The notes under the pieces: generated by a model
Databases searched by the model: none
What the model saw: the letters and a program-made list of their open reading frames with translations, nothing else
Told to the model about the DNA's origin: nothing
Position numbers and translations under genes: made by a program
DNA from: an uncultured Gammaproteobacteria bacterium
GTDB lineage: Bacteria; Patescibacteriota; Microgenomatia; Levybacterales; UBA12049
Length of the DNA: 64,000 bases
Assembly: GCA_964490105.1 (NCBI GenBank)
Contig: CAZAZU010000002.1
Coordinates: 12,751 to 76,750 of the forward strand
Direction of reading: 5' to 3'
Part shown: positions 1-64,000 of the stretch, piece by piece
How the letters are laid out: each line of letters begins with the position of its first letter
How positions within the stretch are numbered: the stretch's first letter is position 1

Positions 1-121
1 ATTACGATAGGAAATTTAAATGGCCCTCTAACACCTTATCTTGATACTTATAATAAAATAGTTACCTCTTTTAAATTCATTGACCTCACACTTTCCTGCA
101 CGCCAAGACCAAGCTGTCTAG

Positions 122-784
122 ATGCAACACCAGCTTGCAAAATTCCGGAAACTGAAGACATGTGTCCACCAAGTCCTACACCTTTTAACTAATATGGAAA
201 CTCAAAATAATAATCAAATCAATACTAGTCCTAAAAATTTAAAATTACTTTTAATTCCTATAATTTTAATCGCAATAATCGCGATTGGAGTCTTAGGATT
301 TTTTATATTTAATAAAAATAAATCTGTAGATGATCCGCAGTTTATTGACGATAAAGAAAAAGAACAGATCCAGAGAAATTCAATCCCGGGATCCGCAGAG
401 TTCGAAAAAGAAGGAGTTATTTTTTCATATCCGTCTGATTACAAGTTAAATGAGCTAGAGAAGGGATATTATGTAGTTTATAAAAAAAGCACCAGTATTC
501 CAGGCGAGGCTGGAATAAATATAGATACTAGACGCCAAGGCGATAATTCAAAATATAATGAGGCAGTTCAGGCTGGAAGAGATAGTTTGTTAGAGCCTAA
601 AGAAAAAGAAATTCCAGGAGGAGTAAAAATGTACGGCACTATAAAAGAAGGCATTGGTGAAGGAATTCCCACGCTTTATGTTTTCTTAAAATATGATTCT
701 GGTGCTATAAAAATAGAACATTCGGGCGAGATTCTTAATGAAGCAGTATTTGACCGAGTGGTAAATAGTATAAAATTTAATTAA
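122..784 (+). CDS. hypothetical membrane-anchored protein (N-terminal TM helix, then soluble domain)
   Basis: 220-aa ORF. Hydrophobic stretch LLLIPIILIAIIAIGVLGFFIF near the N-terminus. No recognisable catalytic motif. Confidence 0.4.
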   Translation: MQHQLAKFRKLKTCVHQVLHLLTNMETQNNNQINTSPKNLKLLLIPIILIAIIAIGVLGFFIFNKNKSVDDPQFIDDKEKEQIQRNSIPGSAEFEKEGVIFSYPSDYKLNELEKGYYVVYKKSTSIPGEAGINIDTRRQGDNSKYNEAVQAGRDSLLEPKEKEIPGGVKMYGTIKEGIGEGIPTLYVFLKYDSGAIKIEHSGEILNEAVFDRVVNSIKFN

Positions 785-2481
785 TGGATAATAATCAAAC
801 TCCTTTAAAAGCAGAAACTGTACAAGATGCTTCTGAGCCAACCAATAACGTTCCGTCTTCTTTCCCTACCCCGGCTCACCCCACTCCCCGATTTTTATCA
901 AGAAAAGGAGCCATTATCGCCTTGGGTTTTATCGCTTTATCTTTTCTAGCTGCGTTTATTGCAGGTGGATTTATGCTTGGGAAAAATCAACCCAACTCTT
1001 CTAAGGACACATCAACTGTTAGTCCTGCCAAGACATCGATAAGTGAAGCTCAGGACTTTTTTCTTTTCTCAATTCCGAAACCATTAGAAAAACTTACAAT
1101 AAATGATTTACCGAATAATCAATATATAGAAAATGCCGTAATGATCGGAGATAGTCTTTGGTTTTCAGGTAGCGGATCTGTAATGGAATACGATACAAAA
1201 AAAGGCAGCATTATCGGGTATTCAAATCCCAGAAAAAGCTATTGCACTGTAGATATCGTGTTTACAAATGGAAATATTTTTACTCCTTGCCGTATAAAAA
1301 ATTATAATCTAGAAAAATTTAGCGCTGATGAAAGTCCATATGACTCAGGATTTGTAATTCTCCAAATAGATCCAAAGACTCATAAATTATTAAAAATATT
1401 CGGCAAAAAAGAAGGCCTTTTAAGTAATAATAATTACGATATCCACGCTGATGGAGACTATATATGGATTGAAACATTTGATGGTATTGGAAGAATTAAT
1501 TCGAAAACTGGAAAAGTCGATTACTACAAAGACTCTCTTGGCTTAAATGCATCTGGAGGAATAAACGTAAATCACATTATGGTCGATAAAGACTATGTTT
1601 GGGCGAATGCTGTTGCAAGTGCAGATGCAACTGGTGCGATGCTTAAGTTTGATAAAAAAACGAACAAGTGGACTGCGTATAGCTTGGCTGATCTTATGGA
1701 ATATGGAGGAAATCGATTTGATCTTGAGTCGAGTGATACAGGTTTTTCAGCAAAATTTATTCCTGGAGGTATTCAAATAGCATTTCGCGATGGAACAATA
1801 AATGGCATCTACGACAGACTTGTTGAAAAACAATACATTTATACAACTAACAAATGGACAAAGATTAACGAAGAACCTCTTACGGGAGAGTACTATGAAG
1901 CAGCAAGGAAAAAGTTAAGCTCAACTTATCCAAATACAGAAAGCCAATTTACTTTCAGAGATGAGAATAGACTAACTCAGATTAAAATGCCAGGAACCAA
2001 TCAAACATATCTACTGGACGGAAGAGACAACCTCATACTTTCCGAAATGGTAAACGATAAAAGATATGTCCTAACTACTGGCTCTATTGATTTGATAGAT
2101 AACACATATCCCTTCAGACAATTGTTAATTAAAATTCCCGGAGGAATACTTTCTGATATATATTCTGTTAGTCCTCTTGCAGAAGGTGGTGTTGTCAATT
2201 TACTTATTGATGCATCTACAGAACAAGCACTTCTGGTAGATTCTGCATGCGCAGGGATGGGTTGCGGCGAAGGTAGAAAAATCTGGCTCATAGACTTAAA
2301 GAATAAAAAAATAATAAAAACTTTTGATCAGAATGATTCTGATATTCCAGATGGCACGACACTTTTAACTGAAATGACTATGAAAAAAGATGGAGAAATT
2401 TTGAGAGTTTATAATAAAGAAAATAAAGAAATTTTAAATATCAATCTAAGTACAATAAAGTTATCTAAAACAAACACTTAA
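784..2481 (+). CDS. hypothetical membrane-anchored protein with beta-propeller-like extracytoplasmic domain
   Basis: 565-aa ORF. ~40-aa cytoplasmic N-terminus, single TM (IIALGFIALSFLAAFIAGGFML), then repeats of the type G.YIWI.T.DGIGRIN.KTG resembling Reg_prop/Y_Y_Y propeller repeats. Start overlaps the stop of the upstream ORF (translational coupling). Confidence 0.45.
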   Translation: MDNNQTPLKAETVQDASEPTNNVPSSFPTPAHPTPRFLSRKGAIIALGFIALSFLAAFIAGGFMLGKNQPNSSKDTSTVSPAKTSISEAQDFFLFSIPKPLEKLTINDLPNNQYIENAVMIGDSLWFSGSGSVMEYDTKKGSIIGYSNPRKSYCTVDIVFTNGNIFTPCRIKNYNLEKFSADESPYDSGFVILQIDPKTHKLLKIFGKKEGLLSNNNYDIHADGDYIWIETFDGIGRINSKTGKVDYYKDSLGLNASGGINVNHIMVDKDYVWANAVASADATGAMLKFDKKTNKWTAYSLADLMEYGGNRFDLESSDTGFSAKFIPGGIQIAFRDGTINGIYDRLVEKQYIYTTNKWTKINEEPLTGEYYEAARKKLSSTYPNTESQFTFRDENRLTQIKMPGTNQTYLLDGRDNLILSEMVNDKRYVLTTGSIDLIDNTYPFRQLLIKIPGGILSDIYSVSPLAEGGVVNLLIDASTEQALLVDSACAGMGCGEGRKIWLIDLKNKKIIKTFDQNDSDIPDGTTLLTEMTMKKDGEILRVYNKENKEILNINLSTIKLSKTNT

Positions 2482-2580
2482 TTAGGCACCTGTGGTTCCT
2501 TTTTTTTATTAATATCCTCTAGCTTCCATGCTGCAAAATCACAATTTGGCCTGTCCGCCAGAACTCCGTTCAGGCAAAAG

Positions 2581-4587
2581 TTAAATTGCTTGAACAGGTT
2601 GTTCTTTTTTAATATCTTCGAGCTTCCACGCCGCAAATGTGCAGGCGGGATAATTACCACAGCCGTAGAAACGTCGACCCTTTTTAGTTTTTTTAATTAC
2701 TATTTTCCCCCCGTCTTTAGGACATAAAATGTCTGTTTCCTGGGTAAATGGCGCCGTATATTTACAATCTGGAAATCGGGAACATGATAGGAATTTCCCA
2801 AATCTCCCAGATCTAACCACCACATCTCCTTCGTGACATGTCGGACACTTCTCCCCTGTTCCTTCTGTTTCGATTTTTACTCTCTTGGCATCCTTAACCA
2901 AACCCAAACTTTTTTCAAACGGACCGTAGAATTCTTTCATAACAGGAACCCATTCTTTTTTGCCTTCTGCGATTAAATCTAATTCATCTTCCATATTCGC
3001 AGTAAATGGAATATCATCGACTGTGGAAAAATTTTCCACCAAAAAATCATTCACTGCTTCTCCTACAGGATTTGGCTTAAATTTACTTTCTTCGCGTTCA
3101 ATATAACCACGTGCTTCAATGGTCGAAATAATCGTCGCATACGTAGACGGACGTCCAATTCCTTTTTCCTCAAGAGTTTTAATAATTGAAGCATCATTAT
3201 ATCTAGGAGGGGGTAAAGTCTCATGAAACTCAGACGCAGATGATGAATAATTCAAGCTTTCTGCTGCGACAAATTCAGGTAAACGCTTATCTTCAAGCGC
3301 TGCAGGATTAATTTTTAAAAACCCTTCAAAAATTAAAACTGATCCATTTGCTTTTAATGTATATGCGCCTTTCCCTGCGTCTACCATTACGACTGTGGAT
3401 TCCGTTATCGCATCTGCCATTTGAGTAGCGAGTGCTCTTCTCCAAATAAGCTCATAGAGTTTTCCAAATTGTGGTCCTAAATTTTGGGAAACTTGAGCGC
3501 CACTGACAGTTATTTTAGATGGTCTGATTGCTTCGTGAGCTTCTTGTGCATTTTTAGAATTATTTTTATAAAATCGTGGTTTTTCGGCTAAATATTTTTC
3601 CCCAAACTCAGATCTAACATAATCACTCATCTGTTTTTTTGCTGCGTCTCCAATACTCACAGAGTCGGTTCTGTGATATGTGATATAACCTTCTTCATAT
3701 AATTTTTGCGCAACACTCATAGTCCTCTTTCCAGACAACCCCATTCTGCGAGCTCCATCCTGCTGAAGAGTAGAAGTCGTATAAGGAGGCGGCGGAGTTC
3801 TTCTCATTTGTTTGTTTGTAACATCTTTTACCACATATCCAATTTCTTTTAATTCATTTTCAATCTGCTTTGCCTTTTCCAAAGAATCGATTACAGTTTT
3901 TACAAATTTATATTCTCCATCATAAAGCTCCAGCTTTTGACTGACTTCAATTCTATCTCCGTTAATTTCTATTAATTCAAATGGAGTTTCGTTGCTTCCT
4001 TTTTTTAGATTTACAACTATTGTGTAGTATGGTTCTTTTTTAAATTTCTCTATCTCTCTTTCGCGCTCAACTATCAAACGAAGAGCTACGGACTGAACTC
4101 GGCCAGCTGAAAGTCCTCTGCGAACCTTAGACCAAAGTAAAGGTGATAATTTATATCCTACTAAGCGATCGAGAATTCTTCGCGCCGTTTGTGCATCAAC
4201 TAAGTCCTTATTAATTTTTTTAGGATTCGCTAAAGCCTCATCAATTGCCTCTTTAGTAATTTCGTGGAAAACAATTCTTTCAGCATCCTTTTTACCTATG
4301 TTATTTGCTATGTGATATGCGATCGCTTCTCCTTCTCTATCCAAATCAGTTGCGAGAATAACTCTTGTGGCATTTTTAGAAGCTCGTTTTAACTGATCAA
4401 GAGTTTTCTTTTTCTCTGTCATCAATTCGTACGCAGGTTCAAAATCTTTCTCTACATTAACGCCAAGTGTTGACTTAGGTAAATCATAAATATGACCCAT
4501 GGAAGCTATAACTTCATAATCTGGCCCTAAAAAACGACCGATCGTTCTGGCCTTTGTAGGCGATTCAACTATTACTAAATTTTTCAT
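2581..4587 (-). CDS. topA: DNA topoisomerase I
   Basis: N-terminus MKNLVIVESPTKARTIGRFLG...ASMGHIYDLP (Toprim), a central catalytic region containing a Tyr, and a C-terminal Cys4 zinc-ribbon (CPTCHEGDVV...CSRFPDCKY and CPKDGG...YGCGNYPAC). Confidence 0.9.
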   Translation of the reverse strand: MKNLVIVESPTKARTIGRFLGPDYEVIASMGHIYDLPKSTLGVNVEKDFEPAYELMTEKKKTLDQLKRASKNATRVILATDLDREGEAIAYHIANNIGKKDAERIVFHEITKEAIDEALANPKKINKDLVDAQTARRILDRLVGYKLSPLLWSKVRRGLSAGRVQSVALRLIVEREREIEKFKKEPYYTIVVNLKKGSNETPFELIEINGDRIEVSQKLELYDGEYKFVKTVIDSLEKAKQIENELKEIGYVVKDVTNKQMRRTPPPPYTTSTLQQDGARRMGLSGKRTMSVAQKLYEEGYITYHRTDSVSIGDAAKKQMSDYVRSEFGEKYLAEKPRFYKNNSKNAQEAHEAIRPSKITVSGAQVSQNLGPQFGKLYELIWRRALATQMADAITESTVVMVDAGKGAYTLKANGSVLIFEGFLKINPAALEDKRLPEFVAAESLNYSSSASEFHETLPPPRYNDASIIKTLEEKGIGRPSTYATIISTIEARGYIEREESKFKPNPVGEAVNDFLVENFSTVDDIPFTANMEDELDLIAEGKKEWVPVMKEFYGPFEKSLGLVKDAKRVKIETEGTGEKCPTCHEGDVVVRSGRFGKFLSCSRFPDCKYTAPFTQETDILCPKDGGKIVIKKTKKGRRFYGCGNYPACTFAAWKLEDIKKEQPVQAI

Positions 4588-4659
4588 AATTTTATTTTCG
4601 GCAATTTACAGTGTAGTTTAAATCATACCATCCCTGTCAAGGGACGAGGAATCTGAAGA

Positions 4660-5274
4660 CTATCTCATTATCGCTCGACCTTCTAAGTAGGCGTCCAATT
4701 CATCAGGCGTATGATCATAGTCAATTCTTAACGCCGGATCGCTAGTTATGTCGCTAATCTTAACAGCTCCTATGTACGACTTATCCCGAGCCGAAGTTGT
4801 TGCTCTTAAGTACTCAGCAAAATTTTCCTCAGTCAAAGGGATAAAACCATCTCGAATTAGGGCTTCAGCAACTGGATGATCTGCTACAGATCCGCTTGTC
4901 AGTGTAATTCCTTGGTGAATTAAACCGGTTTGTGGATTAACAAATTGACCAAAAGACTCATCTGCTAAGAATTGATTACCCTCTATATCGAGAATATTAA
5001 ATCCATGTTGAAATGAATCGCGATGATTTCCGCCTAACTTTCCATGAATATCCATAACCTGATAAGTGTGTGCTTCAAACCCATCAACCTCTGCGGCCCG
5101 CCTAACTAAGTCCGATGCAAACCCGCAGTAACCTGTTCTAGCTCCAGCTGTCCTAGGAGACATACCATCTTTATTTAATACAAATTCAACTCTCTGGATA
5201 ACTCTAGCTACAGATGCCTCAGCTAACTCATGGGCACTCGGCCCACTGGAACCCTCCACTCTTAAATCCGTCAT
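4660..5274 (-). CDS. arylamine N-acetyltransferase (NAT)-like protein, shortened form
   Basis: 204 aa. Cys50 in RTGYCGF (cf. NAT RGGYCFE). His90 lies 40 aa later in QHGFNILDIEGNQFLADESFGQ, which aligns to the NAT core HLLLQVTIDGRNYIVDAGFG. Asp105 is 15 aa after the His. This gives NAT-type C/H/D spacing. Visibly higher GC than flanking genes. Confidence 0.4.
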   Translation of the reverse strand: MTDLRVEGSSGPSAHELAEASVARVIQRVEFVLNKDGMSPRTAGARTGYCGFASDLVRRAAEVDGFEAHTYQVMDIHGKLGGNHRDSFQHGFNILDIEGNQFLADESFGQFVNPQTGLIHQGITLTSGSVADHPVAEALIRDGFIPLTEENFAEYLRATTSARDKSYIGAVKISDITSDPALRIDYDHTPDELDAYLEGRAIMR

Positions 5275-5379
5275 AAAATTATTATAACATTCTGATCTAA
5301 AGATAAAGCAGCTGATATTTTAATTAATTCCTTATCTCTACCGTTGACACAGGTGAAATCTTTTGAAATACTACACGTC

Positions 5380-5469
5380 ATGAATATAGATAAATCTTTA
5401 ATTAAAAAAATAATTATTTTTGTAGGAATTGTAGTGGTATTTGGATTATTTCAAATATTAACTAGCTAA
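5380..5469 (+). CDS. possible 29-aa single-TM small protein
   Basis: ATG at 5380, stop at 5467-5469. Peptide MNIDKSLIKKIIIFVGIVVVFGLFQILTS. Preceded by TTGACA(5344)-17nt-AAATAC. Lies between two minus-strand genes. Too short for the ORF track. Confidence 0.2.
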   Translation: MNIDKSLIKKIIIFVGIVVVFGLFQILTS

Positions 5470-5494
5470 TTATCAGCTAATTTCCAAATCAAAA

Positions 5495-6583
5495 TTATAA
5501 AACGACTGAATAATTTCCTCCTGAGTTTTTTATAACACCTCTCATTTCCATCATTGATAAGATAGTCCCGACTCTTGACGGATCCAATTTCAAACTCCTG
5601 ACTATTTCATCAAAACTTAAAGACTCATTTTCAATTAATTCCACGATCTTTCGCTCCTCTAAATTCAGACTTTCATACTTTTTCTTGTTTTTCCTTAACT
5701 CATGATTCTTGATTCCTAATTCACGCATTATGTCTTCTGATGTAACTACTAATTTCGCGCCTTTTTCAATTAGTTTAAGCGGCGCGGCTGATAATGAGCT
5801 GGTAATGGGACCTGGAACTGCGAACACTTTTCTGCCAAATTCGAGGCCAAAATTAGCAGTTATCAGGCTTCCGGAATCACTGGCTCCTTCTGTAACGAGT
5901 ATACCGTCACTAATCCCTGCCACTATTCTATTTCTAGCTGGAAAACTTCCAATTGAAGGTTTTTCACCCGGTGGATATTCAGAGATAATTGCTCCGCCTT
6001 CTGAAATAATACGATCGTAAACTTTTTGATTCTCTCTGGGAAAACAAATGTCCACTCCATTTCCCATTACTGCAACTGTAATTCCGTGAGAATCCAAACA
6101 CGCAGTATGCGCTAAAGAATCCACTCCAATTGCAAGTCCAGATACTATTATTAAGCCTTGTTCGGCTAGTTCTCCTGCAAACATTTTAGTAATACTTTTT
6201 CCATAACTCGTGATCTTCCTTGTGCCTACTATGGCCAAAAATTTTTGCTCAGAATTAAGACCCAGTTTTCCTTTTGAGTACAAAATTATTGGAGGATTTT
6301 TTATGGTTTTTAAACGTTTGGGATATGATTTTTCGAATGAACAAATATAGGAAATTTTTTGCTTAGTTAAATTCTCTTCATATCTCTCCATTTCAAAAGT
6401 TTTTCGAAAAACTTCAAACTTAACAGTGAGTTTTTCACCCAGTATTTGTTTTAAAGCCAAACTTGAAGCATTCCAGGCATCTTTTGCAGATCCAAATTCT
6501 CGAATTATTTTTTCAAACTTAATTGGCCCTACTCCTGGAAAATTAGAAAAAGCTAAATAATATTTCTTTTCATTATTTGACAT
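5495..6583 (-). CDS. dprA: DNA processing protein DprA (Smf)
   Basis: Rossmann-like core LAIVGTRKITSYGK...IVSGLAIGVDSLAHTACL...TVAVMGNGVDICFP..GAIISEYPPG. C-terminal winged-helix-like tail. Start taken at the internal Met (MSNNEKKYYLAF), which avoids a 5' overlap. Confidence 0.85.
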   Translation of the reverse strand: MSNNEKKYYLAFSNFPGVGPIKFEKIIREFGSAKDAWNASSLALKQILGEKLTVKFEVFRKTFEMERYEENLTKQKISYICSFEKSYPKRLKTIKNPPIILYSKGKLGLNSEQKFLAIVGTRKITSYGKSITKMFAGELAEQGLIIVSGLAIGVDSLAHTACLDSHGITVAVMGNGVDICFPRENQKVYDRIISEGGAIISEYPPGEKPSIGSFPARNRIVAGISDGILVTEGASDSGSLITANFGLEFGRKVFAVPGPITSSLSAAPLKLIEKGAKLVVTSEDIMRELGIKNHELRKNKKKYESLNLEERKIVELIENESLSFDEIVRSLKLDPSRVGTILSMMEMRGVIKNSGGNYSVVL

Positions 6584-6615
6584 TACTAATCTCAATGTAT
6601 AAAATGCAGGCTCAA

Positions 6616-8247
6616 ATGACAACAACAAAGAAGTTTTTCGGAGTTTTTATTTTTATAATCCTTTTACTAGGTCTTGGAATCTTCACAGCTAAAGCTAATT
6701 CTCAAACCTCAATTGAAAAAGAACCAGAACCAAATTCATACGTAAGTGAAAATATTGAGGATGAAATTAATTATGAACCTGAGCTTGTGCCATTTGAACC
6801 ATCAGGCACCAATAATCCTACTGTATTAGAAAACCAAAAACCCGGAAGCGCTAATTGGAATTTAAAAAACGGAGGATATCAATCTTCAGATGATTCAAAT
6901 AATCAAATAAAAGGTTATGCGAATAAAACAAGTGTTAATAAAGGTGCTTCAATTGATTTTAAGGTAACAGTTAATCCAGCACAGAATTTTACAATGGAAA
7001 TTTATAGAATCGGATGGTACCAAGGCCTCGGAGGACGGCTTATGAAATCCGTAGGACCAATTTCCGGAAAAAAACAACCAGGATGCCCTATGGACTCCAA
7101 AGGAATGGTTGAGTGCAAATGGACTACTTCATATACATTAGATATTCCTAATGATTGGGTATCTGGCGCATACCTTGTAAAACTAATGAACAGTAAAGGC
7201 TACTCTAACTGGATAAATTTTACTCTTAGAGATGACGAAAGAGCTTCTGATATTTTATTTCAAAATTCCGTAAACACTTGGCAAGCATATAACGATTGGG
7301 GTGGCAGAAGTTTTTATACAAATCCGGCTGCTGTAAAAATTTCATTTGATAGACCCTATAAAAAATACGGAACCCGCCTTACCAGCTGGGAACTTAATAT
7401 GATCCATTTCCTGGAAAAAAATGGATATGATGTTACATATAATACAAATGTTGATACTGATAATAGACCTGAAACATTACTAAACCATAAAGCGTTTCTT
7501 TCAGTAGGTCATGATGAATACTGGACATGGGAAATGCGGGATTCTGTAGAAAATGCAATAAAAAATGGAGTAAATGTCGCTTTTTTTGGAGGAAATGATG
7601 CTTATTGGCAGGTTAGATATGAAAAATCTTCAGGAGGTGCGGTAAACCGCGTGCTTGTAGGATACAAATATAAATATCAAAGTGACCCATTTTATTCTTC
7701 AACGGACCCTGAAAAAAGAAGAAGAACAACTGGACAGTTCAGATACTCAGTTTCCGGAAGACCAGAACAAAAAATGATAGGTACCATGTACGGCAGAAAT
7801 CTAGGAACTCATGATAATAATCTTCCTTGGACAGTTCAGAATGAAAATCATTGGATTTATGAAGGTACAGGACTCCGGAATGGAGATAGAATTCCAAATG
7901 TTTACGGATATGAATACAACACAGTCTACTCGGGATATCCAAAAGCTAATGGTGGACAATATACAGTTCTTTCAAAAACTAACAGCTCTCCTGATGCTTA
8001 TTCTACTATTTATAAAGCACCTTCTGGGGCTTTCGTATTCTCAGCAGGTACTACAGACTGGAGCTGGCTACTTGATAAGAGAAAGAATTATAATTTTATA
8101 AATCCGAAAGCGATTGCAATTACAAAAAATATTTTAAATAAATTTGTGGGGATAATTGTAACGCCAACACCTCAACAAACCTTAACTCCAACTCATCCAC
8201 CAACTTTGTCTCCAAGCTTAACCCTTAACCCGATTCCAACGCCATAA
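6616..8247 (+). CDS. secreted hypothetical protein with C-terminal Pro/Thr-rich tail (possible N,N-dimethylformamidase-beta-like family)
   Basis: Signal/anchor FFGVFIFIILLLGLGIFTAKA. The motif FTMEIYRIGWYQGLGGR recalls the Ig-like N-domain of the DUF6605/dimethylformamidase large-subunit family. Tail TPTPQQTLTPTHPPTLSPSLTLNPIPTP. Start chosen at MTTTKK to avoid overlap with dprA. Confidence 0.45.
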   Translation: MTTTKKFFGVFIFIILLLGLGIFTAKANSQTSIEKEPEPNSYVSENIEDEINYEPELVPFEPSGTNNPTVLENQKPGSANWNLKNGGYQSSDDSNNQIKGYANKTSVNKGASIDFKVTVNPAQNFTMEIYRIGWYQGLGGRLMKSVGPISGKKQPGCPMDSKGMVECKWTTSYTLDIPNDWVSGAYLVKLMNSKGYSNWINFTLRDDERASDILFQNSVNTWQAYNDWGGRSFYTNPAAVKISFDRPYKKYGTRLTSWELNMIHFLEKNGYDVTYNTNVDTDNRPETLLNHKAFLSVGHDEYWTWEMRDSVENAIKNGVNVAFFGGNDAYWQVRYEKSSGGAVNRVLVGYKYKYQSDPFYSSTDPEKRRRTTGQFRYSVSGRPEQKMIGTMYGRNLGTHDNNLPWTVQNENHWIYEGTGLRNGDRIPNVYGYEYNTVYSGYPKANGGQYTVLSKTNSSPDAYSTIYKAPSGAFVFSAGTTDWSWLLDKRKNYNFINPKAIAITKNILNKFVGIIVTPTPQQTLTPTHPPTLSPSLTLNPIPTP

Positions 8248-8255
8248 GATTGTAT

Positions 8256-8284
8256 TGACAATCTAAATGCTAAGTAGTATTATT
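8256..8284 (+). promoter_or_regulatory. sigma70-like promoter (TTGACA-17-TATTAT) upstream of the 8410 ORF
   Basis: ttgacaatctaaatgctaagtagtattat at 8256-8284. Followed by a ~125-nt GC-rich untranslated stretch containing stops in all frames. Confidence 0.4.
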
Positions 8285-8409
8285 CCGCCTTATGACTGAT
8301 CGAGGAGCACCAACACCAAGAGACGAAGCAAGCCCCGTTAACAACACTAGGAGCTAAAGTAAATAGACTAGCTAACGTTGCCCCGGAAGGCCCTCATCCA
8401 ATTAATTTA

Positions 8410-8862
8410 ATGCGGGATGTTAGGGAAATTGTTGGCTACTTAGACCGAGTTCTTTCACCTTTACCATTACATGAACCACGAGCAAGTCAAACAGCGAGAG
8501 TTGGAGATCAAATTGCTTTAAAAAAAGGCATCAGCGATGACTCGTTTGTTGTTGAACTATGGCCTGCATTACCAACCCCACCTGCAAACCCTGTTTATCC
8601 GACTGATATTATCGATCAGACTAAAGTAACCAGAATTAGATATAGCTCACATAAATATCCGGATGGAGTTGGGTTTATAAAGATAGATTCGGCAGAAGTG
8701 ATTGGACATTCTCATGATGTTGAAATCCCTAATAGAAAAATGTCACTGATAACTCAACATGCAATTCCCCTATTTAGAAGGCCAAACGAGGATAGAAAAT
8801 GGAGACTTAAAGCTAAAGCAGAATTGGGCCACGATATTAGGGATCCTAGATTTAGAACTTAA
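8410..8862 (+). CDS. hypothetical protein (GC-rich)
   Basis: 150-aa ORF with no recognisable motif. Composition richer in GC than its neighbours. Confidence 0.35.
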   Translation: MRDVREIVGYLDRVLSPLPLHEPRASQTARVGDQIALKKGISDDSFVVELWPALPTPPANPVYPTDIIDQTKVTRIRYSSHKYPDGVGFIKIDSAEVIGHSHDVEIPNRKMSLITQHAIPLFRRPNEDRKWRLKAKAELGHDIRDPRFRT

Positions 8863-8866
8863 CCAA

Positions 8867-10645
8867 CTACTTCTTCGTAAACCATTCTTCTAAAACTTCC
8901 TTAGCGAATGGAGCGGCTTCATTACTTCCCTCTCCTGACTCTTCATTAAGTACTGTTACTACGATTTGAGGATCATAAGCCGGAGCAAAAAGCGTAATCC
9001 ATGCATGTGGAAGTGTTTTTTCGCCTCCATGCTGAGCGGTTCCTGTCTTACATGCGATCACGATTTGACGCATATCAGCCGAGCCTGTTGCAACTTTTAA
9101 AATATTTCTCCCGTCAATTTTTAAATCTGCATTTTTAACTTTAAAATCAAACAATGGATAAGCGACTCCTGTCGGTGCACATGAAGCGATCATACCTTCG
9201 CGAATTGGGTCAATAGTTTTTTCTGAAATAAATTTTTCATTTATTTTTTCTTTTCCTAAATCTTTCAAAAGATATGGTCTATAAAGCGTACCGCCGGCTG
9301 CAATTGCCTGAGCCCAAGAATTTACAGAAAGAGGAGTCGATAATAAATAACCTTGTCCAATTCCATAATGATAAGTATCTCCTAAATACCAAGGCTCCCC
9401 TATATTCTTTCTTTTCCAAGCATCTGTTGGCACAAGTCCCGGATATTCTCCCTCCAGATCAATTCCCAAAACTTTATCTATTCCAAATTCTCTAGCCATT
9501 TTAGATAATCTTTCGTGTCCTATTTTTTCAGCTAATTTATAAAAGAAAATGTCATTTGACCTTGCAATTCCTTTAACTACGTTCACATCCCCATCAGTTC
9601 TTCCATAATTAGTAAAATACCAATTCGCAAATGAAAACTCTCCTATTTTTACAATTCCTGTATCTTTAACAGAATAATTTTTATCAATTATATTTTCTTC
9701 AAGTCCAGCAGCTGCGGTAACGAGTTTAAATGTAGAACCGGGAGGATAAAGACCTGAAATTGCGCGATTCAAAAATGGCTGAGTAGTAGAATCTAATAGA
9801 ACTTCTGTGACTGTTTTATAACTGCTAACTGCTGAAACTTTATAATCTTTTCCCTGAGTAAAAAGGTTTGGATCAAATGAGGGTTTTGAAACCAACGCGA
9901 GAACTTCCCCTTCTGGAGTTGTAGCGATAACTGCTCCTCTTTTTGCTTTACTCATCGCGTTATATGCTCTTTTTTGTAAATCTCGGTCAATTGTTAGAGT
10001 TATGTTTCTCCCTGGTATCGGATCAGTTTCACCTAGTTTTCTTACAATTTGTCCCTGGCTATCAATTTCTGCGAGCTGTTTTCCGTCAACTCCTTTTAAA
10101 AAACTTTCATATTCTCTTTCTATTCCGTTTTTTCCAATAACATCTCCAGATTTATAACCAGCATATTTACTTGTCTTTAGTTCATCTTCAGAAACTTGTC
10201 CTAAATAACCTAGCACATGAACCATGGAATCTTTTTCCGGATAAAGCCTTAATGAGTCAATCTCTAAATTCTTTTCACTCTTTGCAATTAAATCAATTGC
10301 CTCATCTTGCCCAATCAATTTAGTTTTCCCATTCTCTACTTGTCTAAAACCTGGAACGTTAAATACTAATGGCTTCCCGTTACGATCAAATATTACTCCG
10401 CGAGGTGCATGAATAACTAAGGTTTTTATACGATTACTATCTGATAGAGTTCTGTAATAACTTCCCTGAACAACTTGAACGAAGAAAAGTCGTAGTAAAA
10501 CAATTGAAATTGCGATAATTAAAAATACAGGAATTAAATAAAATCTGGCTTCGCGAGGCACTGGGCCGTCATGATAGTTTCCCCGTCTTTTTATTTTTTC
10601 TGTAGAGATGAATTCGCCAAAAATTGGGCCGATTTTTTTGTCCAT
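8867..10645 (-). CDS. mrdA: penicillin-binding protein 2 (peptidoglycan D,D-transpeptidase)
   Basis: N-terminal TM. SxxK (STFK), SxN (SND) and KTG (KTGTAQ) motifs in the correct order. Located immediately downstream of mreBCD. Confidence 0.85.
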   Translation of the reverse strand: MDKKIGPIFGEFISTEKIKRRGNYHDGPVPREARFYLIPVFLIIAISIVLLRLFFVQVVQGSYYRTLSDSNRIKTLVIHAPRGVIFDRNGKPLVFNVPGFRQVENGKTKLIGQDEAIDLIAKSEKNLEIDSLRLYPEKDSMVHVLGYLGQVSEDELKTSKYAGYKSGDVIGKNGIEREYESFLKGVDGKQLAEIDSQGQIVRKLGETDPIPGRNITLTIDRDLQKRAYNAMSKAKRGAVIATTPEGEVLALVSKPSFDPNLFTQGKDYKVSAVSSYKTVTEVLLDSTTQPFLNRAISGLYPPGSTFKLVTAAAGLEENIIDKNYSVKDTGIVKIGEFSFANWYFTNYGRTDGDVNVVKGIARSNDIFFYKLAEKIGHERLSKMAREFGIDKVLGIDLEGEYPGLVPTDAWKRKNIGEPWYLGDTYHYGIGQGYLLSTPLSVNSWAQAIAAGGTLYRPYLLKDLGKEKINEKFISEKTIDPIREGMIASCAPTGVAYPLFDFKVKNADLKIDGRNILKVATGSADMRQIVIACKTGTAQHGGEKTLPHAWITLFAPAYDPQIVVTVLNEESGEGSNEAAPFAKEVLEEWFTKK

Positions 10646-10647
10646 AA

Positions 10648-11061
10648 TTATGCATATTTAGGTACTTTTCTAATTGTCTTTTTGTAAATATAAAATGAAT
10701 TAAAAATTAAAAAAGTCGCAAATAATGATTCCAACATTAGATGGTTAGAACGAGTTAAAAATAAATACGCTAATGATCCTATAAATGCGCTAATTGTAAC
10801 GAAACTTGATGACTCTATTTCAAACTTTTTCTGATAAAGAAAAATCAGCATTACAAATATTACATAAAATCCGCTAGTTAATCCAATTGTCCCAAGAGTT
10901 AAAATATCAAGCAGTAATCCGCTTACAAATGCCAGAATAAAAACATCATTGTTCTTAAGAATTACTGCAGCGAAAATAATTATTAAAAATGTCAGCGGAA
11001 CAGTAATAACAGTAGACTCTAAAATAATAGATGCAAATAGTAGAAGTGCAATTAAATTCAT
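10648..11061 (-). CDS. mreD: rod shape-determining protein MreD
   Basis: 137-aa polytopic membrane protein. Overlaps the stop of mreC, the canonical position. Confidence 0.55.
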   Translation of the reverse strand: MNLIALLLFASIILESTVITVPLTFLIIIFAAVILKNNDVFILAFVSGLLLDILTLGTIGLTSGFYVIFVMLIFLYQKKFEIESSSFVTISAFIGSLAYLFLTRSNHLMLESLFATFLIFNSFYIYKKTIRKVPKYA

Positions 11062-11843
11062 CTTAATATAAATACTGTTTTTAAATTTGTAAAATCTACA
11101 AAACTTTTTACTTTAGCTTTTTGAAATAAATCACTCGATTTTTTTTCGACCGTTATTATTTTCCCCACTATTAAATCTGGCGGATATCCGACACCATTTT
11201 CATCTCTGTCTCCTTTTGTTAAAACCTGATCATCTTTCCTAATTGTCAAAGTAAGAAGCACATTTTCAAAATTCATTTCGTCATTTTGGCCTTTTATTAC
11301 TCCTGTAGCTTCTGCTCCATCCAGCGAGGCCACTTTTGCAGTAAAAGAAGAATTTTTATTATTTAGAAGTTCTACTTTAGAAAAATCGGGCTTTGCATCA
11401 ATTACTTTTCCTACTAGATAGTTCTCGATAATTATCGTACTTCCCTTTTTAACTCCAGAATTTAAGCCTTTATCTAAAATCAAATATTCAGGTAAGCTTT
11501 TTCCTGGAATAAATCCGGGAAATCCTACAACTTTTGCTGGGAGCAACTCCAAACTTTCTGATCCTGATTTTGCAAATTGATCTTTTAGTGCTTTATTTTC
11601 CAGTATCAAATTTTGCCTATCGGATAATTCTTTTTTTAGTTTTGCATTTTCAGAATTTAACTCTTTTATGTTCTTGTTTTGGTAGCCGAAAATATTTATC
11701 GCAGAAGATTTTATAGGAGCTGCTCCTCTATTAATTAAGGAAGCAAATCCATCGAGCACTCCAAATCTTCCAATAAAAATTAGAACCAAACTAATCGTAA
11801 AGAAAACCAAAAAAAATGGGACAAATGAATTTCTATTCTGCAT
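11058..11843 (-). CDS. mreC: rod shape-determining protein MreC
   Basis: N-terminal TM, coiled-coil (LKKELSDRQNLILENKALKDQF), then a beta-rich C-terminal domain. Sits between mreB and mreD. Confidence 0.8.
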   Translation of the reverse strand: MQNRNSFVPFFLVFFTISLVLIFIGRFGVLDGFASLINRGAAPIKSSAINIFGYQNKNIKELNSENAKLKKELSDRQNLILENKALKDQFAKSGSESLELLPAKVVGFPGFIPGKSLPEYLILDKGLNSGVKKGSTIIIENYLVGKVIDAKPDFSKVELLNNKNSSFTAKVASLDGAEATGVIKGQNDEMNFENVLLTLTIRKDDQVLTKGDRDENGVGYPPDLIVGKIITVEKKSSDLFQKAKVKSFVDFTNLKTVFILR

Positions 11844-11887
11844 GAGAATTGCTAATTATAATAGCCTTTTTTAAGAAGTGTTACAAG

Positions 11888-12181
11888 CTACTCCGCGACA
11901 GGGGCTTGCTCTATCAGGTATCTGTCTAAATCTGGCATTTTCGAGATATGATCTACTGCTTTAGCAGCATCCGCCAACGTAGATCCGTCTACTATCAAAA
12001 TCGGCTCAGCTGCAAAATCAGGATTTACTGTTAGTAATGAATCAAAATACCCCTGAGTTCCAGCTGTTAAATCAAATAAAACTCCGCTTCTTTCAACCAT
12101 ATACTCCCGACACACTACTGATCCTTCATGCTCAAGGATTCCTACTTCATTAAATCTTGATCCTTCTATGTTAGTTTTCAT
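11888..12181 (-). CDS. hypothetical protein (GC-rich), inserted between mreB and mreC
   Basis: 97-aa ORF with no motif. Start is 4 nt after the stop of the upstream 176-aa ORF. Confidence 0.35.
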   Translation of the reverse strand: MKTNIEGSRFNEVGILEHEGSVVCREYMVERSGVLFDLTAGTQGYFDSLLTVNPDFAAEPILIVDGSTLADAAKAVDHISKMPDLDRYLIEQAPVAE

Positions 12182-12184
12182 TTT

Positions 12185-12715
12185 TTATCCAACTTTTCTT
12201 CGACCCTTTAAATATTTTTTGTCCTTTATGGTCAGGACGCTAAGCACATCAGCTTGATCCGACTTATCACAAACTGCCACTTTTACAATTACAGGAACAT
12301 CATTTTCTGGCCCAAGTATATCATCCATTCTCATAAAATAAACTCTTTGCCCTCCGGGATTAGCAAAATAATTTATTCTTCTATTGCCCACAGCGTCAAC
12401 TACTCCTCTAACTGCTGGACTGAAACCTGTTTCCGCATACTGAGGAAGCGAAGCATAAAACATATTATCTACGAGCGTACTCCTGTGCTCATCGAGTCTT
12501 TGAGCAGCTCGCAATAATTTCCTACCGCTAACTGCGTGTCCTAAATAAAACTCTCGACCGCCTTGAGGGACGAATTTAGCAAGCGTTATTTGCCTCTGAC
12601 TTTCTAGCCATGGAATTTGTTCAGGCCCAACCTGAGCAGTAAGGCCATGAGAAACCTCACTATATCCTGAAGGAATACCTTTATTTTCAAAATTTCTAGC
12701 AGGAATATCGCTCAC
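12185..12715 (-). CDS. hypothetical protein (GC-rich), inserted between mreB and mreC
   Basis: 176-aa ORF. Its start overlaps the mreB stop by 4 nt (ATGA-type coupling). Confidence 0.4.
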   Translation of the reverse strand: MSDIPARNFENKGIPSGYSEVSHGLTAQVGPEQIPWLESQRQITLAKFVPQGGREFYLGHAVSGRKLLRAAQRLDEHRSTLVDNMFYASLPQYAETGFSPAVRGVVDAVGNRRINYFANPGGQRVYFMRMDDILGPENDVPVIVKVAVCDKSDQADVLSVLTIKDKKYLKGRRKVG

Positions 12716-13800
12716 TTTAATCCTCCGATTACTTTAACTCTATTTAATAATTCTTCGTCTTCGAGAACTTTTCCTGTCCCTCTAACTACTGTCGTAAGCG
12801 GATCTTCTGATCGGATAACTGGTATATGGGTTCTGTCTACTATTAATTTATCCAGTCCGTAAAGCATTGAACCTCCGCCTGTAAGTAAAATTCCATTTTC
12901 CAAAATGTCAGCAGTAAGTTCAGGAGGCGCTTCTTCCAAAACATCAGCCACAGATTCAACTATTTTTGAAATAATAGGAGCAAGTGCTTCTCTTACTTCC
13001 ACCTCTGTAACTCGCAAGCTTTTTGGAAGACCGGTTTCCAAATCTCTACCCCTAACGATAGCAGCTTTTTCTTCATCTTTTTCTTTCTCCTCATCGTCTT
13101 TCTTTTTTTTCTTTGGTCTTTCGTATGCACTACCTAATTTTATCTTTAACTCCTCAACTGTTCTTTCTCCAAGCAAAAGTCCATGCCTTAAACGAATATA
13201 ATGAGTAATTGCTGCGTCCATATCATCACCTGCAGTTTTGAGAGATCTAGAAACCACAATTCCTCCAAGTGAAATTACTGCAATTTCAGTTGTTCCTCCG
13301 CCAATATCTACTACCATCTTTCCAGTCGGCGCAAAAACAGAAATCCCTTCTCCGATAGCTGCCGCCATTGGCTCCTCAATAAGAAAAGCCTCCCTAGCTC
13401 CAGCAGAAAGCGCTGCTTCCCAAACAGCCCGGCGCTGAACTTCAGTTACAGCAGATGGAATCCCTATAACGACACGCGGACGGGAAATTGCTAGAGGTAG
13501 CGAACTCCCTGAACTATGAACATCATGAACAAAACGACTAACCATAGCGCTTGTCGCGTCGAAATCTGAAATTACTCCGCTTCTTAAAGGCTTTACCGTA
13601 ACAATAAGCTCTGGTGTTTTCCCAAGCATTTTTTTTGCTTCACTTCCAAGTGCTATTAATTTTTTTGTTTTTTTGTGAATTGCGATAATTGAAGGCTCTC
13701 TAATTACAATTCCTTTTCCTCTTACCCAAACGAGCGTGTTTGCAGTTCCTAAATCTATTCCAATATCATGGCTAAATAAACTAAAAAGGTTTCTAAACAT
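12712..13800 (-). CDS. mreB: rod shape-determining protein MreB (copy 1, with K/E-rich insertion)
   Basis: IGIDLGTANTLVW phosphate-1 motif and DIGGGTTEIAVISL phosphate-2 motif. ~35-aa low-complexity insert ERPKKKKKDDEEKEKDEEKAAIVRG. Start placed at the internal Met (MFRNLFSLF). Confidence 0.85.
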   Translation of the reverse strand: MFRNLFSLFSHDIGIDLGTANTLVWVRGKGIVIREPSIIAIHKKTKKLIALGSEAKKMLGKTPELIVTVKPLRSGVISDFDATSAMVSRFVHDVHSSGSSLPLAISRPRVVIGIPSAVTEVQRRAVWEAALSAGAREAFLIEEPMAAAIGEGISVFAPTGKMVVDIGGGTTEIAVISLGGIVVSRSLKTAGDDMDAAITHYIRLRHGLLLGERTVEELKIKLGSAYERPKKKKKDDEEKEKDEEKAAIVRGRDLETGLPKSLRVTEVEVREALAPIISKIVESVADVLEEAPPELTADILENGILLTGGGSMLYGLDKLIVDRTHIPVIRSEDPLTTVVRGTGKVLEDEELLNRVKVIGGLK

Positions 13801-13906
13801 AAAAAAACAACTCTCAGCGTGTGTGAGGATTGAAATCCATTCTAGCACCTTGAGGTTATTTTGCAATAACTTACGCGCAATAAATTTAATATTGTTTCCA
13901 GTAAAA

Positions 13907-16261
13907 ATGCCTGATACAATTGTGTTTGTGAAATTTGTAGGCTACGCAACACGCGGAATTGAATTTTTATTTTACTCTCTTTTTCTACTCATCCCGCTAG
14001 TTTTCGCAGGTAACACTTCAGAGCTTTTTGAATTTTCTAAAATGTGGCTCACTTTCGGAATTGCAATTACCATTGGTTTTTTATGGTTTTCAAAAATGAT
14101 CCTTCTAAAAAAATTTATCTTCAAAAGAACTATTTTTGATATCCCGATATTCTTAATTCTTTTTTCTCACTTAGTTTCAACCTTAATTTCTCTAGATCCT
14201 CATATTTCACTCTGGGGATATTACTCCCGCTGGAACGGCGGACTACTATCAATGCTCACATATGCATTTCTGTTCTGGGCCTTTGTAAGTAATTTTAATC
14301 ACGACTCGACAGAAAACCCCACTACAAATCATCTGTCTAGGAAAAGTTTTTTTGATATTCGTCCAGATGCTTTAAGAGTAATCCAAAATTCATTTTTAGT
14401 AAGTCTGATATCTGGATTTATAGTCGTTCTCTGGGCAATTCCTTCACATTTTGGTTATGACCCTACATGCTATGTATTCAGAGGAACACTCGACACAACT
14501 TGCTGGACTGCAGATTTCCAGCCTACTGTCAGAATATTTGGACCACTCGGTCAGCCGGCTTGGCTCGCAGCATACTTAGGCATCTTAATCCCAATTGCCG
14601 GAGCTTTTGCATTGAAAGAACTTAGAAAAACAAAGGAAAAGCTAAACCCGAAATTTCTTGCTTACTCAGGACTATTTATACTATTTTATATAGCCCTTCT
14701 TTATTCAGGGTCCAGAGGAGGAATAATAGGTGTTTTCATTTCGCTTCTATCCATGACAATTTCTTATCTTTACTTTAACAGGCACGATCTAAGTTTCTTA
14801 AAAAATAAATTAATTCCAATTTTTATAGCTTCCATTATAATCGTAACGCCATTCGCAGGAATTGATTTGCCAAATGGAACTAAAGTTACATATGATGTTT
14901 TACTTAAGCAATTTAAAAAAGACGCACCGCCCCCACCCATAACACCCGGACAAACACCTACAACATCTGCAGCTGCAACCGAAGAGACTCCAAATCCTGC
15001 AATTCCACTAGGAGGATCTTCATCAGCTGAGATTCGATCAATTGTTTGGAAAGGCGGAATTGCAGCGTGGAAAGCAAATCCTATTTTCGGGACAGGAGTT
15101 GAAACTTATGCTTTTGCATACTACAAACATAGGCCTGAAGAACATAACAGAGTGTCTGAATGGAACTTCTTATATAACAAAGCTCATAACGAATACATCA
15201 ACTATCTAGTTACTACTGGAGCTTTCGGATTCCTTTCTTATGCTGCTTTCATTGGTCTTTTCTTTATCGCATCTGGACTTAGCTTATTAAATATAAAAGT
15301 AAGAACAATTCCATATTTAGGAAATTTTTCATCTAGCGTTAAGTGGGATCACAAGGATCCGATCGTACTCGCGCTTATCGCCTCTATTATTTCCATGCTA
15401 ATCGTAAACTTTTTCGGTTTTTCAGTCGTAATTACAAATATTTATTTATTCTTAATACCGGCATTTATTCTATTTCTTTTGAAACTAGTTCCAGATTTTA
15501 AAGAACCTCCTCTTCCTAAAATCCCATATGTCTCTTACTCTCAGTGGAGTGCAGTAATAGGACTTGGTGCACTAGCTACATTTTTAATTTTTATGCTTGT
15601 CAGATTCTGGGTGGCTGACACCAAATATGCATTAGGCTTTAACTATAATCAGGCTGGGGATTTTCAAACGGCGTATCCCTTACTGCAATCTGCGATAAAA
15701 ATGAGAAAAGAACCTGTTTTCTTAAATGAAATAGCTATAAATGACGCAAATCTTGCAACAAGTCTTGCGACACAAAACGGCAGTGAGTCAGCGCAAATTA
15801 TTCAGCAATTAGCTACAGAATCTCTAACAACTTCTGAAAAATTAATTAAAGACCATCCAAATAATGTAGTCTTCTGGAAAACTAGAGTTAGAGTTCTTTA
15901 TACTCTAGCCCGCCTTGACCCTTCATTTTATCCACAGGCTTTAGCAGCTATTCAGCAAACAGCTCTTCTTGCTCCAACTGATGCAAGTATTCTCTATAAC
16001 TTGGGAGTTTTGTATGGACAAAATGGAGATTCTAAAAAGGCTGTAGAAATTCTGGAGCAAACAGTCAAATATAGACCCCAATATTCTGAAGCCCATTTCG
16101 CGCTTGGTCTTTTCTATCATGACTTAGGTGTTGACCAAAATGGAGCAGTAAAAGATGAAACATATCGCCAAAAAGCGATTGCTGAAATGGATTATATACT
16201 AAAAAATCTTAACCCAAATGATTCTCAAGCTAAAGCCTACTACGACGAATGGCAGAAGTAG
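13907..16261 (+). CDS. O-antigen-ligase (Wzy_C)-like polytopic membrane protein fused to C-terminal TPR repeats
   Basis: Many TM helices. Wzy_C-type loop WKGGIAAWKANPIFGTGVETYAFAY..H.R..EWNFLYNKAHNEYINYLVTTG. C-terminal TPR-like repeats (ILYNLGVLYGQNGDSKKAVEILEQTVKYRPQYSEAHFALGLFY). Start chosen at the Met at 13907 to avoid overlap with mreB. Confidence 0.55.
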   Translation: MPDTIVFVKFVGYATRGIEFLFYSLFLLIPLVFAGNTSELFEFSKMWLTFGIAITIGFLWFSKMILLKKFIFKRTIFDIPIFLILFSHLVSTLISLDPHISLWGYYSRWNGGLLSMLTYAFLFWAFVSNFNHDSTENPTTNHLSRKSFFDIRPDALRVIQNSFLVSLISGFIVVLWAIPSHFGYDPTCYVFRGTLDTTCWTADFQPTVRIFGPLGQPAWLAAYLGILIPIAGAFALKELRKTKEKLNPKFLAYSGLFILFYIALLYSGSRGGIIGVFISLLSMTISYLYFNRHDLSFLKNKLIPIFIASIIIVTPFAGIDLPNGTKVTYDVLLKQFKKDAPPPPITPGQTPTTSAAATEETPNPAIPLGGSSSAEIRSIVWKGGIAAWKANPIFGTGVETYAFAYYKHRPEEHNRVSEWNFLYNKAHNEYINYLVTTGAFGFLSYAAFIGLFFIASGLSLLNIKVRTIPYLGNFSSSVKWDHKDPIVLALIASIISMLIVNFFGFSVVITNIYLFLIPAFILFLLKLVPDFKEPPLPKIPYVSYSQWSAVIGLGALATFLIFMLVRFWVADTKYALGFNYNQAGDFQTAYPLLQSAIKMRKEPVFLNEIAINDANLATSLATQNGSESAQIIQQLATESLTTSEKLIKDHPNNVVFWKTRVRVLYTLARLDPSFYPQALAAIQQTALLAPTDASILYNLGVLYGQNGDSKKAVEILEQTVKYRPQYSEAHFALGLFYHDLGVDQNGAVKDETYRQKAIAEMDYILKNLNPNDSQAKAYYDEWQK

Positions 16262-16314
16262 ATATAATCTAGCTTTGCATTATGCTATAATTTCCAGAAC
16301 CGGTTTTTCGAATT

Positions 16315-16869
16315 ATGGCACAAATCGTATCCGCACCACATCCAGTTTTAAGTAAAGTAGCTAGCGATTATGTCTTTGAAAAAAATGACAAATTTTTGCC
16401 GGCGATTTTAAAAGAGATGGAAAAAGCACTTCTCGAGGCTTCTGACCCGAAAGGAGTAGGACTTGCAGCTCCTCAGATCGGACGAGGAATTTCAATTTTT
16501 ATAACCAAACCATCTGATAATGCCCCTATCTCTGTTTTTATAAATCCTAAAATCATAAAATCAGAACCAATTCCAAAAGATAATCCAGAAGATGAAAAAA
16601 AAGCTAAAAAACTTGAAGGATGTCTTTCGCTTCCAAGCATTTGGGGTGTTGTTAAGAGATCTCCTAGCGTTACTCTTTCTTATTATGATCATTTAGGAAG
16701 AAAGAAAACTAAAAAATTTACAGGATTTATGTCAACTATCGTACAGCATGAGGTAGATCATTTAAATGGAATTCTTTTCCCAAAAAGAGTTTTAGAGCAA
16801 AACGGCGCTCTTTATAAATCCAGCAAAAATGAAAAGAATGAGGACGAATTCGAAGAGATTTCAGTATGA
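16315..16869 (+). CDS. def: peptide deformylase
   Basis: Motifs GVGLAAPQIG, EGCLS, QHEVDHLNG. Confidence 0.9.
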   Translation: MAQIVSAPHPVLSKVASDYVFEKNDKFLPAILKEMEKALLEASDPKGVGLAAPQIGRGISIFITKPSDNAPISVFINPKIIKSEPIPKDNPEDEKKAKKLEGCLSLPSIWGVVKRSPSVTLSYYDHLGRKKTKKFTGFMSTIVQHEVDHLNGILFPKRVLEQNGALYKSSKNEKNEDEFEEISV

Positions 16870-17681
16870 AGATAGTATTTTTTGGTTCCAGGCATATCCA
16901 TAGCATTCTTAGAGAACTCGATGAAAATTTTGATCTGAAACTAGTTGTTACTACTGATGCTGGCATAGTTAATATCGCAAAAACAGAGGGATATCCTTAT
17001 GCACAGGTTTTAAAAATTGATTCAAATTTAATTAAGGCCATAAAAGATCTGGAGCCGGATTTAGGAATAGTTGCAGATTTCGGTCTCATAATTCCTCAGG
17101 CTCTTTTGGACATATTCCCTCACGGAATTTTAAATGTTCACCCTTCCCTATTACCATTATATAGAGGCCCTACTCCAGTTCAAACTGCACTTCTAAATGG
17201 TGACTCAGTGACAGGAATTTCTATTATTAAAATTGATGAGGAACTTGATCACGGCCCGATAATTTATCAGGAAGAATATGACATAAAGCCCCAGGACTTT
17301 ACGGAAAAACTACTTAACAATCTCTTTCAAAGAGCAGCGGAAATTCTTCCGGATCTGATTACAGAATATGTAGACGGGAAATTAAATTTAGAACCTCAAA
17401 ACGACGATAATGCGACCTATACAAATATTTTGAAAAAAGAAGATGGATTTATAGATCTAGATAATCCTCCAGAGAAAAGAAAACTTGAGAAAATGATAAA
17501 TGCACTAAGTCCCTGGCCAGGAGTTTGGACTAGATTCAAGCTTACGGATAAAGAAGTGATTATAAAACTACATCCCATGAACTTTATTCATGTTGAAGGA
17601 AAAAAACCGATGAACTATAAAGACTTTAAAAATGGGTATCAAAAAGGCGAAGAATTCCTCAGAAAACTTAGCCTTCTTTAA
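16866..17681 (+). CDS. fmt: methionyl-tRNA formyltransferase
   Basis: NVHPSLLPLYRGPTPVQ signature plus a C-terminal Formyl_trans_C-like region. 4-nt overlap with def (def-fmt operon). Confidence 0.85.
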   Translation: MKIVFFGSRHIHSILRELDENFDLKLVVTTDAGIVNIAKTEGYPYAQVLKIDSNLIKAIKDLEPDLGIVADFGLIIPQALLDIFPHGILNVHPSLLPLYRGPTPVQTALLNGDSVTGISIIKIDEELDHGPIIYQEEYDIKPQDFTEKLLNNLFQRAAEILPDLITEYVDGKLNLEPQNDDNATYTNILKKEDGFIDLDNPPEKRKLEKMINALSPWPGVWTRFKLTDKEVIIKLHPMNFIHVEGKKPMNYKDFKNGYQKGEEFLRKLSLL

Positions 17682-17881
17682 TTTAATTTCGTTAATTCGC
17701 TGATTTGTGCATGAAACTGAAGCGCGGGGAGCCGATGAATTTTCGTAGTTCGCATTTTGAGCTTGAGCTAACTAGAATGTAATTACCTAACATTAGACAA
17801 GCATCCCCGGAAATTTTCATATTCAAACAATTTGCGAACTGCGGATCAAGAAAATTTATTAGCGACCTCAGCGCAATTATT

Positions 17882-18151
17882 CTAGGCTAAGCCTGCGGAG
17901 ACTGGAGCTGCAGAAGAGATTTCCTGTTCTTTTAAAGCTGCAGCTGCTTTTTTTGATCTCGTATCTTTTCCACTAATGAGTCTTATGCATTTTGTGCAAA
18001 GTCTAACTCTCATAGAAGTTCCATCCACCACAATTCTTGCTGGATGAAGATTTGGCCTGAAAACTTTTCGAGTTCTATTTTTTGCGTGGGAAACATTATG
18101 ACCTATCATATTTCCTTTTCCGCAGTTGTAACATTTGTATCCGCTACTCAT
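17882..18151 (-). CDS. rpmB: 50S ribosomal protein L28 with C-terminal extension
   Basis: CYNCGKGNMIGHNVSHAKNRTRKVFRPNL matches the L28 signature (C..G......VSH...T.R.F.PNL). Confidence 0.75.
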   Translation of the reverse strand: MSSGYKCYNCGKGNMIGHNVSHAKNRTRKVFRPNLHPARIVVDGTSMRVRLCTKCIRLISGKDTRSKKAAAALKEQEISSAAPVSAGLA

Positions 18152-18213
18152 AGGCATATATTATACAAAAATTTACAGCTAAACTCAAACCTTACTTTTA
18201 AAAATCTGGTAAA

Positions 18214-18870
18214 ATGGTTTTTATGAACATAGAGCTAGCTTTAATCTCACTCGCTGTCTTAGTCCCGTCTGTCATTCTTCACGAAGTTGCGCACGGGTTT
18301 GTAGCCGATAAATTGGGTGATCCCACAGCTAGATTACTCAAGCGATTAACATTAAATCCTATTCCACACATTGATCCCCTAATGTCTATACTTCTTCCTC
18401 TATTATTGGTAATTTCTGGCTCCCCTGTTATTTTCGGAGCTGCCAAACCAGTTCCTGTTGACCCATTTAATCTTAAAGAGCCTAGAAAAGATATGGCTTT
18501 GGTTTCTCTCGCTGGACCTGGAACTAACTTTCTTATCGCAGCAGTCGCAGCCCTTATTTCCCACGTTCTTTTCCCGGGCGCATCAATTTTCGAAGTTTTA
18601 ACAAACAGTCTTTTAGGATTAGTCCTGGGGTTAACAATTACGATAAATATTAGTCTCGCGATCTTTAATCTTTTACCGATTCCTCCTCTTGATGGATCTA
18701 AAATCTTTGCTCTTTTTCTTTCAGAAAGCGCTTCGAGATCTTATCTATCACTAGGAAGTGTGGGATTCTTTATAATTTTCGCACTTATGCTTTTCCCAAT
18801 CGGAGGATTTTCCCTAGGAAATATTATTAGTGGCCTAAGTGACTCAGCCATCCGCCTCCTCGGCTTCTAG
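18214..18870 (+). CDS. M50 family (site-2 protease-like) membrane metallopeptidase
   Basis: HEVAHG (HExxH) inside a TM segment. Downstream NLLPIPPLDGSK (LDG motif). Polytopic. Confidence 0.75.
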   Translation: MVFMNIELALISLAVLVPSVILHEVAHGFVADKLGDPTARLLKRLTLNPIPHIDPLMSILLPLLLVISGSPVIFGAAKPVPVDPFNLKEPRKDMALVSLAGPGTNFLIAAVAALISHVLFPGASIFEVLTNSLLGLVLGLTITINISLAIFNLLPIPPLDGSKIFALFLSESASRSYLSLGSVGFFIIFALMLFPIGGFSLGNIISGLSDSAIRLLGF

Positions 18871-18895
18871 CCTTGCAAGGCGTCCCCTTGCGAGG

Positions 18896-19384
18896 CTAAT
18901 TTCCGGTATATTTGAAAGACTTCGCAATCTGATCTAACTCGTCATAGAGATCTTCCGAGGTTGTAGAAAAATTATAGACTCTTGGTTTAATAAACACAAA
19001 ATAAGTCATCCTAAAATTTTCTTCTCCAGATTTATTCGACAGCGCCTGTTTTACTGATTCATATCCATCAATTTCTAAATTCTCCGATTTAATTACCATA
19101 GCCCTATTCTTCTCATGCAAATCAGACAAATAACTATCTAGATCATTAAAATTAGTCCCACTTCTACTTATCAAAATTTCGCCGTTATTTTCTTTAACAG
19201 TCACTGAAGCAAACTTATCCTCAAGCCTTGACTCGGGAGGAACCTCAAATGATATATTCATTGATTTTGAATCGTAAATTTTATAATCTCGAGGATTTAA
19301 ATAATTATTAAAGTAAACAATTGAAATAACAGAAGCAATAATTAAGACTATAACTAATTCATTTTTTTTCTTTAATAACTTCAT
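18896..19384 (-). CDS. hypothetical membrane-anchored protein
   Basis: 162 aa with an N-terminal TM (LVIVLIIASVISIVYF). No motif. Confidence 0.35.
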   Translation of the reverse strand: MKLLKKKNELVIVLIIASVISIVYFNNYLNPRDYKIYDSKSMNISFEVPPESRLEDKFASVTVKENNGEILISRSGTNFNDLDSYLSDLHEKNRAMVIKSENLEIDGYESVKQALSNKSGEENFRMTYFVFIKPRVYNFSTTSEDLYDELDQIAKSFKYTGN

Positions 19385-19385
19385 C

Positions 19386-21827
19386 TTAGTAACTATATTT
19401 TAGCGTACCGCTTTCAGATCTTAGTTTCAAGAGATACATTCCGCTCCTTTCTTCCCTTAAAATCTGCCTATTATTTTTATCGTAAGTATAAATCTTTGTT
19501 TTATTTGTTAATGCCGAATAAACAATTCCTATTAAATTTTTATCTTTCATGAAAAATATTTCCGTAAGACTGTTAAGTTTTTTAGTTTTCGAATCATAAA
19601 CTGGCGCGACAATTAAATTATTTTTTTCTGGGTAAATATGAGGGCCATTGTTATATCTGAATGATGTAATATTTATCCAGGAAAGCGGATTACTCGAATA
19701 ATTTTTATACTGAAAAGTAAGGGTATTCCCCGCTTTGTCGGAAACGGTAGCTATTTTCCCACCAACTGAATCAGATTTAGTAACTGATGCTGATTCGGAT
19801 CCGTCTTTTCCATAAAATTCTATGGCTTTAGAATTTAAGAAATATTCTATCTCCACTTCAGGCGAAGTTTTGTCTATATAAAACGAAATGATTTTAGGAT
19901 CCTCAACATTCTCATCATTATCTACCGAATAAAATTCTAATTTATGCTTACCGGATGCCGAGAACTCTATTGGAGAGACATACTTTTCCCAATCTCCATC
20001 TTCTCTTCTATATAAAATATAATTTACTCCTAATCCATTTGTATTATCACTAGCAACTAGACTTACTAATGCGTTAGACCTGTAAAATCCTTCATTTCCC
20101 ATTACCCCGAAAATAAACGCTGAGGTTGTGGCAGGAGCTATATCTTTTCTTTCTGCTACCAATGCAAATTGAGTGAGATGATTTGCTGCGGTTGTTGCTT
20201 TTTTATTTTCTAAATCTACTGCGGTATCTTCTTTTACCCAATCAATTCCATCGGATGTTGAATAAATAGATAGAGTTCCTACGACAATTTTAGAAAGATC
20301 TAGATCAGAAAAATCCATGGTTAGTGAAAATGGCTTGTTAAAATTTGTAACCTCATTTCCCAAAGCATCTTCCGTGGTTACTTCGACTGTGGGACCGATT
20401 GATCTGAGTAAATCGGAAATCCTTTGTATGGGTGTGGAAATTAATTTAAGAATTAAACTTTTATCAGTAGCCCCTTCTGGAAAATTCACTGAATTTCTCC
20501 CGCTTACAAAAAAACCTCCATTAGAATCTAAAGTGGTATCAAGCCCATCAATTTTTTCTTTCCATAGATAATAGCTTTTATTTCCAGTTCTATTTTGACC
20601 ATTATAAAAGAATGAATAATTTTCCCATGGGTCAGGTGATTTAGACTGCCAACCAAATGGGTCCGTTAATCCATCAGGAATATTATCTTCAAAATTTCCA
20701 TCATTATTCTTATCCTGGATGACCATTAAGTGAATATGTGCGCCATCTTCTCCTTTAGGTCGCACATTTCCAGTAGCACCTACTTTCCCAATTGGATATC
20801 CCGCACTTACTTGAACTTCCAGATTTGGAATATTTGTAATTAATCCATCTTCTAGAAGATGGTAGTATCTTGTTTGATAACCATTACCATGATCTATGTG
20901 AATTGCATTTCCACACGGACCACAGGTATTAATAAATTTAGCAAATCCTCCTGCAGCGGCAATAACCTCATCCCCGTAATCTGCTTGAGCAAGACTCCCA
21001 TAATCATATCCGTCGTGAGAGGAGTAGGCCTCATCAGTTTTGGCATTTTTATAATTAATTATCTGACCGGGCTCGATCATTCCCACGCTTAACAATGGGT
21101 ACTCGTGGTCAAAAAATGAATTTATTGATAGTGCTGCATCTGTAAACGATAAACCTTTTCCTTTATAATCCCACGGTAATTCTAGGAATGGTTCTGGGGC
21201 TGGCAAAGGTGCGGGACTGGGGGTTACGGAGGGAGAAGGAGTGGGCGTCGGACTTGGATTAATATATTCATAATTAAATGCCACCTCTAGGTTATCAATA
21301 TTCGCTGACCATGCTGATGGTCCCGCTCTATTTATTCTAAAAATAAAATTATTTGATCTGATATTCGATGGGTTCAAACAGCTATTAAAATCTACTCCGC
21401 TTGTTGAGGTAATATTATACTCAGCAATATTTACTCCAACCAAGTTTGTCATTGTCCATTTATCTCCTGGCGTCTGACAATTCAATCCATAAGTTGTCCC
21501 CGCAGAAACACCGACAAACAATCCTATATCAGATTTTCCAGTCACACGAATCCTAACCCCAGTTATTCTCACGTCATTTGGTAATCCAAAATCTCCAAAA
21601 TTCCTAAAATATAAATTAGCGAATGAAAGTCCGGTGGCCCTATCACACGTTAAGCCATCTGTAGTTGAGCAATTTGATAAATTTGTATATGCGGGACTTC
21701 CATCAGTAGTTATAGTGGTAGCACTTCTATAAGGGGTTGTTTCTGCAGATGCTGGTCTAAGAAAACAAAAAAAGAATAACCCAAAGAACAGGCAGAAGAA
21801 AAAGGCCCTGATTGCACTTCTACTCAC
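19386..21827 (-). CDS. secreted M23 (LytM-type) peptidoglycan endopeptidase with large N- and C-terminal accessory domains
   Basis: Signal peptide, PT linker (NPSPTPTPSPSVTPSPAPLPAPEP), M23 motifs HDGYDYG (HxxxD) and GAHIHLMV (HxH), then a ~400-aa C-terminal region. Confidence 0.7.
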   Translation of the reverse strand: MSRSAIRAFFFCLFFGLFFFCFLRPASAETTPYRSATTITTDGSPAYTNLSNCSTTDGLTCDRATGLSFANLYFRNFGDFGLPNDVRITGVRIRVTGKSDIGLFVGVSAGTTYGLNCQTPGDKWTMTNLVGVNIAEYNITSTSGVDFNSCLNPSNIRSNNFIFRINRAGPSAWSANIDNLEVAFNYEYINPSPTPTPSPSVTPSPAPLPAPEPFLELPWDYKGKGLSFTDAALSINSFFDHEYPLLSVGMIEPGQIINYKNAKTDEAYSSHDGYDYGSLAQADYGDEVIAAAGGFAKFINTCGPCGNAIHIDHGNGYQTRYYHLLEDGLITNIPNLEVQVSAGYPIGKVGATGNVRPKGEDGAHIHLMVIQDKNNDGNFEDNIPDGLTDPFGWQSKSPDPWENYSFFYNGQNRTGNKSYYLWKEKIDGLDTTLDSNGGFFVSGRNSVNFPEGATDKSLILKLISTPIQRISDLLRSIGPTVEVTTEDALGNEVTNFNKPFSLTMDFSDLDLSKIVVGTLSIYSTSDGIDWVKEDTAVDLENKKATTAANHLTQFALVAERKDIAPATTSAFIFGVMGNEGFYRSNALVSLVASDNTNGLGVNYILYRREDGDWEKYVSPIEFSASGKHKLEFYSVDNDENVEDPKIISFYIDKTSPEVEIEYFLNSKAIEFYGKDGSESASVTKSDSVGGKIATVSDKAGNTLTFQYKNYSSNPLSWINITSFRYNNGPHIYPEKNNLIVAPVYDSKTKKLNSLTEIFFMKDKNLIGIVYSALTNKTKIYTYDKNNRQILREERSGMYLLKLRSESGTLKYSY

Positions 21828-21918
21828 AGAATTAGCCTCTTAACCTGAGCTTACTCCCGAAAAATCGAAAAAGCAACAGTGAATCCTTCTAGCTTCATGT
21901 TTTAGTTCTATAGTTAAA

Positions 21919-21955
21919 CTACAGCTTTCCAAGGAGAGTCCTTGGAAAGCTGTAG
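21919..21955. repeat. perfect 17-bp-stem hairpin (REP/IS200-end-like), left flank of the Y1 transposase
   Basis: ctacagctttccaaggagagtccttggaaagctgtag. The arms are exact reverse complements. Confidence 0.7.
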
Positions 21956-21976
21956 GAGACATGTTATTATTTACTT

Positions 21977-22666
21977 ATGCCAGCTAAAAATGCACTCAAG
22001 AATTATCAAGAGAATAGCTTTTATCATATTTATAACCGCGGTGTTGAAAAAAGAATTATTTTTGAAAATTCTCAGGACTACTTAGTTTTCCTCTCCTATC
22101 TTAAGGAATATCTAACTCCTAAAAATGAAAAAGAATTATGTAATCGACTTTCAGATCCTAAAATCGGATCTATCGAAAGAGATAAGATTATAAAAATTTT
22201 AAATCTTAATAATTTTTCAGATGAGATTAATCTTCTAGCATATTGTCTTATGCCAAATCATTTTCACTTTTTACTAAAACAGAAAAAACAAAATTCTATC
22301 GATAGATTCATGAGATCAATATGCACAAGATACACAATGTATTTCAATAAGAAATACAAAAGAGTTGGCTCACTATATCAGGGTGTATACAAGGCAGTGA
22401 TAATTAAAAAAGAAAATCAATTTCTCCATTTAACTCGATACATCCATCAACAAGCTTTAGCTTTCGATAATCAGATTTTGGATGGCTACAATGGTCAACC
22501 TTGTTCTTATTGGGAATACGTTGAAAAAAGAAGAATCGAATGGATTAAACCCCAGGAAATCTTATCTTATTTTTCTGAAAATAATCCAAAATTATCTTAT
22601 GCAAACTTTGTCAACGAAAAAAATAATTCTGAGATAATGCAAGATTTAATTCTTGAGGAGTATTAA
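21977..22666 (+). mobile_element. Y1/HUH tyrosine transposase (IS200/IS605 TnpA- or RAYT-like)
   Basis: HuH motif LMPNHFHFLL and downstream Tyr in RYIHQQA. 229 aa. Flanked on both sides by the same hairpin sequence. Confidence 0.75.
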
Positions 22667-22699
22667 AATCCTTTTGTTCAAATTTTATTACTCACCTCC

Positions 22700-22728
22700 A
22701 GTTTTCCAAGGAGAGTCCTTAGAAAGCT
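22700..22728. repeat. imperfect copy of the same hairpin, right flank of the Y1 transposase
   Basis: agttttccaaggagagtccttagaaagct shares the core ccaaggagagtcctt with the 21919 hairpin. Two arm mismatches. Confidence 0.6.
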
Positions 22729-22894
22729 AAATTGCCCCGGTTTATTTTTTTACTATAAGTAAAATTTTACTTACTTGACTTATCCACATTTTAGGTTTAA
22801 AACTATATTATAGGGTCGAAAGATTTTTGATATAGTTTTTGTAACCAAACTATATCTCTTCATTTAGCTATACCGGGCTAAGATATTTAGGTTC

Positions 22895-22949
22895 TCTTCA
22901 CTTACTATGGGTTTGACATCCCCCTTAAAATGTTGTAATATGACCGCGT
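22895..22949 (+). promoter_or_regulatory. sigma70-like promoter (TTGACA-17-TAATAT) for the 22950 operon
   Basis: ttgacatcccccttaaaatgttgtaatatga immediately upstream of the ATG at 22950. Confidence 0.4.
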
Positions 22950-23684
22950 ATGGCTGTACAGCAAGAAACTTTAATGAAACACACACCAGCACATCGTCAA
23001 ACACAAGAAGGCGGTTTACCTAGCCTGCCAAACAGACCTAGAACCCCCCACCTTCCACACTCAAGAGCAATCGCTGTTGGATTAGCTTTAGCAATTGCAG
23101 GAACGGCCGTAGGGGGAATTTTTAGAAAAACTGGTGATACTGTAATAAATGAAATGCCTACAGTCGTAACCCTAGATAATCAACACGAATTCATATTTGA
23201 TGGAAGATTACTTGTAAATCTAAGTATGTCACCTGAAGGCGAAGTAAGAAAAGAACCTACAACTAGAACACAGATTTTAAAAGCTGAATCTATCACTATT
23301 CCTGAGGGAGAAGAATTATATGCAACTGATGATATCGCTGCTCCAGAAGGTGAACAACACAGAGTCACACTATCACCTGTTGATTTATCTGAATCCTATT
23401 TCGTACCAGTAGCTGGAAGAACCTATGGTCAAGACACTAAAGATCACTATGCAGATATGACTGTAAATAGAGATGTAGCTTTAGGATCTGAGCCAATACT
23501 AAAAGATCCATTTGGATCAGTAAATATAAATGGAATAGAAGTCGGAATCTTTTTTAGAGTAAGCAATGCTGATGGAAGCGCTAAACTGGGTCCTAATGAA
23601 AAGCCTGTTTATGTAAAACCAAGTCAAGTAGATGTAGCAATTCCAGAGGCCCAAAATCAAGTACCACAGCCTGTAAATGCTTAA
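22950..23684 (+). CDS. hypothetical membrane-anchored protein (GC-rich)
   Basis: 244 aa. Pro/Arg-rich N-terminus, then a TM helix (AIAVGLALAIAGTAVGGIF). Confidence 0.4.
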   Translation: MAVQQETLMKHTPAHRQTQEGGLPSLPNRPRTPHLPHSRAIAVGLALAIAGTAVGGIFRKTGDTVINEMPTVVTLDNQHEFIFDGRLLVNLSMSPEGEVRKEPTTRTQILKAESITIPEGEELYATDDIAAPEGEQHRVTLSPVDLSESYFVPVAGRTYGQDTKDHYADMTVNRDVALGSEPILKDPFGSVNINGIEVGIFFRVSNADGSAKLGPNEKPVYVKPSQVDVAIPEAQNQVPQPVNA

Positions 23685-23740
23685 TTTACATGCTATAGGC
23701 TTGACAATTGGCCGAAAAGGAGTATAATCGCAAACTGAAT

Positions 23741-24826
23741 ATGACAGAAACACTAAATACATCAATCGGCGCACATCCTAACACTCGTTCAGAGTCGAAT
23801 CAAGCATATTGGAAATCTATCACTAGAAGAGTCGCTACAGGAAAAACAATTGAAATCTCTACTGTGGCACAAACTCCTAAAGTAACTGATACATTTACTC
23901 CCCTTTTCGATCAAGGATCTTTCATGTACAGAGCGGTAGCTCTTGCAGGAAGATTTGCAAAACCGGCATTAGCAACAGGCGGAGCCGCAGCAGGAATAGC
24001 AGGAGCAGCACTTGTAGTTGACTTGGATGGAAAATACGTATCTGCACAAGAGCCATCTACTGCTCCATCAGCTGCGCCATCAATTGAGCCTAAACCATCA
24101 GTAACTCCTGATCCAGAAACAGGACTTTTACCATGCCCTACTCCGACACCTGAACCAGGAGAAACACCAATTCCTGATAGAACTATCCCACCTGACATCG
24201 GAGTTGTTTCAGAAGGAGAGGTTTTATTCGCACAAGGAGCCAATTCAAACGGAGAAACTGTAATAGTTACTCTAGCTCAAGAAGCACCATCAGCTGCTCC
24301 ATCAGCACCAGCAAGCCCAGCTGCATCAGAAGGCCCAAAAACAGCAGTAAATCCAAATTGTGATCCAGTATTAACAGAGGCATATATTAAAGCTGGAAGA
24401 CCTGCAGACAAAGAACCAGTTAAATTTAGTTTTATGGATGAAGCAATAGAAGCCCCAATCAGTATGGGTGAACTAAAAGGAATAATTAAAGCTTTTTATA
24501 CAAAACACCCAGAAGCACTTCAGTATGTAGACGAATACGACACAAAGCTTACTACAAAAACACGAAATAGAATGCTTAAGCAATGCGAAAAAGGATATCC
24601 TGATGATCCGAAAGAACTAATTCAACAAAGCAGGGTATCGAGCTGTGCTGGTCTAATAAACTTTTTATACTATATTGCTGTAGAAAATAAATCCCAAGGA
24701 ATGATGGACTTAGCTCAATCAGTTTACTGGTACGCAGTAGCTAATATTAAAGCCTATGATCCCGCGCGTGCTCTTGAGGAGTTTTTAGGTGGAATTGAAA
24801 TAAGAAATCAAACTATTCAAGGTTAA
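23741..24826 (+). CDS. hypothetical protein with A/P/S-rich linker and Cys-containing C-terminal domain (GC-rich)
   Basis: Start moved to MTETLNT (23741) because the upstream ATG lies inside a TTGACA-16-TATAAT promoter (23709-23736). Linker SAAPSIEPKPSVTPDPETG...PTPTPEPGETP. Confidence 0.4.
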   Translation: MTETLNTSIGAHPNTRSESNQAYWKSITRRVATGKTIEISTVAQTPKVTDTFTPLFDQGSFMYRAVALAGRFAKPALATGGAAAGIAGAALVVDLDGKYVSAQEPSTAPSAAPSIEPKPSVTPDPETGLLPCPTPTPEPGETPIPDRTIPPDIGVVSEGEVLFAQGANSNGETVIVTLAQEAPSAAPSAPASPAASEGPKTAVNPNCDPVLTEAYIKAGRPADKEPVKFSFMDEAIEAPISMGELKGIIKAFYTKHPEALQYVDEYDTKLTTKTRNRMLKQCEKGYPDDPKELIQQSRVSSCAGLINFLYYIAVENKSQGMMDLAQSVYWYAVANIKAYDPARALEEFLGGIEIRNQTIQG

Positions 24827-24880
24827 TCCTCTTCTCTTCGTATTGACACAGATATCCAGGCTATACTAATCTAATACTAT

Positions 24881-25621
24881 ATGAGCTTTAACTTGCTCAA
24901 TTCTGTTCGTGTAAAATTAATTGCCCTGGTACTAATGATCTTCATTGCTGTAACTATCTTTTTTGGTATTTTCTATTTGAGAAATAGAGAAGAAATACCA
25001 GATGAGCTTACTCTCCTAGACAGAGAGGGAGGAAAAATCTCCTATCTATATCCAAATTACATTAGCCAAGTTAGGGTTGAGGAAAAATTTAAAATCCTGC
25101 ACGATAAAAAACTCACAGAACAGGAAAGATATTCTGCGCTTGATAATCTAGCTTTCTTTTTCGGCTCTGCATATAGTGATACTAATGACGCGAAAATAAG
25201 AAAATATCTAGTCAACTTAGGTAAATATGGAGAAAAAGAATTCCCTGCTCTATTTAAAAAGGGTCCTTTTAACCCTGTGTGTCAAGATCCAAGCTGTGCA
25301 CCTCCGACTCCTGAGGAAATTAAATCAATAATTACTCAAATTAAATCGTCTGATGCTCCAAAAGAAGATATAGAAAGAATAACTAAGGCTCTATCAAATG
25401 CCAGCATGGTGGAAGATGATGCCGAGGATTTTAAATTTTACGCTTATAATCAGGCTTATACTGATATCAAGTCCGTAGCTGATACATCATCCTCTTCAGC
25501 CCTACTTAAAACACACGAAGATCTAGGTATATTTCTCTCAAAAAAATACCCGGAATATTGGGAACTCTACAAAGAAAACGTAAGTGAAGGTATAAAAGAA
25601 AGCTTTCTTGAAAATTTATGA
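24881..25621 (+). CDS. hypothetical membrane-anchored protein
   Basis: 246 aa with an N-terminal TM (LIALVLMIFIAVTIFFGIFYL). 4-nt overlap with the downstream giant gene. Confidence 0.4.
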   Translation: MSFNLLNSVRVKLIALVLMIFIAVTIFFGIFYLRNREEIPDELTLLDREGGKISYLYPNYISQVRVEEKFKILHDKKLTEQERYSALDNLAFFFGSAYSDTNDAKIRKYLVNLGKYGEKEFPALFKKGPFNPVCQDPSCAPPTPEEIKSIITQIKSSDAPKEDIERITKALSNASMVEDDAEDFKFYAYNQAYTDIKSVADTSSSSALLKTHEDLGIFLSKKYPEYWELYKENVSEGIKESFLENL

Positions 25622-28600
25622 AAAAAATATTACTAGCTCTTATAATATTCCTAGCACTATTTGAAATAGCTTCAAAAGTTAACGAAGTGCGTGCACATGG
25701 ACCAAGCAAGACTCTTTATTTTAGAAGATGTAACTATAATCCCGGAGTAAGATGGCAAGTTAGATATCAAGTCATATTTAGTGATAATAGTAAATCAGGA
25801 TATATATATGGAACTACGGGACCCGAATCAGCTCATAACGATTACTACGCGGAAGAAGTATGTAACGGATTCGCAAATAGAACTGGCGCATCTGAACCTC
25901 TCGTTAATACCGGCAGTAATGCAGCTGATCCGCCCCATCCAGGAGGATTTATAAGCAGTAGACTAGGACCGAGACAAGACAGTACAAAAATAGTATGGTC
26001 TACAGCTTGTGTAGATCCCGTAATCGATGCTATTACGGTCTACGAAACATTAGACGGAGGACATTTCATATGGGAATTTGTGGAAGACGTCTCATTTAGA
26101 CGTAATATAAATGGGTGCAATGTGCCAAACAGTGGATGCAGCGGTTTTAACGCAGGAAACTTAATCTCCGCAGTAGAGGGAAAAGGAACAATTAATTTTA
26201 GTGAGACAAGCAAATGCAGTAACAACCCCCCACCTCCAAAATACAAAATCAGCGGACATGTTTTTATAGATAAAAACGAAGATGGAGATAAGGACCCAGG
26301 AGAACCATACTACAACTCAGGAGATAGATCTATAGAAAAATGGGGAGACTATCATGAATATGAGGATGGTGGGTCAAACAACAATGGCTTCTATGAATTC
26401 TTTAATTTACCGGGAAGAGATGATTACGGAATTAAATTTAATGTTCCAAGTGGATATAGATGCACTACAGGAAGCGGATGCAGTCATGGCTGTCAAAGTC
26501 AGGGATGCGGAAATGGAATAACACTAGGACCGAGTAAAACTTATAATTTTGGTATCGCACTTGATCGCGGAGCAATTTCGGGAGTTGTTTATATAGATGA
26601 GTGGAACGGAAATAATCCGCCAAATGGAAAAATTGACGGGAATGATACCCGCCGACGAGATGAACTGGTAAGAATGGATCCCAATGGAGCAAATGAAACA
26701 CGAAGAACTGATAGGGATGGTAGGTATAGATTTGGAGATTTGAATCCGGGATCTGACCATAACATAAGACTTGACGGAATTGAGCCCTGCAGGTTAAATG
26801 TCATGGGCGATAATCCTAAAATAAATGTTAACGCTCCTTCAGGCGGAAATAACGATGTACATTTCAGACTCACCCGAAGGTATTTCGAGATAGTTGGAAA
26901 TATATATAGATATGATGCTGCCGAATGCACACCCACCATTAACACTAACTGTCAGGCATATGGAAGAAGCGTAAAGCTTACCGCTGTCGGAACAGGAAGA
27001 AATGATGATTCAAAAGCAGGAGATGCTCCTGACTATAAAATAACACGAATTCAGGATCAAAACGGGGCTTATTCAGTCAGACTTACAGGTCTTAGAGATG
27101 GAGAAAGTGTAGTTGGAGGAAATGAAAAAGACGTTATTGTTAACTGTGCAAATGCAAGACAGGATTTTTACATTCGTCCAGCTGGGGCTACTGAGTTCGA
27201 TATTTCAGGAACTGTTTATGTAGACTCAAACAACGATGGCGCTCTTCAAAAAGCAACGGATGAGATATATGATGGAGGCGGAACTGTTCAGATCAGAACT
27301 GGAAATAATTCAGCCTCGACTGGAAGAACAGGCCCAGTTAGGAATAATGGAACTTATACCGTAATAGACAATCCTCAGAACACAAATTATACTGTAAGAC
27401 TTCAACAAGGAACTCTAGCCTCAGGCTACACTGTACTAAACAATGATAGACGCATTAGCATGGGAACTGCAGACGTAGCTCAGGTTAACTTTTTAGTTGA
27501 TGCTCCTGCAAATACCTATTCTATCAGGGGTGGAGTTTATATAGATTCTGATAACCCTGAAGGAAAAAAGACTGGATCAGAGCCTTATGTTTCAGCAACC
27601 GGCAGTGAAAGAATAAGAATACAAGGACTCCCTGCAGGAGCAAATTGTCCTCAAAACAGATCTTCATTTGTTAGAGATATTAATAATTTTACAGGAGAAT
27701 TTATCGCAAGCGGAATTCAACCCGGATGCTATAGAGTCGAATTCAACGGACCTTCCGGCAGAGGTGCTAATTGGAGAGTAACTTACCCTTCAGGCATCTC
27801 CCCTTTTACCATTGGACCTATCATAGTAGGACCGAATTGTAATGATGACGCTACAGATCAAGATGGTATCGCTCTTTGCGCTACTGGCGCAGGAGGCGGA
27901 GTTAATGGAAATATCACAAATGTAGATTTTGGAATAAAACAGCAAGATGATAATCCCTGGTACCAATCAGTCGGTGGTGATGTACGCATTGACGAAGATA
28001 ATTACAGGAATATAATTCCGGATGGTAATTCTCCGGTCTGCACAAATTCTACATACCCTTATGTATCTTCTAACTCAATTAGCGGAAATCTAACATCTGG
28101 AGTAGTATTTACAGGAAGTAATCCTAACTTCTCAGATACCGGAAATGATAGATCAAAAGCTTCAAATCGAGGCTGGCTTCTAACAGGAAATGAATTTAGC
28201 CCGTCAAGACCCGGAACTATAAGAACCTCTTATACTTATATGAATAATATTATCGAGAAAGGAAGAATTACTGTTAACCCAATGTTTGGTAATAGCGCTA
28301 CTAAAACATGTATCAATAACTCTGGACCTGACTGTACTTTCAGAGCAAATCTCTTAAATGGAGTCTATAAATCAACAACTTCTGTAACTATCAGAGGAAG
28401 CGGAAATCCCGAAACATATACTTTTCCTGATGGAAGAGATTATGTTTTCTTAATTGAAGATGACCTAAGAATAGAATCTAATATTCAGGTAAATCCAGGC
28501 TCTACCGTAACATTCATAGTCAGCGGAGATATCATCATTAGTCCCGACGTAACTGAACTTGATGGAATTTATTCTGCCGATGGCAGCTTTATTACTCAGG

Positions 28601-29682
28601 GTATCGCAACCGGGGCAAACGACCAACCTCTAAGAATTGAGGGAAATGTGATCGCAAATGCCGGTTTAAATGCTGGGGAAAAGTTTGATCAAAGAAGAGA
28701 CTTGGGAGATGCTCAAAACGTAGATTGTCCAGCTGTAACCATAGTATCCCGCCCCGACTTTATACTAAATGGACCTGAGCTTATCCGATATACTAACTAT
28801 GTCATTCAGGAAATTGCACCTGGAGCAGATAGGAGCAGCCAAGGAGCTGGCGGATTTCTAATAGCTGATACATATACTCCTCCATTTACACCTGTCCCAA
28901 ATACACCTACTCCAAGACCCCCAACTCCTGAGCCAGAGGAGCCAACTAATACTCCCCGCCCTAGCCCAAGACCGTCTCAAGAACCGGAGGAAGATAATTT
29001 TCCTTTTTTTTGTCAATATGGGGCAGTTAATAAAAACGGCTGGGTTCCTGAATCAGACAGACATTCATGGGACTACACTTACGATGGCGGTAAAAGATGT
29101 GATATTTATGGAAGCGGATGCGCCATGACTTCACTTGCAATGATTATGAAATATTTTGGTGACAACATGAACCCGGAAAGCACATCGAGACAGGCTACAA
29201 ACAATAAATACCCTATTAACTTGGGATGTCAGTCTCCTGGAACCTTAACCTCTCAATTAACTAATACTGTAGTACCATGGCTAAGAAACAGGAATTATTC
29301 AGTCCCTGGGGGTGACCGTCCAAATCAAGTTCAATTTACATTCGATAGTCAAGGAGATTACACAGGCAAAATTAACCTTAAAGTATTAAAAGTATATATA
29401 GATCATGGATATTTACTGTTGGGGGGAGCAAAAATTACTATGGCGACAAAACAAGGATTGTCAGAACCTGCTGGGCATGCATTTGTTATAACAGATATAA
29501 ATGTTGAGAACGAGACGATGACAGCTTATGATCCTACTTTCTGTCAAAAAGATTATCCAAATCTTCAGGGAGGCAAAAGAACAATTAGAAATGTGAACAA
29601 AATTGGAGGAAATCCAATAGGCTGTTCTAATGGAGATTGTGGATGGGTGCAAATGTTTGCTATAAAGAAGAAACCTAACTAA
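25618..29682 (+). CDS. giant secreted surface protein with SdrD/CnaB-type Ca-binding repeats and C-terminal C39-like (papain-fold) peptidase domain
   Basis: Signal peptide. At least four repeats of the form G.V(F/Y)(I/V)D.N.(D/N)G..D.GE (HVFIDKNEDGDKDPGE, GVVYIDEWNGNNPPNG, GTVYVDSNNDGALQKA, GGVYIDSDNPEGKKTG). Pro-rich linker TPPFTPVPNTPTPRPPTPEPEEPTNTPRPSPRPSQEPEE. C-terminal GSGCAMTSLAMIMKYFG (C39-type Cys motif) and a later GHAFVITD (His). Confidence 0.65.
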   Translation: MKKILLALIIFLALFEIASKVNEVRAHGPSKTLYFRRCNYNPGVRWQVRYQVIFSDNSKSGYIYGTTGPESAHNDYYAEEVCNGFANRTGASEPLVNTGSNAADPPHPGGFISSRLGPRQDSTKIVWSTACVDPVIDAITVYETLDGGHFIWEFVEDVSFRRNINGCNVPNSGCSGFNAGNLISAVEGKGTINFSETSKCSNNPPPPKYKISGHVFIDKNEDGDKDPGEPYYNSGDRSIEKWGDYHEYEDGGSNNNGFYEFFNLPGRDDYGIKFNVPSGYRCTTGSGCSHGCQSQGCGNGITLGPSKTYNFGIALDRGAISGVVYIDEWNGNNPPNGKIDGNDTRRRDELVRMDPNGANETRRTDRDGRYRFGDLNPGSDHNIRLDGIEPCRLNVMGDNPKINVNAPSGGNNDVHFRLTRRYFEIVGNIYRYDAAECTPTINTNCQAYGRSVKLTAVGTGRNDDSKAGDAPDYKITRIQDQNGAYSVRLTGLRDGESVVGGNEKDVIVNCANARQDFYIRPAGATEFDISGTVYVDSNNDGALQKATDEIYDGGGTVQIRTGNNSASTGRTGPVRNNGTYTVIDNPQNTNYTVRLQQGTLASGYTVLNNDRRISMGTADVAQVNFLVDAPANTYSIRGGVYIDSDNPEGKKTGSEPYVSATGSERIRIQGLPAGANCPQNRSSFVRDINNFTGEFIASGIQPGCYRVEFNGPSGRGANWRVTYPSGISPFTIGPIIVGPNCNDDATDQDGIALCATGAGGGVNGNITNVDFGIKQQDDNPWYQSVGGDVRIDEDNYRNIIPDGNSPVCTNSTYPYVSSNSISGNLTSGVVFTGSNPNFSDTGNDRSKASNRGWLLTGNEFSPSRPGTIRTSYTYMNNIIEKGRITVNPMFGNSATKTCINNSGPDCTFRANLLNGVYKSTTSVTIRGSGNPETYTFPDGRDYVFLIEDDLRIESNIQVNPGSTVTFIVSGDIIISPDVTELDGIYSADGSFITQGIATGANDQPLRIEGNVIANAGLNAGEKFDQRRDLGDAQNVDCPAVTIVSRPDFILNGPELIRYTNYVIQEIAPGADRSSQGAGGFLIADTYTPPFTPVPNTPTPRPPTPEPEEPTNTPRPSPRPSQEPEEDNFPFFCQYGAVNKNGWVPESDRHSWDYTYDGGKRCDIYGSGCAMTSLAMIMKYFGDNMNPESTSRQATNNKYPINLGCQSPGTLTSQLTNTVVPWLRNRNYSVPGGDRPNQVQFTFDSQGDYTGKINLKVLKVYIDHGYLLLGGAKITMATKQGLSEPAGHAFVITDINVENETMTAYDPTFCQKDYPNLQGGKRTIRNVNKIGGNPIGCSNGDCGWVQMFAIKKKPN

Positions 29683-29688
29683 AAATAA

Positions 29689-30111
29689 ATGAATAAACCT
29701 TATTATATTATTGGAACTATTATTACTTTGATTCTAATTATGATCTTTATAGGGTCATGGGCATTCTTAAACTACAGGGAAAGAGTTAATAATGACTCCG
29801 GCTTTACAACACAAAACCAACCCCTGTCAAAAGAGCCTTCCGTAAGCACTGGATCGGACCTTGGAGACTTTTCTCAAAAAGAATTAAATGAAAATAGAGG
29901 CTACAAAGTATCTGAGCTAGCTTCTAAGCTTCCTCAAAACGGGCAAAATTTCTCCCTATCGTATGATTTTGATACTGATGAATTCACTCTCTACATTAAT
30001 CCTGATGCACAAGAACAGGGCAACTCTGAACTTACAGCATTTTTAAAACAAAACCAAATTGACAGCATTTCTTGGCTATATAATCTAAAAAGGGTTAACC
30101 AAAGACCTTAA
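29689..30111 (+). CDS. hypothetical small membrane-anchored protein
   Basis: 140 aa with an N-terminal TM (IIGTIITLILIMIFIGSWAF). Last gene of the same-strand cluster. Confidence 0.35.
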   Translation: MNKPYYIIGTIITLILIMIFIGSWAFLNYRERVNNDSGFTTQNQPLSKEPSVSTGSDLGDFSQKELNENRGYKVSELASKLPQNGQNFSLSYDFDTDEFTLYINPDAQEQGNSELTAFLKQNQIDSISWLYNLKRVNQRP

Positions 30112-30140
30112 GTTAATTTAAACCTCCCTAGTTGACTTTA

Positions 30141-30170
30141 TCCATCACTCAATTTATACTTTTAATTGCT
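30141..30170 (+). promoter_or_regulatory. sigma70-like promoter TTGACT-17-TATACT upstream of a ~240-nt untranslated GC-richer stretch and tRNA-Thr
   Basis: ttgactttatccatcactcaatttatact. Confidence 0.4.
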
Positions 30171-30419
30171 CTTTGATACACGCAGGGGATTATGATTTTT
30201 CCTCTATGTTAATTTCCTTGAGGTATCCCGATTTAATCGGGAGACAAGGCGGAGTTTCGGTTAACTAAGGTTAGTCGGACAGCCTCCCTATTTCACTCAA
30301 GGGGAAAACGATAATCCAACTTCGGTATCAAAGGCAGTATTTATTAATTAAACCAGTCTATTTTTAATAAAGGCAATGTCTTGCCTCAAATCTCCTCTTT
30401 CTGGTAAAATTACCATTAC

Positions 30420-30491
30420 GCCGTCTTAGCTCAGTGGTAGAGCAGCTGTTTTGTAAACAGCAGGTCGTGGGTTCAAATCCGACAGACGGCT
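30420..30491 (+). tRNA. tRNA-Thr (anticodon TGT)
   Basis: Cloverleaf folds by hand: acceptor gccgtct/agacggc, D-arm gctc-agtggta-gagc, anticodon stem gctgt/acagc with loop tttgtaa, T-loop ttcaaat. One G-G mismatch in the T-stem. CCA not encoded. Confidence 0.75.
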
Positions 30492-30781
30492 CAGCGTCCA
30501 ATCAAGATTAAATCCGTTCCATCTTTTGCTTTGCAAAAGATTTAACACTATAATCTGATTCTCCTTTCTCAAAATTGCTTTGCAATTTTGAAATCAATTA
30601 GCCCGCTGGCTAATTGAAGAGGAGCGAACGGCGAAAAATCGAAGTCCGCCAGATGGCGGACGAAGATCCGAGACGGAATCGCGACGAGCTGAGTTGGCGG
30701 AGCAGTCAATCGCACCTGACTGTAGATCAGGTGCCCGAAAGGGCTACAGGAGTGCAAATCTCTTACTCAGCACAACACCAA

Positions 30782-30853
30782 GCCGATTTGGCTCAGTGGT
30801 AGAGCAAGTCATTGGTAATGACTAGATCGTGGGTTCGATTCCCACAATCGGCT
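30782..30853 (+). tRNA. tRNA-Thr (anticodon GGT)
   Basis: Acceptor gccgatt/aatcggc, D-arm gctc-agtggta-gagc, anticodon stem agtca/tgact with loop ttggtaa, T-arm gtggg-ttcgatt-cccac. All stems perfect. Confidence 0.85.
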
Positions 30854-30866
30854 CACCTACTCTTTG

Positions 30867-30895
30867 ATTTTAAGCATAATTTTAGTTATAATTGT
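30867..30895 (+). promoter_or_regulatory. sigma70-like promoter TTGATT-17-TATAAT upstream of rpmG
   Basis: ttgattttaagcataattttagttataat, ~10 nt before the rpmG ATG. Confidence 0.4.
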
Positions 30896-30903
30896 AACCT
30901 CAT

Positions 30904-31077
30904 ATGGCAAAAGGTGAACACAGACAGAATTTTGGATTAAAATGCAGCGTTTGCAAGAACGTTAATTACATCACGCAAAGAAATAAAATTAACACTGAAA
31001 GCAAACTTTTACTTAAGAAGTTCTGTAAGAAATGCAGAAAAGTTACAGATCATAAAGAAATCGAAAAACTTAAGTAA
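30904..31077 (+). CDS. rpmG: 50S ribosomal protein L33
   Basis: 57-aa ORF MAKGEHRQNFGLKCSVCKNVNYITQRNKINTESKLLLKKFCKKCRKVTDHKEIEKLK with two C..C pairs and the L33 pattern. Below the 60-aa cut-off of the supplied ORF track. Canonical position before tRNA-Trp and secE. Confidence 0.8.
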   Translation: MAKGEHRQNFGLKCSVCKNVNYITQRNKINTESKLLLKKFCKKCRKVTDHKEIEKLK

Positions 31078-31151
31078 TTCCCCTCTTTTCATTTGATTAA
31101 AGCCCAGTCCCAAAGTATAATAGTGCCAGGGTTTAACCCTGAGCGAAACGA

Positions 31152-31223
31152 AGGGATGTGGTGAAACGGCTATCACAGCAGTCTCCAAAACTGCTTTTCT
31201 CAGTTCGAATCTGAGCATCCCTG
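31152..31223 (+). tRNA. tRNA-Trp (anticodon CCA)
   Basis: Acceptor agggatg/catccct, anticodon stem gcagt/actgc with loop ctccaaa, T-arm tcag-ttcgaat-ctga. Canonical rpmG-tRNATrp-secE neighbourhood. Confidence 0.8.
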
Positions 31224-31272
31224 CACTATTTGATATATTGTAATTTCCAGAGATCGATAGTATTTTAAATTC

Positions 31273-31656
31273 ATGGCACACGACGAGTATCATGAACATC
31301 TCATAAGAGAAGTCGCAGAAATTTACGAACCTATACTTTCCAGCTCATCTCAGGCAATATATATTTATCTGGATGACCAACATAAAATTTGTAACCAAAA
31401 ATTCGCAGATCTCTTGGGTTACGACTCAATAAATGAATGGGTAGAAAATGAAACTCCAATTAGCGACATAATACCCACTGATCAAGAAGCAGTAATTGAA
31501 GCTTATGGAAAAGCAGTTGAAAGTCTTGAAAGCTCATTCATTTCAGTCACTGCTGTTACTAAATCAGGATCAGAAGTGGATCTTGATATCGTCATGGTCC
31601 CTTTTACATATAAAAATGAGGTTTTCGCAGTCCACTTTATAACACCACAAAACTAA
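31273..31656 (+). CDS. hypothetical protein
   Basis: 127-aa ORF with no motif. First gene of the insertion between tRNA-Trp and secE. Confidence 0.35.
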   Translation: MAHDEYHEHLIREVAEIYEPILSSSSQAIYIYLDDQHKICNQKFADLLGYDSINEWVENETPISDIIPTDQEAVIEAYGKAVESLESSFISVTAVTKSGSEVDLDIVMVPFTYKNEVFAVHFITPQN

Positions 31657-31701
31657 TAAATTCCACTTGAATCCATTTTTTCTAAGTGCTACGATCCGTT
31701 T

Positions 31702-32862
31702 GTGAAATCTCCCGAGGCAAAAGTGAATCACCGGCCTTCTTCTCTTAATAGAATTGTCCTCCCAGTTGCCTTAGGAGTTGCTGCAATTTCTACAGGTGGC
31801 CAGCATTTCACTGATAGGATTTTTCAGCCTGTTTCTAATCCTGATCAACCAGCTTTTACTTATTATTATGGTCACTTACCCTTAAGTCATCCCGGCACTA
31901 TGATGGACACAGGAAATATCGCAGATAATTTCCGTCCGATGTCTGGCTGGGGCACAGAATACACAGAAGCTGATATTCAGGAATTTTACAGATCTGCTGA
32001 TGAAATTAGACGTGCTGGATTTGATGGAATAATTATATCTTGGCATGACATCGGAGATGTTAGAGATCAGGGATCAGATAATATCATTAATGATGCTCTG
32101 TCAAGGTGTGATAGCACTTTTCCCGGAATGAAAGTTAAATTTATCGTTGAGAGGCTTGCAAACCTAAATGAAGATAATTCTGATGAAAAGCTGGACACGA
32201 TTATGGAACACATGTGGGAAAATTATTTTAATAATCCTCATTATTTCAGAAATGAAGAAGGACTTCCCGAAGTGGATTTCTTTACCGGAGATAATCCAGA
32301 ATGGGTAGACAACATCAGAGTTACAGAAAAGCTTCACAGACTAAAAGAGAAATGGGGTATAAATCCAGTCTTGAGAAGCTACATTGGGAGCAATATAGAA
32401 TTTGAGGGCAATAATAAATATGCTTCTGAACTAGATATGTTTCCTTATGGTTTTCAACCTTTAGATATTTGGCCTGGAGGATTAGAAATAACACCTCACC
32501 AGGCAACGGTTACCGGAGAATATTCTAAAGAAGCAAGAGCTAATATAGAACGTGATTTCAAGCACAGAGTATTCAGTGAGGATGAAACACGTCAAAAAAT
32601 TAGAATCGCCAGATCATCAGATTCAGAAATAGCAGCCTATGTCAGTTATAATGAGGGGCCTGAGAAAACTGGCTTTGAGGGAGACCGGGTAAAAATTGCT
32701 ATTCTTGGTCAGGAGTTTTATGATCCAGGAGACAGAGAACTACATAATACTTTTCCAGCACCGTGTACTCCTCCTGAAATTCAGGGCACCACAGACTCGG
32801 GCGAAACAGTCATAATCACCTTCCCTTCACCGGCTCCAACTACACATAAGGAAGCTGCTTAA
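31702..32862 (+). CDS. hypothetical secreted/anchored protein, possibly glycoside-hydrolase-like TIM barrel
   Basis: 386 aa with an N-terminal hydrophobic segment. Stretches such as GFDGIIISWHDIG and NPHYFRNEEGLPEVDFF weakly recall GH-like (GHL) domains. Confidence 0.35.
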   Translation: MKSPEAKVNHRPSSLNRIVLPVALGVAAISTGGQHFTDRIFQPVSNPDQPAFTYYYGHLPLSHPGTMMDTGNIADNFRPMSGWGTEYTEADIQEFYRSADEIRRAGFDGIIISWHDIGDVRDQGSDNIINDALSRCDSTFPGMKVKFIVERLANLNEDNSDEKLDTIMEHMWENYFNNPHYFRNEEGLPEVDFFTGDNPEWVDNIRVTEKLHRLKEKWGINPVLRSYIGSNIEFEGNNKYASELDMFPYGFQPLDIWPGGLEITPHQATVTGEYSKEARANIERDFKHRVFSEDETRQKIRIARSSDSEIAAYVSYNEGPEKTGFEGDRVKIAILGQEFYDPGDRELHNTFPAPCTPPEIQGTTDSGETVIITFPSPAPTTHKEAA

Positions 32863-32885
32863 ATCTACTGATATAATAAACTCTT

Positions 32886-33908
32886 ATGAAAGAAAGAATT
32901 AATTGGGTGGATGTAGCCCGCGGAATAGGAGTACTTTTAGTAATTTATGGACACGGCTTAGCAGTTACTCCTTTAAGGTTTATAATCTATTCCTTTCATA
33001 TGCCTCTGTTCTTTTTTCTCTCAGGCCTCGTTTTTCATAAAAGAAAAAATGAAAAGTATCTTACAGTTTTAAAAAAAGACTTTAAGAGAATTTTAATTCC
33101 TTATTTTATTTTCGCAGCTATTTCATTCACTCTTTGGCTATCAAATATTCCTCTGGATAGAATCAGATGGGATTTAGTTTTCAATCAAATTATAGGAATT
33201 TTTTATGGCAGCGGAAATAACGGATATCTTGCAATTAACATTGTGCTCTGGTTCTTACCCTGTCTTTTTATAGTAAAACAAATGTTCTGGTTTATCTCCA
33301 GGCTGGATATCAAACTAATTATCCCTGTTCTTTTTTTATTTTCAGCTTTAGGATATTATTTTCACGTTTTTTTACCTAATCTCAAACTTCCTTTCGGATT
33401 TGAATCAGCTTTAACAGGAGTCGTATTTTTCGGACTAGGATATATGTGGAATTTTATCCCAGATAAATATAATCAAAAATTTAAAAAATATACATTAGTT
33501 TTTATTTTAATTTTAATTGTTTCAACAATTACTTTCTCTTTAATAAATTTTAATCTTCACAATCATCAAGTGGACTTAAGGCTGAATAGAATAAATAACT
33601 ATTTTCTATTTTATATGAGTGCGCTTAGCGGGATTTTAACTGTAATTTTATTAAGCATGAAACTAAATAAGAATAAAATCCTGGAATATTTTGGCAGAAA
33701 TTCTTTACTCTTATTTGTTTGGCATCTTGTAGTTTTTTCTTATATTTCTGATTTTGTATTTCTATTTCTAACTTCAGAAGAAGTTATAAAACTTAGAAAT
33801 ATTTATCTCGCGCCGTTTTATTCTGTGGTATCAATATTTATAATTCTTACAATTTCTAAAACTATCAGGAAATCTAAATCGCTTATTCTTGAAAGTAAGC
33901 TATTTTAA
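32886..33908 (+). CDS. acyltransferase family 3 (OatA/OafA-like) membrane protein
   Basis: N-terminus INWVDVARGIGVLLVIYGH is typical of Acyl_transf_3. ~10 predicted TM helices. Confidence 0.6.
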   Translation: MKERINWVDVARGIGVLLVIYGHGLAVTPLRFIIYSFHMPLFFFLSGLVFHKRKNEKYLTVLKKDFKRILIPYFIFAAISFTLWLSNIPLDRIRWDLVFNQIIGIFYGSGNNGYLAINIVLWFLPCLFIVKQMFWFISRLDIKLIIPVLFLFSALGYYFHVFLPNLKLPFGFESALTGVVFFGLGYMWNFIPDKYNQKFKKYTLVFILILIVSTITFSLINFNLHNHQVDLRLNRINNYFLFYMSALSGILTVILLSMKLNKNKILEYFGRNSLLLFVWHLVVFSYISDFVFLFLTSEEVIKLRNIYLAPFYSVVSIFIILTISKTIRKSKSLILESKLF

Positions 33909-33926
33909 GTATATAATGCGCCTACT

Positions 33927-34412
33927 ATGGGATACTTAAGAGAACTCGGAATAAGTACTGGCTGGGTTAAGCCCAAACCCGGAGAATTCTTACCCGAGCA
34001 TCAGGAGCTTGGACTAGCCTATCAGCTGCTTGATTTAACATTTAGAGACTCTCGAAGAGAGCTTGCAGCAAGACCAGATGAAGAGGAATTAGTAAGAGAC
34101 TTATTAGGAAAACGTATAAAAGAAAGGGCTTTAAGGGTGACTTCTGAAGGACTTAAAGCTTCATATTATTCACCAGATCAGTCAGGACCACACCATTTAT
34201 TGGTTGGCGAATCATTATTATTCAGCTTAAAATCACAAAAACTTTTAAGGGCTCCAGCTCCAAGAACCTCATTTAATGCTGAAGAGTTAGAAGAAGCATC
34301 TTCAAAAGAATGGTTCGAGCATGGAATGAATGTCGCAAAAACTACCCTAGCACATTTAGTTGGAGTTCGAGGCTTACCTATATATCTATCTAGAATCGAA
34401 CTGCCTAGATAA
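33927..34412 (+). CDS. hypothetical protein (GC-rich)
   Basis: 161-aa ORF, no motif. Composition differs from its neighbours. Its 3' end overlaps the convergent PAP2 gene. Confidence 0.3.
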   Translation: MGYLRELGISTGWVKPKPGEFLPEHQELGLAYQLLDLTFRDSRRELAARPDEEELVRDLLGKRIKERALRVTSEGLKASYYSPDQSGPHHLLVGESLLFSLKSQKLLRAPAPRTSFNAEELEEASSKEWFEHGMNVAKTTLAHLVGVRGLPIYLSRIELPR

Positions 34413-35084
34413 TTTTCCATTTACCAAGGACAAGTAAATCAGGGATAAAGATACACCTAAGAGAATTCCTCCAATTACATCTGTTGTCCAATGCTCACCC
34501 AGATAAACACGGCTTAAAAACATTATAAAATCAAATCCTAATATAAAGATTATGGGGACCATTTTTAAATTTTTACTGAGTTTTGGACTTAGCCAAATTG
34601 CAAAAAGTAAAATTAGAGACACAAATGCTGTTCTTGCCGAGTGACCTGAAGGATAGGCGAAAAATTCATGCGGAATATAAGAAGACGGAAAATGTACTGC
34701 TAAATTTGTTTTTAATAACATTATTGGAGGCCCATGATGCTCAATTATCATTTTTCCAGCTAGCTCAATTACCCCAGTTAATACGTAAAACATTAGAGCA
34801 AATATCTTGCCCGGAAGTTTAAATATAAATAGCGCTAACAGTAAAATCAAACTCGCAACTTCAGCGCTCCCCAGCAAGCTAAATGAAGAAAATAACCCCA
34901 CTGCTCTATCCGGGATGAAGTTTTGAATTCTGACAGTTGTGTCGAAATCAAATCTCGTAAACAGATCTTCTGCCACCAGAAAACTAAGAAAAATAAATAA
35001 AGTAAATGTAACAAGACCAATGATACCGCTGTATTTTAAAATTCCCATGAAGACATTTATTGTAGCATCTGCCTGCAGATGCAA
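34386..35084 (-). CDS. PAP2 family membrane phosphatase
   Basis: PAP2 motifs PSGHSARTAF and SRVYLGEHWTTDVIGG. Polytopic. Alternative start at MGILKY (35048). Confidence 0.65.
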   Translation of the reverse strand: MHLQADATINVFMGILKYSGIIGLVTFTLFIFLSFLVAEDLFTRFDFDTTVRIQNFIPDRAVGLFSSFSLLGSAEVASLILLLALFIFKLPGKIFALMFYVLTGVIELAGKMIIEHHGPPIMLLKTNLAVHFPSSYIPHEFFAYPSGHSARTAFVSLILLFAIWLSPKLSKNLKMVPIIFILGFDFIMFLSRVYLGEHWTTDVIGGILLGVSLSLIYLSLVNGKLSRQFDSR

Positions 35085-35106
35085 GCAAAGCGTTGCAAGC
35101 GGGAAT

Positions 35107-35466
35107 TTACTTTCCCTGTTTGTGATGCTCGTGCATGTAGACTACGACACCTGTCGCAATCGCAGCACCGGTTACCCCTACTACTGCCGCTGTTTTCTTT
35201 ATTAGATCTGGATGCTCCGCTATGAACATCCTTACTGACCTAGGACCTGCAAACTGAAGTCCAACCGATCTTTCGCTAGTAGTATGAAGCTCGATAGCAC
35301 TTCTTAATCTTCCAAATCTTCCAGCCTGAACCCTTAAATCATCTGGTGCATTTACTCTATCTGCCCTCAAACCAATCTCAACAGGTGTACCATGCGCAGG
35401 AATTTCTCCGATTCCCTCCGGATGATCATCATATATATTTGGCACAATAAGGTCTTGCTCAGTCAT
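35107..35466 (-). CDS. hypothetical tail-anchored protein (GC-rich)
   Basis: 119 aa. Single C-terminal TM (AAVVGVTGAAIATGVVVYM). No motif. Confidence 0.3.
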   Translation of the reverse strand: MTEQDLIVPNIYDDHPEGIGEIPAHGTPVEIGLRADRVNAPDDLRVQAGRFGRLRSAIELHTTSERSVGLQFAGPRSVRMFIAEHPDLIKKTAAVVGVTGAAIATGVVVYMHEHHKQGK

Positions 35467-35492
35467 TTGAAGAGGATTATAGCAGAAACTAT

Positions 35493-36398
35493 TTAAAACT
35501 TGAGGTTTTTTAAGAAGTCTTTAAATTCTTCACTTATGTCAGGATGATTTAACGCGAGCTCTACTATAGTCTTCATGTACTCAAGCTTATTTCCAGTATC
35601 ATAATATTTACCATTTTCAATTTCTACCGCATAAATCGGCACACCTTGCTCCTGTAAAAGATTGATTGCATCCACCAGCCAAATCTCTCCGCCTTTTCCT
35701 GGTGCCAAACTTTTTAAGGCTGGAAAAATTTCAGGAGGAAGAATATATGCGCCGTGAGTAGCTATATTTGAAGGCGCCTGATCTGGATCTGGTTTTTCTA
35801 CAATTGCTTTAATTTTTGAGACTTTTCCCTCTACTGGTTCTAGATCTGCGATTCCATATCTTTTTAAATCTTCTTTTTTCTCAATTCTGACCCCTGAAAT
35901 AACCACTCCACCGTATTTTTCATAAACCTCAATCATCTGCTGTAGCCTTGGTGGCTCAGCATAAATAAACTCATCCCCCCAAAGAACCGCAAATGGCTCA
36001 TCTTCTATAGCAGGTTCAGCCGAAAGAACTGGTGTTCCGTTTCCATAGGGTCCTTTTTGGCGAACATAAATAAAATTCGCCATCTCCCCTATTTTTTTAA
36101 CCATTTCCATGAATTCTGTTTTTCCTCCAGCTTCAAGATTCTGCATCAATTCCGCATTGGGATAATCAAAATGATCTTCAATAGCTCTTTTAAGAGACCC
36201 TGTTACTATTACAATATCTCTAATTCCTGATGCCACAGCTTCCTCAACTACATATTGAATAACGGGCTTATCTACAATAGGAAGCATCTCTTTAGGCATC
36301 GCCTTGGTTTGCGGGAGAAATCTGGTACCAAAGCCTGCTGCGGGTATAACTGCTTTTCTGATTTTCTTCATAAAGTTCTTTATATCATAAGGCATCAT
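35493..36398 (-). CDS. galU: UTP--glucose-1-phosphate uridylyltransferase
   Basis: KAVIPAAGFGTRFLPQTKAMPKEMLPIVDKPVIQY (G.GTR.LP.TK signature). Length ~300 aa. Confidence 0.85.
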   Translation of the reverse strand: MMPYDIKNFMKKIRKAVIPAAGFGTRFLPQTKAMPKEMLPIVDKPVIQYVVEEAVASGIRDIVIVTGSLKRAIEDHFDYPNAELMQNLEAGGKTEFMEMVKKIGEMANFIYVRQKGPYGNGTPVLSAEPAIEDEPFAVLWGDEFIYAEPPRLQQMIEVYEKYGGVVISGVRIEKKEDLKRYGIADLEPVEGKVSKIKAIVEKPDPDQAPSNIATHGAYILPPEIFPALKSLAPGKGGEIWLVDAINLLQEQGVPIYAVEIENGKYYDTGNKLEYMKTIVELALNHPDISEEFKDFLKNLKF

Positions 36399-36494
36399 GC
36401 CAATAAATACAATTACCCTCGTATCTTTACATGAGGCTTCATATTTGATAAAATATTTGACATATCCGCCAAAAATGGGCGGATTTTAAATAGA

Positions 36495-36683
36495 ATGGCA
36501 ACTTCGCCGATTACTTTTACAAAACAAGCAGTAGATGAACTTAAAAAGGTCACCTGGCCTACTCGAGATGAGGTCATAAGACTAACTGTGGCAGTGATAG
36601 TAATTAGCGCAGCTGTAGGTCTTTTCCTTGGTGGAATCGACTTTGTTTTAACAAAAACATTAGAAATATTATTAAATAGATAA
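36495..36683 (+). CDS. secE: preprotein translocase subunit SecE (minimal single-TM form)
   Basis: 62 aa. ELKKVTWPTRDEVIRLTVAVIVISAAVGLFLGGIDFVL matches the SecE consensus (KV.WP.R.E....T..V). Immediately precedes nusG. Confidence 0.75.
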   Translation: MATSPITFTKQAVDELKKVTWPTRDEVIRLTVAVIVISAAVGLFLGGIDFVLTKTLEILLNR

Positions 36684-36685
36684 AT

Positions 36686-37618
36686 ATGGACGACAATAAA
36701 AAAACACAAGATCAGATTGACTTGTCCACCGAAGCAACAGAAACTGCGAAGGTAGAAGAAAAAGAAGAAGCTTTAGAAGAAGCCGAAATCAACGCTGATG
36801 AAAAAGAAGGTTTAACAGAAGAGCAAATTAAAGAAGATACTACTATGGTAGAGGCTCCAGATTTATCAGATGGAGAACCTGAAGTGAAAGATGCACCAGA
36901 AAGTCTCACAGAGGAACAGATCGAAGAAGATACTACAATGGCTGCAACCCCAAATATTTCAAGTGATGAAATAAAAGAAACCCCAGAAAATCTAACAGCT
37001 GAGCAAATCAAAGAGGACTCGGAAATGGCTCCAGTTGAAGACCCTGATGAAGAACTCGAAAAAGCAAAGCAAATTTTAAATGCCGGAGACAATGTAAATG
37101 CCAGATGGTATATCGTTCACACTTATTCTGGACACGAAAATAAAGTTGCAAAATCTATCAAGCAAAGAGTGCAAAGCTTAGGATTTGAAACTAGAATTTT
37201 TGACATTATTGTTCCCACCAGAAACACTATTAAAGTAAGTCAGGGTAAAAAAGAAACAGTTAAAGAAAAAATATTCCCAGGATACGTTCTCGTAAAAATG
37301 ATTCTTGATGATGAATCATGGCTTTTGATTAGAACCACACAGGGAGTAACTGCATTTATCGGAGCTGGTAACAAACCAACTCCAATCTCAGAAAAAGAAG
37401 TTGAAGCTATTCAGAAATTTATGGATGCAGATGAACCGCTCTATAAAACAGCGTTCACAATTGGTGAAGCTGTAAAGATAGTTGATGGACCATTCTCAGA
37501 TTTCTTAGGAACAATTGATGATATTGATGAAGCTAAAGGAAAACTTAAAGTGCTTGTAAGTATTTTCGGACGCGAAACACCAGTAGAACTAGACTTTTTA
37601 CAAGTAAATAAGTTATAA
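36686..37618 (+). CDS. nusG: transcription termination/antitermination factor NusG with ~125-aa acidic repeat-containing N-terminal extension
   Basis: NGN domain (RWYIVHTYSGHENKV...FPGYVLVKM) and KOW (GEAVKIVDGPFSDFLGTIDDID). N-terminus has three imperfect repeats of LTEEQIKEDTTM(V/A). Confidence 0.85.
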   Translation: MDDNKKTQDQIDLSTEATETAKVEEKEEALEEAEINADEKEGLTEEQIKEDTTMVEAPDLSDGEPEVKDAPESLTEEQIEEDTTMAATPNISSDEIKETPENLTAEQIKEDSEMAPVEDPDEELEKAKQILNAGDNVNARWYIVHTYSGHENKVAKSIKQRVQSLGFETRIFDIIVPTRNTIKVSQGKKETVKEKIFPGYVLVKMILDDESWLLIRTTQGVTAFIGAGNKPTPISEKEVEAIQKFMDADEPLYKTAFTIGEAVKIVDGPFSDFLGTIDDIDEAKGKLKVLVSIFGRETPVELDFLQVNKL

Positions 37619-37740
37619 TTCAAAAAACTTAATTGATCTGGGAGACTTAGGTCGCTTGAACCAGTAGATAGGATAGATAAGCTCAACGGGCTTCCCTCTT
37701 CTCTACTTTTTCAAACTTCTCTCTCAGCAAACTTAAAACA

Positions 37741-38160
37741 ATGGCAAAAAAAATTAAAACAATTATAAAGATTAACATTCCAGCTGGAGCAGCAACACCA
37801 GCACCACCTGTTGGAACTGCATTAGGTCCGCACGGACTTCCTATCATGGAATTCGTACAGGCTTTTAACGAAAGAACCGCAGATCAAAAAGGAAATATTA
37901 TTCCTGCAGTTATTACAGTGTATGAAGACAGAACTTTTTCTTTCATAACTAAAAAACCACCTATGTCAGAACTTATTAAAAAGGCTATTGGCAGAGGCGG
38001 CGCAAATAATCCAGGAAAAGAAGTGGCAGCAACACTAACAAAATCTCAAGCTGAAGAAATTGCCAATACAAAAATGGAAGATCTTAACACAACTGATCTT
38101 CCTCAAGCAGTAAGTATCGTAAAAGGAACAGCAAGAAGTATGGGGGTAAAAGTAGAATAA
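37741..38160 (+). CDS. rplK: 50S ribosomal protein L11
   Basis: IKINIPAGAATPAPPVGTALGPHGLPIMEFVQAFN is near-universal L11 sequence. Confidence 0.9.
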   Translation: MAKKIKTIIKINIPAGAATPAPPVGTALGPHGLPIMEFVQAFNERTADQKGNIIPAVITVYEDRTFSFITKKPPMSELIKKAIGRGGANNPGKEVAATLTKSQAEEIANTKMEDLNTTDLPQAVSIVKGTARSMGVKVE

Positions 38161-38978
38161 TGGGAAAAATTAGAGTAAAAACATTAGGAGACGAAGAACA
38201 GGAATTAAAAGATAAAGCTGAAATGGAAGCAAAAAGAGCCGAAAAGAAAGCCCGCGAAGAAGCTGAAGAAACACAAACAGAAGAACCTGATACTCAATCT
38301 GAAAAGGTAGAAACTACAGAAGCTCCATCAGAAGAAACTGAAGCATCGGAAAAACCAAAAGCAAAAAAGAAAAAAGAAAAGTTTATTAAGAAAAAAGTTC
38401 GGTCAGTTGCTTATAAAGCTAAGATCATGGAAATTGAAAAAAACAAAGTCTATTCCCTAACAGATGGAATTGAACTTTTAAGAAAAGTTAAAATCGCAAA
38501 ATTTGATGAAACAGTTGAACTTCACATAAATACTACAGAAGCAGGAATCAATGGAACAGTAAAACTTCCACACGGAACAGGAAAAGAAATTAAAGTTGCG
38601 ATCGCAGACGATGCAGTGCTCGCAGAAGTAGAAAAGGGGAAAATTAATTTCGATATATTAATTGCAGAGCCTAGTATGATGCCAAAACTAGCTAGAGTTG
38701 CTAGAGTGCTCGGTCCAAAGGGACTCATGCCAAATCCAAAAAATGGAACTATTTCACAGAATCCAGAAGAAGCAGCTAAAAAGTTCCAAGGAGGGCAAAT
38801 TGGATTTAAAACAGAAAGCAAACTTCCAATTATTCATTTAAGTGTTGGAAAAACTTCTTTTGAAGACAAACAGCTTGAAGAAAATATAAAAACAATTATC
38901 ACGGCTATTAAGAGAGATAAAATTAGAAATATTACTCTTAAATCCACCATGTCCCCAGGTATAAAAATCCAGGCTTAA
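38160..38978 (+). CDS. rplA: 50S ribosomal protein L1 with ~85-aa K/E-rich N-terminal extension
   Basis: Core from YSLTDGIELLRKV...VELHINT...VLGPKGLMPNPKNGT matches L1. Overlaps the rplK stop. Confidence 0.85.
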   Translation: MGKIRVKTLGDEEQELKDKAEMEAKRAEKKAREEAEETQTEEPDTQSEKVETTEAPSEETEASEKPKAKKKKEKFIKKKVRSVAYKAKIMEIEKNKVYSLTDGIELLRKVKIAKFDETVELHINTTEAGINGTVKLPHGTGKEIKVAIADDAVLAEVEKGKINFDILIAEPSMMPKLARVARVLGPKGLMPNPKNGTISQNPEEAAKKFQGGQIGFKTESKLPIIHLSVGKTSFEDKQLEENIKTIITAIKRDKIRNITLKSTMSPGIKIQA

Positions 38979-39019
38979 ATTAGCGAATAATTTGATTATT
39001 TTTTTTCTATAATCCCTCT

Positions 39020-39064
39020 TCAACGCATTGACAAAGCTAATCATATTTCATACTGTTATATAAT
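39020..39064 (+). promoter_or_regulatory. putative promoter (TTGACA ... TATAAT) for the inserted secreted-protein cluster
   Basis: ttgacaaagctaatcatatttcatactgttatataat directly upstream of the ATG at 39065. Confidence 0.3.
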
Positions 39065-40348
39065 ATGGAGCGAATACTTCAGCATAAGCTGATTTTAGTA
39101 ACAATTGCTATTCAGCTTTTCGCTCTACCCTTGGTTCTTTTTGCGGTAAAAGAAAGACAGGAAACTAGAACTCAGGCTTCAGCTTCAACATCATTATCAT
39201 TCTCCCCCACCTCTGCTTCCGATACACCTCATAATGTAAACGTAGGCCAGGAGTTTCCCGTAGATGTAATTGTTATTCCCAGCAATAATTTAATTACACT
39301 TGCAAAATTAGAAATATTATATGATTCTTCGAAATTCTCATTATCAGATACGAATCCAATCGTAATTAATACGACTGCATTTCCTCAAACAATAGAGGGG
39401 CCAGTTTATACTCATGGAAAAATTCAGATAGTAGTATCTACCGGATTTGACTATACGAAAGTAATTCAGGCAGAAACAAAAATTTTAACAATTAATTTAA
39501 AGGCTAATACACCAGTAAGCCAAACCCAATTATCTTTTGGATCAAATAGCGGTCTTTATTCTTTAGGCAGTGGTGATTCAAGTAGTATAAGTGTATTATC
39601 AGCAACAACTCCAATCTATGTTAAAGTAAACGAAGCTCCAACTCCTACATTCACACCTGTTCCTACCAACACTCCAACTCCATCCCCAAAACCCACAATC
39701 ACGCCTACACCAACGATTACTCCAACTCCATCCCCAAAACCGACTTCTACACCAATCCCTACTAATGCTCCGACACCAATTCCAACAATTGGAACTACAA
39801 CTTTATTTTTTGAAGGGCTTAAATTACATGGTTTAGGAAAAGGTGGAGACAGTCCCAATCCAAACAGTAATGGTACTCTAAACCCATTAAGAACCACTAG
39901 GGAATTAACCGTAGAACTATATGATAATTCAAATAACCTTATTAATTCTTCTAAAGGTTATATTAAATACACTGTTCCAACTGAAGGAGTATTTAATGGA
40001 GCCGTAGATTTACCAAACACCATACAGGATGGAGATTATTTCATAACAATCAGAACCCCATACTATTTAGGAAAACGACTCCAAGGATATACAACAGTTG
40101 CAAAAGGCCAATCTGTCACGATTAACAATCAATCCGCAGTTTTGGTGGCAGGAGATATTAATCTCGATAATAAGCTTTCAGTTTTGGATTATGACATAAT
40201 AATGGAGTGCTACAGTGATCTTCAGGCAGCTAAACCTACATGCACAGCTGAGAAAAAATTAGCAGCTGATATTTCTGATGATGGAAAAGTTAACCAGGAT
40301 GACTATAATTTATTTATAAGAGAGCTTTCGATTCAAAAAGGAGAATAA
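39065..40348 (+). CDS. secreted protein with cohesin-like N-terminal domain, PT-rich linker and C-terminal dockerin-like repeat pair
   Basis: Signal/anchor. N-domain [31 protein letters not shown] is cohesin-like. Linker [51 protein letters not shown]-terminal [21 protein letters not shown] and [22 protein letters not shown] match dockerin type-I Ca-binding repeats. Confidence 0.5.
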
Positions 40349-40349
40349 G

Positions 40350-41501
40350 ATGAGAAAACTATTTATAATTTTAGTCTTATCTCTAACAATTGCCTTAACT
40401 AAAAGCGATGAGTCCAATGCTCAAGGATCTTGTATGACTACCCCACCCACAAACACAGGAACCTCTACCATATCTACTACGACTACGGCCGGTACATACA
40501 GAGTTTGGGCAAGAATTAAAGCTGCAGATACCAGCAATAATTCTTTCTACTTAAGAATTGATAGTCAGTGTGCTATTTTAGTCGGAGATAATAATCAAAT
40601 TTCTGCGGCTTCTTGGACATGGGTAGACTATCAAAGTGGAATAACTACAAATAAAATAAATACCACCCTAACCGCTGGAGACCACGTGGTCACAATTATT
40701 GGAAATGAACCAGGAGTAAGCGTAGATAAAATATTAATGACAAAAAATCTAACCTGTGTACCAACTGGCTTCGGAGAAAATTGCCCCATAGAATTACCAA
40801 ATACGCCTACCAATACTCCAACTGCTTTACCTACAAATAACCCTACCCCAAAACCATCTAATACCCCAACTCCAACACTAAAACCTAGCTCAACCCCTAC
40901 CCCCACAAATATTCCAACATCTACTCCAACTCCCATTGTAACTGCTGCTCCTCTAGAAACTGTACTTAAGTTCAATATTGTTAAACTTCACGGAATTGGA
41001 ATAGGTGGAGATAATACTAATCCAACAATCACTGGAAATACTAACCCAGCTACTCAAACAAGAGTATTAAGCGTAGAACTTTATGATAACTCAGGTGTTT
41101 TAGCAAAAACAGTACAAGGAAATATAGTTTATGGAGCTGGAAATGGATATTTCTCAGGTTCTATAGTTCTTGATTCAAGTGTAGTTGAGGGAAATTATTT
41201 AATTAAGATCAAGACTGACAAATACCTAAGAAGACAACTGAGTAGGATAATCGAAATTAAAAAAGGCAATATAATAGATATGCCAGAGGCGACACTAGTT
41301 GTTGGAGATTCAAATGGCGATGGAACATTAAGTATTCTTGACTACAGCATAATCCTTGATTGCTATAGTGACTTCCTGGATCCGAAGAATTGTGCTGACC
41401 CAGCTAAAAAATCAAAAGCTGACCTTTCAGATGATGGAAAAGTAAATCATGATGACCATACTCTTTTCCTTCGAGAACTGTCAGTTGTGACGGGTGATTA
41501 A
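40350..41501 (+). CDS. secreted protein with CBM-like beta-sandwich N-domain, PT-rich linker and C-terminal dockerin-like repeat pair
   Basis: Signal peptide. Linker NTPTNTPTALPTNNPTPKPSNTPTPTLKPSSTPTPTNIPTSTPTP. C-terminal VGDSNGDGTLSILDYSIILDCY and ADLSDDGKVNHDDHTLFLRELS. Same architecture as the upstream paralog. Confidence 0.5.
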   Translation: MRKLFIILVLSLTIALTKSDESNAQGSCMTTPPTNTGTSTISTTTTAGTYRVWARIKAADTSNNSFYLRIDSQCAILVGDNNQISAASWTWVDYQSGITTNKINTTLTAGDHVVTIIGNEPGVSVDKILMTKNLTCVPTGFGENCPIELPNTPTNTPTALPTNNPTPKPSNTPTPTLKPSSTPTPTNIPTSTPTPIVTAAPLETVLKFNIVKLHGIGIGGDNTNPTITGNTNPATQTRVLSVELYDNSGVLAKTVQGNIVYGAGNGYFSGSIVLDSSVVEGNYLIKIKTDKYLRRQLSRIIEIKKGNIIDMPEATLVVGDSNGDGTLSILDYSIILDCYSDFLDPKNCADPAKKSKADLSDDGKVNHDDHTLFLRELSVVTGD

Positions 41502-42858
41502 AATGAATCCAAATGTTAAAAACCGTTTAATAAAAAAGTATGCAACTCTTGGAATCCTACTTCTAACAATCGCGCTTCCTATAACTCTTTATCAGGTTCG
41601 TCAAAATCAGGATAATCGCTCTAGCGCTGCGGCTGCGGATAAACTTGAGGCTGAAGGAGGACTTTTAAGTGGAAATGCGACCAAGCAAACAGATACATTA
41701 GCTTCAGGTGGAAGTTATGTAAAACTACAAATAAGCAACGCAACTCCCACTCCCGATCCCAGTAAGCCAATTGTTGGTGTAATTCGTTGGGATGCTTGGA
41801 CACCAAATCTTCATCCTACAACAACTACTCAAAATAAATGGATAACAGCTGATTTAGGAAAATGGGGCTATCGTTTACCGTTTTTTGCAAAAAATCTTCC
41901 CAACAATACAAAAGATTCAGAAGTGATAAATGAAGATAGCCAGGAAATTATAGATAAAGAAATTCTATACACATCACAAGCTGGCATAAATTATTGGACT
42001 TTTTTCTGGTTTAATTTCTGGTGGCAGGATAGTAATACAACATGGCGATACAATTACGGCCTAAATAATTATCTAAATAGTCCGTATAAAAATAAGATGA
42101 ATTTTGCTTTAATGCTCGGCTGTTGTGGCCTGCTAGATCATTATCCGACTGACTGGGAACCAAAAGTAGTACCTAAAATTGTGAACCTTGTTAAGCAACC
42201 TACATATCAAAAAGTTTTAAATGGCAGACCTATCATATATGTTTTTGGAGCTTCTCAATTAAGTGGATGGTTCAATTGTGGATACTATGATTATAGATAT
42301 GGTACTTGCGCTGACAAAAGCTATACTAAATCAAAGGTTGCATTAGACTATCTTAGAGCAGAGATTCAGAAAGCAGGACTGCCAAATCCGTATCTAGTAG
42401 CTATGGTTTGGGATCCGGGAAATAAAAATTATACAAGTTCCACTGGGTATGGCTTTGATGCAATAACTTCTTATTCAGGCCATGATGCTAGCGTTAATAC
42501 TTTAACCCAAAAATCATACACAACTCTTTCAGCTGATAATTTGGCTTATCGCGAAAAAGCAAAGGCTTCGGGCAATAAAATTATTCCACCTGTTAACACG
42601 GGATGGGATCGCCGTCCAGATCCTGGTTATAATGGGGTCTGGTACGAAGCTGGAACTCCAATTCAAGTAGGAGCTAATCTTAAAGCTGCTATCGACTGGA
42701 ATAAAGCTAATCCAACGCTTACGGAAACAAATAATGTGTTAATTTATGCATGGAATGAATTTGTTGAGGGCGGTTGGCTTGGCCCTACACTCGAAGATAA
42801 AGGAGCTAGACTAAATGCAATTTCCAATATATTAGGTGGCACACAAATTAAGCCATGA
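41494..42858 (+). CDS. membrane-anchored/secreted hypothetical protein (possible glycoside-hydrolase-like domain) carrying conserved post-TM motif
   Basis: TM LGILLLTIALPITLY, then VRQNQDNRSSAAAADKLEAEGGLLSGNA...ASGGSYV. A Trp/Tyr-rich domain (GVIRWDAWTP...). 8-nt overlap with the upstream gene. Confidence 0.45.
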   Translation: MIKMNPNVKNRLIKKYATLGILLLTIALPITLYQVRQNQDNRSSAAAADKLEAEGGLLSGNATKQTDTLASGGSYVKLQISNATPTPDPSKPIVGVIRWDAWTPNLHPTTTTQNKWITADLGKWGYRLPFFAKNLPNNTKDSEVINEDSQEIIDKEILYTSQAGINYWTFFWFNFWWQDSNTTWRYNYGLNNYLNSPYKNKMNFALMLGCCGLLDHYPTDWEPKVVPKIVNLVKQPTYQKVLNGRPIIYVFGASQLSGWFNCGYYDYRYGTCADKSYTKSKVALDYLRAEIQKAGLPNPYLVAMVWDPGNKNYTSSTGYGFDAITSYSGHDASVNTLTQKSYTTLSADNLAYREKAKASGNKIIPPVNTGWDRRPDPGYNGVWYEAGTPIQVGANLKAAIDWNKANPTLTETNNVLIYAWNEFVEGGWLGPTLEDKGARLNAISNILGGTQIKP

Positions 42859-44468
42859 AAAAAAATAGATTTGGTATTTTTATATTACTAATAGCTCTAA
42901 TTGCTCTACCGTTAATTCTGTCTGAAGTCAAACAGAATCAAGATAATCGCTCTTCTGCTGCAGCTGCAGACAAATTAGAGGCTGAAAGCGGAATATTAGG
43001 AGGTAATGCACAAAGCATCTCTGATCAAACAGCTTCTGGCGGAAATTATATAGTCTTTGCAAATCATTCTCCAACTCCTACAGCCCCAGCTACTCCCACG
43101 CCATCAAACATTGATGCTGGTCTAACAGTTCCCACATCATCATTCCAATTTCCGACTACTCCCGCATCAGGTGGACAAATTAGAAATGTTACTTCTTATG
43201 GAGCGACTTGTAATAATTCAACTAACGATGACAGCGTAGGGATTAAAGCCGCTATAACAGCATCAATCGCAGGAGATGATGTAATTTTTCCCTCAAACTG
43301 CACGCTTCATTTAAAAACATGGCCAATTGATCTTAAAACAGGGGTGAGCTTAAAAGGCCAAGATAAAACTACCTCTATTCTTCACGGAATGTTCAGTACC
43401 GCTCCAAATCCTCTTTTTTATGCCAGAACTCAGGCTTCGACTTCTACAAATCAGCCTGTTTCAAATCTTTCGATTACAAATTTCAGCTATACAACTCTAT
43501 CTGGAACTCCTCCGGATATACTTATTAAGCTCGGACATGGAACATGGAATACAAATAATTCTGAATGGAAAACGGTCTCTAAGATTAAGATTGAAAATCT
43601 AACTATTGAGAAATTCAGAAAATACGCAATTGATATTCAAAATTCAGAGTTTATTTATGTAGCAAATAATGTGATCAAAAATGCAACTTCGCTCGGCGGC
43701 GGAGGTGAAGGTTATGGAATAAAAATAGATATGGATAAGTCTAAGAATAATTGGATTAAAGGAAATATAGTAGGTCCAGTAATCAGACACGCCTATTTAG
43801 TCCAATACGATGCAAATCATAATCTTTTTGAAGGAAACACGGCTACCGGAACCACGCAAGATGCCTTTGATATGCATGGAGAAAATGAATTTAGTAACGA
43901 ATTTAGGAATAATATCGTGACAAATTGCGTTACTACCGATCCCTTCACAGGCACCGCTACATACGGTTCAGGATTTGGAATTGGCGAAGTTCCTACATCT
44001 ACAAGCGCACCCCCAGGAGATGCAGGTCATCACGATTTTACAGGAGATAATAATTGGATTCATGATAATTCAGTTTCAGGCTGTTATTCCGGAGTAAGAG
44101 TTAATAACACAAATAACACCTATATTGAAAACAATATTATTACAAATAACAGAAGCGGCGGAATCCTTATTGGAGATCTTGATACTTACATATTTCCTGA
44201 GTTAACTTCAAACCCACCGGCCTATGGCACCAATAATATAATAGCTAAAAATAATACTGTAAAAAATAATCCAGTAGGCTTCAGAATTAAAAATGCTAAA
44301 AATCCTCAAATACTAAATAATATAGCGACAAATAATGCCGGTGCTGGGCTTACTTTAACAGTACAGACAACTGGATACATAATATCGGGCAATGACTTCA
44401 GATTTAACACATCTGCAATAAATCTAGGAGGTAATACTTCCGGAACCTTCACAAATAATCTGCAATAA
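42855..44468 (+). CDS. membrane-anchored/secreted right-handed parallel beta-helix (pectate-lyase-fold) protein carrying the same post-TM motif
   Basis: TM FGIFILLIALIALPLIL, then VKQNQDNRSSAAAADKLEAESGILGGNA...ASGGNYI. PbH1-type repeats (NNIITNNRSGGILIG, NNTVKNNPVGFRIKN, NNIATNNAGAGLTL). Confidence 0.55.
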   Translation: MKKNRFGIFILLIALIALPLILSEVKQNQDNRSSAAAADKLEAESGILGGNAQSISDQTASGGNYIVFANHSPTPTAPATPTPSNIDAGLTVPTSSFQFPTTPASGGQIRNVTSYGATCNNSTNDDSVGIKAAITASIAGDDVIFPSNCTLHLKTWPIDLKTGVSLKGQDKTTSILHGMFSTAPNPLFYARTQASTSTNQPVSNLSITNFSYTTLSGTPPDILIKLGHGTWNTNNSEWKTVSKIKIENLTIEKFRKYAIDIQNSEFIYVANNVIKNATSLGGGGEGYGIKIDMDKSKNNWIKGNIVGPVIRHAYLVQYDANHNLFEGNTATGTTQDAFDMHGENEFSNEFRNNIVTNCVTTDPFTGTATYGSGFGIGEVPTSTSAPPGDAGHHDFTGDNNWIHDNSVSGCYSGVRVNNTNNTYIENNIITNNRSGGILIGDLDTYIFPELTSNPPAYGTNNIIAKNNTVKNNPVGFRIKNAKNPQILNNIATNNAGAGLTLTVQTTGYIISGNDFRFNTSAINLGGNTSGTFTNNLQ

Positions 44469-44520
44469 TTACTATAGATCTAATTAATTCCCGAATTCTT
44501 TATTAACTACAGGATATGTA

Positions 44521-44549
44521 TTGACAGATTGAGGCTCAGCTGATATTAT
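44521..44549 (+). promoter_or_regulatory. sigma70-like promoter TTGACA-17-TATTAT for rplJ-rplL
   Basis: ttgacagattgaggctcagctgatattat. The ~95-nt structured leader that follows is consistent with an L10 autoregulatory leader. Confidence 0.5.
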
Positions 44550-44645
44550 GTCACTTACCTAAGACAGCGGGCAATCAATAAGTCCTGCCGAGGATGTAAT
44601 AAGCTCAAATTGAGCGCATCAACACCTTAGGAGGGTGTTTTTTTT

Positions 44646-45383
44646 ATGGGAATAGTAAAACAAGCAGTAAAACATACTGGACGTGGGCGAAAAGAAGAAA
44701 TCGTAGCTGAATTAGTCGAGAAAATCGATAACTCTAAAGCTTTGGTTTTTACTGACTATCAAGGTCTTACTCATGTTCAGCTCGAAAGTCTTAAAAAAGA
44801 ACTTAAAAAAAATGACGCTACAATCATAATCGCTAAGAATAGTCTTCTTAAAATCTCTCTTGGTAAATCAAAAAACTACGCGGACTTTAAAGATAATGAG
44901 AGTCTAAATCTTCCAACAGCTACTCTTTTTATGCAGGGAGATTATGTAGAACCTCTTAAACAGCTCCAAAAAGCACTTAAAGATTTTGGGCTTCCAAAGA
45001 TAAAGTTTGGCATTTTAGAAGGCCAAGCTCTTGATGAAGCTCAGGTTATAAAAATAGCTTCACTACCAAATAGAGAAACACTTCTTACTCAGTTAGTTGG
45101 TGTTCTTAACTCCCCTATTCAGGGATTGGTTGTAACTCTTAATGGAACTATTCAAAAATTTGTAATGACACTTGGAGCAATTGCAGCAAATAAACCAGCG
45201 ACTCCAGCGGATGCCCCAGTCGCAGAAACAACAAGTGAAACACCAGCAGAATCTGCACCAACAGAGGAAACACCTAGTGAAATGGAAAATACAGAGCCTG
45301 CTCCTTCTGAGGCAAAAGAAGAACAAGCGACCGAAGATTCTACTTCCAATGAAAAACCTGAAGAACAAACTCAAAATCCTTAA
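44646..45383 (+). CDS. rplJ: 50S ribosomal protein L10 with ~70-aa acidic low-complexity C-terminal extension
   Basis: The N-terminal ~175 aa are L10-like (KEEIVAELVEKIDNSKALVFTDYQGLTHVQLESLKKEL...). Tail ATPADAPVAETTSETPAESAPTEETPSEMENTEPAPSEAKEE. Confidence 0.85.
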   Translation: MGIVKQAVKHTGRGRKEEIVAELVEKIDNSKALVFTDYQGLTHVQLESLKKELKKNDATIIIAKNSLLKISLGKSKNYADFKDNESLNLPTATLFMQGDYVEPLKQLQKALKDFGLPKIKFGILEGQALDEAQVIKIASLPNRETLLTQLVGVLNSPIQGLVVTLNGTIQKFVMTLGAIAANKPATPADAPVAETTSETPAESAPTEETPSEMENTEPAPSEAKEEQATEDSTSNEKPEEQTQNP

Positions 45384-45483
45384 GGATTTTGAAGAGGAGA
45401 AGCCGATGATAGGCTGAAGGTCCGATTCAATCGGACCGAAGGCGGAAAATCGAGCTTAGACGAGAAGGGGGTGAAATAATTAT

Positions 45484-45870
45484 ATGGCAAAAATAAGTAA
45501 AGATGATTTATTAGCAGCAGTTGAAGAAATGTCAGTTCTCGAACTCTCAGAATTAGTAAAAGCTCTAGAAGAAAAATTCGGAGTTAGTGCACAAGCTATG
45601 GTAGCTCAAGCTCCAGCAGCAGGCGCAGCTCCAGCAGCAGAAGCAGGAGAAGAACAGACCGTATTTAATGTTGTAATCGCATCAGGTGGCGCAAATAAAA
45701 TTTCTGTTATCAAAGCAGTTCGTGAGTTAGTCCCTACCCTTGGACTTAAAGAAGCTAAGGATTTAGTTGACGGAGCTCCAAAAGAAGTAATGACAGCAGT
45801 TAATAAGAAAACCGCTGATGAAGCAAAAGAGAAATTAACAGCAGCAGGTGCTACTGTTGAACTCAAGTAG
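45484..45870 (+). CDS. rplL: 50S ribosomal protein L7/L12
   Basis: [36 protein letters not shown], an Ala-rich hinge, and the C-terminal domain ...[14 protein letters not shown]...[14 protein letters not shown]. Confidence 0.9.
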
Positions 45871-45936
45871 GATTTAGGTTTATGATTTATGGCGATTTAG
45901 TCATAGATCGATATTCATAAATCCTAAATCTAAAAA

Positions 45937-45963
45937 CCGAAGCTTAAATGCTTCGGTTTTTTT
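45937..45963 (+). terminator. rho-independent terminator after rplL
   Basis: ccgaagc-ttaaat-gcttcgg followed by ttttttt. Confidence 0.7.
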
Positions 45964-46047
45964 ATGGAAAATTTATCCAAAGTTATCCCCTTTTGCGTTT
46001 TGGTTGATGAATCAATGAAAACTCCCCTTTTTAAGGCTTTTGGGGTA

Positions 46048-46108
46048 TTGACAAGATATGTACCAGTTTGTTATTTTGTACATAACAAGATGATATATTG
46101 ATTATCAT
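46048..46108 (+). promoter_or_regulatory. promoter (TTGACA-17-TTATTT) overlapped by two inverted repeats (candidate operator) upstream of the HTH gene
   Basis: IR1 ttgttat-tttgtac-ataacaa (46068-46088). IR2 atgata-tattgat-tatcat (46090-46108). Both lie between the -10 element and the start codon at 46127. Confidence 0.45.
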
Positions 46109-46126
46109 CAATACACTTACAAGGCT

Positions 46127-46336
46127 ATGGCTGATCAAAGCATATCAATATCTAACCTACCCGATCTTTTAACTGTTAGAGAAGCAGCCCAAGTTCTTAG
46201 AGTCTCCCCTTTAACTCTAAAAAGGTGGGGCAAAAGAGGAAAACTTCCAGCAATTAGAATTAACTCCCGAGGTGATCGCAGATACAGAAAAGAAGCAATT
46301 CTTTACCTCTTGGGAATTCAAGTTAAAGAAGACTAA
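46127..46336 (+). CDS. small helix-turn-helix DNA-binding protein (excisionase/MerR-type HTH)
   Basis: LTVREAAQVLRVSPLTLKRWGKRGKLPAIRI. 69 aa. Confidence 0.6.
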   Translation: MADQSISISNLPDLLTVREAAQVLRVSPLTLKRWGKRGKLPAIRINSRGDRRYRKEAILYLLGIQVKED

Positions 46337-47172
46337 ACGCTCTTCCAGTAGTCAGCCAGGTGCTGACTTTTTATTTTTTCAATATCAGGATTATCAAAAT
46401 GCTCTTTTATGAACTCAAAAGTCTCAAATGGAGCCTGAGTATTCACAGAAACCCCGGTCCCCACTTCAAATCCTCCTAAGATTTTTAGCCTTGGAATAAA
46501 TCTTAAATACCAGTTCTTCCCCGGATAAATATAAAAATTAAATGGAAAATCATGACCATGTCTTAAATCAAATATTTGAAGCAAGCGCCCTACAGCAAAA
46601 GCTAGTTCGTTTATCTCGAAATCTGTTGCATCACTAAAACTAGCATCGCTTTTATGAGGCGCTACCCAAACTTCATCAGGCCATTCTGAAGTGCCGGGAC
46701 AAAAAATATAAAGGTGCTTAAGATCTTTTTTTTCCTCCTGGGCTATATGCAGCTCTGGAATTTTTAACTCCACTTCCCGCGGAATAACTGTAAGCTGTGT
46801 GTGAGGATGCGGAAGGCTCTCTCCTGCCCTTTTTCCTTGATTATGGAATATATATACCTGCCCTTTATTTTTATGCTCCATAAATCTCCTTCTATAAACA
46901 TTAAATATATCCTCAGACATATGAACTGGCAGTTCATCAAAATTCTTATGATGATCATCAGAATGAATTATAATTTCGTGGATCGGAGCAAACGGATATT
47001 TATTTGGAACTACCCTAACTTGATTGAGAGTAAAAATTGGCTCTTCATGTCCCGGCTCAAAAGGACACGGAGGAAGAACTCCTTGGCTTTGATCAGGTCT
47101 CTTAGCACGTTTTGGAGCAGAAATAACCCACCCGCCAGTGGCAGGATTTTTAATAAACCTAAAATCGGGCAT
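46333..47172 (-). CDS. galactose-1-phosphate uridylyltransferase-like (GalT/HIT superfamily) protein
   Basis: Active-site LPHPHTQL (HPH.Q) and N-terminal Zn-site-like CPFEPGHE. 279 aa. Confidence 0.65.
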   Translation of the reverse strand: MPDFRFIKNPATGGWVISAPKRAKRPDQSQGVLPPCPFEPGHEEPIFTLNQVRVVPNKYPFAPIHEIIIHSDDHHKNFDELPVHMSEDIFNVYRRRFMEHKNKGQVYIFHNQGKRAGESLPHPHTQLTVIPREVELKIPELHIAQEEKKDLKHLYIFCPGTSEWPDEVWVAPHKSDASFSDATDFEINELAFAVGRLLQIFDLRHGHDFPFNFYIYPGKNWYLRFIPRLKILGGFEVGTGVSVNTQAPFETFEFIKEHFDNPDIEKIKSQHLADYWKSV

Positions 47173-47176
47173 ATTT

Positions 47177-48331
47177 TCAGTCTATAATTTTTTTATAGAC
47201 TTTTTCGTGTTCTTCTACCATTCTATCAATTGTAAAATTTTCTTCAACATGAATTCTACACGCCTCCCTCATCTTCCCATATTCGTCTTCATCCATAGAA
47301 AAAATTTTATTTATAGCTTCAGCCAAACCATCCGCGCCGGTTTTTTTAATTATCCATTTGCTCGACTTTCCCCTATCGTGCTCTACGATAAAACCTGTTA
47401 CTCCATCTTTTATAACTTCAGATACGCTTCCGTTATTAAAGGCTATAACTGGCGTCCCTGAGCTCATCGCTTCAATCATTACCATTCCAAAAGGCTCATT
47501 CCATAAAATTGGAAATAAAAGCGCTCTTGCTTCTCTTAAAAACTCATCTCTTTCTGCTTCTCCAAAAGACTTATCTTCTATTATTCCTTTTTTAAGCTCT
47601 GGCAAAATATTTTTTTGGTAATAAGGTAGCGCTCTATATGCATCATCTCCGACCATTCTTAGAGTTTTACCGGTTTTTTGAGCAGCATCAATCGCCTGAG
47701 TTACGCCTTTTTCTTTTATATACCTTCCAAGAAATGCTAAATAATCTCCTCCCGATCTTCCAAACTTAAATTTATTTATATCCACTCCGTGCCTAATTAC
47801 GCCTACGCTTTTTACAAGTCCTTTATAAGTTTCTAGCTGATTTTCGCTAATAAAAATATAATTATCTTTCTTAAAAGACTGAAGCCTTCTATATTCTAAG
47901 TGCTCCCGAAGAGGCCTTGGGTCATGAAGAGTATAAACAGTTGGAATTGGAACTAGCTTATTAACATAGTGAGCCATAAAATCGTGATAGGAATGCATTA
48001 TCTCCAGCTTTTTTTTCTGAGCGTGTTCATAAGCTTTTACTGATAAATCAATCTCATATTCTGTCCTGGTAGCGACGTGAGCATTTTTTAGCTTTGTTAT
48101 TCGATCAAGTCCTCTAAATTTAGGACTAATAAAATCTTTATCTATGTAATGAGTATCACCTGGAATAAGTCGCGCTTTTGTTTTAGTATTTTCTGAAGCA
48201 TAAACATAAACCTCGTGCCCTCTTTGCACCAAACCGTCAGCAAGATGAATAAATAATTCTTTAGGGGCAAAAATCTTATCCTTATATTTGCTGCCCATAT
48301 AAACTGATGGAAGAAGAAGTCCTATTTTCAC
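47177..48331 (-). CDS. GT4 family glycosyltransferase
   Basis: EPFGMVMIEAMSSGTPVIAFNNGSVSEVIKDGVTGFIV (E.7E region). Confidence 0.8.
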   Translation of the reverse strand: MKIGLLLPSVYMGSKYKDKIFAPKELFIHLADGLVQRGHEVYVYASENTKTKARLIPGDTHYIDKDFISPKFRGLDRITKLKNAHVATRTEYEIDLSVKAYEHAQKKKLEIMHSYHDFMAHYVNKLVPIPTVYTLHDPRPLREHLEYRRLQSFKKDNYIFISENQLETYKGLVKSVGVIRHGVDINKFKFGRSGGDYLAFLGRYIKEKGVTQAIDAAQKTGKTLRMVGDDAYRALPYYQKNILPELKKGIIEDKSFGEAERDEFLREARALLFPILWNEPFGMVMIEAMSSGTPVIAFNNGSVSEVIKDGVTGFIVEHDRGKSSKWIIKKTGADGLAEAINKIFSMDEDEYGKMREACRIHVEENFTIDRMVEEHEKVYKKIID

Positions 48332-49419
48332 TTGGCAGTTACCTCACTGTAAACTGACTCATAATTATTAACCATATTTTCAATCGAGAAATTATCTAAA
48401 ATATGCGCCCGGCAATCTTTGGAACTTATAGAAGCCAGTTTGTCCATGGCCTCAACTAAACCGTCCACGCCTCTTGAAGGATCCACCACAAAACCAGTCA
48501 CGCTGTCCTTAATAACTTCAGAAACTGCACCGCGGTTAAAACCTATCACTGGAGTACCACAGCTCATAGCTTCAGCCATAACAAGACCAAATGGCTCATT
48601 CCAGTTAATAGTCATTAAAAATACTTTTGCTCTTTGCATGATCTTAATAACATCTGCTCTTTCTAATTTTTGCTCAGGAGAGATTGGCCCGTACCATCTA
48701 ATATTATCTCCAAGATTTGGCTTAATTTCTTTATCATAAAACTCCTGATCCTCTACACTTCCGGAAATTAAAAGCTTCTGTCCTGTCGCTTTGGCAAGTT
48801 TTATAGCCCAAGTTACACCCTTTGGATCTAGAAATGATCCATCATTCTTCTTAGCCTTAGAAAGACGGCCAAGCCACAACATGTAATCTTCATTCCCCTC
48901 TGAATAAGCATAAGTATTTGTGTCTACGCCGTTATAAACGCATTTTATAAATTTAGCTTTTTTAAATTCAGACATATGAGCCTTTGAGATTGAAATTAAC
49001 TTTGCATCGGGAAAAGCTGACAGTACGTCGTCCAGTTCTGGTGTTGCCTGAGCATGAACAGTTGTCACCATCGGAGTTTTTGTGCCTGATATAGCCATAA
49101 GATTTATAAATTCAGGGTAAGTGTGGTTATGAATAATGTCGAAATCATTTCCAATTTCTTCAATTTTCCGAGACATTCTCACAAGATGTGAAGTTTCCGC
49201 ATAAAATGGATTCTCCGCTTTTGGCAGATCCACAAAAGATTTTGGAATGATTGGAATAATTCTAACTCCATCAATAGCACTATCCCCTGTTCCGAGAAGA
49301 GAGACTTCATGGCCCTTTTTAACTAAACCTGAAGCTAATTGATAAATAATTCGCGACCTTGAAGCCGAAACATCTTCAGCTACCCTTCTTTTTAAAACTG
49401 AGGCAAGTAAAATTTTCAT
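48328..49419 (-). CDS. GT4 family glycosyltransferase
   Basis: EPFGLVMAEAMSCGTPVIGFNRGAVSEVIKDSVTGFVV. Confidence 0.8.
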   Translation of the reverse strand: MKILLASVLKRRVAEDVSASRSRIIYQLASGLVKKGHEVSLLGTGDSAIDGVRIIPIIPKSFVDLPKAENPFYAETSHLVRMSRKIEEIGNDFDIIHNHTYPEFINLMAISGTKTPMVTTVHAQATPELDDVLSAFPDAKLISISKAHMSEFKKAKFIKCVYNGVDTNTYAYSEGNEDYMLWLGRLSKAKKNDGSFLDPKGVTWAIKLAKATGQKLLISGSVEDQEFYDKEIKPNLGDNIRWYGPISPEQKLERADVIKIMQRAKVFLMTINWNEPFGLVMAEAMSCGTPVIGFNRGAVSEVIKDSVTGFVVDPSRGVDGLVEAMDKLASISSKDCRAHILDNFSIENMVNNYESVYSEVTAK

Positions 49420-50759
49420 ACTACCCTCGCCGTCTCCACATGCTGACCTGGCATTCTTCTTTTAGTCATAATGACTCTTAATTTTTCTCTCAGGTCGTCA
49501 AACTCTTCTTTCGGCATTCCAGTTAAATCTGTGTTTGAAATCTTAGTAAAATCTAAACCTGCACGACTAAACACCTCAGTTGCTGACTCAGAATATCTTT
49601 GGTCAGAGGATAATCTCTGTACGGTTCTTTGTAAAACTCTTGGATCTTCAACAATTCCGATAAATCCAATCCAATATGTTAAGTATCCTGGATCCTGAAG
49701 AGCCTCATCAAACTCCGTTTCATTAGAAGCTTTTTTCGCTAGTTCTTCATTCTCTGGACTATTCATCCAATCCAATATTTCTTGATAACTGTCTTTGGAC
49801 CCCGCCGGTTTAACTTCTCCGGTTTTTGTATTTGTCACATTTATTCCTTCTCTTCTCTGATTAACTGCATCAAGTCTCGATTGCTGAAGCGCTTGAGCAG
49901 ATTCACTCTGGAAAGTTTCATCCCCGGTAAATAAGAAGCCTATTCTTTCAGTGCGCGGGACATGAAAATCTGAACCCAAGCCAGAAGCTACACCACTTTC
50001 TAATACTTGGGGATTAAGATTAATCGCGTTTGCAAAATTCTCAAGAGTATTTTTAGATCTATCTTCAGTTAAGATTGCGTCTTCGATCGGCCGTCCATAT
50101 TTTTCTTGATAAAGTCTCCCAAACCTTCTTACTATGATATCTCGCATAAGCTGTGCTTCTGAAGGCCATGCTTCCATTCGCGCAGGTGACAATTTTTCTT
50201 TAGCCCAGTCAGGAATTGTTCTTCCTCCAGTTAAGAGAGCTTTTTCTGAATGACCTGATAACACAGCAAAACCAGCCATTATCCCATTCTGCCTACCCCA
50301 CCTATTAAGCCCAAATCTTCCCTGATTCTGAAGCTCAATCATCCTTGTTTCAATTTCTTCAGAAGTTGGTCCCTTTAAAAGCTTACCCATTCTTGCTTCG
50401 ACTTCTTCCAGGCTTAACCCTTGTTTTTCAAGTTCAATTCTTTTCGAATCAGCTTGATTTGGATCTAAAGGCATTAGGCTTCGAGCTTGCTCTCCTTCTA
50501 AAATTCTAAAATCAGGTTCATTTGAATGAAGCGGATCCTTTTTAAACTTATCCCACTGCTCAAGTCTTTGCGCATCTGCTTCAATTTCCGAATTAAAATC
50601 TTCACGTCTAAAAAGGGGTTTTACCGGACCCTGTCCAAAAACTATTAAAAGATCCTTTGGCTGCGGTGCGCCAACAGCTTCAACACTTCTAACTGGAGAT
50701 TCAACGGTAGGAATATCTACTTGCGGCCGGACATCCTGTGGAGGCATAATATCAGCCAT
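49416..50759 (-). CDS. DUF218 (YdcF/ElyC/SanA-like) domain protein with long N-terminal extension
   Basis: LTGGRT...RSKNTLENFANAI matches the DUF218 S.NT.EN signature. No TM. Confidence 0.45.
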   Translation of the reverse strand: MADIMPPQDVRPQVDIPTVESPVRSVEAVGAPQPKDLLIVFGQGPVKPLFRREDFNSEIEADAQRLEQWDKFKKDPLHSNEPDFRILEGEQARSLMPLDPNQADSKRIELEKQGLSLEEVEARMGKLLKGPTSEEIETRMIELQNQGRFGLNRWGRQNGIMAGFAVLSGHSEKALLTGGRTIPDWAKEKLSPARMEAWPSEAQLMRDIIVRRFGRLYQEKYGRPIEDAILTEDRSKNTLENFANAINLNPQVLESGVASGLGSDFHVPRTERIGFLFTGDETFQSESAQALQQSRLDAVNQRREGINVTNTKTGEVKPAGSKDSYQEILDWMNSPENEELAKKASNETEFDEALQDPGYLTYWIGFIGIVEDPRVLQRTVQRLSSDQRYSESATEVFSRAGLDFTKISNTDLTGMPKEEFDDLREKLRVIMTKRRMPGQHVETARVV

Positions 50760-50780
50760 TAAATAAATGATATAGTTATT

Positions 50781-52034
50781 TTACGGTCTTCGCAACATAG
50801 GAAGTTTTAGTCCGCGGTTTTCATTTTTCCCAGCACCCTTAACTACAGCCATATATTCTGAGGTGGAATATGTAAACTTTTTATAAATTTCTTCAAATTG
50901 TGAAGCTATTTTCTCCCATGTAAACTTATCATCAACTGTTTTTCTCGCATTCCTAGCTGCCTTCTCTCTTAAGGCGTCGTCTGAAAGAAGCAAATTAACT
51001 TTATCTGCTATCTCCTTGCTATTTCTAGCGCGCACAAAAAATCCATTTTCTCCGTCTTTTATAACAGAAAGCATTCCGCCTTTTCTCGTAGCTACTACTG
51101 GAGTACGCGCCGCCATAGCTTCAAGAATTGTAAGGCCAAAAGGCTCATCCCAAACACTTGGCGATACATACACATCAGCTCTTTCATAAAACGCATGGAA
51201 AAGCGCAGACTTAGCCGGATTTATGTAGCCCACCATAATTACATTTTTAAGCCCTAGATCTTTTATTTGTTTTTCTAAATTTTCCTTATCTACTCCTCCG
51301 CCAACTATAACAACAGTTCCTTTTATTTTTTTAGCAGCATTAATTAAATACTTAACACCCTTATTTACAGTTAGTCTTCCTGTATAGAGAACCACCTTCT
51401 TGTCTTTTAGTCCATATTTTTTATCAATTTCTGATATATATTTATCATTTGCTTCATAGTTTGATATCTTTACACCCCCCATTATTACTTTTGTCTTAGG
51501 CTTGAGCTTTGCACCAAACATATCCAAATAATTTCCCCTCGTATACTCACTCACGGCAGTTATATATCTGGCAATTGCATTTGAATCATTTATAAGACCT
51601 ATGAACCTCTTATCTTGATTCAGATATTCAAGATCACTTCCATGCGTAGTAATAATGTATTTGATTCCAAATAAGACCTTAAGCACGCGTGCGATTCCTG
51701 GGAGAAAAGCAGTATGGAAAACATGGATTATTTCAGGATTAAAATCTGCCGTAGCGTCGATACTAGTTTTTAGATAGGCATTAAAGATATTTCCGAGCTC
51801 CTGTCCGTTCATGTCAAAGAATCTTTTTCCCTTTGGCCATTCAGGATGACTGACAAAAACCCCATCTTGAGGAGAATTAACCACATAATGCTTCACACCT
51901 GGAAGCTTTCTTTTATCCGGAGCCACAATTGCTACCTCATGTCCCCTTTTAGACATCTCTGCTGTTAGCTCTCTAAGGAATGCTCCACTCCCATTTCCCC
52001 AAAGCGGAAACATATAAAGGTAAAGAATTTTCAT
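50781..52034 (-). CDS. GT4 family glycosyltransferase
   Basis: DEPFGLTILEAMAARTPVVATRKGGMLSVIKDGENGFFV. Confidence 0.8.
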   Translation of the reverse strand: MKILYLYMFPLWGNGSGAFLRELTAEMSKRGHEVAIVAPDKRKLPGVKHYVVNSPQDGVFVSHPEWPKGKRFFDMNGQELGNIFNAYLKTSIDATADFNPEIIHVFHTAFLPGIARVLKVLFGIKYIITTHGSDLEYLNQDKRFIGLINDSNAIARYITAVSEYTRGNYLDMFGAKLKPKTKVIMGGVKISNYEANDKYISEIDKKYGLKDKKVVLYTGRLTVNKGVKYLINAAKKIKGTVVIVGGGVDKENLEKQIKDLGLKNVIMVGYINPAKSALFHAFYERADVYVSPSVWDEPFGLTILEAMAARTPVVATRKGGMLSVIKDGENGFFVRARNSKEIADKVNLLLSDDALREKAARNARKTVDDKFTWEKIASQFEEIYKKFTYSTSEYMAVVKGAGKNENRGLKLPMLRRP

Positions 52035-52060
52035 AGATCGGAATTATAACATATTCTATA

Positions 52061-52822
52061 CTATTTTAGCTTCTCGCGTAGAACCTGGAAGACAAATTTT
52101 ACAAGCGCAAATTGCCTTTTTATTCGCCAAGGTTGAATTATTAACCTAAACAACCATTCAAGGCCAATATTTCTAACAAAAAGAGGCGCACGAATTACTC
52201 TTCCTGAAATAAAATCAAAAGCTCCCCCAACTCCTATAAAAACTCTTGCGTCAATTTCTTTCATATGATCATATATCCATTTTTCCTGTTTTGGAGACCC
52301 AAACGCTACAAATAAAATGTCACACTTTAGGCGAGAATTATGAATTATGGGTTCTGAATTATGAGTAGATGAACTTAACTCTTGATTCTTAATTCTTGAT
52401 TCATCTTTTGGCCACTCCTCCAAAGCAAAAGCTACCTTAAGCTCTGGGTATTTTTTCGTTAAGCAGTCTACTGTTCTCTGTGCCACGTTTTCTGATCCAC
52501 CTAAAAAGCCTACCGTTATAGGCTTTTCTGCTACCTCTTTTGCTAAGACATCGACCAAATCAACACCATGCACCCTACCCTTAAAGCTTTTACCAAACAT
52601 ATTACCTGCCCATATGATACCTATACCATCTGCCAAGGCTAAATCTGCTGATTTTAAAACCTTTTCATACTCCGCATCTTTCAATGCAAGCATAGCGATT
52701 TCCGGATTAACCGTTATGATAAAAGTCTTTTTATCACTTTTTTGTGATTTTTCAACTACATACTCTAGGGCTTCCTTAAAACTAAGACTTTCTATTTTAA
52801 AAATTATGTCTTTAATTTTCAT
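52061..52822 (-). CDS. WecB/TagA/CpsF family (GT26) glycosyltransferase
   Basis: LALADGIGIIWAGNMFG...VHGVDLV...GFLGGSENVAQRTVDCLTKKYPELKV... Contains an extra Ser-rich insert. Confidence 0.7.
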   Translation of the reverse strand: MKIKDIIFKIESLSFKEALEYVVEKSQKSDKKTFIITVNPEIAMLALKDAEYEKVLKSADLALADGIGIIWAGNMFGKSFKGRVHGVDLVDVLAKEVAEKPITVGFLGGSENVAQRTVDCLTKKYPELKVAFALEEWPKDESRIKNQELSSSTHNSEPIIHNSRLKCDILFVAFGSPKQEKWIYDHMKEIDARVFIGVGGAFDFISGRVIRAPLFVRNIGLEWLFRLIIQPWRIKRQFALVKFVFQVLREKLK

Positions 52823-53065
52823 ATTAATTTATTCCCACTATAAGACTTGCTAATCAACGATCTAATCTCTGATCAAATGAATTATGGGTATAGTAGTTAC
52901 TCAAGTTTTGGCTTCGAATTAAAGATACTGAGGCTGATTGTATGTTAAGACTATTTCTAACTGGTTCTATAAAACTATAGACAGCTATTTTTGTGAAAAA
53001 AAATCTATTTTTGCTTGATTTCGTAGGTTCTTCCATATATAGATTAAATACTCTAGGTCAAATAT

Positions 53066-54082
53066 CTATTTTCTCGAAATACTACGCTTGTAAAGCTCTA
53101 TGTTTTCCAAAGCTACACCTGTCCCCCTGACAACACATAAAAGCGCGTCTTCAGCCACATGACAAGGAACACCAGTTTGCTTTGTCATAAGCTTATCAAA
53201 GTTATGAAGGAGCGATGTTCCTCCGCTCATAACAATTCCCTTATCAATGATATCACTTGCAAGCTCTGGGGGAGTTTTTTCCAATACTCCCTTAACCCCA
53301 TGAATAATTTCATTTAATGCCGGCATGACAGCCTCATTAATTTGCTCCTGAGTAAGTTCAATAGTTCTCGGAAGACCGGTAATACTATCTCTTCCTCTGA
53401 TCTCCATTTTCTTTTCATTTGCTTCTTTTCTATCTTCAACCAAGGCTGTTCCTATTTCGATTTTTATCTCCTCCGCGGTCCTTTCTCCAATTAAAAGGTT
53501 AAATTTCTTTTTCGTGTAGTTTGAAATAGCCTCATCTATCTTATTTCCTCCCATTCTCACCGAATCGTGCACTACAACTCCTCCCAAAGAAATTACTGCA
53601 ATTTCAGTGGAACCTCCACCCATATCTACAACCATGTGACCCGCAGGCTGAGCGATCGGAATTTTTGCTCCAATTGCAGCTGCCAATGGCTCATCAATTA
53701 AGTAAGCGACTTTTGCTCCTGCTGACATTGTGGCATCCAAGACTGCGCGGCGCTCAACCTGAGTCACACCTGAAGGAATACAAACCATTACTTCTGGCTT
53801 GAAAAATCTGGAAGCACCTGTCGCTTTGTCTATAAAATATGAAAGCATAGCTTCAGTTATGGTGTAATCAGCTATAACTCCATCCCGAAGGGGTCTCATC
53901 GCGACTATATTTCCAGGAGTCCTGCCCAGCATCTCCTTAGCTTCTTTACCTACAGCTACGACCTTATTCTCTTCAGCCGTTACAGCTACAACCGTAGGCT
54001 CATTTATTACAATTCCTTCACCACCAAGATATACAAGTGTGTTTGCTGTCCCGAGATCAATTGCGATTCTTTTCGATAACAT
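53066..54082 (-). CDS. mreB: rod shape-determining protein MreB (copy 2, canonical length)
   Basis: RIAIDLGTANTLVYLGGEGIVINEPTVVAV, DMGGGSTEIAVISL. 338 aa. Confidence 0.85.
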   Translation of the reverse strand: MLSKRIAIDLGTANTLVYLGGEGIVINEPTVVAVTAEENKVVAVGKEAKEMLGRTPGNIVAMRPLRDGVIADYTITEAMLSYFIDKATGASRFFKPEVMVCIPSGVTQVERRAVLDATMSAGAKVAYLIDEPLAAAIGAKIPIAQPAGHMVVDMGGGSTEIAVISLGGVVVHDSVRMGGNKIDEAISNYTKKKFNLLIGERTAEEIKIEIGTALVEDRKEANEKKMEIRGRDSITGLPRTIELTQEQINEAVMPALNEIIHGVKGVLEKTPPELASDIIDKGIVMSGGTSLLHNFDKLMTKQTGVPCHVAEDALLCVVRGTGVALENIELYKRSISRK

Positions 54083-54290
54083 ACTCTTAATATATCAACA
54101 TTTAATCCTCTGTTTGAATAAAAGTTGAAGTAAGCTCAAAAAATTTACTTTTAAAAGCAGATAACTGCATCTTAATAGTAATTTAGTAGATCAAATTTAG
54201 CTTTGAGCTAAAATCCATTATAACACCCATAAGTTAACTTGCAACATATATTAAGTAAATCGTATAATCTCATTTAGTAGGAGAAATTCT

Positions 54291-55505
54291 TTGAAAAAAT
54301 CTAATCTTCCAAAGGTAAATAAACAGCTTGTATTTTCGATTATCGTTTTCATGGGTCTTGTTTTAGCTACGGTTCTGGTTGTTTTATATGGTAAGGGATA
54401 CAGGTTTGGCCTCGGTTCTGGAAAAATTGAATTCAATGGCACAGGGCTTCTGGTTGCAAAAAGTATTCCGGATGGAGCTCAGGTATTCGTGGACGGAAAA
54501 CTTAGAACTGCCACAGATAACACTATTAATATTGCACCAGGAGAATATGAGGTAAAGATAACCAAAGAAGGCTATTTTGAATGGATAAAGAAAGTAAAAA
54601 TCCAGGCAGAAGTGGTAACTAAAGCTGAAGCACTATTAATTCCTACAGCTCCCAAACTTGAAAGTATTACAGATATCGGTGCAAAAAATCCGGTAATTGA
54701 TCCTACTCTCACAAAAATTGCGTTCATAGTTTCTTCACAATCAGCCACAAGAAATGGAATCTATGTTTTTGATATGAAATCCAATCAACTATTAACTCTT
54801 CAAAGCTCTTCGACTCAAATAGTAGATGATACTTTAGATACTTTTTCTGAAGCGCAAATCTCATGGTCACCGGACGGAAAAGATTTAATGGCTACAATTT
54901 CCGCTGGAAGAGTCACTCCCACCACCTATCTATTGGATACAGACAGAGCAAACAATCCTCCAAATGATATAACCGATACGATTTCAAACGTAACTACCAC
55001 TTGGACAAAAATTAAGGCAGGTAAAGAAAAGGCTGTTTTTGATTCTCTCCCCCGCGGTGTGAAAGCAATCGTGAGAAGTCATTTTAGTGTAATTTCATAT
55101 TCGCCTGATCAGAACAAAATACTCTATAGAGCTTCCAGATCGGGTGACCTTCCAATTATCATTAATCCAAGACTAATCGGAGTAAACACTACGGCTGAAA
55201 ACAGAAATCTGGAAGCTGGTGCTTATTATATTTATGACATCAAGGAAGACCACAATTACAAGATTAACTCTGATAATTTTAAGGGTGCATTCAGCTGGTT
55301 TACAGATTCCAAACACCTGATATATGTAAAAAACAATGAACTACACCTAATAGAATACGATGGATTAAATGACACTGTAGTTTATGCGGGGCCATTTATT
55401 CAAAACTATGTTTTCCCATGGCCTGATTCAACGAGAATAGTAATACTTACAAACTTGGGGAATACAAATATCCTTCCAAATCTCTACACAATCAGCCTGA
55501 AATAA
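54291..55505 (+). CDS. membrane-anchored PEGA-domain protein with TolB-like beta-propeller region
   Basis: TM, PEGA motif (SIPDGAQVFVDGKLRTATDNTINIAPGEYEVKITKEGYF), then propeller-like repeats (ISWSPDGKDLMATI, ISYSPDQNKILY). Confidence 0.55.
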   Translation: MKKSNLPKVNKQLVFSIIVFMGLVLATVLVVLYGKGYRFGLGSGKIEFNGTGLLVAKSIPDGAQVFVDGKLRTATDNTINIAPGEYEVKITKEGYFEWIKKVKIQAEVVTKAEALLIPTAPKLESITDIGAKNPVIDPTLTKIAFIVSSQSATRNGIYVFDMKSNQLLTLQSSSTQIVDDTLDTFSEAQISWSPDGKDLMATISAGRVTPTTYLLDTDRANNPPNDITDTISNVTTTWTKIKAGKEKAVFDSLPRGVKAIVRSHFSVISYSPDQNKILYRASRSGDLPIIINPRLIGVNTTAENRNLEAGAYYIYDIKEDHNYKINSDNFKGAFSWFTDSKHLIYVKNNELHLIEYDGLNDTVVYAGPFIQNYVFPWPDSTRIVILTNLGNTNILPNLYTISLK

Positions 55506-55510
55506 ACTAA

Positions 55511-56269
55511 CTAACTGTTTTTAAAATAAAGCTCCGAGTCTAAAAGAAATACATTTCCATTCTGGCCAACAAGAAACTGCGATGGATTTAAATCAGCTGG
55601 TACTAACCCCGTAGCTAATAGTAGATCAACTAAACCTCCTGACAAATGTCTAACGCCTTGTTGCTCAGCTATTGATAAGTCATCCATTTTCCTACCATTT
55701 GTAAATTGATAAATAAGTATTTTACCCTGTCTGTCAATTACACCTACAAGTGGCTCGACAAATTGAATACCACTAAAACCAGATTCTGCTACCAACTCCT
55801 GCGCCTCGTCGCCTCTGAGAACTCTTTCTACAATTGGAGCAGTAGAAATTTCATTTGCTATACTTGACCATGCCATATCTTGCCTGAGCTGAAATATTTT
55901 CTCGTTCTTAATTCTTACACTTTCATCTTCCATATCTGTACCTTCATTTCTTTCTAATGCTTTAGTTGCCTCTTTCACAGCATCTCGTGAATCAGAAAGC
56001 CTATCTCTAAGATCTAATGGGAATGAACCATGACGTTCTTTTGCGAAAAATTTTGGGGATTCTATGTCATCAACTCTAAATACACTTCCCATCTCTTCCG
56101 GAGGGGAAAAAAGCGGCCAATCTCGAATAGTCCTTCTTTCTAACAATCCCAGGACCTCTTGAATTTGTGGCTGATGAGGAGAAGCTAAATTAACTAGAAG
56201 ATCGTAATTTGGCTTTCTTATTACATCCACCGTTCTGGCAGGCTCTCTTGATATCGGCTCAGGTGACAT
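55511..56269 (-). CDS. hypothetical protein
   Basis: 252 aa with no motif. 1-nt gap to the sortase gene (operon). Confidence 0.35.
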   Translation of the reverse strand: MSPEPISREPARTVDVIRKPNYDLLVNLASPHQPQIQEVLGLLERRTIRDWPLFSPPEEMGSVFRVDDIESPKFFAKERHGSFPLDLRDRLSDSRDAVKEATKALERNEGTDMEDESVRIKNEKIFQLRQDMAWSSIANEISTAPIVERVLRGDEAQELVAESGFSGIQFVEPLVGVIDRQGKILIYQFTNGRKMDDLSIAEQQGVRHLSGGLVDLLLATGLVPADLNPSQFLVGQNGNVFLLDSELYFKNS

Positions 56270-56968
56270 TTATTGCTTAAAGATTGTATCAGTTTTACGT
56301 GGTCTTGCAAAAACTAAAAGTCTTTTAAATGCAGTTCCTGGAGGCCAGCAAGTTTGAAGAATAAGCTGCTCTCCGCCCTCTTGAGCTTGAGTGATAAATG
56401 AAACGTCGGTTGGATCTACTATTTTAGTGCCAGTTACGAAGTAGTTATGTCTTTCTCCCTTATAAAAAACCACAATCTCATCCCCTTCTTTCAAATCCTT
56501 CAAAAGATAGAAAATTGCGTTATATCGTCCTGCATCCCAGAAATTATCTGCAGAGTGCGCAAATAAATAAACATTTCCTTGGAGTCCTGGAAAAACTGAT
56601 CCCTGCGCATGCGCTACTCCCTGTTGCAAAGCTGGACCAAATTTACCTTCATCTGAAGGATCTACATTAGCAATAATCTTAGAAGTAGCCCCTATTTTAG
56701 GTATCAAAATACTAAACTCTGTATCAATAGGACTCAACTCCTGCTCTTTTGCTCCAGTTAACAGATCTGCGAAAGATGCTGTTTGCCTAGGCGCACTTGC
56801 CACTGTTTCTGAAATTTCAAACTCAACTCCCCTAGCCTGAATTATCCTATACTGAGCTTCATAATAACCAGCAGGACCAAAAGTCGCAATCACACCAAAA
56901 ATAGCAAAAAGGAATAAGAAATTCCCGAATGTTCGAAGAATTAAAAACCTGATGTCATGTTTATTCAT
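56270..56968 (-). CDS. sortase family transpeptidase
   Basis: N-terminal TM. Catalytic motifs LFAHS (His) and LILQTCWP (TLxTC Cys), with a downstream Arg (VFARP). Confidence 0.6.
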   Translation of the reverse strand: MNKHDIRFLILRTFGNFLFLFAIFGVIATFGPAGYYEAQYRIIQARGVEFEISETVASAPRQTASFADLLTGAKEQELSPIDTEFSILIPKIGATSKIIANVDPSDEGKFGPALQQGVAHAQGSVFPGLQGNVYLFAHSADNFWDAGRYNAIFYLLKDLKEGDEIVVFYKGERHNYFVTGTKIVDPTDVSFITQAQEGGEQLILQTCWPPGTAFKRLLVFARPRKTDTIFKQ

Positions 56969-56987
56969 TTTAAGGGCGCAAATTATG

Positions 56988-57061
56988 CGTCCCCGAGAGG
57001 AGTTGAACCTCCAATCTTTCCCTTAGGACGGGACTGCTCTATCCAATTGAGCTACGGGAAC
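56988..57061 (-). tRNA. tRNA-Arg (anticodon CCT)
   Basis: Reverse complement folds by hand: acceptor gttcccg/cggggac (one G-U), D-arm gctc-aattggata-gagc, anticodon loop gtcctaa, T-arm ggagg-ttcaact-cctct. Confidence 0.65.
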
Positions 57062-57147
57062 ATAAATATATTTTAACACAACCTAGGTTCACCGAGCTAA
57101 ATTGATATATTCAGTATATCTTGACACCTTAGTTAATAATCGATACG

Positions 57148-58239
57148 ATGATCCCTATGGAACCTGTCCCGCCAAAATCTCCGTTGCCTGACGCACAAGT
57201 CACAACTGCATCACCAGATGCTCGACCAGCATTGGGTGGTAGATTTTCTAGGGTTACCGGATTAGCGACTAGAGCTTTGGGATTAGATCAGCAGCCCGCT
57301 CAAGCAGCACAACAAGCACCTGCACCATCATTCGAACCAGCCGCTACTCCAGGACTTCAGCCAAAAATTGATACTACTCCGGCAACTGGAGCTGTCGTGC
57401 CAAGTCCATGGGCAAGTCCGGATGGAGCAATTTCAGGAGGAGCTACTGATGCCACAGTCACTGATGGGATCACAGAACCGGTAGCGCCCCCTACACCAGA
57501 ACCAGGACTTACTACTCCTGCTCCAGAACCAGCAGGTGATACTAATTCACTTGAAGGAACGAGTACGACAACTACAGTTACTGCTCCCATCTATTCTCCA
57601 GAAGCAGTGGTAATCCCACCCTTGCCAGAACCTGTCGCTGAACCAACTGCTACTCCTAGCTCTGAACCAATTGTGTCAACACCAGCTCCAGAAAGCGCTG
57701 TCGAGCCGGCTGCAGATACGACTGCTATTGAGCCTGAACCTGCTGTAGCTTCTGCTCCAGAACCCGTAGCTACGCCAGCACCTGAACCATCTCCTGCAGT
57801 TGCTCCGGTTTGGACTCCTGATGCTTCACCAGCACAACCCATTACAGCAATTGAGCCTGACATGAGACCTTCATCCACGCCATCAGTTGAACCAATAACG
57901 TCAGCTGCGCCACCTGAAGAAGCAGCAGACGCAGCCACCGAAATCGCAGAAGAACCTCCTCTATTTAGAAAGGTTGTAGATGGTGACCTGATTAGATATG
58001 AATTCACTCCAGAAGGCAGAGAAAGAATCAAGGGCGCATTTACAAAAGCTATCGACAGCGGAGCTTTTGAGGATCTTGCAGGAATGTTCGCTAGCGGACA
58101 AGGGGTAGAACCAAAAGCAGATGTCTTAAGCACAACAACTCAACCAGCAGAACCGCAACCCGCAACTTCAACAGCTGAAGCATCCGTAGAACCAACAAGT
58201 CCGTTTACTACTACTTCAACTCCAGGTGGAACCGTATAA
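57148..58239 (+). CDS. Pro/Ala/Thr-rich low-complexity protein (GC-rich)
   Basis: 363 aa, mostly PEPAxxTPA-type low complexity. A short globular-looking segment RKVVDGDLIRYEFTPEGRERIKGAFTKAID. Confidence 0.4.
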   Translation: MIPMEPVPPKSPLPDAQVTTASPDARPALGGRFSRVTGLATRALGLDQQPAQAAQQAPAPSFEPAATPGLQPKIDTTPATGAVVPSPWASPDGAISGGATDATVTDGITEPVAPPTPEPGLTTPAPEPAGDTNSLEGTSTTTTVTAPIYSPEAVVIPPLPEPVAEPTATPSSEPIVSTPAPESAVEPAADTTAIEPEPAVASAPEPVATPAPEPSPAVAPVWTPDASPAQPITAIEPDMRPSSTPSVEPITSAAPPEEAADAATEIAEEPPLFRKVVDGDLIRYEFTPEGRERIKGAFTKAIDSGAFEDLAGMFASGQGVEPKADVLSTTTQPAEPQPATSTAEASVEPTSPFTTTSTPGGTV

Positions 58240-58281
58240 ATAACTATTGCAATTTCTTCTTTTCGAACTTAAAATAGTAAA

Positions 58282-59043
58282 ATGCAGAAAAAGAATCACA
58301 ACCCTTCAGAATCCTCATCAAACTGGCAAAATGAACTAAAAAAACAAGAAAGATCTAACATGATGAAGAAGATCCTAATGTGGGGAGCAATAATTGGTGT
58401 TTCAATTCTTGGACTCGCAGGTCTAGTTTTAATTGCAGATAAAAGTACTTCATCAACGGAGACACCAGTAGAGAATGTAAATCTTCCAAAAATGACAGAA
58501 GATGACATAGTCGTAGGAGATAGAAATGCCAAAGTAACAATTACTGAATATGCAGACCTTCAATGCCCTGCTTGTGCAGCTGTAAATCCTTTAACCAATC
58601 GTGTTCTTGAAGAATATAACGGAAATATAAAATTAGTTTACAGATTCTTCCCTTTGCGTGGAATACATAAAAACGCATTAATCTCAGGCCAAGCTGCATA
58701 TGCGGCGCATAAATTAGGTAAGTTCTCGGAAATGAAAGATCTTCTGTACGCAAATCAAGCAGATTGGGAAAACCTGGGAGATCCTAAGGAAATTTTTGAA
58801 GGTTATGCGAGCTCAATTGGACTAAATGTAGAAGAATTTAGAAAAATTATGAATAGCGATGAGGCTAAGAAAGCAGTTGAAGACGACGAGAAAGAAGCAA
58901 TTGGCCTTGGACTTAACTCAACCCCGAGCTTTTTCATAGGAAACAAACAATTTAGTGTCTCAAATTACGATGAATTAAAAAAGCTAGTTGATGAAGAACT
59001 TAAGAACTCAGGAACTAAACCTACCGTAAAACCTCTTCAATAA
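58282..59043 (+). CDS. DsbA-family thiol:disulfide oxidoreductase (membrane-anchored)
   Basis: TM, then a thioredoxin-fold region with CPAC active site (ADLQCPACAAVNP). Confidence 0.75.
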   Translation: MQKKNHNPSESSSNWQNELKKQERSNMMKKILMWGAIIGVSILGLAGLVLIADKSTSSTETPVENVNLPKMTEDDIVVGDRNAKVTITEYADLQCPACAAVNPLTNRVLEEYNGNIKLVYRFFPLRGIHKNALISGQAAYAAHKLGKFSEMKDLLYANQADWENLGDPKEIFEGYASSIGLNVEEFRKIMNSDEAKKAVEDDEKEAIGLGLNSTPSFFIGNKQFSVSNYDELKKLVDEELKNSGTKPTVKPLQ

Positions 59044-59080
59044 CTTTACAAGTTATATAGTTAAGTATCATAATTAAAAT

Positions 59081-59383
59081 GTGAATAGATATCTTAGTAG
59101 AACCACTAGAAGTTTTATTCTTTTTATAATAATTAATGCTGCTATATTCTACTATCTCAACTACAGTTCAGATTCAGAATACTGGATTGAAGTATTTGGA
59201 GAAACAAGAATTAAACTATTCTTAATCCCGCATATTCCTTTTCTACTTGGCATAGCTACAAATATACTTCAATACAAGATACTAACTAAGTATCTATTGA
59301 TTACTGGAATCATCTTAACAGGAGTTTCAATTGCAATTCCACCACTTATACTTGGTTTATCTATACTTGCTGGCCCAACCTAA
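59081..59383 (+). CDS. hypothetical small membrane protein
   Basis: 100 aa with 3 predicted TM helices. Confidence 0.35.
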   Translation: MNRYLSRTTRSFILFIIINAAIFYYLNYSSDSEYWIEVFGETRIKLFLIPHIPFLLGIATNILQYKILTKYLLITGIILTGVSIAIPPLILGLSILAGPT

Positions 59384-59841
59384 CTTTCATCGGGGAGATA
59401 AATGTGGCCGTGTTCTGTTTTTACCCAATCAAATATTTCCGATGGCGTAAACATTAATCCTTTTTCTTTATCAGCTGCTTCTTTATTCTCTGAAGCATGA
59501 ATTAAGTTATACTGCTGGCTCATTCCGAAATCTCCTCTAATTGTTCCTGGCTCTGCTGCACGAGACTTTGTAACTCCAGTCATTTTTCTGATTGTCTCAA
59601 TTGCCTCATATCCTTCCCAAAGCATTGCTACAACTGGATATGATTTCATATAGTCTCGAAGGCCTGGGAAAAACGGCTTGTCTTTATGATGAACGTACCA
59701 CTCTTCAAGAAGTGAATCTTGAAGTGAAATCATTTTGATTCCTACCAGCTTAAGCCCCTTTCGCTCAAATCTGTGAATTACTTCACCGATTAAACCTCTT
59801 TGAACTCCGTCTGGTTTTACTATTACTACTGATTGTTCCAT
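59380..59841 (-). CDS. ndk: nucleoside diphosphate kinase
   Basis: MEQSVVIVKPDGVQRGLIGEVIHRFERKGLKLVG... and the NLIHASEN active-site His region. Confidence 0.85.
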   Translation of the reverse strand: MEQSVVIVKPDGVQRGLIGEVIHRFERKGLKLVGIKMISLQDSLLEEWYVHHKDKPFFPGLRDYMKSYPVVAMLWEGYEAIETIRKMTGVTKSRAAEPGTIRGDFGMSQQYNLIHASENKEAADKEKGLMFTPSEIFDWVKTEHGHIYLPDES

Positions 59842-59865
59842 ATCTCAATTATATAATAAGAAATT

Positions 59866-61140
59866 CTAAAGCGAAAGAAGCTTTTCAAATTTAACTTTAC
59901 TAGTGAAATCTCCAATTAAGGCAAGATTTAAAGTCTTTTCAGTGATATATTTCTTAGCAACTTTCATTACCTCAGCCTCTGTTACTCTATCAATCTTTTT
60001 AAGAACTTCATCAGGATTTAAGATTTTCTTCTCTAATATGTCCTGCGTCGAATAAAAAATCGAAGCTGATCTACTATCCTCAAGCTCTAATACCACGTGA
60101 CCCTTGATATTTTCCTTAGCTTTTTTAAGCTCATCTTTAGTTATTGGTTTTTTTCCATCCCTTAAATCCTTAAGCTCAGAAATTATAACTTCTACTGCTT
60201 CATGTGCTCTCTTCGGATCAACTCCAGAACTAACCGTTAAAGATCCAGCATCTATATATTGCTCTGAATTACATCTCACATAATAAGCTAGCCCTCTTTT
60301 TTCTCTAACTTCTGAGAATAACCTTGAAGACATTCCTCCGCCTAAAATATTTGCCAAAACCCAAAGCGGATATTTCTCAGGTGAATCAATCGAAACTGTC
60401 CTAAAACCCAAGGCTAAATGAGCCTGTTCAGTTTTCTTATTACGGATAAGCATTTGGGGCTTTTTCTGAGCTTCTTTAATCTTTAAGAATTTTCCTGTTT
60501 TAAAAGGTCTCATGTTGGAGAAATATTTATGCACCATATCTTCGGACTTTTTTACATCAATTCCTCCAGCTAAAACTACAGTCATATTTGAGGGACTGTA
60601 ATATTTCTGAAGATAATCCATAAAATCTTCTCTAGTTATACTTCTGATTATGTCTTTCTCCCCTGCTATGTCCCAGCCAAGCGGAGTATCTCCATAGAGA
60701 AGTCTTTCGTAGATATCTCCAATTTTTCTCATCGGAGTATCTTCATATAAATTAATTTCTTCAATGATAACCCCCTTCTCTTTTTCAATTTCTCCTGGAT
60801 CAAGAAGTGAATTTTGAATCATGTCAGAAAGCAGGTCTAGACATATTTCGATATTGTTCTTAGCTGCTTTGATATAGTAACCCGTGTATTCTTTATTCGT
60901 AAAAGCATTAAATTCTCCGCCAATTCCATCAATTAACCCAGCGATATCCATAAAGGTTGGGCGAGTTCTTGTCCCCTTAAAAGCCATGTGCTCTAGGAAA
61001 TGAGAAATGCCATTATTTTTTTTATTTTCATAACGTGATCCAGCCCCCACCATAATTAGGGCGGTTGCTGACTCAAAAGATGGCATTGGAACAGTTATAA
61101 CCCGGAGTCCATTGGGAAGAGTTTTTTTATTATATTTCAT
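59866..61140 (-). CDS. M16 family zinc peptidase (insulinase-like)
   Basis: Inverted zinc motif GISHFLEHMAFKGT (HxxEH). ~420 aa two-domain length. Confidence 0.8.
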   Translation of the reverse strand: MKYNKKTLPNGLRVITVPMPSFESATALIMVGAGSRYENKKNNGISHFLEHMAFKGTRTRPTFMDIAGLIDGIGGEFNAFTNKEYTGYYIKAAKNNIEICLDLLSDMIQNSLLDPGEIEKEKGVIIEEINLYEDTPMRKIGDIYERLLYGDTPLGWDIAGEKDIIRSITREDFMDYLQKYYSPSNMTVVLAGGIDVKKSEDMVHKYFSNMRPFKTGKFLKIKEAQKKPQMLIRNKKTEQAHLALGFRTVSIDSPEKYPLWVLANILGGGMSSRLFSEVREKRGLAYYVRCNSEQYIDAGSLTVSSGVDPKRAHEAVEVIISELKDLRDGKKPITKDELKKAKENIKGHVVLELEDSRSASIFYSTQDILEKKILNPDEVLKKIDRVTEAEVMKVAKKYITEKTLNLALIGDFTSKVKFEKLLSL

Positions 61141-61188
61141 TTATTACTTTGGGACAGAAAAATTAGCAGTTACTAATGTTGGATCATA

Positions 61189-62850
61189 TCAAATTTTTTT
61201 AGGCGCATCAATTCCTAAAAGATAAAGTCCATTTTTTAAGGTCTCCCCAATAGTATTAATTACTGCCATTTTTTCGTCTTCATTACTACTTCCTACCACT
61301 TTTTCTTTTTCATAAAACTGATTAAAATTCTGGGCCAAAACATAAAGATAATTCGTTAAAATATTTGGCGAAAAACTCTTAGACGACTCATTTACCACTA
61401 TTTCAAATTGGCAGACAATTCTAAGTAGTGCTACCAATTCTGGTTGAATTTTTTCACGGAGATTAGCCTCGAAATCGGTATTCTTAGCTTTTTCCAATAA
61501 ACTCTGCGTTCTGGCATATGCATAGAGCATATATGGCCCGGAATTACCCTCAATTTGAATAGATTCCTCTATGGAAAATGAAATATTTGATTCTCGTGAA
61601 AACTTTAACATGGCCCATTTCACAGATGCCACAGTTAGAGCCTCTAAAACGTCACCAGGAACCTCCCTAAACCCTTCTTTTAATCTTTTCTGTACTTCTT
61701 CAATTAACCAAAATGCTGACACAATATTTCCGGTTCTAGACGACATTTTACCCTCTTTAAGATTTATAAAACCGTAGGAAAGATGTGATGTTTTGGCGGC
61801 AATTTTTTCGCTTGTTTTTTCTAATGCTTTTAGTAAAACTTTAAAATATTCTGTCTGCTCATTTGCTGTCATTATGACGGATTTGGCATTTGGAAAATCC
61901 TGATCTTTCATAACAGCAAGCGCCAGATCTTTTCCTTCATATGTGACATTTTTCTCTTTAGTTACAAAAACTCTGGTATGAAGTCCGTAATCTTCCCCCT
62001 TAAAAATAATAGCTCCGGCGTCTTCCTGGAATACCCTACCTACATTTTCTTCAACGATCTTTTTCCCGACAGGCGCTGTTTCACTTTCAAAATAATATTT
62101 CTTATATTTTACCCCTAAAATCTTATAAAGTTCCTCAAAATATTCCAGGGACCACTCCCTTCCTTTTTCCCAAATATCGATCACTTGCGAGTCTTTTTGA
62201 TATATTTGTTTATTAATAGATATTATGTTTTGCTTTGCAGAATCGTCATCTTCAAACGCTTTTGCGCCATTTGAATAGCATCTTCCAAGATACTTAGCTC
62301 TCTCCTCTAAGCTCCTATTCTTAAACTCTTCAAAGTCTTTAGAATTAATAATTCCCCAGATACATTTAGCCACGTGCATACCGACATCGCCTTCATAATT
62401 CGCGCGAACCAAGCTTATCCCCTCAAACTCTTTAAGCCTAGCTAATGATTCACCTAAAACTAGATTCCTTACATGGCCTAAATGAGGCTCTTTAAAGGGA
62501 TTTAGATCACCAAATTCTAAGATCAATTCTTCACCTTTATCTTCTTTATTTTCGAGAAACGTGCTCAAACTTTGAGAAACTATTTCCTTGTCAGTCAAAT
62601 AAAAATTAATAAATCCAGGCTTAGCAACTTCGATTTTTTTAAATTTTGAGGCTATTTCACTCTTTTCAAATGCTCCTTTAATTTTTTCAGCAAGCTCTAG
62701 AGGATTTCCGCCTAATCTCATGGCTATATTTGTAGAAAAGTCGCCTTTACTTAGATCTGTAGGCACGTCAACTTTTATTTCGACACTCTTATCGCTTAGT
62801 TCAGCTATAATTTTTTGAATTTCTTTAATTAACCCCGCTCGAACTTCCAT
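61189..62850 (-). CDS. argS: arginine--tRNA ligase
   Basis: N-terminal add-1 region with GDFSTNIAM. Class I HIGH-type PHLGHVRN. KMSSRTGN (KMSKS-like). ~550 aa. Start placed at MEVRAG. Confidence 0.85.
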   Translation of the reverse strand: MEVRAGLIKEIQKIIAELSDKSVEIKVDVPTDLSKGDFSTNIAMRLGGNPLELAEKIKGAFEKSEIASKFKKIEVAKPGFINFYLTDKEIVSQSLSTFLENKEDKGEELILEFGDLNPFKEPHLGHVRNLVLGESLARLKEFEGISLVRANYEGDVGMHVAKCIWGIINSKDFEEFKNRSLEERAKYLGRCYSNGAKAFEDDDSAKQNIISINKQIYQKDSQVIDIWEKGREWSLEYFEELYKILGVKYKKYYFESETAPVGKKIVEENVGRVFQEDAGAIIFKGEDYGLHTRVFVTKEKNVTYEGKDLALAVMKDQDFPNAKSVIMTANEQTEYFKVLLKALEKTSEKIAAKTSHLSYGFINLKEGKMSSRTGNIVSAFWLIEEVQKRLKEGFREVPGDVLEALTVASVKWAMLKFSRESNISFSIEESIQIEGNSGPYMLYAYARTQSLLEKAKNTDFEANLREKIQPELVALLRIVCQFEIVVNESSKSFSPNILTNYLYVLAQNFNQFYEKEKVVGSSNEDEKMAVINTIGETLKNGLYLLGIDAPKKI

Positions 62851-62934
62851 AAAAGAATTGTAGCATACTAATTTCAAATCGTATTCTTACAGCCTCTTTA
62901 TGCTATCTTAATTGCTTGAATATAGAATTAACTA

Positions 62935-63603
62935 ATGTTAAACGGCGGCAAAATATACATTGATCCAACTGCTATCCGGGATTATCCAACAGAACCGAAG
63001 CATATAGATCGAAAAACAATAAAAGCAGATAGCCCAGAGGAAATAGAGCCTCAATCCGCTCCGGATGAGGATAAAAAAGAAGTTAAAACTGATGGAAAAA
63101 ATGAGGGTAAAGAGGAAGAAAAAACAATTGAGAGACCTAAAAACCTAAAAAATGATCCTGCAAATAAAAATAAACTGGATGGACTAGTACAAAAAACCGA
63201 CAATGTACTGCTTAAAGTTAGCAATATCGTTCCTGTTTTGACGACCGATATCGTAATCGACTCTTCCAAAGTGAGCGTTGTTTACAGGCCTTTCCCCTTT
63301 TCAGAACGCATTCATTCAATTTCCGTGAGAGATATAACAGATGTTTATATCGAAACGGTTCCATTTTTTGCAACCTTAAATATTGTGGATACAGGATTTG
63401 TTGAGAATCTGGTTAAAATAACATGGCTTGTTAAAAGTGATGCTGAAAAAGCCAGAAGGATAATTACTGGTCTTATGCAGGCAAACAAAGAAAACATTGA
63501 TCTAAAGCTAGTTCAAGATAAAGAACTTGGGCCCAAGCTTGAGGAAATTGGAAAAGTAAGAGACTCCAAGACTACAGTTTCCAATGCAGCCTCAATTAGT
63601 TAA
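62935..63603 (+). CDS. hypothetical protein with K/E-rich N-terminus
   Basis: 222 aa, no motif. Confidence 0.35.
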   Translation: MLNGGKIYIDPTAIRDYPTEPKHIDRKTIKADSPEEIEPQSAPDEDKKEVKTDGKNEGKEEEKTIERPKNLKNDPANKNKLDGLVQKTDNVLLKVSNIVPVLTTDIVIDSSKVSVVYRPFPFSERIHSISVRDITDVYIETVPFFATLNIVDTGFVENLVKITWLVKSDAEKARRIITGLMQANKENIDLKLVQDKELGPKLEEIGKVRDSKTTVSNAASIS

Positions 63604-63653
63604 ATTCAAAGCTATTGCATTTTTTATTTTCTAGTACTACCATATAGTTAATA

Positions 63654-64000
63654 ATGAAAATATTAATGGTTGATGATGATGATGCATTATTAACTGTTTT
63701 CTCTACTACTCTAAAAAAACACGGATACGAAGTTATTACTGCAGCTAATGGCCAGCAGGGTCTGGAAAAAGCAAAGAACGAAAAACCTGACTTCATTTTT
63801 CTAGATCAAGTTCTTCCTGATATCCAAGGCAATGAAGTATTAAAGACACTTAAGGAAGATTTAGCCACAAAAATGATTCCAGTCGCTATGCTTTCAAACT
63901 TTGGTCAAAATGAATTAATCCAAAAAGCCATTAATACAGGCGCCGCTGATTATATTCTTAAATATCTAATAGAACCAGATGACTTAGATACAAAGATTAG
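63654..64000 (+). CDS. response regulator receiver domain protein (truncated by window end)
   Basis: MKILMVDDDDALLTVFSTTLKKHGYEVITAANGQQG...DFIFLDQVLPDIQG...PVAMLS is a CheY-like fold with phospho-acceptor Asp. Confidence 0.7.
   Translation, partial: MKILMVDDDDALLTVFSTTLKKHGYEVITAANGQQGLEKAKNEKPDFIFLDQVLPDIQGNEVLKTLKEDLATKMIPVAMLSNFGQNELIQKAINTGAADYILKYLIEPDDLDTKI

Follow-up and report, generated by a model that had tools for sequence, protein, structure and literature searches.

Organization of the mre Locus

In the window analyzed here (the whole stretch of 64,000 nucleotides), two small genes, designated X and Y, lie between the cell-shape genes mreB and mreC. The sequence-only reading had proposed two explanations, either that these genes encode accessory factors of the elongasome, or that they represent a selfish module hitch-hiking in an essential operon. 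The features of the locus are the following:

mreB, 12712-13866, minus strand: Pfam MreB_Mbl (E=3e-127); the open reading frame, as listed, starts at the TTG at 13866
X, 12185-12715, minus strand: 176 aa, GTG start, uncharacterized family
Y, 11888-12181, minus strand: 97 aa, uncharacterized family
Y-mreC spacer, 11844-11887, minus strand: promoter-like hexamers, near-invariant in the relatives
mreC, 11058-11843, minus strand: Pfam MreC (E=4e-29)
mreD, 10648-11061, minus strand: weak Pfam MreD match (E=5e-4), under the gathering score
PBP2-type transpeptidase, 8867-10645, minus strand: PBP_dimer and Transpeptidase domains in the orthologs of loci L001 and L002

The two open reading frames reported between mreB and mreC, of 176 aa and 97 aa, are thus present on the minus strand. 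The identities of MreB, MreC, MreD, and PBP2 are based on Pfam, together with the precomputed Pfam matches in the relatives, in which the position and size of mreD are also kept. The PBP2 orthologs of L001 and L002 are 90-92% identical to the protein of the window. The true start of mreB is likely the ATG at 13800, giving MFRNLFSLFSHD, and the MreB proteins of the relatives begin with MLRSLFSLFSHD.

Both X and Y are real genes, and not chance open reading frames, as indicated by their homologs (95 for X and 24 for Y), the values of dN/dS (0.09-0.16 in X, which reflects strong purifying selection, and 0.12-0.37 in Y), and the confident AlphaFold models of both proteins. The X family comprises 181 clusters at 50% identity among 1.84 billion representatives. 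No description of genes located between mreB and mreC in the CPR, or of the X-Y family, was found in the literature.

Coupling and Transcription

The GTG start codon of X (12715-12713) shares four nucleotides, GTGA, with the TGA stop codon of mreB (12714-12712), exactly the overlap that had been read from the sequence, and a GGAGGA Shine-Dalgarno sequence precedes it at 12726-12721, inside the 3' end of mreB. The junction between mreB and X is ATGA in four relatives, and the start/stop overlap and the Shine-Dalgarno sequence are kept in five genomes. The second gene, Y, follows closely behind X, as had also been described, with a spacer of three nucleotides (AAA) between the stop codon of X and the start codon of Y. 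A scan of the minus strand found no terminator-like site between mreB and mreC, which, together with the overlap and the Shine-Dalgarno sequence found in the five genomes, supports, at the level of the sequence, the co-expression of X and Y with mreB that had been suggested. The pair would then be transcribed from the mreB promoter.

A consensus scan of the spacer between Y and mreC returned the hexamers TTGTAA-17-TATTAT and GTAACA-18-TATAAT (10/12 match), with a -10 element that ends 11 nt ahead of the mreC ATG, and no Shine-Dalgarno sequence was found in this spacer. Identity rises sharply again at the spacer, of which nearly every position is identical in the five-genome alignment. This region is probably the promoter of mreC, mreD, and PBP2, an assignment that depends mainly on conservation, given that the number of sites recovered in the region by the promoter and terminator scan is not above that of shuffled sequence. 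The pair in the window lacks any upstream intergenic region. Where the X-Y cassette is free-standing, the upstream regions have no operator-like palindrome or inverted repeat in common.

Composition and Distribution

The GC content of X (0.414) and Y (0.408) is higher than that of mreC (0.316) and mreD (0.271), and lies approximately one standard deviation above the mean of the genes of the window, which has an overall GC of 0.372. The contrast with the flanking mre genes that had been pointed out thus holds for mreC and mreD, but not for mreB (0.401), and the GC3 of the two genes (0.27 in X and 0.31 in Y, for a window mean of 0.263 +/- 0.033) is ordinary. Given that the GC of X and Y equals that of mreB, and that the GC3 is ordinary, nothing points to a recent transfer.

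The order mreB-X-Y-mreC was observed in all six of the distinct close relatives recovered, in which X is at least 71% identical and MreB is 89-92% identical. This shared order, together with the ordinary composition, identifies the arrangement, within this clade of Levybacteria, as a lineage feature, which is the outcome that the sequence-only reading had itself named as counting against an insertion. The part of that idea that stands is that X-Y is a self-contained cassette, found at other loci elsewhere; it is neither recent nor compositionally foreign. A recent horizontal insertion of foreign composition, which split an intact mreBCD operon, would account for the GC of X and Y (0.41) being above that of mreC and mreD (0.27-0.32), and for the presence of homologs at other loci in other lineages. 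It is, however, largely refuted by the similarity of the GC to that of mreB (0.40), with an ordinary GC3, and by the same gene order in six distinct relatives, between which the synonymous sites are saturated. In addition, neither repeats nor target-site duplications flank X-Y, and no homologs were found in IMG/VR or in the phage and plasmid collections, which leaves this scenario highly improbable.

More distant X-Y pairs (33-47% identity) were found at about a dozen other loci. Within 5-6 kb on each side of the distant X loci, tblastn and the gene tables recovered no MreB, MreC, MreD, or PBP2, and the linkage of X to mre is limited to one clade, in which X is at least 70% identical. As judged from the sequences, the pair is restricted to the CPR/Patescibacteria, where it occurs in the genomes of Levybacteria, Daviesbacteria, and Saccharibacteria-type organisms. 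Elsewhere in this range, X-Y follows murE, precedes mraZ-rsmH-ftsL-ftsI, is located near divIC, adjoins cysS/recR or dus, or is found in islands rich in toxin-antitoxin modules. Several of the loci are islands of this type, with VapBC, HicA, YafQ/ParE-type, and Phd/YefM modules. Even among X proteins with mutual identities of at least 55%, the pair occupies at least four neighborhoods (hicA, cysS/recR, PMT-GT/glpX, and purF/mraZ).

In three of the approximately 12 contexts, the direct neighbor of X-Y is a gene of the cell wall or of division. In addition to mreB/mreC, these are murE, with X-Y located 53-70 nt downstream, in the same orientation, in two genomes in which X is more than 45% diverged, and mraZ-rsmH-ftsL-ftsI, with X-Y directly upstream. 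In a fourth context, divIC is located two genes from X-Y, with a Ser/Thr kinase nearby. Genes involved in tRNA metabolism or translation (dus, cysS, valS, tsaD, and trpS) adjoin X-Y about as often as the cell-wall genes, and the cassette is always found at the edges of operons.

Divergence of the Pair

Divergence is much greater in the X-Y cassette than in its flanks, and is most marked in Y. Between L001 and L002, for example, identity is 91-96% in the flanking genes (dS 0.43-0.64), whereas it is 72% in X (dS 1.14) and only 49% in Y (dS 1.29), with sharp boundaries between the cassette and the flanks. The trees of X and Y conflict with each other and with those of the flanking genes, which reflects a mosaic history. 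Fast, mosaic divergence is a common behavior of conflict-type or polymorphic loci. The position of X-Y is stable across saturated synonymous divergence in several clades, those of the mre, murE, and mraZ contexts.

The two genes are also maintained as a pair. At all of the loci examined but one, a homolog of Y is located directly 3' of X, and the two genes mostly overlap by 4 nt. The exception is L010, in Daviesbacteria, where X occurs without Y and has kept its conserved motifs.

Structure of the X and Y Proteins

The two proteins have complementary charges, with X being basic (pI 9.4) and Y strongly acidic (pI about 4.3-4.4, charge -10). The medians of the families follow the same pattern, with a pI of 9.3 (+5) for X and 4.3 (-12) for Y. 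The lack of recognizable domains that had been noted in the two open reading frames is borne out by Pfam, NCBIfam, PADLOC, and PHROGs, in which neither X nor Y has a match. In 74 members of the X family compared with Pfam at E<=5, there was no recurring match, only scattered noise, and a sequence-profile search of the PDB with X returned noise and no toxin.

The AlphaFold (AF2) model of X (pLDDT 91.5) predicts a core at residues 56-161 which, according to DSSP, consists of β56-60, α65-72, α76-96, β115-118, β123-129, β142-150, and α151-161, preceded by a predicted N-terminal β-hairpin extension at residues 18-50. The predicted order of the core, β-α-α-β-β-β-α, matches the topology of RelE (PMC11980606). 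The invariant residues of X are W36, R124, and K151, while N119, G121, G122, Q123, C149, and D150 are near-invariant; the polar residues of this set are located on β3 and at the end of β4. In some members of the family, the X domain forms the C-terminal part of a longer protein (250-500 aa), with an N-terminal extension in which Pfam recognizes no domain and which has a charged, low-complexity appearance.

In the Foldseek search of the PDB with X, the only compact matches were YafQ, YoeB/ParE, and YoeB, which account for five of the top 50 and are all below significance, with an rmsd of 3.9-4.6 Å over 95-105 columns and a target-normalized TM of 0.55-0.62. A search of the BFVD returned two unnamed 127-aa phage proteins (prob 0.99 and 0.91) and, below the threshold, a RegB-like phage site-specific RNA endonuclease (prob 0.38), matches that are suggestive only. 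The BECR toxins are distributed among 13 Pfam families, including RelE, ParE, YoeB, HigB, YafQ, MqsR, BrnT, and Gp49 (PMC11980606), none of which was matched by X or by the 74 members of its family (E<=5 for the relatives). When the profile of X, either whole or limited to the C-terminal core, was compared in hhalign with a RelE/YafQ/YoeB/ParE mini-profile of eight sequences (E. coli K-12 genes and Pfam-verified CPR toxins), the probability was 0.1%. A relaxed hhalign run places the GGQRVYF of X over the GYRLVY strand of RelE, without statistical support.

The model of Y (pLDDT 89.5) predicts a three-stranded β-meander followed by short helices, and the C-terminal region of the protein contains a conserved motif, (P)YL(I/V)EQ, followed by an acidic tail. 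The sequence-profile search of the PDB with Y returned only noise, and Foldseek found only weak dsRBD-like or incoherent matches, with no barstar or solved immunity protein. No DNA-binding domain was recognized in Y, which has no Pfam or NCBIfam domain and whose closest solved folds are not DNA-binding.

Comparison with Known Systems

The RelE/ParE (BECR-fold) type II toxins, such as RelE, YoeB, YafQ, and HigB, are also small, basic, cytoplasmic proteins encoded by translationally coupled two-gene modules, and they share the predicted core of X, of which they are the only compact structural neighbors. RelE has R61 and R81 where β3 starts and where β4 ends, and the conserved Arg, Lys, and polar residues of X are found at these same points of the predicted fold. 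The order, with the putative toxin gene first, also has a parallel in higBA. In contrast, X has no detectable sequence or profile similarity to these toxins, which are 85-100 aa in length, in comparison with approximately 170 aa for X, and it carries at its N-terminus an additional helix and a β-hairpin that bears the invariant Trp. The Y protein, in turn, is folded and acidic, without an RHH, HTH, AbrB, or Phd domain, and the pair is stably inherited at housekeeping loci. As in type II toxin-antitoxin modules in general, X and Y are adjacent small genes kept as a pair, but Y lacks a DNA-binding autoregulatory domain. With respect to mobility, the cassette occurs in many different contexts, some of them rich in toxin-antitoxin modules, and has a mosaic history, but its position is stable within clades and it is absent from the phage, plasmid, and IMG/VR collections.

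In barnase-barstar and in the RNase/immunity pairs of the polymorphic toxins, as is proposed for X-Y, a basic domain of the BECR type is followed immediately by a cognate protein that is small, folded, and very acidic. The rapid and mosaic divergence of Y, and the C-terminal position of some X domains in longer proteins, represent further similarities. In contrast with these systems, the X family has no signal peptide, secretion domain, or trafficking domain, and genes for type V, VI, or VII secretion are absent from the vicinity of X-Y, while the fold of Y matches, in Foldseek, neither barstar nor any solved immunity protein.

The factors of the Mre elongasome (MreC, MreD, and RodZ) differ from X-Y, which has no Pfam or NCBIfam homology to them, and whose linkage to mreB and mreC is not conserved across the X family. 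Another parallel is CbeA (YeeU), of the CbeA(YeeU)/CbtA pair, a type IV antitoxin of E. coli with a RelE/YoeB-like fold that is linked with MreB and FtsZ (PMC5086665). The X gene, for its part, is translationally coupled to mreB, and other members of its family flank dcw genes, while the general RelE-like fold is common to CbeA and the model of X. In contrast, X has no match to Pfam YagB/YeeU/YfjZ (PF06154), and the CbeA structures 2H28 and 2INW are not among its top 50 Foldseek matches. Moreover, CbeA is encoded upstream, as the antitoxin of a prophage-borne pair, whereas X, the first gene of its own pair, codes for the larger of the two proteins and is accompanied by no CbtA-like partner.

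Interpretation of the Pair

The explanation favored here, which is held tentatively and at rather less than an even chance, is that X-Y represents a new RelE/BECR-like toxin with an immunity-type partner, co-expressed with mreB. According to this explanation, the cassette would have landed just after mreB, upstream of the apparent mreC promoter, in the ancestor of one Levybacteria clade, and would have been inherited at this site since then, being read from the mreB transcript by means of the stop/start overlap. The X protein would be a divergent, enlarged version of the small, basic, RNA-targeting toxins of the RelE/ParE (BECR-fold) type, in which a polar cluster (N119, Q123, R124, C149, D150, and K151) may be placed like the active site of RelE, where β2 ends, β3 begins, and β4 ends. 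The Y protein may be a folded and highly acidic inhibitor that masks the basic face of X, like barstar or an immunity protein, and would not act as a DNA-binding type II antitoxin. In this case, X would be expected to have RNase activity and to be toxic, and Y to neutralize it.

Between the accessory factor and the selfish module of the sequence-only reading, the evidence leans to a toxin/antidote-like module, given the charge pattern, the lead provided by the fold, the portability of the cassette, and its fast, mosaic evolution. The limited distribution of the family also counts for this reading. Against it, there is no sequence or profile support, X is twice the canonical size of RelE, and Y has no DNA-binding domain, while the location is stable in several clades, L010 has X without Y, no copies are found in the phage, plasmid, or IMG/VR collections, and no operator palindrome is shared. 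With the toxin gene first, and coupled by a stop/start overlap, an excess of antidote is not guaranteed. The cell-wall and division genes found beside three of the approximately 12 contexts, with divIC near in a fourth, also weigh against a toxin, and keep the accessory idea alive.

That idea, which is considered unlikely as it stands, is that X-Y serves the cell-envelope machinery, either the elongasome or the divisome, as a cytoplasmic accessory pair specific to the CPR, in which X would have a RelE fold without nuclease function and would bind, like CbeA (YeeU), filaments of the MreB/FtsZ type, or an enzyme of peptidoglycan precursors, with Y as an acidic regulator and the stop/start coupling setting the stoichiometry with MreB. 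The pair directly adjoins cell-wall or division genes of three different kinds, in unrelated arrangements, in addition to the divIC context, and at least three of 12 contexts against a background of 6% gives a rough binomial p of ~0.03, for which the gene counts were assumed. The stable position, the strong purifying selection on X, and the X without Y in L010 also favor this idea, the coupling would suit an equimolar complex, and CbeA/YeeU, with its YoeB/RelE-like fold, provides a precedent by stabilizing the polymers of MreB and FtsZ (PMC5086665). However, most members of the family are not beside mre or dcw genes, the pair is always at the edges of operons, with tRNA and translation genes about as frequent as neighbors, and Pfam links the proteins to neither CbeA (PF06154), nor RodZ, nor any other known partner. 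The genomes of the CPR consist mostly of housekeeping genes, so adjacency to a cell-wall gene arises easily by chance. A fast, mosaic Y and incongruent X and Y trees would also be unusual for a housekeeping accessory, and 181 clusters represent a limited spread in comparison with that expected for a core divisome factor. A more specific proposal, and a somewhat more doubtful one, is that of an unrecognized CPR-specific cell-wall/cytoskeleton module, in which a domesticated toxin-fold X, in a fixed ratio to MreB, would bind MreB/FtsZ-type filaments or MurE, with the fast-evolving acidic Y as its regulator.

The pair may also be a non-toxic regulator associated with RNA or the ribosome, with the acidic Y holding a basic, RNA-binding X in check, and with the location at mreB being an accident of rearrangement with no link to cell shape. 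The opposite charges of the two members, the RelE-like fold as an RNA- and ribosome-binding scaffold, the frequent adjacency of tRNA and translation genes, the stable vertical inheritance with low dN/dS, and the X without Y in L010 are all in keeping with this, but Y diverges rapidly and in a mosaic manner, the pair occurs in toxin-antitoxin islands, its phyletic spread is limited, and no similarity to known RNA-binding families was found. This reading is considered just as doubtful as the cytoskeletal module.

If X proves to be a BECR-fold toxin with an immunity-type partner, as favored here, the pair would represent a new family, missed by Pfam, NCBIfam, PADLOC, and PHROGs. It would be specific to the CPR and unusual in its architecture, given the double size of the toxin, the position of its gene in front, and an antidote that is folded and acidic and lacks a DNA-binding domain. 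The fixation of the pair inside an essential cell-shape locus would show modules hitch-hiking on, or domesticated by, the core operons of minimal genomes. If the pair is tied to the function of MreB, MurE, or the dcw genes, it would be among the first lineage-specific regulators of the cell envelope to be proposed for the CPR, whose cell biology, to our knowledge, cannot yet be studied in culture. On either reading, the X-Y pair is directly testable by heterologous expression.

The mre locus

It is firmly established that the 176-aa and 97-aa ORFs located between mreB and mreC (here X and Y) form a two-gene cassette of the CPR bacteria, or Patescibacteria, that is conserved, portable, and translationally coupled, and that has been fixed after mreB in one clade of the Levybacteria. 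The genes of the locus are arranged as follows.

Features of the mre locus in the window
12712-13866 (as ORF), minus strand: mreB, Pfam MreB match (E=3e-127)
12185-12715, minus strand: X, 176-aa ORF with a GTG start, no domain match
11888-12181, minus strand: Y, 97-aa ORF, no domain match
11844-11887, minus strand: 44-nt spacer between Y and mreC
11058-11843, minus strand: mreC, Pfam MreC match (E=4e-29)
10648-11061, minus strand: mreD, weak Pfam MreD match
8867-10645, minus strand: PBP2-type transpeptidase

The gene anatomy described in the sequence-only reading, that is, the order of the genes, the coupling of X to mreB, and the position of Y just after X, is correct by the coordinates and the junction sequences. 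The mreB stop TGA (12714-12712) is overlapped by the GTG start codon of X (12715-12713), with a GGAGGA 5 bases upstream of this start, within the final mreB codons, while 3 bases separate the X stop from the Y start. The junction of mreB with X takes the form of a classic ATGA overlap in four relatives, which also retain the Shine-Dalgarno (SD) sequence. A scan of the minus strand from mreB to mreC found no terminator-like site. The true start of mreB is probably the ATG at 13800, rather than the TTG at 13866 with which the ORF is listed, given that the mreB of the relatives opens with MLRSLFSLFSHD.

The Y-mreC spacer is near-invariant in five genomes, although the synonymous sites of the neighboring genes are saturated. 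It contains the promoter-like hexamers TTGTAA-17-TATTAT and GTAACA-18-TATAAT, with a -10 element that ends 11 nt short of the ATG of mreC, which has no SD ahead of it; in the promoter consensus scan as a whole, sites were no more numerous than in shuffled sequence. The spacer suggests that mreC-mreD-PBP2 has an internal promoter of its own and a very short leader, giving a near-leaderless transcript. If so, the mreB transcription unit would end with the cassette, which would not then interrupt a single indivisible operon.

The two gene families

Searches of X and Y against Pfam, NCBIfam, PADLOC, and PHROGs returned no match, which bears out the initial impression that neither has a recognizable domain, and no recurring Pfam family was found among 74 X relatives at E<=5. 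Homologues of X are numerous, nevertheless, with 20 being recovered by single-sequence search, 95 by profile search, and 181 clusters at 50% identity by an exhaustive HMM search (E<=1e-3), while the Y profile search recovered 24 proteins. In comparisons of four members of the mre-linked clade, X has a dN/dS of 0.09-0.16 and Y of 0.12-0.37, compared with 0.04-0.05 for MreB and 0.16-0.25 for MreD, and the cassette is under purifying selection overall. The AlphaFold models are also confident (X: pLDDT 91.5, pTM 0.87; Y: pLDDT 89.5, pTM 0.79). Given these homologues, the selection, and the models, X and Y are real genes of two uncharacterized families. The literature searches turned up no account of either family, nor of any genes lying between mreB and mreC in the CPR.

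An HMM built from the Y homologues places Y directly downstream of X in all the related loci except L010, and the X/Y junction in most of the paired loci is a 4-nt stop/start overlap. The Y partners of the Saccharibacteria type are very divergent (E about 1e-5), and retain the 'LFSLxV.T' motif, the C-terminal 'YLVxQ', and their acidity. The X family is basic (median pI 9.3, net charge +5), and the Y family strongly acidic (median pI 4.3, net charge -12). In L010 (5746-8014; Candidatus Daviesbacteria), the X homologue has an 80-aa N-terminal extension and no Y after it, the next gene being an FtsH with an intein. Charged N-terminal extensions without recognizable domains are also found in further X homologues, with lengths of 250-500 aa.

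The host genome is of Candidatus Levybacteria (Microgenomates, CPR), given that the 90%-identity cluster of the window MreC includes a protein to which NCBI gives that taxon name. Members of the X family are also found in MAGs of Daviesbacteria and Saccharibacteria. The public MAG records of four loci (L007, L008, L009, and L011) are titled 'uncultured Gammaproteobacteria bacterium', though the locus is of the CPR type, and this MreC cluster makes the titles look like mislabels.

Genomic contexts and composition

The order mreB-X-Y-mreC-mreD-PBP2 is found in all six distinct sequences with an X at least 71% identical, namely the window itself (identical to L021), L001, L002 (identical to L008), L007, L011, and L013. 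The MreB of these relatives is 89-92% identical to the window MreB, and their dS relative to the window exceeds 1.2, so that the synonymous sites are saturated and the arrangement must be old. By contrast, the more distant X genes (33-47% identical) all lie elsewhere, and MreB, MreC, MreD, and PBP2 are undetectable in their loci, the longer of which span 5-6 kb on each side.

Contexts of the distant X loci
L003: dus, divergently transcribed
L004: run of unknown genes adjoining HicA
L005, L020: cysS and recR
L009, L016, L026, L027: PMT_2 glycosyltransferase and glpX, with VapBC pairs nearby
L022, L023, L015: purF-like gene upstream, mraZ-rsmH-ftsL-ftsI downstream
L024, L025: tsaD-murE upstream
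L030-L032: divIC two genes off, Ser/Thr kinase and dus nearby
L012: Saccharibacteria island with VapBC and two YafQ-type modules
L010: Daviesbacteria; adjoins Phd/ParE-type genes and FtsH

At least four of these contexts are occupied by X proteins that are mutually at least 55% identical. In L032 (1222-2250), an IS-type transposase (rve integrase and HTH_38) is inserted directly downstream of Y, L030 and L031 being otherwise collinear.

The GC content of X (0.414) and Y (0.408) is high in relation to mreC (0.316) and mreD (0.271), as had been proposed for the flanking mre genes in general, but not in relation to mreB (0.401); that of the whole window is 0.372. X has a GC3 of 0.27 and Y of 0.31, against 0.263 +/- 0.033 (mean of 49 long ORFs in the window), and the composition of the pair carries no mark of recent acquisition. 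The proposal of an insertion between mreB and mreC holds in that the distant X-Y pairs sit elsewhere, but the comparison of the junctions reveals a feature of the whole clade, and the striking location is an old one, specific to this clade and ordinary in its composition. The shared mre order of all six sequences, the saturated dS, and the ordinary GC3 essentially exclude a recent insertion of foreign DNA.

Evolution of the cassette

In the comparison of L001 with L002, the flanking proteins are highly similar (MreB 96%, MreC 91%, MreD 88%, and PBP2 96% identity, with a dS of 0.43-0.64), whereas X is 72% identical (dS 1.14) and Y only 49% (dS 1.29). The divergent stretch (6001-6850 in the coordinates of the loci) has sharp boundaries, with the sliding-window nucleotide identity, which is approximately 0.9 in mreB, dropping to 0.52-0.57 in the stretch that covers the X 3' end and most of Y, and jumping back to 0.84-0.89 at the last Y codons. 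The gene trees disagree, given that the window groups with L001 in the X tree (82% identity) and with L002 in the Y tree (74%), where L001 is an outlier (48-49%). This conflict, together with the sharp boundaries, indicates allele exchange or recombination inside the cassette, and the steep divergence from the flanks and the discordant trees show that the cassette has its own mosaic history, through recombination and/or rapid divergence.

Predicted structures

The X model consists of an N-terminal part (helix 5-12, and a long β-hairpin, 18-29 and 41-50), a core (β56-60, α65-72, α76-96, β115-118, β123-129, β142-150, and α151-161), and a C-terminal helix (166-175). The order of the core is the β-α-α-β-β-β-α topology of RelE (PMC11980606). 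A Foldseek search of the PDB returned no significant match to X, and the only compact matches among its top 50 neighbors, all below the threshold, are toxins of the RelE superfamily.

Sub-threshold Foldseek neighbors of X
9lew_B, YafQ: prob 0.69, target TM 0.55, rmsd 4.2 Å
4mmj, YafQ: prob 0.35, target TM 0.55, rmsd 4.2 Å
6n90, YoeB/ParE toxin: prob 0.41, target TM 0.62, rmsd 3.9 Å
7v6w and 7v5y, YoeB: prob 0.28-0.30, target TM 0.57-0.58, rmsd 4.4-4.6 Å

Among viral models, the matches of X are two 127-aa proteins without a name (prob 0.99 and 0.91), together with a phage protein labeled 'site-specific RNA endonuclease'. A comparison of the X profile with a small RelE/YafQ/YoeB/ParE profile by hhalign gave a probability of 0.1%, and thus no support at the sequence level.

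Across 74 family members, W36, R124, and K151 are invariant, and P15, P35, L37, F56, L67, A70, A71, N119, G121, G122, Q123, V125, F127, C149, D150, and V157 near-invariant. The motifs N-x-G-G-Q-R-V-Y-F and V-A-V-C-D-K are located at the β2/β3 turn, the start of β3, and the end of β4, and would be expected to be adjacent in space, given that β3 and β4 are neighboring strands in a RelE-type topology. In RelE, R61 and R81 lie in the β3-start/β4-end region, to which the motif region of X corresponds by topology only. The Y model is a three-stranded meander followed by short helices, and has no informative structural neighbors.

Possible functions

The cassette is best classed as a putative BECR-like two-gene module (the fold class of the RelE/ParE toxins) of unusual architecture and location. 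The reading ranked first, tentatively and at somewhat less than an even chance, is a toxin and immunity-type pair, in which X would target RNA as an enlarged, divergent protein of BECR/RelE-like type, with Y as its acidic, folded inhibitor. This ranking is based on the complementary charges of X and Y, the RelE-like topology of X, whose only coherent structural neighbors are toxins of this superfamily, the placement of its conserved polar cluster as expected, the constant pairing of X and Y at varying sites, toxin-antitoxin islands included, and the rapid evolution of Y, with its mosaic pattern. There are substantial points against it: the sequence and profile comparisons offer no support, the structural scores are sub-threshold, and X is twice the canonical RelE size, while Y lacks a DNA-binding domain, and the search for an operator found none. 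Nor is an excess of the antidote assured by the order and coupling of the two genes. The cassette has also kept its positions over long times, one X (L010) lacks a Y, and the pair is absent from the phage, plasmid, and viral collections.

The main rival, which is somewhat unlikely, is a cell-envelope or cytoskeleton accessory pair, for which E. coli CbeA/YeeU, a protein of RelE/YoeB fold that acts on MreB and FtsZ filaments, provides a precedent (PMC5086665). In three of approximately 12 contexts, the immediate neighbor of the cassette is a cell-wall or division gene (mreB/mreC, murE, and mraZ-ftsL-ftsI), in differing arrangements, and divIC is two genes off in a fourth. X is closely preceded by a same-strand gene in five or six cases, of which two involve mreB or murE. 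As CPR genomes consist mostly of housekeeping genes, however, and tRNA and translation genes are equally frequent neighbors, this enrichment is only suggestive. A third reading, of an RNA- or ribosome-associated regulatory pair without toxicity, is unlikely. Whichever applies, the X-Y pair is real, conserved, missed by current annotation, and open to experiment.

Other features of the window

MreB contains a Lys/Glu-rich low-complexity insert (KKKKKDDEEKEKDEEK) at around 13100-13210, where the gene varies most from one relative to another. A large membrane protein with Wzy_C (O-antigen ligase-like) and TPR domains is encoded at 13736-16261 on the plus strand, divergently from mreB; the start of this ORF, as listed, overlaps the 5' end of mreB, and is probably too far upstream, given that the orthologues have 816-818 aa. 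No rRNA or Rfam family other than tRNA was found in the whole window, where four tRNA genes are clustered on the plus strand (30420-31223), and one more is located on the minus strand (56988-57061).

Follow-up and report, generated by a model that had tools for sequence, protein, structure and literature searches.

A surface-protein module of Candidatus Levybacteria in which a small membrane protein gene is exchanged together with a C39-like C-terminal head

Several described systems share features with the locus reported here. Polymorphic toxin systems (CdiA-CT/CdiI, Rhs, LXG and MafB) were reportedly set out by Zhang & Aravind in 2012 and by Jamet & Nassif in 2015. The staphopain-staphostatin systems of Staphylococcus aureus (scpAB, sspBC) each encode, in one operon, a papain-fold peptidase and then a small protein; staphostatins are small specific inhibitors that form beta-barrels in the cytoplasm and give protection against protease that has folded too early. 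In the MSCRAMM Sdr family, tandem Ig-like B-type repeats of ~105-110 aa (the SdrD B-repeats) make up a stalk on which a functional domain stands out from the cell. Polymorphic toxin systems are also treated in PMC6031116, and phages of Gram-positive hosts have PF13529 among their listed endolysin catalytic domains (PMC8223927).

We analysed a 64,000-nucleotide stretch of DNA (the window), in which the five co-directional plus-strand ORFs described in the initial annotation, g1 to g5, were all found (Table 1), as was the 4-nt overlap (ATGA) between g3 and g4; the gap between g4 and g5 is 6 nt. The five genes are a lineage-specific cell-surface module of a small Candidatus Levybacteria (CPR/Patescibacteria) clade and are fixed in the core chromosome. 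At the corresponding site, g1-g4 were also found in six related contigs of Candidatus Levybacteria (L002, L004, L005, L007, L008 and L009), with identical gene order and housekeeping flanks (L003 being grouped here with L002): def-fmt-M50-M23 on the left and the ncRNA/tRNA-Thr-Tyr-Thr-Trp/rpmG...secE-nusG-rplK region on the right.

Table 1. Features of the module and its surroundings (window positions)
Feature	Position	Strand	Detail or basis
IS200-like unit, ~0.85 kb	21879-22755	+	Y1 gene + 54-nt direct repeats
54-nt direct repeats, palindrome in each	21898-21951 and 22675-22728		repeat search
Y1 (HUH) transposase gene	21977-22666	+	Pfam Y1_Tnp 6e-12
Promoter-like P1, TTGACA-17-TAATAT	22905-22941 including upstream motif CTATGGGTTTGACA	+	10/12 match, 22913-22941
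g1	22950-23684	+	244 aa ORF
Promoter-like P2, TTGACA-16-TATAAT	23693-23728 including upstream motif CTATAGGCTTGACA	+	12/12 match, 23701-23728
g2	23741-24826	+	361 aa counted from conserved ATG; 372 aa from TTG 23708
g3	24881-25621	+	246 aa ORF
g4	25618-29682	+	1354 aa ORF
g4 conserved stalk, aa 1-1069	25618-28824	+	Pfam, alignments
Conserved junction GADRSSQGAGGFLIADTYTPPF, then Pro-rich linker aa 1091-1124	28822-28989	+	blastn, alignments
Exchangeable cassette (linker, head, g5), ~1.2 kb	28935-30150	+	blastn; conserved sequence both sides
g4 head, C39-like papain-fold cysteine peptidase (predicted), aa 1125-1354	28990-29682	+	PF13529
g5 (g5a type)	29689-30111	+	140 aa ORF
Promoter-like site, right boundary	30132-30160	+	motif search
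Conserved structured non-coding RNA candidate	~30165-30340	+	fold z-score, RNAalifold
tRNA-Thr(tgt), Tyr, Thr(ggt), rpmG, tRNA-Trp	30420-31224	+	tRNA search, synteny
rpmG	30904-31077	+	between tRNA-Thr(ggt) and tRNA-Trp

The promoter-like elements that had been noted before the first two genes are both present and conserved in relatives: P1 was invariant in an alignment of six loci, and P2, with 12 nt between its -10 element and the ATG, was conserved even in the divergent L005. Because the ATG lies 8 nt past the -10 element of P1, the P1 transcript looks leaderless. Profile and sequence searches found no family for the small proteins in Pfam, NCBIfam, PHROGs, PADLOC or PDB sequences, bearing out the earlier view that they have no known domain; each has one N-proximal hydrophobic segment, that of g2 being marginal. 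Flanking charge gives an N-in/C-out orientation for the single TM segment of g1 (aa 40-58). The first ~60 aa of g1 are conserved, and its ectodomain (approximately nt 23130-23684) is found in this genome alone, with only 17-21% identity to relatives and no DNA alignment to them by blastn over 23107-23666. The N-terminus of g2 is cytoplasmic and precedes a weak hydrophobic segment rich in Ala and Gly (aa 75-95); a linker rich in Pro, Ala and Ser (aa ~100-205) then leads to a C-domain that is conserved and contains Cys (aa 206-361). g3 (TM aa 13-31, N-in/C-out) carries an invariant CQDxxCA motif in its ectodomain; its overlap with g4 is kept in L002, L004, L008, L009 and L010 and is 8 nt in L005, and g3 is translationally coupled to g4 in 7/7 loci with a visible junction. 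L009 has diverged jointly in three parts, the C-domain of g2, g3 and the N-domain of g4 (22-26% identity), and the g4 repeats and cap are 66-83% identical.

The product of g4 is a Sec-type secreted protein of ~1,350 aa that comprises a conserved stalk and, joined to it by a linker, a C-terminal head that can be exchanged. The stalk starts with a signal peptide (aa 1-~26) and an N-terminal domain (aa 27-205), which are followed by five ~105-aa SdrD_B/CarboxypepD_reg-like, Ig-like repeats (aa 211-~745); the last part of the stalk, with RPDFILNGPE...QEIAP at its end, is the cap domain (aa ~750-1069). The repeats had been assigned to the SdrD/CnaB type; the SdrD part of this assignment stands (Pfam SdrD_B, 2.2e-9, aa 211-285) and the CnaB part does not, no Cna_B match being reported. 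Proteins of a much wider CPR family normally end with this cap: it was found in 58 metagenome loci, in ~50 of which the protein ends exactly 23 aa past PDFILNAP. AF2 modelled the cap weakly (pLDDT 51), a beta-solenoid-like part being confident, and fold matches of the cap, to ice-binding DUF3494-type proteins and ComZ, were marginal.

Homology to relatives with other heads ends at the junction or linker, where blastn alignments stop (28829-28934), and identity falls from 72-86% in the junction to ~21% in the head. Over aa 1-~1110 the window g4 shared 69-71% identity with P0002-P0005, to which it was unrelated beyond that point; to P0007, the stalk was 32% and the head 60% identical. Heads of the C39-like type occur in the window and three other loci, HExxH heads in three (with the HExxH...E motif kept in 3/3 alleles), a CBM-like sandwich in one and no head in one; a further type, PA14-like, occurs in L016. 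As the CBM-like and PA14-like heads are non-enzymatic, the head position is not reserved for toxins. Linkers are reshuffled as well, Pro-rich ones being found with C39 or CBM heads and Cys-rich ones with HExxH or C39 heads.

Judged from its sequence, the head in the window is a papain-fold C39-like cysteine peptidase with intact catalytic residues and predicted activity. It exceeded the cut-off for PF13529 (Peptidase_C39_2; 29.7 bits vs 24), as expected from the C39-like peptidase domain first proposed for g4, with an E-value of 2.1e-5 for whole g4 and 1.1e-6 for the C-terminal piece alone. The candidate catalytic residues are Gln1133, Cys1168, His1287 and Asp1305, of which His and Asp were invariant in all aligned head homologues and Cys and Gln in all those covering them. 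An AF2 model of medium quality (pLDDT 64.5, pTM 0.75) gave Foldseek matches that include staphopain, Alr0975, PeiR, 3erv and AvrRpt2, staphopain-staphostatin complexes and a T6SS effector-immunity complex, with TM-scores of only 0.40-0.50, and phage lysin-type or tail hydrolase models were matched as well. The head subfamily, with 115 of 1.84 billion representatives, is rare. Almost all 115 carry the domain at their very C-terminal end, and it is fused to SLT+Amidase_3 in one and to GDSL in another; no phage or known-lysin sequence relatives were found in 50,697 phage records or IMG/VR.

Against L002, L004, L008, L009 and L010, blastn aligned nothing from ~28.83-28.93 kb to 30.15 kb, and inside this cassette only L005, L011 and L072 aligned. 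The g5 protein has an N-terminal TM segment (aa 7-25), a low-complexity tether and a conserved C-terminal domain of ~75 aa; its topology by flanking charge is ambiguous in the window and P0013 and clearly N-in only in L005 and L072. Homologues of g5a were found only directly 3' of C39-like heads (L011, L005 and L072, plus the window), HExxH heads (L002, L004 and L010) are followed by g5b, a small membrane protein unrelated to g5a, and no g5 was found in L008 (CBM-like head, PF17829) or L009 (headless), which have no room for it because the conserved ncRNA region begins within ~30 nt of the g4 stop. The C39-g5a spacing of 1-6 nt is kept in L005 and L072 despite heads only 57-60% identical, in L005 with the rest of g4 only 22-37% identical, and the folded C-terminal domain of g5a is conserved alongside the head. 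Across nine informative, phylogenetically non-independent loci, a small membrane protein co-varies with the head and occurs only behind peptidase heads, and g5 is inherited and exchanged together with the C39-like head.

This organization is similar to that of polymorphic toxins in that the N-terminal bulk of g4, a large secreted or surface protein, is conserved, close homologues carry unrelated C-terminal domains past a sharp junction motif (...DTYTPPF), the small gene directly 3' changes with the C-terminal domain, and the head distribution is mosaic and incongruent with the rest of g4. Unlike in those systems, an Ig-repeat stalk that is CPR-specific, Sec-secreted and topped by a beta-solenoid-like cap takes the place of a T5/T6/T7 or Rhs scaffold, the heads are predicted peptidases for use outside the cytoplasm or non-enzymatic binding modules, the putative immunity protein g5 is membrane-anchored, and neither orphan head/immunity modules nor a dedicated secretion system are present here. 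The gene order is that of the staphopain operons, and the best fold matches of the head include staphopain structures, inhibitor complexes (PDB 1pxv, 1y4h) among them; however, staphopains are free proenzymes and not carried on a stalk of 1,350 aa, the sequences are no more than 10-14% identical, and g5 is unrelated in sequence to staphostatins and, unlike them, is anchored in the membrane at its N-terminus. As in T6SS Tae/Tai pairs, whose peptidoglycan hydrolases work in the periplasm and whose immunity proteins are exported (BtaeB-BtaiB, PDB 9jdd, a weak fold match of the head at rank 21), a predicted papain-like hydrolase adjoins a gene for a putative extracytoplasmic immunity protein, but T6SS is absent from this monoderm-type CPR window and delivery would need surface contact. 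With PF13529 endolysins and modular wall hydrolases the head shares, besides the family match, its viral fold neighbours (lysins and tail-associated hydrolases) and the SLT+Amidase_3 fusion of distant subfamily members, whereas it has no wall-binding domain (SH3, LysM or PG_binding). The Sdr-like stalk of g4 differs from that of the adhesins in having no LPXTG signal and no SD-repeat region, in carrying its functional domain C-terminally rather than N-terminally, and in that only 1/5 repeats passed the SdrD_B cut-off; no sortase-like ORF was found in the window.

From the observed anatomy of the cassette we infer, with evenly divided confidence, that the module is a polymorphic surface effector with a cognate inhibitor/immunity protein, docked by g1-g3. 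The single-pass N-in/C-out proteins g1-g3, expressed from two strong, probably leaderless promoters, would keep g4, which has no anchor of its own, at the cell surface by way of the g4 N-terminal domain. The head would have its substrate on the outside of a neighbouring or host cell and cleave it there, with cell-wall peptides as the likeliest target because PF13529 occurs in phage lysins and fused to SLT and Amidase_3, and g5, tethered to the producer's membrane, would bind and neutralise the peptidase head as its putative specific inhibitor/immunity protein. The initial annotation had proposed an adhesin/effector with membrane accessory proteins on an island; the functional guess fits a Sec-secreted stalk with a predicted enzymatic head accompanied by single-pass membrane proteins (g1-g3 and g5), and the island part fails. 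As a caveat to the effector reading, the head and g5 lie in one recombination tract, and their co-variation could be plain linkage. Also counting against it are the small, non-independent set of loci, the ambiguous g5 topology, the medium-quality head model with its low TM-scores, the lack of phage or known-lysin relatives in the records searched, the absence of orphan modules and of a dedicated secretion system, and the existence of non-enzymatic heads.

It is conceivable, if unlikely, that the head instead acts on the producer's own wall as an autolysin for growth, division or pilus/appendage passage, no other cell being targeted and g5 serving as a membrane-tethered regulator, comparable to IseA, the regulator of LytE/LytF, or to hydrolase-activator pairs. 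The envelope housekeeping neighbours (an M23 peptidase with OmpL47-type domains, M50 and Wzy_C, with MreB/MreC in L005) fit such self-directed wall remodelling equally well, and fixation in the core chromosome, the strong conserved promoters and the low g1/g2 GC3, which resemble those of highly expressed window genes, also favour it. However, a housekeeping autolysin would hardly be swapped for an unrelated HExxH domain, a carbohydrate-binding module or nothing in close relatives with 70-83% stalk identity, the other hyper-variable surface segments at the locus are more typical of conflict or host-interaction proteins, and the naturally headless L009 lineage hints that the head can be absent without a growth phenotype.

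The contiguity of the head and g5 between the same conserved flanks, the count of just nine informative loci and the lack of a recognisable g5 family would suit g5 being an unrelated small membrane protein carried in the tract, with the head alone acting as a peptidase or a mere binding module. We consider this improbable: the C39-g5a pair was kept in L005 and L072 although the sequences diverged, the C-terminal domain of g5a was conserved along with the head, and g5 was absent in exactly the two loci without a peptidase head. Quite improbable, too, is a pure adhesin in which the heads are target-binding modules, the C39-like domain is catalytically dead, and g1-g3 and g5 are structural anchors; carbohydrate-binding alternative heads (PF17829-like in L008, PA14-like in L016) and the resemblance of the stalk to MSCRAMM B-repeats speak for it, but the papain-type Gln/Cys/His/Asp set is conserved in all homologues covering these residues, and all three alleles of the other head keep HExxH...E.

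The IS200-like unit is the left neighbour of the module and lies outside it. Its Y1 is 93% identical to that of L009, compared with ~61% for the adjoining genes; the hairpin pair around Y1 was also found in L009 and was absent from loci bearing TrpR. The Y1 segment stands in place of L004 6795-7268, and the block was found irrespective of the element, four loci having a TrpR-like gene at the Y1 site. On the right, the ncRNA candidate (fold z-score -5.8; 55 RNAalifold pairs, 6 with compensatory changes) matched no Rfam family, and the tRNA/rpmG region shares 87.6% DNA identity with L002. The tRNAs were rejected as an island attachment site, tRNA/rpmG being conserved core genes. g1 and g2 had been called GC-rich, but their GC contents of 0.395 (z +0.6) and 0.411 (z +1.0) are ordinary against the window's genes (mean 0.372, sd 0.038; all z <= 1), g3 lying below that mean, and because the GC3 of both is low (0.18 and 0.20), their small GC excess comes from Pro/Ala/Gly codons. 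The Y1 gene and tRNAs named as bounding elements are real, but the 'classic island position' is not, the flanks being conserved core genes; the synteny check proposed in the initial annotation placed the block, with ordinary composition, in a conserved core position in six contigs, so the island idea fails, and the block as an acquired unit was ruled out. That all five genes are a horizontally acquired adhesin-encoding island between transposase and tRNA genes is extremely improbable, despite the Y1 gene upstream, the tRNAs downstream, the adhesin-type Ig-like repeats of g4 and the movement of some locus parts between lineages, given that the site is occupied with or without Y1, the Y1 gene belongs to a self-contained unit with its own hairpin ends, no direct repeats were found flanking the block, GC and GC3 are unlike those of foreign DNA, and the tRNAs belong to the conserved ncRNA-tRNA-rpmG region.

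Only the internal cassette (g4 head and g5) and a few other segments are exchanged between lineages, and the behaviour of the head and g5 resembles that of a toxin/immunity pair, not that of a foreign genomic island. Repeated recombination between conserved flanks would swap heads, linkers, the g1 ectodomain and the g2C-g3-g4N block, as would be expected of surface proteins under diversifying selection.

ORF calls recovered all five plus-strand genes of the cluster described in the initial annotation, g1 to g5, together with the overlap of g3 and g4, which share an ATGA. This start/stop overlap suggests that the two genes are translationally coupled, and g5 follows g4 after a spacing of 6 nt. 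The small proteins had been said to lack known domains, and no matches to them were found in Pfam, NCBIfam, PHROGs, PADLOC or PDB sequences. PDB sequence searches with g1, g2, g3, g5, whole g4 and the alternative HExxH head found in related loci returned nothing significant, and the PADLOC and PHROGs searches of the cluster gave zero matches, indicating that it is not a known defence system and not a phage module. In a hydropathy scan, each small protein displayed a single N-proximal hydrophobic segment (g1, aa 40-58; g3, aa 13-31; g5, aa 7-25), that of g2 (aa 75-95) being marginal. The flanking charges favoured an N-in/C-out topology for g1-g3; the charge signal of g5 was weak.

Promoter-like sites precede g1 and g2, as had been noted, and both are nearly invariant across related loci and share a CTATrGGyTTGACA upstream motif; the g2 site is kept even in the divergent locus L005. 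Because the promoter-to-ATG distances are short, the sequence suggests that the g1 and g2 transcripts are leaderless or near-leaderless. No convincing plus-strand terminator was found in the stretch from g2 to g5.

Coordinates of the cluster genes and neighbouring features in the window
Feature	Position	Strand	Description
162-aa protein gene	18896-19384	-	beside the M23 gene
M23 peptidase gene	19386-21827	-	813 aa, secreted; OmpL47-type beta-barrel domain (Pfam)
IS200-like unit	about 21879-22755	+	Y1/HUH transposase gene between 54-nt direct repeats
g1 promoter-like site	22913-22941	+	10/12 site, 8 nt upstream of ATG
g1	22950-23684	+	ORF, 244 aa
g2 promoter-like site	23701-23728	+	perfect TTGACA-16-TATAAT, 12 nt upstream of ATG
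g2	23741-24826	+	ORF, 361 aa from ATG conserved in relatives; mechanical ORF starts at TTG 23708
g3	24881-25621	+	ORF, 246 aa
g4	25618-29682	+	ORF, 1354 aa
g5	29689-30111	+	ORF, 140 aa
Candidate structured non-coding RNA and promoter-like site	30132-30340	+	conservation, folding
tRNA genes	30420-31224		Thr, Tyr, Thr, Trp (ARAGORN, Rfam)
363-aa ORF	57148-58239	+	low-complexity product, Pro/Ala/Thr/Glu-rich

The large protein g4 starts with a signal-peptide-like N-terminus (aa 1-~26) and an N-terminal domain reaching aa ~205, followed by five Ig-like repeats of ~105 aa each, whose first residues are aa 211, 320, 425, 529 and 636. It had been annotated as an SdrD/CnaB-repeat protein, and the first half of that label held: Pfam assigned aa 211-285 to SdrD_B (PF17210; 2.2e-9, 37.9 bits against a gathering cut-off of 29.7), the four other repeats being recognised by a shared motif only, and nothing was obtained for Cna_B at E <= 0.1. 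No LPXTG-like motif was detected in g1-g5 and no sortase-like (TLxTC) ORF in the window, so that g4 does not have the features of a Cna_B-repeat/LPXTG sortase-anchored adhesin.

The stalk is completed by a cap (aa ~750-1069, ending RPDFILNGPE...QEIAP). The cap belongs to an unnamed family that we define here as a ~320-aa domain with invariant W, Q, D and R...RPDFILNxP...E.AP, all of which g4 carries. A scan with the cap alignment revealed 58 metagenome loci that share this domain. In about 50 of the 58, the protein ends exactly 23 residues past PDFILNAP (...E[EV]AP-COOH), indicating that the cap is the normal C-terminus of widespread large CPR surface proteins; unlike these, the window g4 extends past its cap. 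The fixed C-terminus is without a hydrophobic anchor or known sorting signal. The AF2 model of the cap (pLDDT 51), overall too weak for a fold to be assigned, contains a confident run of short strands of ~125 residues, and its fold matches were marginal (DUF3494-type ice-binding beta-solenoids and the ComZ pilin, E 0.06-0.5), which is only a hint that the predicted structure is 'beta-solenoid-like'. A general link between the cap family and type IV pilins was rejected, prepilin genes being found near the most divergent loci (L067/L068) only. Directly after its g5 gene, L005 has a further cap-family paralogue (14514-16706) that is shorter, at 730 aa, and headless, and the family can therefore be tandemly duplicated. 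Neither g1-g3, nor the g5 genes, nor either of the two peptidase heads described below was present in the 58 other cap-family loci.

What lies past the cap is exchangeable. The window g4 was 66-71% identical to its homologues P0002-P0005 over aa 1-~1110, after which similarity was lost; compared with P0007, the g4 of L005, the stalk was 32% and the last 235 aa 60% identical. Measured by segment, identity to L002, L004 and L008 was 72-86% at the junction and ~21% in the head, and head identity to L005 was 57%. Past a conserved ...DTYTPPF junction, four head states were found on stalks 62-71% identical: a linker with a C39-like peptidase (the window, L011, L005 and L072); a Cys-rich linker with an HEsGH...ESMAEL domain, which has a zincin-like motif and no Pfam or PDB sequence match (L002, L004 and L010); a Pro-rich linker with a PF17829-like, CBM-like beta-sandwich (L008); and no head at all (L009). 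A more distant family member, L016, carries a PA14-like extension. The linkers shuffle independently of the heads, the Pro-rich type occurring with C39 or CBM-like heads and the Cys-rich type with HExxH heads or, in L005, with C39.

The gene behind g4 follows the head. A small membrane protein, g5a (140-151 aa), is encoded 1-6 nt after every C39-like head (4 loci); its homologues are 41-67% identical overall, with a well-conserved ~75-aa C-terminal domain. The unrelated g5b (204-206 aa) is encoded after every HExxH head (3 loci). In the loci with the CBM-like head and without a head (L008 and L009), a conserved non-coding region begins within ~30 nt of the g4 stop, which leaves them without a g5. 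The DNA alignments of the window with L002, L004, L008, L009 and L010 end at 28829-28934 and restart at 30151-30155, so that conserved anchors bracket a cassette of ~1.2 kb; the promoter of the downstream non-coding RNA lies only ~40 nt beyond g5.

The pairing of polymorphic C-terminal domains with cognate genes behind them is known from other systems, and g4 shows the common N-terminal bulk, the unrelated C-termini after a sharp junction and a small gene directly downstream that co-varies with the C-terminal domain. Orphan tip/immunity cassettes and a dedicated delivery apparatus, which also belong to polymorphic toxins, were not found in the window, nor were paralogues of the cluster genes or further head-like or g5-like ORFs; the only export signal found was the Sec-type signal peptide. 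The co-variation of head and g5 was observed in nine non-independent loci and may thus reflect linkage without function, but the C39-g5a pair is still intact where head identity has fallen to 57-60% and, in L005, stalk identity to 22-37%, which argues against this explanation.

The C39-like peptidase domain first noted in g4 was confirmed by Pfam. Peptidase_C39_2 (PF13529, clan CA; cut-off 24) matched both whole g4 (2.1e-5, 25.6 bits) and the isolated C-terminal piece (1.1e-6, 29.7 bits). The true C39 bacteriocin peptidase profile (double-glycine leader peptidase, PF03412) reached 12.5 bits against a cut-off of 22, and no ABC transporter was found in or beside the cluster. Every aligned homologue has His1287 and Asp1305, and every homologue that covers the positions of Cys1168 and Gln1133 has these two residues as well. 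In the AF2 model of the head (four-sequence alignment; pTM 0.75, pLDDT 64.5), these residues fit helix 1163-1179 and strands 1285-1295 and 1300-1305 in the papain-type arrangement: the long helix carries the Cys close to its beginning, and neighbouring strands bear the His and the Asp. Foldseek searches against the PDB retrieved clan-CA enzymes (E 3e-4 to 1e-2, TM 0.30-0.46), including a lyase annotated as P210 CD lyase, Alr0975, staphopains A, B and C (some in staphostatin complexes), the pseudomurein endoisopeptidase PeiR, the Bacillus anthracis C39-like protein 3erv and AvrRpt2; the T6SS pair BtaeB-BtaiB was a weak match. For staphopain, Alr0975, PeiR, 3erv and AvrRpt2, the matches ranged from E 3e-4 to 2e-3 and from TM 0.36 to 0.46. 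We therefore assign the modelled head a papain-like fold with moderate confidence. Among viral models, the head matched a phage 'peptidase', a morphogenesis hydrolase of the phi29 type, an endolysin and the C-termini of tape-measure proteins.

When 1.84 billion representative proteins were searched exhaustively with a profile, only 115 relatives of the head (10 at E <= 1e-30) were obtained, which are 220-1336 aa long and nearly always carry the domain at their very C-terminus. Of ten relatives scanned for architecture, one was fused to SLT and Amidase_3 and one to a GDSL hydrolase; another relative, P0015, is a stand-alone secreted protein of 259 aa. No relatives were found in phage records or IMG/VR. 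For phages that infect Gram-positive hosts, PF13529 is listed among the catalytic domains of endolysins (PMC8223927). Taken together, the PF13529 match, the residues, the fold, the relatives and the endolysin catalogue indicate that the head is likely an active extracytoplasmic cysteine peptidase, for which a cell-wall peptide is a plausible but unproven substrate. Such a peptidase may be a self-directed autolysin accompanied by its regulator, and the envelope-gene neighbourhood would suit this role; however, close relatives have the head replaced by an unrelated or non-enzymatic module, or lack it, which does not suit such a role. A purely adhesive role of g4 is unlikely, as the catalytic motifs are intact in both enzyme heads.

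Other parts of the locus are also replaceable. The g1 ectodomain of the window (23130-23684) is unique to this genome, with ~20% identity to its relatives and no DNA alignment; L002, L004, L008 and L009 have one in common, and the cytoplasmic and transmembrane part of g1 is conserved in the window. The ectodomain is thus a second hyper-variable surface segment. In L009 (8235-10620 against 24350-26250 of the window), the g2 C-domain, g3 and the g4 N-domain are only 22-26% identical to those of the window, and the g4 repeats and cap are still 66-83% identical. This divergent block appears to have been exchanged as a unit, which is compatible with co-adapted partners and equally with simple contiguity. 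The exchanged segments indicate a mosaic locus in which conserved scaffolds are combined with four or more replaceable segments, as would be expected for surface proteins in conflict or host interaction.

The site itself is stable. Exact-sequence matches and homologue searches assign the window to Candidatus Levybacteria. The same gene order was found in six related contigs (L002/L003, L004, L005, L007, L008 and L009): Wzy_C/TPR, def, fmt, rpmB, an M50 peptidase and, beyond it, the 162-aa gene and M23 peptidase, then one small variable gene followed by g1, g2, g3 and g4. To the right lie the conserved non-coding region, tRNA-Thr-Tyr-Thr, rpmG and tRNA-Trp, and farther on an acyltransferase, PAP2, an NTP-transferase, secE, nusG and rplK. 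The flanks of the window match these, and the DNA is alignable on both sides. A scan of GTDB genomes with g3 returned two loci only, indicating that the cluster is confined to a narrow clade. Among the six, the 7.3-kb contig L007 (CAYXTY010000036.1) comes from a MAG with the label 'uncultured Gammaproteobacteria' and carries the Levybacteria M50/M23/TrpR-like/g1-g3 arrangement; its g2 and g3 match the proteins of the window and L002 at E 1e-98 to 1e-172, and the contig has probably been mis-binned. Next to the cluster, the M23 and 162-aa genes make up a conserved, divergently oriented pair, which L008 has in inverted orientation and L005 lacks.

The initial annotation had called g1 and g2 GC-rich, but their GC contents (0.395 and 0.411; window 0.372) correspond to z +0.6 and +1.0 relative to 55 window ORFs. 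Their GC3 is low (0.18 and 0.20), like that of the window's ribosomal-protein genes, so that the slight GC excess stems from Pro/Ala/Gly-rich sequence rather than foreign DNA, and a foreign origin of g1 and g2 by GC was rejected. The 363-aa ORF far downstream has a GC content of 0.508 (z +3.6) and an ordinary GC3.

The Y1 transposase (Pfam Y1_Tnp) upstream and the tRNA genes on the other side are both present as noted. Each 54-nt repeat of the Y1 unit contains a perfect 17-nt palindrome; these hairpins also flank the Y1 gene of L009 at the same site and are missing from four loci in which a TrpR-like gene occupies precisely that position, showing that one small gene replaces another between conserved flanks. 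The Y1 proteins of the window and L009 are 93% identical, compared with ~61% for the adjacent M23 proteins. Its own hairpins and this difference identify the Y1 gene as part of a compact, recently moved IS200-like unit, unrelated to the origin of g1-g5. The genomic island proposed from this position is refuted: synteny marks the block as conserved core, the outcome that the annotation itself had named as contrary to it, composition is ordinary, no direct repeats flank g1-g5, and the Y1 unit is separate.

Between g5 and tRNA-Thr lies a candidate structured RNA of ~175 nt with a TTGACT-17-TATACT promoter-like site, also found in L002, L004, L005, L008, L009, L010 and L072. Its predicted fold (MFE -63 kcal/mol, z -5.8) is closed by a long stem and includes a 13-nt bulge that does not vary and an internal hairpin with compensatory changes at 6 pairs, and an Rfam search gave no family even at E <= 10.

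The comparisons thus show a secreted g4 stalk, encoded at a fixed core locus with conserved promoters, whose exchangeable head is strictly paired with g5. We propose that g5 would be a cognate inhibitor or immunity protein tethered to the membrane of the producer, and g1-g3 would dock the anchorless g4, as hinted at by the co-divergence of g2C-g3-g4N in L009. Among the closest analogies are polymorphic toxin/immunity pairs and staphopain/staphostatin operons for the head and g5, and the exported immunity proteins of wall-degrading T6SS effectors for g5. The anatomy of g4 and g5 is solid, and we infer their function from a small sample. A tentative and, in our judgement, rather unlikely reading is that Levybacteria possess a polymorphic effector of an undescribed kind: a membrane-docked Sec stalk with swappable cysteine- or metallo-peptidase warheads against the wall or surface of a host or competitor, each with a membrane-tethered immunity protein.

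Earlier work on a Saccharibacterium pointed to a possible toxin of the Rhs type and an immunity gene (PMC6031116). No description of the present cluster was found in the searchable literature. The new elements are that both heads are of peptidase type, that their partners are tethered to the membrane, and that the scaffold is a Sec-exported CPR cap-domain stalk protein, which is probably docked by three membrane proteins of its own.

Little is understood of the ways in which CPR/Patescibacteria attach to other cells and exploit them, and most of their large surface proteins are unannotated. The locus provides a testable handle: a stalk family with an RPDFILNAP...EAP cap, a defined head-swap junction and two enzyme/partner pairs, C39-like/g5a and HExxH/g5b, which are amenable to expression and assay without cultivation of the organism. 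If the proposed effector were real, it would represent a contact-dependent antagonism or host-attack device of CPR episymbionts that is independent of T4-T7 secretion and built on a cap family widespread in CPR. If the pairs are effector and immunity protein, the polymorphic-toxin concept would reach a new scaffold and an episymbiont phylum; otherwise, the locus remains a clear case of modular surface-protein diversification at a fixed core site.

Follow-up and report, generated by a model that had tools for sequence, protein, structure and literature searches.

In the window, the whole 64-kb stretch of DNA that was analyzed, an open reading frame (ORF) on the + strand (25618-29682) encodes a protein of 1354 amino acids that carries an active-looking C39-like cysteine peptidase domain, the head, at the end of a long and putatively secreted stalk. 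The head and the gene downstream of it form a cassette that is replaced or missing in close relatives, as in contact-dependent toxin-immunity systems. We cautiously favor the interpretation that the locus specifies a surface-displayed, exchangeable, cell wall-targeting peptidase and its cognate partner, an inhibitor or immunity protein.

Layout of the stalk protein and its operon

The stalk protein is divided as follows.

25618..25695, + strand: Sec-type signal peptide, residues 1-26 (MKK, hydrophobic core, VRA before HG; predicted cleavage site)
25696..26238, + strand: N-terminal domain, residues 27-207, conserved in P0002-P0006 and P0008
26239..27951, + strand: stalk of five divergent, SdrD_B-like beta-sandwich modules, residues 208-316, 317-421, 422-525, 526-632 and 633-778 (Pfam, motif spacing, BLASTP)
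27952..28824, + strand: conserved central domain, residues 779-1069, ending in ...RPDFILNGPE...YVIQEIAPG
28825..28998, + strand: junction and proline-rich linker, residues 1070-1127 (58 amino acids, 28% proline), with the left recombination boundary inside
28999..29679, + strand: Peptidase_C39_2-like papain-fold head, residues 1128-1354 (227 amino acids; Pfam, AlphaFold2, Foldseek, alignment)

Inspection of the sequences of relatives revealed equivalent N termini, and no lipobox was recognized in the signal peptide. The N-terminal domain, which belongs to no Pfam family, is possibly the attachment end of the protein.

An earlier note on this DNA had described calcium-binding repeats of the SdrD-B/CnaB type whose motif was seen at least four times. 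We indeed found G.V(F/Y)(I/V)D at residues 213, 322, 531 and 638; a fifth module, at residue 427, is degenerate, and the spacing is ~105 amino acids. Module 1 reached 37.9 bits against Pfam SdrD_B (cutoff, 29.7) and was the sole module above the cutoff. Module 2 matched weakly (15.9 bits for SdrD_B and 19.3 bits for CarboxypepD_reg), and modules 3 to 5, each scanned alone against Pfam, gave no match; modules 4 and 5 nevertheless resemble module 1 in BLASTP (E values of 1.5e-5 and 4e-3). The SdrD_B-like part of the description was hence retained, with one module in five passing the profile, but Pfam detected no Cna_B match in the protein. Only modules 1 and 4 retain an intact DxNxDG-type calcium motif, and calcium binding is putative.

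The AlphaFold2 model of the central domain was poor (pLDDT 52, with a core at 70-90), and Foldseek returned weak matches to ice-binding-protein solenoids and to ComZ (E >= 0.06). One relative, P0130, scored 26.6 bits for DUF7305, just below the cutoff of 27. On account of these weak matches, we regard this domain as no more than a probable beta-solenoid. In headless relatives, the protein stops at its end.

We found no LPXTG sortase signal: the C terminus is the peptidase domain, with ...AIKKKPN as the last residues, and for this reason we rejected an LPXTG adhesin. Nor was another C-terminal anchor found on the stalk protein. By sequence, the whole protein had no match in the PDB, and NCBIfam contained no family for it or for its neighbors. 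Word-indexed homologue searches returned two proteins for the head and three for the central domain.

The stalk gene lies in a conserved operon, to the right of which the locus has a conserved flank.

22950..23684, + strand: up1, single-pass membrane protein, first gene of the conserved operon (ORF, synteny)
23708..24826, + strand: up2, conserved in the operon, a membrane protein that has a linker rich in Pro, Ala and Ser and, at its C terminus, a helical domain
24881..25621, + strand: up3, N-terminal transmembrane protein; its gene ends in a stop codon that overlaps the stalk gene start
30420..31224, + strand: tRNA cluster Thr-Tyr-Thr-Trp, conserved right flank of the locus

Only the first ~65 amino acids of up1, which has no Pfam family, are conserved in close relatives. 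For up2, no significant family was found in Pfam or NCBIfam, and its identity to the counterpart in L001 is 81-83%. A search of the intergenic right flank against Rfam gave only the tRNAs, and no terminator-like site was seen there. The conserved neighbors of the locus include a large M23 gene.

The papain-fold head

The C39-like domain was located, as previously proposed, at the extreme C terminus behind a proline-rich spacer. Peptidase_C39_2 (PF13529; cutoff, 24) scored 25.6 bits when the whole protein was searched and 29.9 bits with the domain alone, and the head covers positions 13-142 of the 143 positions of the profile. Its AlphaFold2 model was of high confidence (pLDDT 95.3), and the best Foldseek matches in the PDB (E <= 0.1) were all papain-fold enzymes, led by the C39-like peptidase 3erv (E = 5.8e-5) and including staphopains, a phytochelatin-synthase-like enzyme, cathepsin K and AvrRpt2. 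TM-scores against solved papain-fold structures were modest (0.42-0.45). The profile search and the structure prediction that had been suggested as checks therefore both gave the expected family and fold. The candidate catalytic residues are listed below.

29119-29121: Cys1168, in GSGCAMTSLAMIMKYFG
29476-29478: His1287, in GHAFVITD
29530-29532: Asp1305

The cysteine motif and the GHAFVITD histidine had already been pointed out. In an alignment of 56 sequences, His1287 and Asp1305 were invariant and Cys1168 was nearly so. Furthermore, the model places Cys1168 at the N terminus of a helix, His1287 on a strand and Asp1305 immediately past the following strand. Gln1133 is conserved as well, as are six other cysteines. 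Because a signal peptide precedes the head and because of these six additional cysteines, the head is expected to be extracytoplasmic. Taken together, sequence and model suggest an active papain-fold enzyme with putative thiol peptidase activity.

The head family was gathered by an exhaustive profile search among 1.84 billion proteins, which yielded 117 representatives at E <= 1e-3; a genome scan with a narrow alignment found two loci. Distant members are fused to SLT, Amidase_3, Peptidase_M23 or GDSL domains, and in P0060 and P0085, HExxH and C39-like domains occur within one secreted chain. The protein encoded upstream of P0021 contains an ES...GKFQM motif and has the look of a lytic transglycosylase, with no match in Pfam. 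By sequence, the head had no relative among viral contigs, GenBank phages and plasmids. Its structural neighbors in phages include an annotated endolysin, a lysozyme and a phi29-type morphogenesis hydrolase, and Peptidase_C39_2 is listed as one of the catalytic domains that occur in endolysins of phages infecting Gram-positive bacteria (PMC8223927).

A replaceable cassette of head and partner gene

Comparison with related Levybacteria delimited a variable region that contains the head and the gene following it, here called the partner gene.

28900..30150, + strand: variable cassette of linker, head and partner gene (blastn breakpoints, conserved DNA on both sides)
29689..30111, + strand: partner gene (140 amino acids), encoding a transmembrane anchor, a low-complexity linker and an extracytoplasmic domain of ~85 amino acids

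In all four blastn comparisons (L001, L004, L005 and L008), homology to the window ended at 28829-28934 and resumed at 30151-30155. Housekeeping neighbors in the syntenic genomes, which are species- or genus-level relatives and not strains of one species, are 92-97% identical, and the stalk only 68-71%. Proteins P0002-P0006 share residues 1 to ~1090 with the stalk protein (62-71% identity) and then continue with an HExxH domain, with a GH115_C/CBM35-like domain or with nothing.

The gene behind the head changes with it. C39 heads (window, L003 and L007) are followed by homologous proteins of 140-151 amino acids, and HExxH heads (L001 and L005) by an unrelated protein of 204-206 amino acids. 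For the CBM-like or headless variants, we found no ORF before the tRNA cluster in L004 and, in L008, none in the stretch up to the conserved right flank and the end of the contig. A nonenzymatic, CBM-like head and a headless relative would suit a general display scaffold no less than a weapon. The cassette is directly followed by the tRNA cluster in the window, L001, L004 and L007, with no orphan head or immunity cassettes beside the locus; in L003, a second, headless paralogue takes the place of the tRNA cluster. The lack of such orphan cassettes and of an identified cell anchor on the stalk are features that speak against our preferred interpretation.

A partner homologue lies directly 3' of the C39-like gene in L003, L007/L006, L010/L011, L012, L013 and L015. 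Including the window, the partner thus follows the C39-like domain in 7/7 close-relative contexts with complete downstream sequence; L009 stands outside these seven, its sequence ending after the partner anchor and linker. In L010/L011, L012, L013 and L015, the preceding gene encodes a stand-alone or differently fused subfamily member. One stand-alone relative, P0014, is found directly after PrgI, TraC-like and VirB4-like genes in a type IV secretion cluster.

The partner protein had no relative in Pfam, NCBIfam or the PDB, and a metagenome scan with it found nothing beyond the L003 contig. Since, in L003 and L007, segments rich in Lys and Arg precede the transmembrane helix, the partner domain is predicted to lie outside the membrane. 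The partner is a candidate cognate inhibitor or immunity protein of the head.

Possible function and relation to known systems

According to our preferred interpretation, the Levybacteria (CPR) cell would secrete via Sec a stalk made of the N-terminal domain, five SdrD_B-like modules and a probable beta-solenoid, and the flexible proline-rich linker would present an exchangeable effector head. The substrate of the head would most likely be peptidoglycan, namely its peptide moiety, or a different envelope component, and the target a neighboring host or competitor cell within reach of the stalk. A link to peptidoglycan is suggested by the SLT, Amidase_3, M23 and GDSL fusions, by the context of P0014, by the phage neighbors and by the presence of the family among endolysin domains. 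The producer genome encodes a PBP transpeptidase, indicating that the cell makes peptidoglycan and may well need self-protection. The partner domain would face outward, and the partner would most likely bind and inhibit the head at the producer's own surface. A contact-delivered protease, as envisaged in the earlier note, is still the best reading. More tentatively, one may imagine a so far undescribed apparatus for contact-dependent attack in Levybacteria and possibly in further CPR lineages, in which three small membrane proteins would hold the Sec-exported stalk, exchangeable wall-degrading heads would act on a host or rival cell, and each enzymatic head would come with an outward-facing, membrane-tethered immunity protein. 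The 85-amino-acid partner domain might then represent a new family of C39_2 inhibitors shared with a CPR type IV secretion wall hydrolase.

The head could instead act on the producer itself, as an autolysin that opens its own peptidoglycan for a secretion machine, an appendage or division, a role that we consider unlikely. Stand-alone P0014 sits among type IV secretion genes, and the usual target of wall hydrolases in such a setting is the wall of the cell that makes them; the partner could therefore be a regulator or a dock instead of an immunity protein. Additionally, peptidase and lysozyme genes are reported to lie 3' of virB4 in type IV secretion loci of Patescibacteria (PMC12102498), the SLT, Amidase_3 and M23 fusions recall conjugative wall hydrolases, and the large M23 gene is conserved next to our locus. 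However, a stalk of ~1100 amino acids and a 58-amino-acid linker put the head far from the membrane-proximal wall, and near relatives with an unrelated enzyme, a binding module or no head at all would be unexpected for a housekeeping role. Moreover, no type IV secretion genes (VirB4, VirD4 or PrgI type) were found in the operon or in the annotated 8-kb flanks of the syntenic loci.

Nutrient scavenging seems more improbable yet. Here, C39-like and HExxH heads would digest external proteins or peptides and the CBM-like head would bind glycans, feeding an auxotrophic CPR cell, with the partner as a staphostatin-like guard or folding helper. Staphostatin is encoded beside the staphopain gene; staphopain, a secreted protease, is among the structural matches of the head, and the PDB holds a staphopain-staphostatin complex. 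Two protease-type heads and a CBM-like one in the same slot would fit such a role, as would the combination of HExxH and C39-like domains in P0060 and P0085. Nevertheless, the fusion partners in the family are peptidoglycan hydrolases and SGNH/GDSL esterase-type domains and not nutrient-uptake proteins, the phage neighbors are lysis or entry proteins, and the fast divergence of the stalk and the replacement of cassettes point to conflict rather than metabolism.

Finally, an inactive, binding-only C39-like domain (the pseudo-enzyme of the earlier note) or a classical bacteriocin-leader C39 peptidase (the likeness it had drawn) is very improbable: HlyB-type domains, which bind substrate without cleavage, do occur among the weaker structural matches (3zua and 7sgr), but the Cys, His and Asp residues are conserved, PF03412 scored 12.7 bits against a cutoff of 22, no ABC domain was found in the stalk protein or its operon, and the head is C-terminal in a signal-peptide protein and predicted to be extracytoplasmic.

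Little is known about the ways in which ultra-small CPR bacteria bind to other cells, breach them and exploit them, and tractable molecular handles are few. The locus offers a testable pair, a well-folding 227-amino-acid cysteine peptidase head and an 85-amino-acid partner domain, which recurs in several CPR contexts, including the stand-alone copy in a type IV secretion cluster. Should the head prove to cut peptidoglycan and the partner to block it, as we propose, the locus would define a new effector-immunity pair, a new C39_2 inhibitor family and a new type of contact-delivery stalk. Otherwise, it would still illustrate clearly how heads are swapped on a rapidly evolving surface protein.

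With respect to known systems, the gene order, a hydrolase gene followed by the gene of a small cognate protein, is that of staphopain-staphostatin, Tae/Tai and TelC/TipC. As in the envelope-acting pairs Tae/Tai and TelC/TipC, the predicted topology puts the partner on the outer side of the cytoplasmic membrane, at the presumed site of enzyme action. Neither in sequence nor in detectable fold is the partner related to staphostatin or to known immunity families. The stalk shares with SdrD/MSCRAMM adhesins of Gram-positive bacteria a Sec signal and a series of beta-sandwich modules resembling SdrD_B, one of which passes the profile, but it has no LPXTG, Ser-Asp repeat or N-terminal ligand-binding A region, and its head is C-terminal and seemingly enzymatic.

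Similarly, the combination of SLT, M23 or amidase domains with a cysteine peptidase in the family is comparable to SLT plus CHAP in the multidomain wall hydrolases that belong to type IV secretion systems of Gram-positive bacteria (PrgK, TraG of pIP501 and VirB1-like proteins), and one close relative adjoins VirB4-like, PrgI and TraC-like genes. Unlike these hydrolases, the window protein is encoded outside such a cluster, and its peptidase is exchangeable and forms the terminal part of a long stalk protein. As for Peptidase_C39_2 itself (3erv of Bacillus anthracis, endolysins), the head passes the cutoff, has 3erv as its best fold match and contains the Cys/His/Asp residues and the signature GH.(F/V)V...DP. 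It differs in its low identity (13-15%, with a TM-score of about 0.42-0.47), in an insertion of ~35 residues between the conserved Gln and Cys and in the extra conserved cysteines, and it belongs to a small subfamily that has a dedicated partner gene.

A close parallel in organization is provided by the polymorphic toxins (Zhang, Aravind et al. 2012, PMC3482391), which are likewise long secreted proteins with a conserved N-terminal or stalk part, a variable C-terminal domain and an immediately downstream gene that covaries with it. Their listed toxin domains include Tox-PL-C39, for which no immunity family is given, and peptidoglycan-directed heads also exist among them (PMC3482391). A C39-like domain at the tip of an adhesin stalk had been regarded as unusual, but a C39-like head on a long secreted protein is not without precedent: like Tox-PL-C39, the head is papain-fold and C39-like with C, H and D residues, and its alternatives include metallopeptidases. 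In contrast to polymorphic toxins, the stalk consists of SdrD_B-like modules and a solenoid-like domain rather than RHS, filamentous hemagglutinin or WXG elements, delivery would be Sec only, and the lineage is CPR Levybacteria, in which no orphan cassettes were seen. Furthermore, one alternative head is carbohydrate-binding-like and without a partner, and the candidate immunity protein is membrane tethered and predicted to face outward. With Tox-PL-C39 already known, the locus thus adds a variant of polymorphic toxin logic.

Layout of the stalk protein and its head

The stalk gene encodes a protein of 1354 residues. An identical protein is encoded on a public contig of 464 kb, and the closest relative with a name comes from Candidatus Levybacteria (CPR/Patescibacteria lineage). 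The G+C content across the window is 33-45% per 2-kb block.

Features of the stalk protein and of the adjacent partner ORF
Window 25618-29682, + strand: stalk ORF, 1354 residues
Residues 1-26: Sec-type signal peptide
Residues 27-207: domain that matches no family
Residues 208-778: five modules, each about 105 residues long
Residues 779-1069: conserved central domain with ...YVIQEIAPG at its end
Residues 1070-1127: proline-rich (28%) linker
Residues 1128-1354: C-terminal domain (head), 227 residues
Window 29689-30111: partner ORF, 140 residues: transmembrane helix, low-complexity linker, domain of about 85 residues

The SdrD-type repeat motif, said in the earlier note to occur at least four times, was found at residues 213, 322, 531 and 638, and a degenerate fifth module at residue 427. 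Against Pfam, module 1 alone passed SdrD_B (37.9 bits versus a cut-off of 29.7); when the modules were scanned one by one, module 2 was weak and modules 3 to 5 gave no match. Since modules 4 and 5 resemble module 1 (BLASTP E 1.5e-5 and 4e-3) and homologues of the stalk protein have SdrD_B and CarboxypepD_reg matches, the sequence makes an SdrD_B-like beta-sandwich stalk reasonable. This part of the original description is plausible, with only module 1 passing the profile, but its CnaB-type and Ca-binding labels are not established. The stalk protein has no LPXTG anchor. The model of the central domain was poor (pLDDT 52, 70-90 in the core); its only structural hints were beta-solenoids of ice-binding proteins and ComZ (E of at least 0.06), and one relative showed a DUF7305 match near threshold. 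The modeled domain is probably a beta-solenoid, and we treat its conserved end as the attachment point of the heads.

As the earlier note had proposed, the head is C39-like. It passed Peptidase_C39_2 (PF13529, cut-off 24) both within the full-length protein (25.6 bits) and when scanned alone (29.9 bits), and fell below the threshold of true C39 (PF03412; 12.7 bits versus 22). Exhaustive profile searching across 1.84 billion representatives recovered 117 relatives at E <= 1e-3, in which the domain is mostly C-terminal in proteins of a few hundred residues (median length 356). His1287 and Asp1305 are invariant in a 56-sequence alignment, in which Cys1168, Gln1133 and several more cysteines vary hardly at all. 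A high-confidence AlphaFold2 model (pLDDT 95.3, pTM 0.92) places Cys at a helix start, His on a strand and Asp right after the next strand. The best Foldseek matches in the PDB were all papain-fold enzymes, with modest TM-scores of 0.42-0.45: the C39-like peptidase 3erv (E 5.8e-5), staphopains, a phytochelatin-synthase-like enzyme, cathepsin K and AvrRpt2. The outcome that the earlier note named as refuting, a C-terminal domain predicted to lack this fold, thus did not occur.

Exchange of heads and downstream genes

The gene order around the stalk gene is syntenic: L28, M50 peptidase, large M23 protein, three small membrane-protein genes, stalk gene and a Thr-Tyr-Thr-Trp tRNA cluster. Between the window and the homologous loci L001, L004 and L005, housekeeping neighbors are 92-97% identical whereas the stalk is 68-71% identical, indicating that it evolves much faster than the surrounding genome.

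The closest homologues, P0002 to P0006, match the stalk protein from residue 1 up to about residue 1090 with 62-71% identity; beyond this point the sequences diverge completely. P0003 to P0005 end with an HExxH domain (HESGHII) preceded by a Cys-rich linker, P0002 carries a GH115_C/CBM35-like beta-sandwich (32.2 bits), and P0006 terminates five residues past QEIAPG. In P0007, the stalk is only 32% identical to that of the window and the C39-like head 60% identical. The more distant headless P0008 to P0011 and P0129 to P0131 finish on QE(I/V)AP or no more than two residues from it; QE(I/V)AP is the last part of a fuller motif (RPDFILNxPE, 8-9 residues, QE(I/V)AP). A C-terminus conserved to its very end in this way might serve for recognition or docking. 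The window copy (28780-28824) is internal and followed by the linker.

DNA homology to L001, L004, L005 and L008 stops at window 28829-28934 and in every comparison restarts at 30151-30155, about 40 nt past the partner-gene stop. With headless L008, the right flank shares 97% identity; there it starts 32 nt past the stalk-gene stop. Because these breakpoints flank the head and the downstream gene, the variable cassette spans about 28.9-30.15 kb and includes that gene.

The other two C39-head stalk genes (L003; L007 and its near-identical copy L006) are followed by partner homologues, 48-53% identical over the domain. In L003, the most distant locus, a second, headless paralogue (12514-14706; 730 residues, SdrD_B-like modules and central domain) comes right after the partner gene. 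In both HExxH loci, the gene that follows the stalk gene instead encodes an unrelated membrane protein of 204-206 residues (mutually 64% identical) without similarity to the window partner. No ORF separates the stalk gene from the tRNA cluster in the CBM-like locus (L004), or from the conserved right flank and the end of the contig in the headless locus (L008). Within the close head subfamily, a partner homologue directly follows P0014 (259 residues, stand-alone, two loci), P0016, P0017 and P0021; P0015 is followed by a fragment with a partner-type anchor and linker, truncated where the contig stops. A partner homologue thus lies directly downstream of the head in 7/7 close-subfamily contexts with complete downstream sequence, and the distant member P0064 has no partner-type neighbor. 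The partner has no relative in Pfam or PDB and represents a new family linked to a small subfamily within C39_2. In L003 and L007, the helix is preceded by Lys/Arg-rich segments, which would place the partner domain outside the membrane.

Other variable elements were observed. A Cys-rich linker module (FCAR..NCG..CG.C..TCGG.G..N.CG) is common to HExxH and C39 heads (P0003 to P0005, P0007) and duplicated in L007 (5700-6000), whereas the window has a proline-rich linker, suggesting that the linker itself is swappable. In up1, the first operon gene (22950-23684, +), about 65 N-terminal residues are conserved and the rest is unrelated among relatives with housekeeping proteins about 95% identical; it may be a second variable component.

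Neighboring genes

An IS200-like Y1 transposase ORF (Y1_Tnp, 46 bits; 21977-22666, +) lies between the M23 gene and the operon. It occupies the same site in L008 (93% identity) and, in opposite orientation, in L004; in L001, L003 and L005 this position is taken by a Trp-repressor-like ORF. The 813-residue Peptidase_M23-domain protein (19386-21827, -) is a conserved operon neighbor in most Levybacteria loci examined, not L003, and at 59-89% identity is less conserved than housekeeping genes. A + strand gene run includes a cohesin and dockerin protein (39065-40348, +) and a right-handed beta-helix/NosD-like protein (42855-44468, +), candidate surface-assembly components. A very strong match to DMFA2_C (N,N-dimethylformamidase beta subunit C-terminal domain; 359 bits) at 6577-8247 (+) is unexpected for a reduced CPR genome. 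L007 (CAYQEJ010000005.1) and L006 (CAZVXQ010000064.1), labeled Gammaproteobacteria and Saccharibacteria, both contain stalk and partner genes of the Levybacteria type, and L007 also has neighbors in common with the window, at 82-92% identity; both contigs are probably mis-binned.

Likely target and function

Several associations favor a peptidase role for the head, with the peptide moiety of peptidoglycan or the envelope as the target. In more distant family members, the C39-like domain is fused to SLT, Amidase_3, Peptidase_M23 and GDSL domains, and P0060 and P0085 combine it within one chain with the HESGHII-type domain seen in P0003 to P0005. The P0014 gene comes right after PrgI, TraC-like and VirB4-like genes, and L010 is a type IV secretion cluster holding a stand-alone C39-like gene. 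According to a survey of patescibacterial type IV secretion systems, genes for peptidases and lysozymes occur downstream of virB4 (PMC12102498). Among phage structural neighbors are proteins with endolysin, lysozyme and phi29-type morphogenesis hydrolase annotations, and Peptidase_C39_2 is among the catalytic domains of endolysins (PMC8223927). The producer encodes a PBP transpeptidase and hence has its own wall to protect. We also observed in L010 a PrgI-family protein (285-1496) with a CarboxypepD_reg/SdrD_B-like module of the same kind as in the stalk.

We lean, by a small degree, toward the stalk protein being a surface-displayed exchangeable effector: the stalk would present the putative peptidase head to another cell, and the partner, a candidate inhibitor, would block it at the producer's surface. 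Against this count a non-enzymatic alternative head and the absence of orphan head/immunity cassettes next to the locus. The type IV secretion context of P0014 speaks for a self-directed autolysin with its regulator, which we nevertheless consider unlikely. A protease used for scavenging and guarded by an inhibitor, on the model of staphopain and staphostatin, seems somewhat less likely still. The papain fold of the model and the intact Cys/His/Asp triad argue against the pseudo-enzyme also raised in the earlier note, and a binding-only domain or a leader peptidase is very improbable.

The architecture had been called unusual, a view tempered by the Tox-PL-C39 heads already catalogued in polymorphic toxin systems, where they have no known immunity protein (PMC3482391). 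The earlier observation is borne out overall and its interpretation in part. The effector reading of the stalk locus would follow the same head-exchange logic as these systems, and by this analogy the locus is best filed as a polymorphic-toxin-like exchange of heads, in CPR and on a stalk of a new kind.
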